A DNA stretch of 17,592 nt from positions 1 to 17,592 of the forward strand of contig JBBIMI010000017.1 in NCBI GenBank assembly GCA_037444485.1, in the 5' to 3' direction. This stretch comes from Candidatus Micrarchaeota archaeon (GTDB taxonomy: Archaea; Micrarchaeota; Micrarchaeia; Norongarragalinales; Norongarragalinaceae). Below are positions 1 to 17,592 of this stretch, in pieces; position 1 is the stretch's first letter, and each line of letters begins with the position of its first letter. The notes under the pieces were generated by a model. It was not told where the DNA came from. It made no database searches and saw only the letters and a program-made list of their open reading frames with translations. The translations under genes and the position numbers were made by a program.

Positions 1-245
1 ACGTGCACGTGGTCGCGCAGCTTCGCGCGGACGTGAGTCCTGCTCGTGCTGCCATGCTGTTGAAGGACGCGTCGGCGCGTGACTTGTTTCGTTTCAAGCC
101 AAAGTTTCGCCTGCGCTACCGGCGCGGCCACTTCTGGGGCCGCGCGTACTTCCACAAGAGCGCGGGCGACGCCGACTTGAAAACAGTCGCGCGTTACGTG
201 CGCGAGGATAACGACGCCCGCCAACGCAAGCTGGCAGCATGCTAG
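1..245 (+). CDS. tnpA: IS200/IS605-family Y1 (HUH) transposase TnpA, 5'-truncated by the window edge
   Basis: The window opens (c)AC GTG CAC, giving the H-V-H HUH motif if the missing base is C. It continues with SP...LK..SAR.LF, then HFWGRAYF (FW.xGYF-like) and a C-terminal helix carrying the candidate catalytic Tyr (TVARYV). Stop TAG at 243-245. Confidence 0.88.
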   Translation, partial: VHVVAQLRADVSPARAAMLLKDASARDLFRFKPKFRLRYRRGHFWGRAYFHKSAGDADLKTVARYVREDNDARQRKLAAC

Positions 246-278
246 AAATCCTACGCCTTCAGGCGTAGGTTATTTAAA
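245..278. mobile_element. Subterminal hairpin marking an IS200/IS605 element end
   Basis: Perfect stem CCTACGCC (250-257), loop TTCA, GGCGTAGG (262-269). It is preceded by GAAAT and followed by TTATTTAA, directly after the tnpA stop. This is the typical layout of IS200/IS605 ends. The exact cleavage point was not determined. Confidence 0.75.
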
Positions 279-289
279 TTGAATTAAAT

Positions 290-357
290 CATAAAAGTAA
301 AAAATTGTAGTAGAAAGTAAAATAAAATTGAAGTAAAGTGAAGTAAGAGTGGAAGTT
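290..357. repeat. Purine-rich low-complexity spacer built from AAGT/AAGTA units
   Basis: aaaagtaaaaaattgtagtagaaagtaaaataaaattgaagtaaagtgaagtaagagtggaagt. Confidence 0.5.
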
Positions 358-1323
358 CAAGCGGGTTTGAAGGCGTTCGACGGGTGGAACGAGTTCCTCT
401 CGCAAAACCCTTTCGGAACTTTTTTTCAAACAAGTTTTTACGCGGATTACGCTGAGAAGGACGCGGGTTTGAAGCCATTCTTCCTGCGCGTCGAGGAAAA
501 CGGGAAAACCGTCGGTCAACTGCTTTTGTTGAAGGGCTCGAAGTTCCACGAGTTGCTCGCGAACTTGCCGCTCGCCGGAATAACTACTAAAATCGTTAGG
601 CGCCTGCTTCCTTCATTCAACTGGATTTATGGGCCTGTTGCGGAAAGCGACGAGGCGGCGCTCGCGCTGTTGGAGAAAGCGCGTGAAGTTTCGAAAAACA
701 AGATTCGCGCGTGCTCGCCGCACCCGCTACAGCAGTTTGAAAACGCTTTCGCGACCGCGGGCTTCAAGCAAAAAAAGTGGGCTACGTTCATCATAGACTT
801 GACTCAAAGCGAAGAAGACTTGTGGAAGCATGTCGACCACTCGGCGCGCAAGCTAGTCAACAGGACTCTCAAGCAAGTCGACGTGAAGCAAGTGGAAACA
901 GAAGCTGAATTCAAAGCCTACCACTCGGTTTTGAACGAGAACAGGAAACGAAGCAAAGTGCTACCTTACCGTTACTCGCCTTTGCTTTGGAGGATTTGGC
1001 GGGACACGAGTTCCGGCGCTGTTTTCATCGCCGTCGAAAAAAATTCTGGACGCGTGCTGGCTGGATTGGGGGTCTCATTCTTCAACGGTTACTTGAACGA
1101 GTGGGGTGCTGGAACTTCCAACTATGCGATTGTAAACCACGTTTACGCTCAAGACACAATCAAGTGGACCATTATCAAGTGGGCGAAGAAAAAAAACTTC
1201 AAGTTTTTCGACTTGACTGGCGTGAACCCGAATCCAGAGAGCGAGAAAGAGAAAGGAATCCATCGTTTTAAGGCAAAATGGGGTGGGAGATTAGTAGAGT
1301 ATAATGAGTATGTTCGTGTATAG
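349..1323 (+). CDS. FemAB/FemX-like GNAT-fold (amino)acyltransferase
   Basis: 324 aa, GTG start. Motifs WNEF..QNP.GTFFQT, YGPV, TFIIDLTQSEEDLW....SARK.V, and WTIIKWAKKKNFKFFDLTG...GIHRFKAKWGG match FemAB-related GNAT proteins found in polysaccharide loci. Confidence 0.8.
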   Translation: MEVQAGLKAFDGWNEFLSQNPFGTFFQTSFYADYAEKDAGLKPFFLRVEENGKTVGQLLLLKGSKFHELLANLPLAGITTKIVRRLLPSFNWIYGPVAESDEAALALLEKAREVSKNKIRACSPHPLQQFENAFATAGFKQKKWATFIIDLTQSEEDLWKHVDHSARKLVNRTLKQVDVKQVETEAEFKAYHSVLNENRKRSKVLPYRYSPLLWRIWRDTSSGAVFIAVEKNSGRVLAGLGVSFFNGYLNEWGAGTSNYAIVNHVYAQDTIKWTIIKWAKKKNFKFFDLTGVNPNPESEKEKGIHRFKAKWGGRLVEYNEYVRV

Positions 1324-1331
1324 CAGCAATA

Positions 1332-3071
1332 TTATTTTTTTATTAGATAATTTCCTATGGCCAGCGCGTCCATTCCCGTAGTATATAAGCAGTTTATTGC
1401 TTCTTTTGGTTTACAAACCATTGGTTCTCCCTGAATGTTCATGCTTGTATTTAGCAGCACTGGAATTCCGGTATAGTCCTCGAACGATTTTATTAATTTA
1501 TAATAACGTGGATTCACTTTCTTTTCAACAGTTTGAGGACGAGCAGTTCCATCGATATGCGTCACTGCTGGAATCTCTTTCCGCTTTTCCGGTTTTACAT
1601 AAAATGATAAAATCATAAAAGGAGAGGGACGTGCGTCTTCTAGATACTCATCCGCAGCTTCAGCCAAGAGTGAAGGACACAAAGGCCGATAGTTTTCTCT
1701 ATGTTTTACCTTAAAGTTTATTATGTCTTTATTTTCAGCTTTTAACGGACTCATCAGAATTGAACGGTTTCCTAAAGCGCGTGGACCCCATTCCATGCGA
1801 CCTTGAAACCAGCCGACTATTTTTCCTTCAGACAATAGCTTGGCAGTTTCACCAGATATGTCATCGTAATAATCGTATCTTAAATTACACTCGTCAAGTA
1901 TCTTCTTAATTTCTTCGTTAGAAAATTCAGGTCCCCAATACGCGTTATCCATAACAAAATCATTTTTATAGCCTAGTTCGGCATAAGCTTGCAAAGCAGC
2001 ACCAAGAGAACACCCCGCATCGTTAGCGCAAGGTTGAATGAATAAATTTTTAACAAGACCGCTTCGCAGAATTCTCCCATTCATTACACAATTTAATGCT
2101 ACGCCACCTCCAAGCGCGAGGTTTATTTCTCCGCTCTTGTCAATAATTCTCTCAGTTAAGGCCACTGCAGCTTGTTCAAGTTTATACTGTAATGCAGCGG
2201 CTATGCTTTGATAACGCTTTTCAGTTTCCAGGAGAGATATTTTAGGACAAGGTGGGCCAAAAACATCCACCATTTTTTGGGAATACATCACGAAATTTGT
2301 TGGATAGTACTTTATTGGAATTTGAGATGGTGTTTTGCCACCACTGTGAAAATAAGAAGTATTCAAACTATAAGTTCCATCGGAATTTATTCTAAGAACA
2401 TCGTTCATTTTTTCTTCAAAGAGTTTAGGATCACCGTATGAAGTGAGACCCATTATCTTGCCTTCTCCGTCTCCAGCTACATAACCGAGGTATTCTGTAA
2501 AACCAGCATAAAAAGTTCCAAGCGAATTAGGCCAATTTATTCGTTCCAAAACTTTAATTTCTCTCTTTTTTTTACCTGTTGACAATAAGGTTGAAGTTAC
2601 TTCACCACGGTCATCCATAGTCAGTATAGCAGACGACTCAAATCCTGATGGATAATATGCGCTGGCAGCATGACAAATATGGTGTTCAAAATATTTTATT
2701 TGCGGGACTCGACCAAATCTTGAACGGAATTGTTTCTTTGGTTCTCCACGCACCGCATTAATCAATGTTTTGTAAAGGAAAATTGCTTGACTTACTGGCT
2801 TGCGCAAGAAAAATCCAGTTAGAATATGGTGAATATTGACGTTAATAAAATATTTCCATGGTGAAAAGTTGCTTAAAGCAATCAGTTCCACTTCATCGAT
2901 TCCAATTTTTGAGTGGTTAAGACAAAAATCTATCGCCTTAAATGGAAATTTAATTCCTGCAGAATGTTTAACACGATTAAATCGTTCTTCCTCTGCTGCC
3001 GCTATGAGTTTTCCATCTTTTAGAAGAGCGGCAGAACAGTCATGACCGAGATGAACACCTAAGATGTACAT
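1332..3071 (-). CDS. O-carbamoyltransferase, NodU/CmcH/TobZ family
   Basis: 579 aa. Motifs HDCSAALL, EEERFNRVKH, EHHICHAASAY, EGKIMGL, GGGVALNCVMN, QP.ANDAG, GPRALGNRS, KHRENYRP, HIDGTARPQTV and LNTSMN. A GGTGG Shine-Dalgarno-like site lies upstream of the ATG. Confidence 0.95.
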   Translation of the reverse strand: MYILGVHLGHDCSAALLKDGKLIAAAEEERFNRVKHSAGIKFPFKAIDFCLNHSKIGIDEVELIALSNFSPWKYFINVNIHHILTGFFLRKPVSQAIFLYKTLINAVRGEPKKQFRSRFGRVPQIKYFEHHICHAASAYYPSGFESSAILTMDDRGEVTSTLLSTGKKKREIKVLERINWPNSLGTFYAGFTEYLGYVAGDGEGKIMGLTSYGDPKLFEEKMNDVLRINSDGTYSLNTSYFHSGGKTPSQIPIKYYPTNFVMYSQKMVDVFGPPCPKISLLETEKRYQSIAAALQYKLEQAAVALTERIIDKSGEINLALGGGVALNCVMNGRILRSGLVKNLFIQPCANDAGCSLGAALQAYAELGYKNDFVMDNAYWGPEFSNEEIKKILDECNLRYDYYDDISGETAKLLSEGKIVGWFQGRMEWGPRALGNRSILMSPLKAENKDIINFKVKHRENYRPLCPSLLAEAADEYLEDARPSPFMILSFYVKPEKRKEIPAVTHIDGTARPQTVEKKVNPRYYKLIKSFEDYTGIPVLLNTSMNIQGEPMVCKPKEAINCLYTTGMDALAIGNYLIKK

Positions 3072-3109
3072 TCAATCCACCTATTAACCACGATTAGCTA
3101 AGTAATCAG

Positions 3110-3320
3110 TAAAAGCAATAATTTATTTTAGTAAATATTTAAAAATATTTAATAATGCGGTTGATAAATTTTAATAAGTAAAATAAGTAATAAATTATGT
3201 TAATAATTTTTAATAAGTAACGTAAATAAGTAATGATTAAAAAATTTAAATAATTTGAATAATTTGTATACTAAGTTATAAATTTATTATTTTTTTCTTT
3301 TTGTCTAATTTTCTTTTTTG
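3110..3320. repeat. Very AT-rich spacer with short direct repeats
   Basis: AAATATTTAA tandem pair at 3133-3152. ATAAGTAA occurs four times (about 3174, 3183, 3213, 3226). T-rich tract at 3286-3319. Confidence 0.55.
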
Positions 3321-3321
3321 C

Positions 3322-4047
3322 CTATTTCCTTTTGCTTTTTAATAATAGTATAAGCGCACCACCGAATACGTCAACGTCTAGACCCAAAAAATGCAATAAG
3401 CGCACCAGATAAAAGAGGATTTTTGAACTCTTGGTTGAAATAGGATTCCCCGCTTCGAAGAAATTTATTTTTCTTGCCTCGAGAACTTTAAACTGATTGC
3501 TACACAAGTTAAGAGCCGAATTAACAGTATATGCGTGTAGATGTCCTGATGGGTGCCCGGGACCAACAGGACTACTTTTTTTAAGCACTTGAAGTAACCG
3601 CGAATAAATTGTTTTTTCTATCGGAATTTTCAGCAAAACATAATCTGCACTATCAGCTATGCTTTCTAAAAATTTAGCATCATCTTGAATGTGTTCAACA
3701 ATATCGGAAAGTAGTATCAAATCCATTTTAGGTCCATTATATCTCGAAAAATCACCTTGAACAAATTTTATTTTAGGGTACCACTTTCTACCAACCACCA
3801 CAAACTTATGACTCAATTCAAAATTTATTGGGGGTTTTTTGAGTTTTGTGAGTCTAGCGAATTCATTAAGCAAAGTGCCTTCCGCACCGCCTATTTCGGC
3901 GCAAGTATAATTTTTTCGCGAAAAAGGATTATATTTTTCCCACATTTCATATAGTAGCCTAGCAGAAGTTTTCATTATTATTTCTCGATTTGGTTCTGAG
4001 AGCTGCGCGCGAGCCCATTCGTCATAAAATTTTTTATCAAAAGACAT
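3322..4047 (-). CDS. Class I SAM-dependent methyltransferase
   Basis: 241 aa. Motif I variant CAEIGGAEG, then FVQGDF, DLILLSDIVEHI.D, LLKIP and GHLHAYT, typical of glycan-locus methyltransferases. Confidence 0.85.
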   Translation of the reverse strand: MSFDKKFYDEWARAQLSEPNREIIMKTSARLLYEMWEKYNPFSRKNYTCAEIGGAEGTLLNEFARLTKLKKPPINFELSHKFVVVGRKWYPKIKFVQGDFSRYNGPKMDLILLSDIVEHIQDDAKFLESIADSADYVLLKIPIEKTIYSRLLQVLKKSSPVGPGHPSGHLHAYTVNSALNLCSNQFKVLEARKINFFEAGNPISTKSSKILFYLVRLLHFLGLDVDVFGGALILLLKSKRK

Positions 4048-4070
4048 ATCTTTTACCTGTAAACAAATTA

Positions 4071-5075
4071 TTACTTTGACAACAGTAATTCGTACAACTT
4101 AATGGTTTTTTTGGCTATCGTGTTTGAATCATGCATTTTTTTTGCGTATTTCTCGCCGTTTTCGCCCAATTTCTTTCTAAAGGCATTATCAGATATAAGT
4201 TCTCTCAAATTTTCTTTTAGAGAACTTACAGTCGAATTGCAGATTGGTAAATTAAACCCTTCAAAATATTTTTCTAGATCCTTCCTTACAAAGACACAAA
4301 CTGGTTTTTTTAGAATCATAGCTTCTACTGCTAGAATACCATACCAACCAACAATGAGTTGATCAATAACTATGTCTGCTTCTAAAAGATGCAGCAGCGT
4401 CGATTCGTGCGACTTTTTCTCAACCAAATCCAGTCGGATGCACAAACCTTCTTTTTTTAATTGATTTATTACATTTATGACAAAATCAGTTCCTTTAATT
4501 CGACGGCTCGTAGGCGCGTGCATCACAACTATTTCTTCATTTTCTTTATTTGATTTTTTCTTTACGGTATGTAATTTTGCGAAATTTTTTAGTTCTTTAA
4601 TATTTATTGGATTAGGAAGCCATTCCGAGCCAGAAACCACTTCCAATAAGTCAGGGGTAGAAACGTAATGAAAATTTCCTAATCTGGAAAAAAAAGGGGC
4701 CCCTTTTTTAACGATTTTTGTAGAACCTTCAAAAATTTTGAATGTTCGAACATCGCTGCCGTGGTGATGGTAAACAATTTTTTTACCTAATAATCGCAGC
4801 AGTGGTGCATCCAAGTAAAAGGGAAGAAAACTTGCCGAATGTAGGTGATAAATGTCGTAATCACGATATTTTGACAGCAATTCTTTTAACCTAAATAATG
4901 GTTGAAAAAAGCGAGGATACCTATCCACCATCATATTGAAATCGTATCCAAAACCTGATGGGTGACTCCGAAACACCACCACATCAGAATCGATGCCAAA
5001 TCGCCTCTGGGCGCGAGAGAGAGTATACGGAATGCCTGCGATATTATGCAAGTGAAGAACTCTCAAAAAGCGCAC
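4071..5075 (-). CDS. GT-B fold glycosyltransferase (GT4-like)
   Basis: 334 aa, GTG start with AGGAG upstream. Motifs YDIYHLH, HHHGSDVR, HAPTSRRIKGT, ADIVIDQL..GWYG..AVEAM..KKPV and LGENG..YA...HD. Confidence 0.88.
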   Translation of the reverse strand: MRFLRVLHLHNIAGIPYTLSRAQRRFGIDSDVVVFRSHPSGFGYDFNMMVDRYPRFFQPLFRLKELLSKYRDYDIYHLHSASFLPFYLDAPLLRLLGKKIVYHHHGSDVRTFKIFEGSTKIVKKGAPFFSRLGNFHYVSTPDLLEVVSGSEWLPNPINIKELKNFAKLHTVKKKSNKENEEIVVMHAPTSRRIKGTDFVINVINQLKKEGLCIRLDLVEKKSHESTLLHLLEADIVIDQLIVGWYGILAVEAMILKKPVCVFVRKDLEKYFEGFNLPICNSTVSSLKENLRELISDNAFRKKLGENGEKYAKKMHDSNTIAKKTIKLYELLLSK

Positions 5076-5102
5076 CTATTTATTACTCCTTGATATTATT
5101 TA

Positions 5103-5765
5103 TCATTTCTTGATTGCTTCAACGTAGAAAAACTTGCTGGTTTTCGCGAAAAAGCCTTTTTCACACAACCACGCCAGCAATGAAAACCAGCCTGGAATTC
5201 TGGCGAGAACGCGCGCTGGCAGAAAGTAAGAGAATTTCGGAAAAGGATTCCATCCCTTAATTTTATAGCGAAAGTAAGGCTTAAGCAGCGAATCGAGTTC
5301 TTCATAGCTTAATTTTACAGTCTTGTAGTAAGCGTTGTTGGGAGTCGTGAGAAACAAAACGCCGTTTTTCTTCAACACGCGCGCGACTTCGCGCATTACC
5401 TGCTCCTGATTCTTCCGCCTTGTTCTCTTGGGAGCAGGAAAATCAGCGTTTGGCACTACGTTAGCCATCACCACCACGTCGAACCAGTTCGATGGGAAAG
5501 GCAGGCGGTACATGCTGGCTTTTTTTATCACCGCGTTTGGATTGAGTCTCTTCACTTCGCGCACGGCTTTCTCGGCCGAGTCGACGCCGTACTTTTCGTT
5601 CGAGTTTTTCAACACCTTCAAGAGCAAACCTTTTCCGCAACCAACATCGAGTACTTTCTTGCCTTCAAGCACCGAGAGTTTGCGGGCTAAATAGTAGCGT
5701 ACGTCGAGTTTGTCACCCCAATCATTTTCTGCAAGCGTTTCTGCAAGCACACTGGTCTCGAACAA
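5103..5765 (-). CDS. Class I SAM-dependent methyltransferase
   Basis: 220 aa, TTG start with GGTG upstream. Motifs VLDVGCGKG, YGVD, LPF....FDVVV and EVARVLKKNGVLFLTTPN. Confidence 0.9.
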   Translation of the reverse strand: MFETSVLAETLAENDWGDKLDVRYYLARKLSVLEGKKVLDVGCGKGLLLKVLKNSNEKYGVDSAEKAVREVKRLNPNAVIKKASMYRLPFPSNWFDVVVMANVVPNADFPAPKRTRRKNQEQVMREVARVLKKNGVLFLTTPNNAYYKTVKLSYEELDSLLKPYFRYKIKGWNPFPKFSYFLPARVLARIPGWFSLLAWLCEKGFFAKTSKFFYVEAIKK

Positions 5766-5857
5766 TTTTATACACCAAGAAAAAGCGTTATGGCAATGCG
5801 AAATGAAATAGTTTAATATAATTGAATTAAAAACTTTCCCTGCCTAGAGGTATGGTT
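5766..5857. promoter_or_regulatory. Divergent promoter region with TATA-like AT tracts
   Basis: The spacer lies between divergent genes. It contains TTTAATATA at 5812-5820 preceded by a purine-rich GAAATGAAATAG, and an SD-like GAGGT at 5847-5851. Confidence 0.45.
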
Positions 5858-7318
5858 ATGGAGTTAAAAACGCTTGCACAAACCGAATGCGTTGAACGCG
5901 TAGAACGCGGTTTGTTCGTCAAGCACACGGCGTTGGTCCTCGCCGCGAATTTTGCGGGGTTAGTCGTAAGCTTTTTCCTCCGTCCGCTCGTTGCCCGCTT
6001 CACCGGCCCGAGCGAGTACGGAGTGTTCGCCTTGATTTTGAGCACGGCGGCAGTAATTCCGGCGCTTACGCTGCTGTCGATTAACGCGGGCGTGTTGTTT
6101 TTCACGGCGAAGAAACACGGGAATAAAAAGTTTGTTGAAAACATTTTTTCTACGAGCATCTATTTTACCGCGATTCTTTCAGTAATCTTTTTCGTTCCCC
6201 TATATTTTTTCTTTACCGTACTGGCGCCGGCGCTCGGCTTCAGCGGTTTCACCGCGGCGTATGTACTTGCGTTCGGGTTGTCCTTGTTCTCGATTCTTCA
6301 AGCGGGGCAACAGGGTTTAGAGCGGTTCAAGGCGTTCAGCGCAGTTAACGTCGCGTCCGTAATCGTCGCCAACGTGCTTGCTGTTGCAACAGCGTTTTTG
6401 CTGCATAGCGGCTTGTATGCGGCTTTCGCGCGCGCTGCTGGCGTTCTAGCTATTTCGTTAGTTGGAATAATTTCACTTAAGCTTTTCGGCGCGTTCGACA
6501 AAAAAATTTTGAGGCAATTGTTTGACTATTCGCTGCCTTTAGGGTTGGCTGGAATAATTAGCGCGTTCATCGCGGTTGTCGATAGGTACATCATCGCTGC
6601 TTTTTACAACACTGCTGAAGTCGGTTTTTACGACGTATCTTATTCCTTTGCCTTTGCAGTTCTACCGCTTTCTTCAGCTTTGCTTGTAACCATAGCGCCT
6701 AAAATCATTAAAAATGTTTCCAAGCTTGACGCATACTACAAGCGCGCTTCCGTCGTAAACGTCGTGCTGCTTTCCGGATTCGCCCTCGCGCTGTTCTATT
6801 ATTCGGACATCATAATTTTCTTGCTCGTCGGACGCGCTTACGTTGCGGGAGCCGTAATGCCGTTGAAAATTCTGGCGCTTGCGCTACCTTTTATGGCTAT
6901 TTATGGCTTGAACGGCTCGATATTTCCGTCAATCGACAAACCGCGTGTTGGCGCGTTTCTCAGCGTTTTGCTCGTTTTTGCAAGCATTTTCTTCAACTTC
7001 CTGCTAGTGCCGCGGTTGGGAAGCGTCGGCGCGGCTTGGGCTAACGTGCTTTCGTACCTCGTCATCGTCGCAATAGGACTAGCTTACTTGATAAAGAACT
7101 ACCGCGTGAGTTTGGGCAAGACGTTTGTTCAAATTGTTTTGTTCTTGTTTTTCGCGGTTTTTTACTTTTTGTTCGCCGAAAAGTTCGGCTTTACCGGCAA
7201 GACCGCTTTCTACGCGCTGTTCGCGCTGCTTACCATCACGCTTCAGCGCGAGGCGTTCGCCGAGGTACTCCACGAAATAATAGTCTTATTCAAGCTAAAG
7301 CTGCAAAGAACGCGCTAA
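5858..7318 (+). CDS. Wzx/MOP-superfamily oligosaccharide flippase (AglR-like)
   Basis: About 486 aa, multi-pass membrane protein. Motifs VARFTGPSEYG.FAL, LFDYSLPL, VDRYII....T.EVGFY and NFLLVPRLGSVGAAWA. The ATG at 5858 is preferred over 5852 because of spacing from GAGGT. Confidence 0.9.
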   Translation: MELKTLAQTECVERVERGLFVKHTALVLAANFAGLVVSFFLRPLVARFTGPSEYGVFALILSTAAVIPALTLLSINAGVLFFTAKKHGNKKFVENIFSTSIYFTAILSVIFFVPLYFFFTVLAPALGFSGFTAAYVLAFGLSLFSILQAGQQGLERFKAFSAVNVASVIVANVLAVATAFLLHSGLYAAFARAAGVLAISLVGIISLKLFGAFDKKILRQLFDYSLPLGLAGIISAFIAVVDRYIIAAFYNTAEVGFYDVSYSFAFAVLPLSSALLVTIAPKIIKNVSKLDAYYKRASVVNVVLLSGFALALFYYSDIIIFLLVGRAYVAGAVMPLKILALALPFMAIYGLNGSIFPSIDKPRVGAFLSVLLVFASIFFNFLLVPRLGSVGAAWANVLSYLVIVAIGLAYLIKNYRVSLGKTFVQIVLFLFFAVFYFLFAEKFGFTGKTAFYALFALLTITLQREAFAEVLHEIIVLFKLKLQRTR

Positions 7319-7357
7319 AAGCAGTTTTTTAATTTCAGCCGCGCTCTTACTTTAATC

Positions 7358-8530
7358 ATGAACGACTCAAAGCCGCGTTTCTTGATTCTCGGCGCGAAGG
7401 AATACCCGCTGGGCGCGGGCGCGGGAGAAGACGCTTACGCGTCAGGCGGAATGGAGGCGTACACGCAGCAACTCGCGCCCTTGCTCGCCGCGCGGGGCGC
7501 GCGCGTTATAGTGGTCACGCGCAAGTTCGCGCGGCAGCCAGCGCGTGAAACGCGTCAAGGCGTCGAGATTCGGAGAGTCGGCTGGTTGAAGGGTTTTCTT
7601 TGGCGCAACCCGTCATTCAACTTGAACGCGTTGCGTGAAACGCTTTTCATGCCGCGCGGCTCGTTCGACGCGATAATCGCGAACGGCGTTATTGCGACTC
7701 TCGTTGGTTTGAAGACGAAGTTTTTCAAAAAACTTTTCGGCGAGCGCGTTGCGGTAATTGCTCGTCCTGCTGGAATTGCTTGGGTTCAACCGCAATACAA
7801 TTTTTTGGTAAAAAGCGTTTTATTTTTCTTGGAGACGATCGCGTACAAGCTGGCTGACGCGGTCGTTTTTCTCTCGCCGCAGGAACGCGAGCAATTCGAA
7901 AAGAAAATGGGTTTCCTGCCCAAACGCGTCGCGCTGATTTCAACTGGCGTGAACACCGCGCGGTTCAAGCGCGCGACCGGCGAGCGCGCGCGCAAGCAAC
8001 TCGGCTTGCGTGGGAAAACAATTGTGTTCGTTGGGCGGTTGATTCAAGTTAAGGGACTCGAGTACTTGATTAAAGCACTGCCGCGTGTTCGCGGTAATGC
8101 GCAACTCGTGATTCTTGGTGACGGCCCGCTGCGCGCCGAACTTGAGCGACTCGCGCGCGAACTCGGCGTCGAGAAAAAAATTTTTTTCGTCAAGCGCGGC
8201 GACGTGGCGGAATTCCTTAAAGCAAGCGACGTTTTCGTTCTCCCGTCAGTCTCTGAAGGCTTGCCGATAGCGCTTCTTGAAGCAATGGCTGCGCGGCGAG
8301 CTTGTGTCGTGACTGACATAGGCTTGCCTGTGCGTGACGGAATTGACGCGCTTGTCGTGCCGCCCAAAAACTCGGACGCGCTCGCGCAAGCGTTAAATAA
8401 AGTGTTGGGCGACGCTGGGTTGCGCAGACGGCTGGGCAAGAACGCGCACGCTCGCGTGAAGAAAGAGTTTAATTGGAACAACGCAGTAAACGCTTACTTG
8501 AAGCTTGCAGGCGAACTAACGCGCGGTTAA
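7358..8530 (+). CDS. GT4-family glycosyltransferase
   Basis: 390 aa. Motifs GGME.Y, FVGRL...KG..YLIKA, GDGP.R and the EX7E motif in DVFVLPSVSEGLPIALLEAMA. A TATA-like TTTTAATT lies about 25-30 nt upstream of the ATG, so the transcript may be leaderless. Confidence 0.93.
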   Translation: MNDSKPRFLILGAKEYPLGAGAGEDAYASGGMEAYTQQLAPLLAARGARVIVVTRKFARQPARETRQGVEIRRVGWLKGFLWRNPSFNLNALRETLFMPRGSFDAIIANGVIATLVGLKTKFFKKLFGERVAVIARPAGIAWVQPQYNFLVKSVLFFLETIAYKLADAVVFLSPQEREQFEKKMGFLPKRVALISTGVNTARFKRATGERARKQLGLRGKTIVFVGRLIQVKGLEYLIKALPRVRGNAQLVILGDGPLRAELERLARELGVEKKIFFVKRGDVAEFLKASDVFVLPSVSEGLPIALLEAMAARRACVVTDIGLPVRDGIDALVVPPKNSDALAQALNKVLGDAGLRRRLGKNAHARVKKEFNWNNAVNAYLKLAGELTRG

Positions 8531-8540
8531 CGTAGTCGCA

Positions 8541-8643
8541 CAACTTTCTTTATAATTAACAACTTTCTTTATAATTAATTAATTCGTAATTCATTTTAAT
8601 TAATTCATAATTCGTTAGGGCGGGATTCGTTAGGGCAGGGATT
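8541..8643. repeat. Three adjacent short duplications filling the intergenic spacer
   Basis: CAACTTTCTTTATAATTAA x2 (8541-8559, 8560-8578). TTAATTAATTC(G/A)TAATTC x2 (8575-8592, 8596-8613). ATTCGTTAGGGC(A)GGG x2 (8610-8624, 8625-8640). Confidence 0.85.
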
Positions 8644-8646
8644 TTC

Positions 8647-10578
8647 GTGTGTGGAATAATTGGTTTTACTGGGCTTGACGACGAGCTTGCGGCAAAACGC
8701 ATGAATGCGAGCGTCAAGCACCGCGGGCCGGACATGGACGGGTTTTACTTTGACGAGAACGCCGCGTTAGGTAACCGGCGGTTGAAGATAATAGATTTGA
8801 GTGAAGCCGCACGCCAACCAATGCACAACGAAGACGAAACTGTTTGGGTTACTTTCAACGGCGAGGTTTACAACCACCGCGCGCTGCGCGCGGAACTCGA
8901 GTTGAAAAACCATCGTTTTTCTTCTCGCGCCGACACGGAAGTTCTCGTTCACGGTTTTGAAGAGTGGGGAAACGCGTTGCCAACTCGCTTGCGCGGCGAT
9001 TTCGCTTTCGCTGTTTGGGATTCTCGCAAGAAAAAGCTTTTCCTGGCGCGCGACAACATCGGCGTTTGCCCGCTTTACTACGCGTTTTACGAAGCAGGTG
9101 GAAGAAACCAAATAGCTTTCGCTTCAGAAATCAAGGCTTTATTGATGCACCCACTCGTGAAACGCGGAATCGACTTTCAAGCATTAAACGAATACCTCTC
9201 GCTTCGTTACTCGCTTGGTCCGCGCACCTTATTCGCTGGCGTGCGCAAGCTTCAGCCGGGGCATTTTCTCGAGTTTGATGCTGTGAGTGGGGAAACGCGC
9301 GTGCAAAAGTATTGGGATTTCGTTTTCGCGCCAGCACGCGAGTCTGAAGCTTTTTTTGTGGAAAAGATTCGTTTGTTGTTGGGCGAGTCCGTCAAACTGC
9401 GTTTAATGAGTGACGTTCCGCTTGGAGCGTACTTGAGTGGCGGGCTTGACTCGAGTTTTATAGTCGCGTTGATGGCGCGGGCTGCTCGCGAGGCTGGTGG
9501 CGCAAGCGATTCTATTAAAACTTTTTCTGTCGCGTTCGGCCAGCCTACTGACGAAACGCGTTTCGCGCGGCTTGTTGCTGAACAATACTCTACTAACCAC
9601 AAGGAACTCTTCGTGGATGACGCGCGTGTTGTTCAAGCCCTTCCGCTCGTCGCATGGCATTTGGATGAGCCTGTCGCGGACGCTGCCGCGATTCCAACTT
9701 TTTTCATGGCGCAAGCTGTCAAGCCGCATGCGACTGTAGTGCTTACGGGCGACGGGGGTGATGAAGTGTTCGGCGGTTACGCGCGTTACTATCGTCTTCC
9801 GCGCTTGCACCGCTTTGGGCCGCTCGCCCGCAAAATGCGGTACTTCGCGTTCGTAACGCGTTTGCTTCAAACGCGTGAAGCTTCAAAACGCTTGAAGGAA
9901 TTGCTTGCGAGTTCACGCGACCGTGTGGAATTGTTTCTCGCTTACGCGTCCGCTTTTTCTGAACAAGAAAAAAAAGAGTTTTTAACGCTTGAATTCATGC
10001 GCGAACTACGCGTTTTTCCAACCATCATTGATGAAATAAAACCATTTTTTGAAACTGGTTTGAATTACGCTGACGAGTTGTTTTATTTTGACTTGAAGAC
10101 GCTGCTTCCAGACGATTACTTGATGAAAGTCAACAAAACAAGTATGGCGCACTCAGTAGAATCCCGCGTTCCATACCTCGACAACGAATTCGTTGCGTTT
10201 GCCGCAACGATTCCCCACGACTTGAAGATTGAAGGCTCGCGAACGAAGAAAATCATGCGGAAAGCTATGCAAGGCCTGGTGCCGGACGAGGTAGTAAAAC
10301 GCGGAAAGTGGGGTTTCAACGTGCCCACGCACGCGTGGCTCGACGGCGAGCTCGGCGAAATCGCTGCTCAACTGCTTTCCAGCGACGCGGTGCGCAAGCG
10401 CGGTTATTTCGAAAACCGTTTAGTGCAAAGCATCTTACGGAATTACTCGAAGAACGAATCGTATTACTCTCGCCAATTTTGGGCTTTGTTCGCGCTCGAA
10501 TTATGGCACCGCGTGTTCATAGACCCGCCTGAAGAAACAGCGTTACGCGCGCCAAAGAGTTTCAACGAATTACTTTAA
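8647..10578 (+). CDS. asnB: Asparagine-synthase-like glutamine amidotransferase (AsnB family), likely glycan amidation
   Basis: 643 aa. N-terminal Ntn nucleophile MCGI, then HRGPD, RRLKIIDL, FNGEVYN, ARD.IG..PLYY, LSGGLDSS, LTGDGGDEVFGGY and SVESRVPYLD. It sits between glycosylation genes. Confidence 0.93.
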   Translation: MCGIIGFTGLDDELAAKRMNASVKHRGPDMDGFYFDENAALGNRRLKIIDLSEAARQPMHNEDETVWVTFNGEVYNHRALRAELELKNHRFSSRADTEVLVHGFEEWGNALPTRLRGDFAFAVWDSRKKKLFLARDNIGVCPLYYAFYEAGGRNQIAFASEIKALLMHPLVKRGIDFQALNEYLSLRYSLGPRTLFAGVRKLQPGHFLEFDAVSGETRVQKYWDFVFAPARESEAFFVEKIRLLLGESVKLRLMSDVPLGAYLSGGLDSSFIVALMARAAREAGGASDSIKTFSVAFGQPTDETRFARLVAEQYSTNHKELFVDDARVVQALPLVAWHLDEPVADAAAIPTFFMAQAVKPHATVVLTGDGGDEVFGGYARYYRLPRLHRFGPLARKMRYFAFVTRLLQTREASKRLKELLASSRDRVELFLAYASAFSEQEKKEFLTLEFMRELRVFPTIIDEIKPFFETGLNYADELFYFDLKTLLPDDYLMKVNKTSMAHSVESRVPYLDNEFVAFAATIPHDLKIEGSRTKKIMRKAMQGLVPDEVVKRGKWGFNVPTHAWLDGELGEIAAQLLSSDAVRKRGYFENRLVQSILRNYSKNESYYSRQFWALFALELWHRVFIDPPEETALRAPKSFNELL

Positions 10579-11040
10579 CAAGTAAACGAAACTAAGCAAA
10601 TACTATCAAAAGAAACTAAACGGTATTAAAAACGGTATTAAACAAATTACTGAAGAATTAGTGTAAAGAATTGGTAACGAATACTAGAATACTATTAACG
10701 CGTTAAACGAATTGTTCAAGTTAAGTTTAAATGTTATTAAACGGTATTAAACGAATTGGAATTTTAAATGAATTGTTTAAGTTGTTCGAATTGTTTTTTG
10801 AGTTGTTTAAAGTTGTTTTAAGCGCGTTCGTTTAAGCGCGTTCGAGGTGGTGAAAAACCAAAGGGTTTTTATTAAAAGGCGTTCTTTTTATTGAAGATTG
10901 TTTTTATTGAATTTGTTTTTTATTGGGTTTTTATTAGAGAAATTATTTTTTATTGAAGATTGTTTCCTTGATTGTTTTTTCTTTTCTTTTCTTTCTTTGT
11001 TTTTTTATTTTGTTTTCTTTGTTTTCTGTTGTTGGGCGTC
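10579..11040. repeat. Long AT-rich intergenic region composed of short direct repeats
   Basis: AAACGGTATTAA x3 (10618, 10630, 10739). GAATACTA x2 (10679-10694). TTTAAGCGCGTTCG x2 (10817-10844). TTTTTATT(G/A) about six times (10866-10955), including TTTTTATTGAAGATTGTTT x2. Confidence 0.75.
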
Positions 11041-11106
11041 AAACTTGCATTTAAGCCTTTTTAGTGAATTGAAGACCGTGTTTTCGCGCGGTGGGGGTTT
11101 TTAGGG

Positions 11107-14031
11107 TTGTTCGTCGAGCTTTTCGCAATCGTTGCGACCGGCGTGTTTTTGTTCACGCCCGGCATCCTCTGGTCTTTCGCTCTCCTCAAGAACGTGAGCC
11201 TGCGCTTGTGGGAAAAAACTTTTTTAGGCGTAGTGCTCGGACTAATAATCGTACCTGGCGCGAGCGTTCTTGAATTCGTTTTCTTGGAAGTAAAACTCAA
11301 TGCTTTGCTTGTTCTCACTAACGCTGTCCTGCTCTCGTTAATCGCGGTTGTAGTGCTTTGGAAACAAAAACAGTCACTCGAGTTCTGGAAGACAGCGTTC
11401 GAATTGCCGAAGTCGAGCGCGGGTTGGAAAGCTTGGTTGAAGGAAAACTGGCCCGCGTTGGCAGTCATCGTTGTTACGGTATTCGGTTTTTACGCGCGTT
11501 TCGCGACTTCTTGGGCGACGAATTTCTTCGAGTTCGACCCGATTTACTACGACAAGTTGACTGAACGCCTCGTGCAAAACGGTTTTATCGAGGTTTTCAC
11601 GCAGGACGCTTACTACCCGCTGCAAGCGTTCCAGCGTTACGCTCCAATGATTCACTACTTGAGTGGTTCACTTTACTTGCTTTACCAGTCTTTCGCAGGC
11701 GGACCGTTTTCGAAAGACGCACTCATGCTCACCGGCCAATTGTATCCGCCGATCGTAGGCGCGTTGTTGTCGTTCCTCGCTTTCCTCGTCGTAAAGGAAG
11801 AATACAACAAGTACGTTGCTTTAATTCCTACTCTGCTTTTCGCTTTCACTCCCCAACTCGTAAAAAAACTTGCTGCAGGCGTTAACGAACAACAGCCTTG
11901 GGGTATTTTCGCCGCGTTATTGGTTTTCGCGTTGTTCGCGCTTGCGGTGAGCAAGAAAAGCAGGCGGCTTGCAGTGTTCGCTGGAATAGCTGTTTTCGCG
12001 GCTGTTCTCGGCAGCCAGCAATACATTTGGCCCGTGACCGTAGTCGCCGCGTTCATCGGCATCCAGGCGCTCCTCGATTTCTTGAAGAACGACTTGGATG
12101 AACGACTTTTGGTCGTGAACGGGATTGTTGTTGCAAGCGCGATTGCTGCCGGCATCCTTTTATGGGTTTACCAACAGGGTGCTTACGGGTCGTTCTTCAG
12201 CGGCGCTTCAATGCTGTTGATTGCTTCATTCGCGTTTTCAGCACTATTGTATGGTTTGACTAGGTTCATGAAAATAAATTCGTTTAAAGAGAGAGTTGGT
12301 TGGCTTGCGGGAGTCCTTATAATAGTAATCGTAATCGTGTCAGTAACGCCCTTGTTGAGCACGCTGCTCGGCTACTTGACTAGAACTTCCCAATTCGCTG
12401 TAGCCGGCTGCGGGCTCGGAAAAACGATTCAAGAAGAGGGTGGCACTTCGCCCGCGTTGTTTCAATCAGCTTACGGCGTTCTAAACCCGCCGGTCTTGTT
12501 GTTGTTCGCTGCAGTGCTTTCCAGCATTACCGCGATTCTCGCGTTGCTGCGCAAGAAAAAACGCGATTACGCGATTGTCGGCGCAGTGATCGTGTTCGGC
12601 TTGATTGTCTTCAACGCGCAAATAGATGGTTTCCTGTCTTGGATCGCGAGTAGCGTCGGCTCTGCGGACTTGACTAACGCGATTAAATTCTTTTCTGAAA
12701 ACGATGTTTTCCTTTACATGCTTATAGCGCTCGGCTCTACTTCAGTAACGTACTTGGCGGCCGAAAGCAGTAAAGCGAGAAAATCAGCTTTACTGTTCGT
12801 GCTCGTATTCTTCCCAATCGCTTACGTCGGGTTAAACAAGCTAAAATACATGCTGCACTTGGCTTTCGCGCTAGCGCTTGCTGCCGGCTACGTTCTCGGC
12901 GAACTCGCGCGCGCACTCGAAGAAGCAAACGAGTGGCTGCACTTCGCGAAAAACAAGGCCGCCTTCTCGCGCTGGGTGGTTGGAAGCGTTCTCGCAATCG
13001 GGTTACTGTTTTCAGCGCTTCAAGCGCAAACCGTTCCGCAGAGCGTGAAGGAATTGAGTTACACGCGCATTCCAAGCGACTGGATGCAAGCGTACGAGTG
13101 GATGCGCGTCAACTTGCCGAAAGACGCGCGCGTAATGTCTTGGTGGGATTACGGACATTGGACTACTTTCTTCGGCGAACGCAATACGGTGCTCGACCCG
13201 AACAACGCGCACGCGAACTTCGACCAAGCAGTTGCGCAAGCGTTCGTGAACGGCGAACCGAAAGACTTGTATTACTTGATGAATTACCACAATGCGACTC
13301 ACGTTCTCGTAGACGCTGACCTCGTGTCCAAGTGGGGCGCACTTGTTTTCTTAAGCTGTTCGTGTGACGCGAGCTTGTCGCCAGTGTGCCCGCAAAAGTG
13401 GGAGAGCGACCCCTGCATCGCGCCCGGGCAAAGCAAGTGCGAAGCAGAACACTACGACGAGTACCTCGACGTTATCGGAGAGTGCCCGCCTGCGCTCACG
13501 CCAGTCGCGTTGCCAGCGTTGGCAAGCAGTTTCGGTGTTACTTACTGCGCTGGACAAAACGAGTTGTTTCTCGCGACTCGCCAAGGCCTAGACCCAACGT
13601 ACAAACGCAAGTACAAGATAATTGGAGCTAGCGAGGTTGACGTCAACAACTTGGATCCATCAGTTAGTTACTTGATTCCAATCGCTCAAAACAAGTTTAT
13701 TAACGTCAACCCGTACTTGCCTGGCTTCAACAACCGCGTGTTTTACTCCGCGTTCACGCGCTTGTTCTTCTTTGAAACGTATCCAGGCTTCAAACTCGTC
13801 TACAAGTCGCCGAACGGCATGGTAAAGATTTTCGAGTACCTCGGCGAACCGCCTGAAAGCGAGTGGATCAAATACCAAGCGCCCGCGAACGTCGAAGCGC
13901 TTCAGCCGACGCCGACTCCAACGCCAAGCGCAACGCCGACTGCTACGCCGAGCGTCAGTCCGACGCCTTCGCCCGAAGCGGCGCAAAACGCGACGAACGC
14001 GACCAACCAAACGAACGCTTCAACCAGTTAA
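11107..14031 (+). CDS. aglB: Oligosaccharyltransferase AglB (STT3 family)
   Basis: 974 aa multi-TM protein with EFDP (E142-D144), TIQE (440-443), SWWDYGHW (W679), a DK-like DADLVSKW and a C-terminal VKIFEY. TTG start with GGTGGGGG upstream. Confidence 0.95.
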   Translation: MFVELFAIVATGVFLFTPGILWSFALLKNVSLRLWEKTFLGVVLGLIIVPGASVLEFVFLEVKLNALLVLTNAVLLSLIAVVVLWKQKQSLEFWKTAFELPKSSAGWKAWLKENWPALAVIVVTVFGFYARFATSWATNFFEFDPIYYDKLTERLVQNGFIEVFTQDAYYPLQAFQRYAPMIHYLSGSLYLLYQSFAGGPFSKDALMLTGQLYPPIVGALLSFLAFLVVKEEYNKYVALIPTLLFAFTPQLVKKLAAGVNEQQPWGIFAALLVFALFALAVSKKSRRLAVFAGIAVFAAVLGSQQYIWPVTVVAAFIGIQALLDFLKNDLDERLLVVNGIVVASAIAAGILLWVYQQGAYGSFFSGASMLLIASFAFSALLYGLTRFMKINSFKERVGWLAGVLIIVIVIVSVTPLLSTLLGYLTRTSQFAVAGCGLGKTIQEEGGTSPALFQSAYGVLNPPVLLLFAAVLSSITAILALLRKKKRDYAIVGAVIVFGLIVFNAQIDGFLSWIASSVGSADLTNAIKFFSENDVFLYMLIALGSTSVTYLAAESSKARKSALLFVLVFFPIAYVGLNKLKYMLHLAFALALAAGYVLGELARALEEANEWLHFAKNKAAFSRWVVGSVLAIGLLFSALQAQTVPQSVKELSYTRIPSDWMQAYEWMRVNLPKDARVMSWWDYGHWTTFFGERNTVLDPNNAHANFDQAVAQAFVNGEPKDLYYLMNYHNATHVLVDADLVSKWGALVFLSCSCDASLSPVCPQKWESDPCIAPGQSKCEAEHYDEYLDVIGECPPALTPVALPALASSFGVTYCAGQNELFLATRQGLDPTYKRKYKIIGASEVDVNNLDPSVSYLIPIAQNKFINVNPYLPGFNNRVFYSAFTRLFFFETYPGFKLVYKSPNGMVKIFEYLGEPPESEWIKYQAPANVEALQPTPTPTPSATPTATPSVSPTPSPEAAQNATNATNQTNASTS

Positions 14032-14052
14032 TTGATTATAAGTGTGAACAAA

Positions 14053-15051
14053 ATGGGCTTGCCTTTCGCGCTGGGACTCGCCGCAGTCGCTTTCGCCATC
14101 ACTTTCGCTGCAACTCCGTTTTACGCGAAGCGCGCGCTAGCGAAAGGAATTTTTGGCCGCGACGTCAACAAAGCCGGCCGCCCGCGCGTGGCTGAAATGG
14201 GTGGACTCGTGGTTTTCGCTGGCGTGGCATCAAGCGTGTCACTCGGAATCCTTTTCCTCACGTTCATAGACGCGAACTTCGCGTTGCTCACGTTGCTTCT
14301 CGCGGCTCTCGCCGCGCTTTCGCTGACCGCATTAATAGGCGTTTTCGACGATTTATTTAAACTAACGTGGAAAACGAAGGCGTTAATGCCGCTTGCTGCC
14401 GCCTTGCCGTTGGTTGCAGTGAAAGCAGGGGAAACAGTGATGAGCATTCCGTTCGTTGGCGACGTGGACTTCGGCTTGTTTTACACTTTCATTCTCGCTC
14501 CGTTAGGCGTTACTGGCGCTGCTAACGCGTTCAACATGAGCGCGGGCTATAACGGACTCGAGGCGGGAATCGGCTTCATTGTTTCCGCCGCGTTGCTTGC
14601 AATCGCGGTAGCGAGCGGAAGCACCGCTGCAGTCGTAGTGCTCGCCGCGTTGGCTGGCGCTTGCTTAGCGTTCTTGAAATTTAATTGGTTTCCAGCGCGC
14701 GTGTTTCCAGGCGATGTTGGCACGCTCATCGTCGGCGTTGGCATTGCGAGCGCTGCAATAATCGGCAACCTCGAAAAGTTCGCAGTTATCCTCGTGATTC
14801 CAGCTTTTTATGAACTCGCTGCAACTGTTTATTACGCTGCGAAAGCCGTTTGGCGCAGGCCAGCGTGCCACAATCCAGTGATTTTGGAGGATGGGCGGCT
14901 TAAGCCGCCGAAAGGCGCGGAATACTATACGTTGTTTTACTTGATTCTCTCAAAGAAACCCTTGCGCGAGGCGGACCTCGTTAAAACGGTTTACGCGATT
15001 TACGCCGCGTTCGCCGCAATCGCGCTTGCAGTGTATTGGCTCCGCGTTTAA
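14053..15051 (+). CDS. aglH: UDP-GlcNAc:dolichyl-phosphate GlcNAc-1-phosphotransferase (AglH/DPAGT1/Alg7 type)
   Basis: Motifs GRDVNK, VAEMGG, GVFDDL, NAFNMSAGYNGLEAG and FNWFPARVFPGDVGT. The ATG at 14053 is preferred over the TTG at 14032. Confidence 0.88.
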   Translation: MGLPFALGLAAVAFAITFAATPFYAKRALAKGIFGRDVNKAGRPRVAEMGGLVVFAGVASSVSLGILFLTFIDANFALLTLLLAALAALSLTALIGVFDDLFKLTWKTKALMPLAAALPLVAVKAGETVMSIPFVGDVDFGLFYTFILAPLGVTGAANAFNMSAGYNGLEAGIGFIVSAALLAIAVASGSTAAVVVLAALAGACLAFLKFNWFPARVFPGDVGTLIVGVGIASAAIIGNLEKFAVILVIPAFYELAATVYYAAKAVWRRPACHNPVILEDGRLKPPKGAEYYTLFYLILSKKPLREADLVKTVYAIYAAFAAIALAVYWLRV

Positions 15052-15074
15052 TCGCTGATCGCTTAATCAGCGTT

Positions 15075-15947
15075 TCAGCGTTTATTCAAGTCCTTAACCG
15101 CTTCGCCAGCCGGCTTGTGGTTTACGAACACGCCAGCGCCAAGCTCGATTCCACCCCACACGTTCAACAAACGCGGATACACTTCAACGTGGAAATGGAA
15201 ATTCCGCACGCTGCGCGGCGCGCTGTGAAAAACGACTGTGTAATCAGGCGAAGCGCGCGCAACGCGCTTCGTCACTTCCCGCAGCAAACGCATGAACGCG
15301 AGCGCCTCGCTCCCCGAAAAATCGAGGATGCTGCGCGCATGCCGCTCGGGCGCAATCCAACACTCGAGAGGAAAACGCGCGAACGACGGCGTAAACGCAG
15401 CGAAACCCTTCTCGCGCGCGAAAACGTGCGCGCGTTCCTTCACGAGAATAGAGTGCAACGCGCTCTCGCCGCTTGCCTTGAAGCCGCGCGCGAAAGCTTC
15501 AACCTCTGACGCTATGAACTCGGGAACAAAATCTAGTCCAATGATTTGCGCGTGTTCGTGTGAAACACTCGCTCCGCTCGCGGCGCCGTGGTTGCGAAAC
15601 AAAAACACGCTTTCGCTGGCTTGCTGCAATTCACGGTAACGGTTTCTGTAAGCTTCGAAAACGAATGCGAGTTGTTCGTCACTAAAATTCTGGAATAACT
15701 CGTCATGGTCGAGTGTTTCAACTATTACCTCGTGGTTTTGTGTGATAGGAAAAGCGTTTTTGAAGCAACGCACGCGCCAATTTTCTTTCGATGGGAGCGC
15801 GAACGTCGTTGGAGGAGTGAGCTTCTCGCGGCCAGGACAAAAAAAGCATTCCCTCTTGTTTTTGACGAGCGGCCTCTTGCCCCTGCGTGCGAGCATAAAC
15901 GTCTTAAAGCCAGTCAAAGGATTGAAAGCCAGTTCACGCGAACCCAT
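15075..15947 (-). CDS. galT: Galactose-1-phosphate uridylyltransferase (GalT/HIT-superfamily) homolog
   Basis: Motifs NPLTG, RGKRP, CFFCPG, N.FP, HEVIVET, FRNHG..SGAS..HEHAQI and HFHVE..PR...WGG.ELG.G..VN. The ATG at 15947 has GGGTGA upstream. Confidence 0.85.
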   Translation of the reverse strand: MGSRELAFNPLTGFKTFMLARRGKRPLVKNKRECFFCPGREKLTPPTTFALPSKENWRVRCFKNAFPITQNHEVIVETLDHDELFQNFSDEQLAFVFEAYRNRYRELQQASESVFLFRNHGAASGASVSHEHAQIIGLDFVPEFIASEVEAFARGFKASGESALHSILVKERAHVFAREKGFAAFTPSFARFPLECWIAPERHARSILDFSGSEALAFMRLLREVTKRVARASPDYTVVFHSAPRSVRNFHFHVEVYPRLLNVWGGIELGAGVFVNHKPAGEAVKDLNKR

Positions 15948-15974
15948 TAAAAAACACTCACCCGCACTCAATTA

Positions 15975-16066
15975 AAACACTTTCAATTTAAAACAAAATA
16001 AAACAATAAAAAAATTAAAAAAAAACAAATTAAAAAAAAACAAATTAAAACAACGAATTCATTAAA
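15975..16066. repeat. A-rich tandem repeat spacer
   Basis: ATTAAAAAAAAACAA x2 (16014-16043) plus a shortened third copy ATTAAAACAA. Confidence 0.7.
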
Positions 16067-16067
16067 A

Positions 16068-16084
16068 CGAAACTGCTTTAAGAA
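16068..16084 (+). promoter_or_regulatory. Archaeal BRE/TATA promoter of the SRP RNA gene
   Basis: CGAAAC followed by TTTAAGAA (16077-16084), centred about 25 nt upstream of the predicted RNA 5' end. Confidence 0.6.
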
Positions 16085-16104
16085 CGTTTTTCCAAATACT
16101 TTAC

Positions 16105-16375
16105 TGCGGTGGGCTGGTCGGGAGGCTAGAGGTCTCCTGTAACGCCAATCCTCTTTACGGCGGACAAAGGCTTTGGATAAAGCGCGCGAACGCTCGCGCG
16201 GCCTGACGCCGGCAGACGAAGCGTTGCCTCGCGTTATGCTTCGAGTGGCGAACCGAGCCAGGTCGGAAGAAGCAACTCTAAACCATTCAAAGCATGCTCG
16301 CGAGATACAATGCGGATGCTTGGCTTCAGACAACCCGCGGCGCGAACACGCTTGAACCAAAGCACGCTCACCGCA
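16105..16375 (+). ncRNA. ffs: Signal recognition particle (7S) RNA
   Basis: Helix 1: TGCGGTGGGC (16105-16114) pairs with GCTCACCGCA (16366-16375). Alu domain: helix 3 GGAGGC/GTCTCC, the UGUAA motif, helix 4 CGCC/GGCG, and loop-loop complementarity AGAGG/CCTCT. Long helix 5 is closed by GCTTTGG/CCAAAGC. Helix 8 reads GAACC-GAG-CCAGG-TC-GGAA-GA-AGCAA-CTC. Confidence 0.93.
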
Positions 16376-16479
16376 CTCGCTAAAAAAAATTCCAGAAAAC
16401 AATGCCATCCTGCTTTTCAGGTTGCAGGTTTGCATACCGCGAGGCTTACACGATTCAAACTGTCGTTGAGTGTTACAGA

Positions 16480-17337
16480 ATGGCTTCACTAAACGCGGGG
16501 CCAGAGTATTACGCGGCCGAAGGCCGTTACCGAGAAGCGAAAACCATTGAAGACAAGCTTGCAGCGCTTGAAGAAATGCTGCGCTACTGTCCAAAACATA
16601 AAGCCGCTCACTCCATCCTCATGGAAATCAAGAACAAAATCGCGCGCTTGAAGAAAGAACAACAACTCGAAGCCCGCAAGGCAGCGCAACGCAAGGCAGG
16701 CGGGCCGCGCGAGTTCGTAAAACGCGCTGGTGCAGCTCAAGTCGTGTTACTAGGATTCGCGAATTCAGGCAAGAGTTTTCTCTTAAACGCGCTTAGTGAC
16801 GGACGCGCGCGAGCGGCTTCAACTGAAAAGCCTTTCGAAACAATTGAAGTCACTCCTGGAATGATGGAGTTCGAGAAAATCCAGATTCAAATCCTCGACA
16901 CGCCGAGCGCAACTAACCAAAACCGCGCGCGGTTATTCGCGCTCGCCCGCAACGCCGACTTGACGCTTATTCTAATCGACCCCGCGCAAGACGAGAACCC
17001 CCAAAAATTTTTTTTTGACGCAGCGCCGGGAAGAAAAATATTCTTGAAACGCGGGGAAACGCTGAACGTTGACGCGTTAAAGAAAAAAATTTTTGACGAA
17101 CTCGGCGTGATACGCATTTTCACTAAAAACCCGCGCGGAGAAACTGATTATGAGCGTCCCATCGCCCTCGCGCGCGGGCGGAACACGGTTGCAGACGCTG
17201 CTCGCGAGATTCACAAGCAACTAGCTGAAGGCTTGAAGTATGCGCGCGTGTGGGGTTCAACGAAATTTCCGGGCCAGCAGGTCAGCGGCGATTACGAACT
17301 GCGGGACGGCGACGTCGTCGAACTCCACTTGAAATAA
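16480..17337 (+). CDS. DRG/Obg-like GTP-binding protein with C-terminal TGS domain (archaeal type)
   Basis: N-terminal PEY..AE..Y..A.T.E.K..ALEEML...PKHK helix region, G1 GFANSGKS, G2 PFET, G3 DTPS, and TGS-domain IRIFTK...TVADAA.EIH...LKYARVWG.....Q.V..DY.L.DGDVVELH. The ATG at 16480 matches the family N-terminus better than the one at 16402. Confidence 0.88.
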   Translation: MASLNAGPEYYAAEGRYREAKTIEDKLAALEEMLRYCPKHKAAHSILMEIKNKIARLKKEQQLEARKAAQRKAGGPREFVKRAGAAQVVLLGFANSGKSFLLNALSDGRARAASTEKPFETIEVTPGMMEFEKIQIQILDTPSATNQNRARLFALARNADLTLILIDPAQDENPQKFFFDAAPGRKIFLKRGETLNVDALKKKIFDELGVIRIFTKNPRGETDYERPIALARGRNTVADAAREIHKQLAEGLKYARVWGSTKFPGQQVSGDYELRDGDVVELHLK

Positions 17338-17565
17338 AAGCTTACAACAACAAAAGCTTACAACAACAAAAATACGAGGCGCAGAACCACAACACTACGA
17401 GGCACAGTATTACAAGAACTAGCGTGACGGACTAGCGTGACTGCTTGCGGGGCGTTTAAAGGCTTACGAGCGCTTAAAGCGAGAGTTTTAAAAACTAGTT
17501 TTTCGTAACGAGTTTAAGCAAAACGAACCAGTTTTCCAGTTTTTTTACTAGATTTAACTAGATTT
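17336..17565. repeat. Cluster of short duplications downstream of the GTPase
   Basis: AAAAGCTTACAACAAC x2 (17336-17367). TACGAGGC(G/A)CAG x2 (17373, 17396). ACTAGCGTGAC x2 (17418, 17431). CCAGTTTT x2 (17528-17543). ACTAGATTT x2 (17547, 17557). Confidence 0.8.
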
Positions 17566-17592
17566 GCGCGAAAAAAAGGTTTCGCGTGAAAG

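Follow-up and report, generated by a model that had tools for sequence, protein, structure and literature searches.

The signal recognition particle (SRP) of Micrarchaeota very probably has two components, SRP RNA and SRP54, with FtsY as the receptor, in a Bacillus-type layout without the clamp of SRP19 and helix 6. That clamp is known from canonical archaea, where SRP19 holds the tetraloops of both helix 6 and helix 8. By computation, we identified in the genome of a Candidatus Micrarchaeota archaeon an SRP RNA gene, its fold and the lack of helix 6 in that fold, found SRP54 and FtsY, and did not detect srp19. The SRP RNA gene lies on the plus strand at positions 16105-16375 of the 17,592-nt stretch of contig JBBIMI010000017.1 that was analysed (the window). 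The genome has 961,727 bases in 58 contigs; it is not closed, but is 95.07% complete and 0.2% contaminated.

A scan of the whole window at the Rfam gathering thresholds returned a single match, Bacteria_large_SRP (RF01854), at 16109-16367 on the plus strand (69.4 bits, cut-off 60), which spanned model positions 1-256. When E-value thresholds were used on positions 16000-16480, the best family was Archaea_SRP (RF01857). It matched 16107-16373 end to end (model positions 1-317) with 91.9 bits and an E-value of 1.8e-21, below its gathering cut-off of 96.5. With 69.4 bits against 91.9 bits for the segment 16105-16375, RF01854 was not the best family of the SRP clan. A genome-wide search gave 16107-16373 as the sole SRP RNA match of the whole genome, again with RF01857. 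The segment 16105-16375 is a real SRP RNA gene. As only RF01854 passes its cut-off, routine annotation would call this SRP RNA bacterial. In the phylum, the cut-off of RF01857 was passed in just 27 of the 150 genomes sampled. The initial annotation, which was made from the sequence alone, had read the segment as an archaeal SRP RNA with the architecture of the bacterial large type. The matches to both families confirmed that it is an SRP RNA. In the comparison of the two Rfam models which that annotation had suggested, the archaeal model scored higher and the bacterial large model alone exceeded its cut-off, the latter in agreement with the layout proposed.

The gene measures about 267-271 nt, and all of its parts are given here on the plus strand. 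Helix 1 pairs 16105-16114 with 16366-16375, according to the Rfam structure line and our reading of the sequence. Its two outer pairs, 16105/16375 (T-A) and 16106/16374 (G-C), lie beyond the Rfam match and were read from the sequence. They are a plausible extension of helix 1, which puts the predicted ends at 16105 and 16375. The Alu 5′ domain (16116-16167) aligned to both RF01857 and RF01854 with high posterior probability. It comprises helix 2, the hairpin of helix 3 (16120-16138), the UGUAA motif at 16138-16142, which agrees with the UGUNR pattern, and the hairpin of helix 4 (16143-16162). The pairs of helices 3 and 4 covary in the RNAalifold consensus of 60 relatives. On the opposite strand, an open frame of 203 aa (15983-16594, minus strand) crosses the whole SRP RNA gene and enters the start of the next gene. 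It had no Pfam match at E ≤ 1. This antisense frame is most likely spurious, though gene-calling software could list it.

An A/T box (CTTTAAGA) at 16076-16083 on the plus strand, some 26 nt before the predicted 5′ end, is a likely archaeal TATA promoter element. At the loci of relatives, an A/T run of at least 7 nt started between -42 and -24 in 55 of 60 cases. Comparatively, the control window from -92 to -74 had such a run in 17 of 60. The A/T content at these loci peaked at 87% between -30 and -26. The box agrees with a TATA promoter of archaeal type and with transcription of the gene as a unit of its own, a putative function suggested by its sequence and position. In the window, no oligo-T terminator was found after the SRP RNA gene, and the next gene begins 27 nt downstream of it. 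Between the upstream minus-strand gene and the promoter box there is a very A-rich spacer (15960-16075) with runs such as AAAACAAAATAAAACAATAAAAAAATTAAAAAAAAAC. A match to CrcZ in this spacer was only at chance level (E = 0.58). The window also codes for an archaeal STT3/AglB oligosaccharyltransferase, glycosyltransferases and a DRG-like GTPase. Positions 1-15100 constitute a cell-surface glycosylation cluster, with a carbamoyltransferase, methyltransferases, GT4 glycosyltransferases, a polysaccharide flippase-like protein, asparagine synthase, AglB/STT3 and a GT4-family (PF00953) transferase. A stretch of low GC content (31-38%) occurs at 2-5 kb of the window, which elsewhere has about 50%.

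The S domain of this RNA is an unbranched rod. Distal helix 5 has its 5′ strand at 16221-16241 and its 3′ strand at 16290-16313, as supported by the sequence, the consensus fold and covariation. In the sequence, GCGTTG (16221-16226) pairs with CAATGC (16308-16313), CTCGCG (16228-16233) with CGCGAG (16299-16304), and ATGCTT (16236-16241) with AAGCAT (16290-16295). The next stem, GAGTGG (16243-16248) with CCATTC (16283-16288), already belongs to helix 8. ATGCTT and GAGTGG are set apart by one C (16242). This single junction nucleotide is at the point where helix 6, of about 40 nt, branches off in canonical archaeal SRP RNA. The four stem pairs had been drawn by hand as one rod in the initial annotation, with one nucleotide between ATGCTT and GAGTGG, and all of them are indeed present. 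The RF01857 alignment contained one local skip, in which the 40 model positions of helix 6 stood against 0 nt. The skip was located between the 5′ strand of distal helix 5 (...GCUUCG) and the 5′ strand of helix 8 (AGUGGC...). Neither this alignment nor our reading of the junction revealed a helix 6 with a GNAR tetraloop 5′ of helix 8 in 16105-16375, and no helix 6 hairpin was found at 16225-16250, the interval in which the initial annotation had considered that one might be placed.

We surveyed the relatives for the same RNA. SRP RNA matches were found in 44 of 61 genomes of the family and order and in 131 of 150 genomes of the phylum sample, with a union of 160; an unpublished genome (G129) was counted in these tallies only. 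Under stricter filters, the own family had a match in only 10 of 25 genomes. Genome G226 (Methanosphaera) and genome G227 (Norongarragalinales) had no SRP RNA match. Nearly all matches of relatives were 258-275 nt long. Sixty of these sequences were aligned with MAFFT (alignment A1). In the RNAalifold consensus of A1, helix 5 continues straight into helix 8 without a branch. The S-domain structure of 30 pairs had standard pairs in 91.2% of 1,800 cells, compared with 35.8-50.9% in controls slid by 1-3 columns. Changes on both sides were observed in 28 of the 30 pairs. In helices 1-3 of the counted structure, which correspond to distal helix 5, 85-96% of the cells were paired and every pair changed on both sides. 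The covariation score was 0.727, that of slid partners was at most 0.183, and none of 500 shuffles reached the observed values. The slid controls are the stronger test because the shuffles ignore relatedness. The covariation check among relatives, which had been proposed along with the rod, supports it.

The length of the junction was counted by region after the 20 longest matches (288-332 nt), 18 matches of middle or odd length and two canonical controls had been joined to A1 with MAFFT --add. It was 0-2 nt in 98 out of 98 Micrarchaeota SRP RNAs, from 98 genomes, and 41 nt in both Methanobacteriota controls, although MAFFT alignments may force anchors in such counts. The two controls (L144 and L145, from the phylum of Methanosphaera) were 316 and 317 nt long and scored 263.8 and 246.6 bits. 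The matches of the other 62 of the 160 matched genomes, which were outside the junction alignment, measured 258-272 nt. Helix 6 is absent, and helix 5 and helix 8 form one continuous rod. The claim that helix 6 is missing was thereby upheld by the 40-position skip, the unbranched consensus, the covariation and the junction counts.

The surplus length of the longer copies was outside the junction, on the 3′ side of helix 8, in the apical loop of helix 8, or in the part of the Alu domain and helix 5. We inspected the Rfam alignments of 10 of the 20 long copies. Seven skipped the helix 6 positions outright and one had nearly all of them deleted. In the alignment of L074, the helix 8 sequence itself was drawn into the helix 6 positions, with many non-standard pairs. 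In that of L075, 38 nt stood against the skipped segments of helices 6 and 8, and the region count places these nucleotides 3′ of helix 8.

Some additions to the RNA were observed in other families. In four genomes of one family (L049, L065, L070 and L073), a hairpin of 27-30 nt lay where helix 8 leads into the 3′ strand of helix 5; at about 25 other loci (L074-L086 and L147-L159), 11-35 additional nucleotides followed helix 8 on its 3′ side. The hairpins varied in their loops (AUUC, UUGC, GUAA and others) with no conserved GNAR, and the site of these additions differs from the position of helix 6. These additions could bind a protein. In three genomes, the 4-nt GGAA tetraloop of helix 8 was replaced by insertions of 49, 49 and 63 nt (L071 in G219, L072 in G169 and L089 in G027). 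The minimum free energy folds of the insertions in these three genomes had no clean bulge-helix-bulge motif. The insertions could be an intron or a real expansion.

Helix 8, the SRP54-binding helix, occupies 16243-16288, as indicated by the sequence, the RF01857 alignment and its invariant columns. It has an asymmetric loop (GAAC / UAAA), a symmetric loop formed by CAGG (16259-16262) and AGCA (16271-16274), a 2-bp apical stem and a GGAA tetraloop at 16265-16268. Both loops and the tetraloop were invariant or nearly so among the 60 relatives, and a pattern search found the apex motif CAGGNCGGAAGNAGCA in 53 of the 60. The pair closing the symmetric loop, 16258/16275 (columns 167/187 of alignment A1), was C.A in 38 and U.G in 22 of the 60 sequences, and nothing else. 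The two combinations are isosteric wobble pairs, and their alternation is a case of covariation. The window carries C.A at this site, and the archaeal consensus of Rfam c-g. Of the 60 Micrarchaeota sequences, 58 had an apical stem of 2 bp (16263-16270 in the window), compared with 3 bp in the archaeal consensus of Rfam. The two Methanobacteriota controls had 2 more nucleotides in this stem, which is consistent with 3 bp. The shorter stem may reflect release from the tetraloop clamp.

The initial annotation had also proposed to search the genome for srp19, srp54 and ftsY; two of these three genes were found. A frame of 438 aa on contig 1 encodes SRP54, with an M domain (SRP_SPB) of 93 bits and a GTPase domain of 205 bits. 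Another frame of 438 aa, on contig 3, encodes FtsY (226 bits). In comparison with PDB sequences, this SRP54 scored 310-358 bits with archaeal SRP54 structures and about 240-245 bits with bacterial Ffh and eukaryotic SRP54. The archaeal/eukaryotic and bacterial equivalogs of NCBIfam gave 323 and 359 bits, both below their cut-offs. When public genomes were scanned with this SRP54, 23 loci were obtained, comprising 22 records of the Micrarchaeota lineage and one Methanosphaera MAG (41%). The nearest SRP54s were from Candidatus Norongarragalinales archaeon (79% identity), Candidatus Micrarchaeota archaeon (75-77%) and Anstonellaceae (50-55%). These matches assign the genome to the phylum Micrarchaeota among the DPANN archaea. 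The archaeal nature of the RNA, which had been claimed at the outset, thus finds support in the scores of 91.9 against 69.4 bits, the archaeal-type SRP54, the A/T box near -26, AglB/STT3 in the window, and nearest named relatives that are Micrarchaeota.

A search of this genome, which is 95% complete, for SRP19 (PF01922) gave no match even with the threshold relaxed to E ≤ 10. Among 61 relatives, no genome had PF01922 above the cut-off, and the best sub-threshold hit was 17 bits inside a frame of 1,159 aa. Nor did PF01922 exceed the cut-off in any of 121 genomes sampled from the class or any of 151 sampled from the phylum, 133 of which were of high quality. These sample counts are not independent, since the samples overlap and the genomes are related. 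The Pfam search has a weakness of its own: among four archaeal control genomes, it missed Sulfolobus acidocaldarius. We therefore used two further controls, a phylum of methanogens and an HMM of our own. In the phylum of Methanosphaera, the same search found PF01922 above the cut-off in 61 of 61 genomes. The HMM was built from 31 control SRP19s, which come from a single phylum. Run unfiltered over the 8,774 stop-to-stop frames of at least 50 aa in the own genome, it gave a best E-value of 1.2 (8.8 bits). All of these SRP19 searches are sequence-based, and srp19 appears to be missing down to the limits of detection by sequence. The suggestion of the initial annotation that this SRP may work without SRP19 is supported.

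As there is no helix 6 and no detectable SRP19 in the phylum, the particle is most likely composed of two components. Its RNA lacks helix 6 and retains helices 1 and 8, a long helix 5 and the Alu domain with its UGUAA motif. The M domain of SRP54 would bind helix 8 directly, as bacterial Ffh does, with FtsY as the receptor, and the Alu domain would have been kept to contact the ribosome. In other archaea, SRP54 has been described to bind SRP RNA without SRP19, also in vitro (PMC2905702; PMC6098224), and deletion of SRP19 in Haloferax volcanii is reported in the same sources to leave translocation unaffected. The RNA keeps the parts used by SRP54 and the ribosome, and archaeal SRP54 can bind without SRP19; thus, the two-component SRP is the best supported reading. 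It presumes that SRP54 binds the Micrarchaeota RNA unaided, that the RNA is probably expressed with the predicted ends, and that the present state would have arisen by loss.

This direction of change could be the reverse. It is rather unlikely, in our estimation, that the state without helix 6 and SRP19 is ancestral in archaea and not reduced. Micrarchaeota, together with Woesearchaeota and Parvarchaeales according to published marker lists, would then keep the original archaeal layout of helix 1, Alu domain, helix 5 and helix 8, which is shared with Bacillus-type bacteria, and the clamp of helix 6 and SRP19 would have arisen later, on the branch leading to other archaea and eukaryotes.

It is quite improbable that the genome does encode SRP19, or a protein that takes its place, in a form so divergent that sequence searches miss it, and that this protein binds helix 8 and another part of the RNA so that three components remain. 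The failure of the Pfam search on Sulfolobus acidocaldarius, one of four archaeal controls, speaks for such a protein, as do the fast evolution of DPANN proteins and the extra hairpin beside helix 8 in some families. However, a count of 0 in 151 genomes from many families, against 61 of 61 in the controls, and the unfiltered HMM that found nothing in any frame would be hard to reconcile with it. Its known platform, the GNAR loop of helix 6, is gone. The RNA of the window does not have the extra hairpin, and where the hairpin occurs its loops are not conserved.

Considering that RF01854 alone passes its gathering score (69.4 against 60) and describes the same architecture, a bacterial large SRP RNA of the Bacillus type might have been acquired by horizontal transfer, or the contig might be bacterial, the latter being an alternative named in the initial annotation. 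We regard both as highly improbable. The archaeal model scored 22 bits higher despite the gap of 40 positions, and the same RNA occurs throughout the phylum. The flanks carry archaeal AglB/STT3, the A/T box is of archaeal type, and the SRP54 of the genome is archaeal as well, with Micrarchaeota as its relatives. That the gene is decayed, misassembled or a deletion artefact of a metagenome-assembled genome is barely credible, although the assembly has 58 contigs and the score is under the Rfam archaeal cut-off. The same junction was found in 98 of 98 genomes of the phylum, compensatory changes keep the rod paired, and the gene has invariant motifs in helix 8 and a conserved promoter box.

The Micrarchaeota RNA resembles the canonical archaeal SRP RNA (RF01857) in helix 1, the Alu domain with UGUNR, the long helix 5, and a helix 8 with the GGAA tetraloop and the CAGG/AGCA symmetric loop, as well as in its partners SRP54 and FtsY. 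Canonical examples are the controls L144 and L145 here, and Methanocaldococcus jannaschii and Archaeoglobus fulgidus in print. It differs from them in having 0 nt instead of 41 nt at the site of helix 6, no detected SRP19, a length of about 267 nt instead of 316-317 nt, an apical stem of 2 bp instead of 3, and a score below the gathering cut-off. With the bacterial large SRP RNA (RF01854, the scRNA type of Bacillus subtilis), it shares a terminal stem, the Alu domain, helix 5, helix 8 and the lack of helix 6. Unlike that RNA, it has an archaeal host, a better fit to the archaeal model and an archaeal-type SRP54 as partner. The Bacillus SRP uses Ffh and HBsu. A stem like helix 1 has been predicted in B. 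subtilis (PMC4238359).

An archaeal SRP without SRP19 also exists in the Haloferax volcanii deletion strain (Yurist et al. 2007, as cited in PMC6098224 and PMC2905702). That strain is a laboratory deletion in which helix 6 is kept, whereas in nature the whole phylum Micrarchaeota lacks the RNA arm as well as the protein of the clamp. In other DPANN lineages, absence of the SRP19 gene has been recorded: PF01922 is among the universally missing markers of 152 Woesearchaeota genomes (PMC8421398) and of Jingweiarchaeales/Parvarchaeales (PMC10134863). These accounts cover other phyla or orders than the present case, and, in the parts of them that bear on the markers, they correct completeness only, do not consider SRP RNA and offer no biological interpretation. 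The circularly permuted SRP RNA of Thermoproteus (Plagens et al. 2015, PMC4731332) is similarly described as non-canonical and missed by standard searches. Its gene is permuted and its mature RNA has the GNAR loop of helix 6 and SRP19; the Micrarchaeota RNA, in contrast, has the normal order and has no helix 6.

According to the standard review of the archaeal SRP (2010), every archaeal subgroup has SRP19 genes, SRP19 and helix 6 go together, and the adenosine clamp of helices 6 and 8 is probably present in all archaeal SRP RNAs (PMC2905702); the taxon table of that review includes no DPANN entry. Our literature search of main texts turned up no account of an archaeal SRP RNA that lacks helix 6. 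The supplements of DPANN papers may record the absence of SRP19 for Micrarchaeota. The dispensability of SRP19 and its gene-level absence in other DPANN groups are already known. The initial annotation had cautioned that novelty would depend on lineage and on earlier reports; the feature proved to be lineage-wide, and the absence of SRP19 is in print as a missing marker for other DPANN groups.

These results have practical implications for annotation. Rfam thresholds call the SRP RNA of Micrarchaeota bacterial or miss it, and SRP19, a marker of completeness, is systematically absent from genomes of this kind. For the biology of the particle, both halves of the clamp were undetectable in every sampled Micrarchaeota genome, which breaks a textbook generalisation for a whole phylum. 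This gives natural support to the laboratory result that SRP19 is dispensable in archaea, and offers a minimal archaeal SRP, composed of RNA and SRP54, for structural and biochemical work. Whether the clamp is ancestral can be asked by mapping its presence, as a character, on the archaeal tree. If the state without the clamp were the ancestral one, the Micrarchaeota particle would be a living model of the SRP before SRP19.
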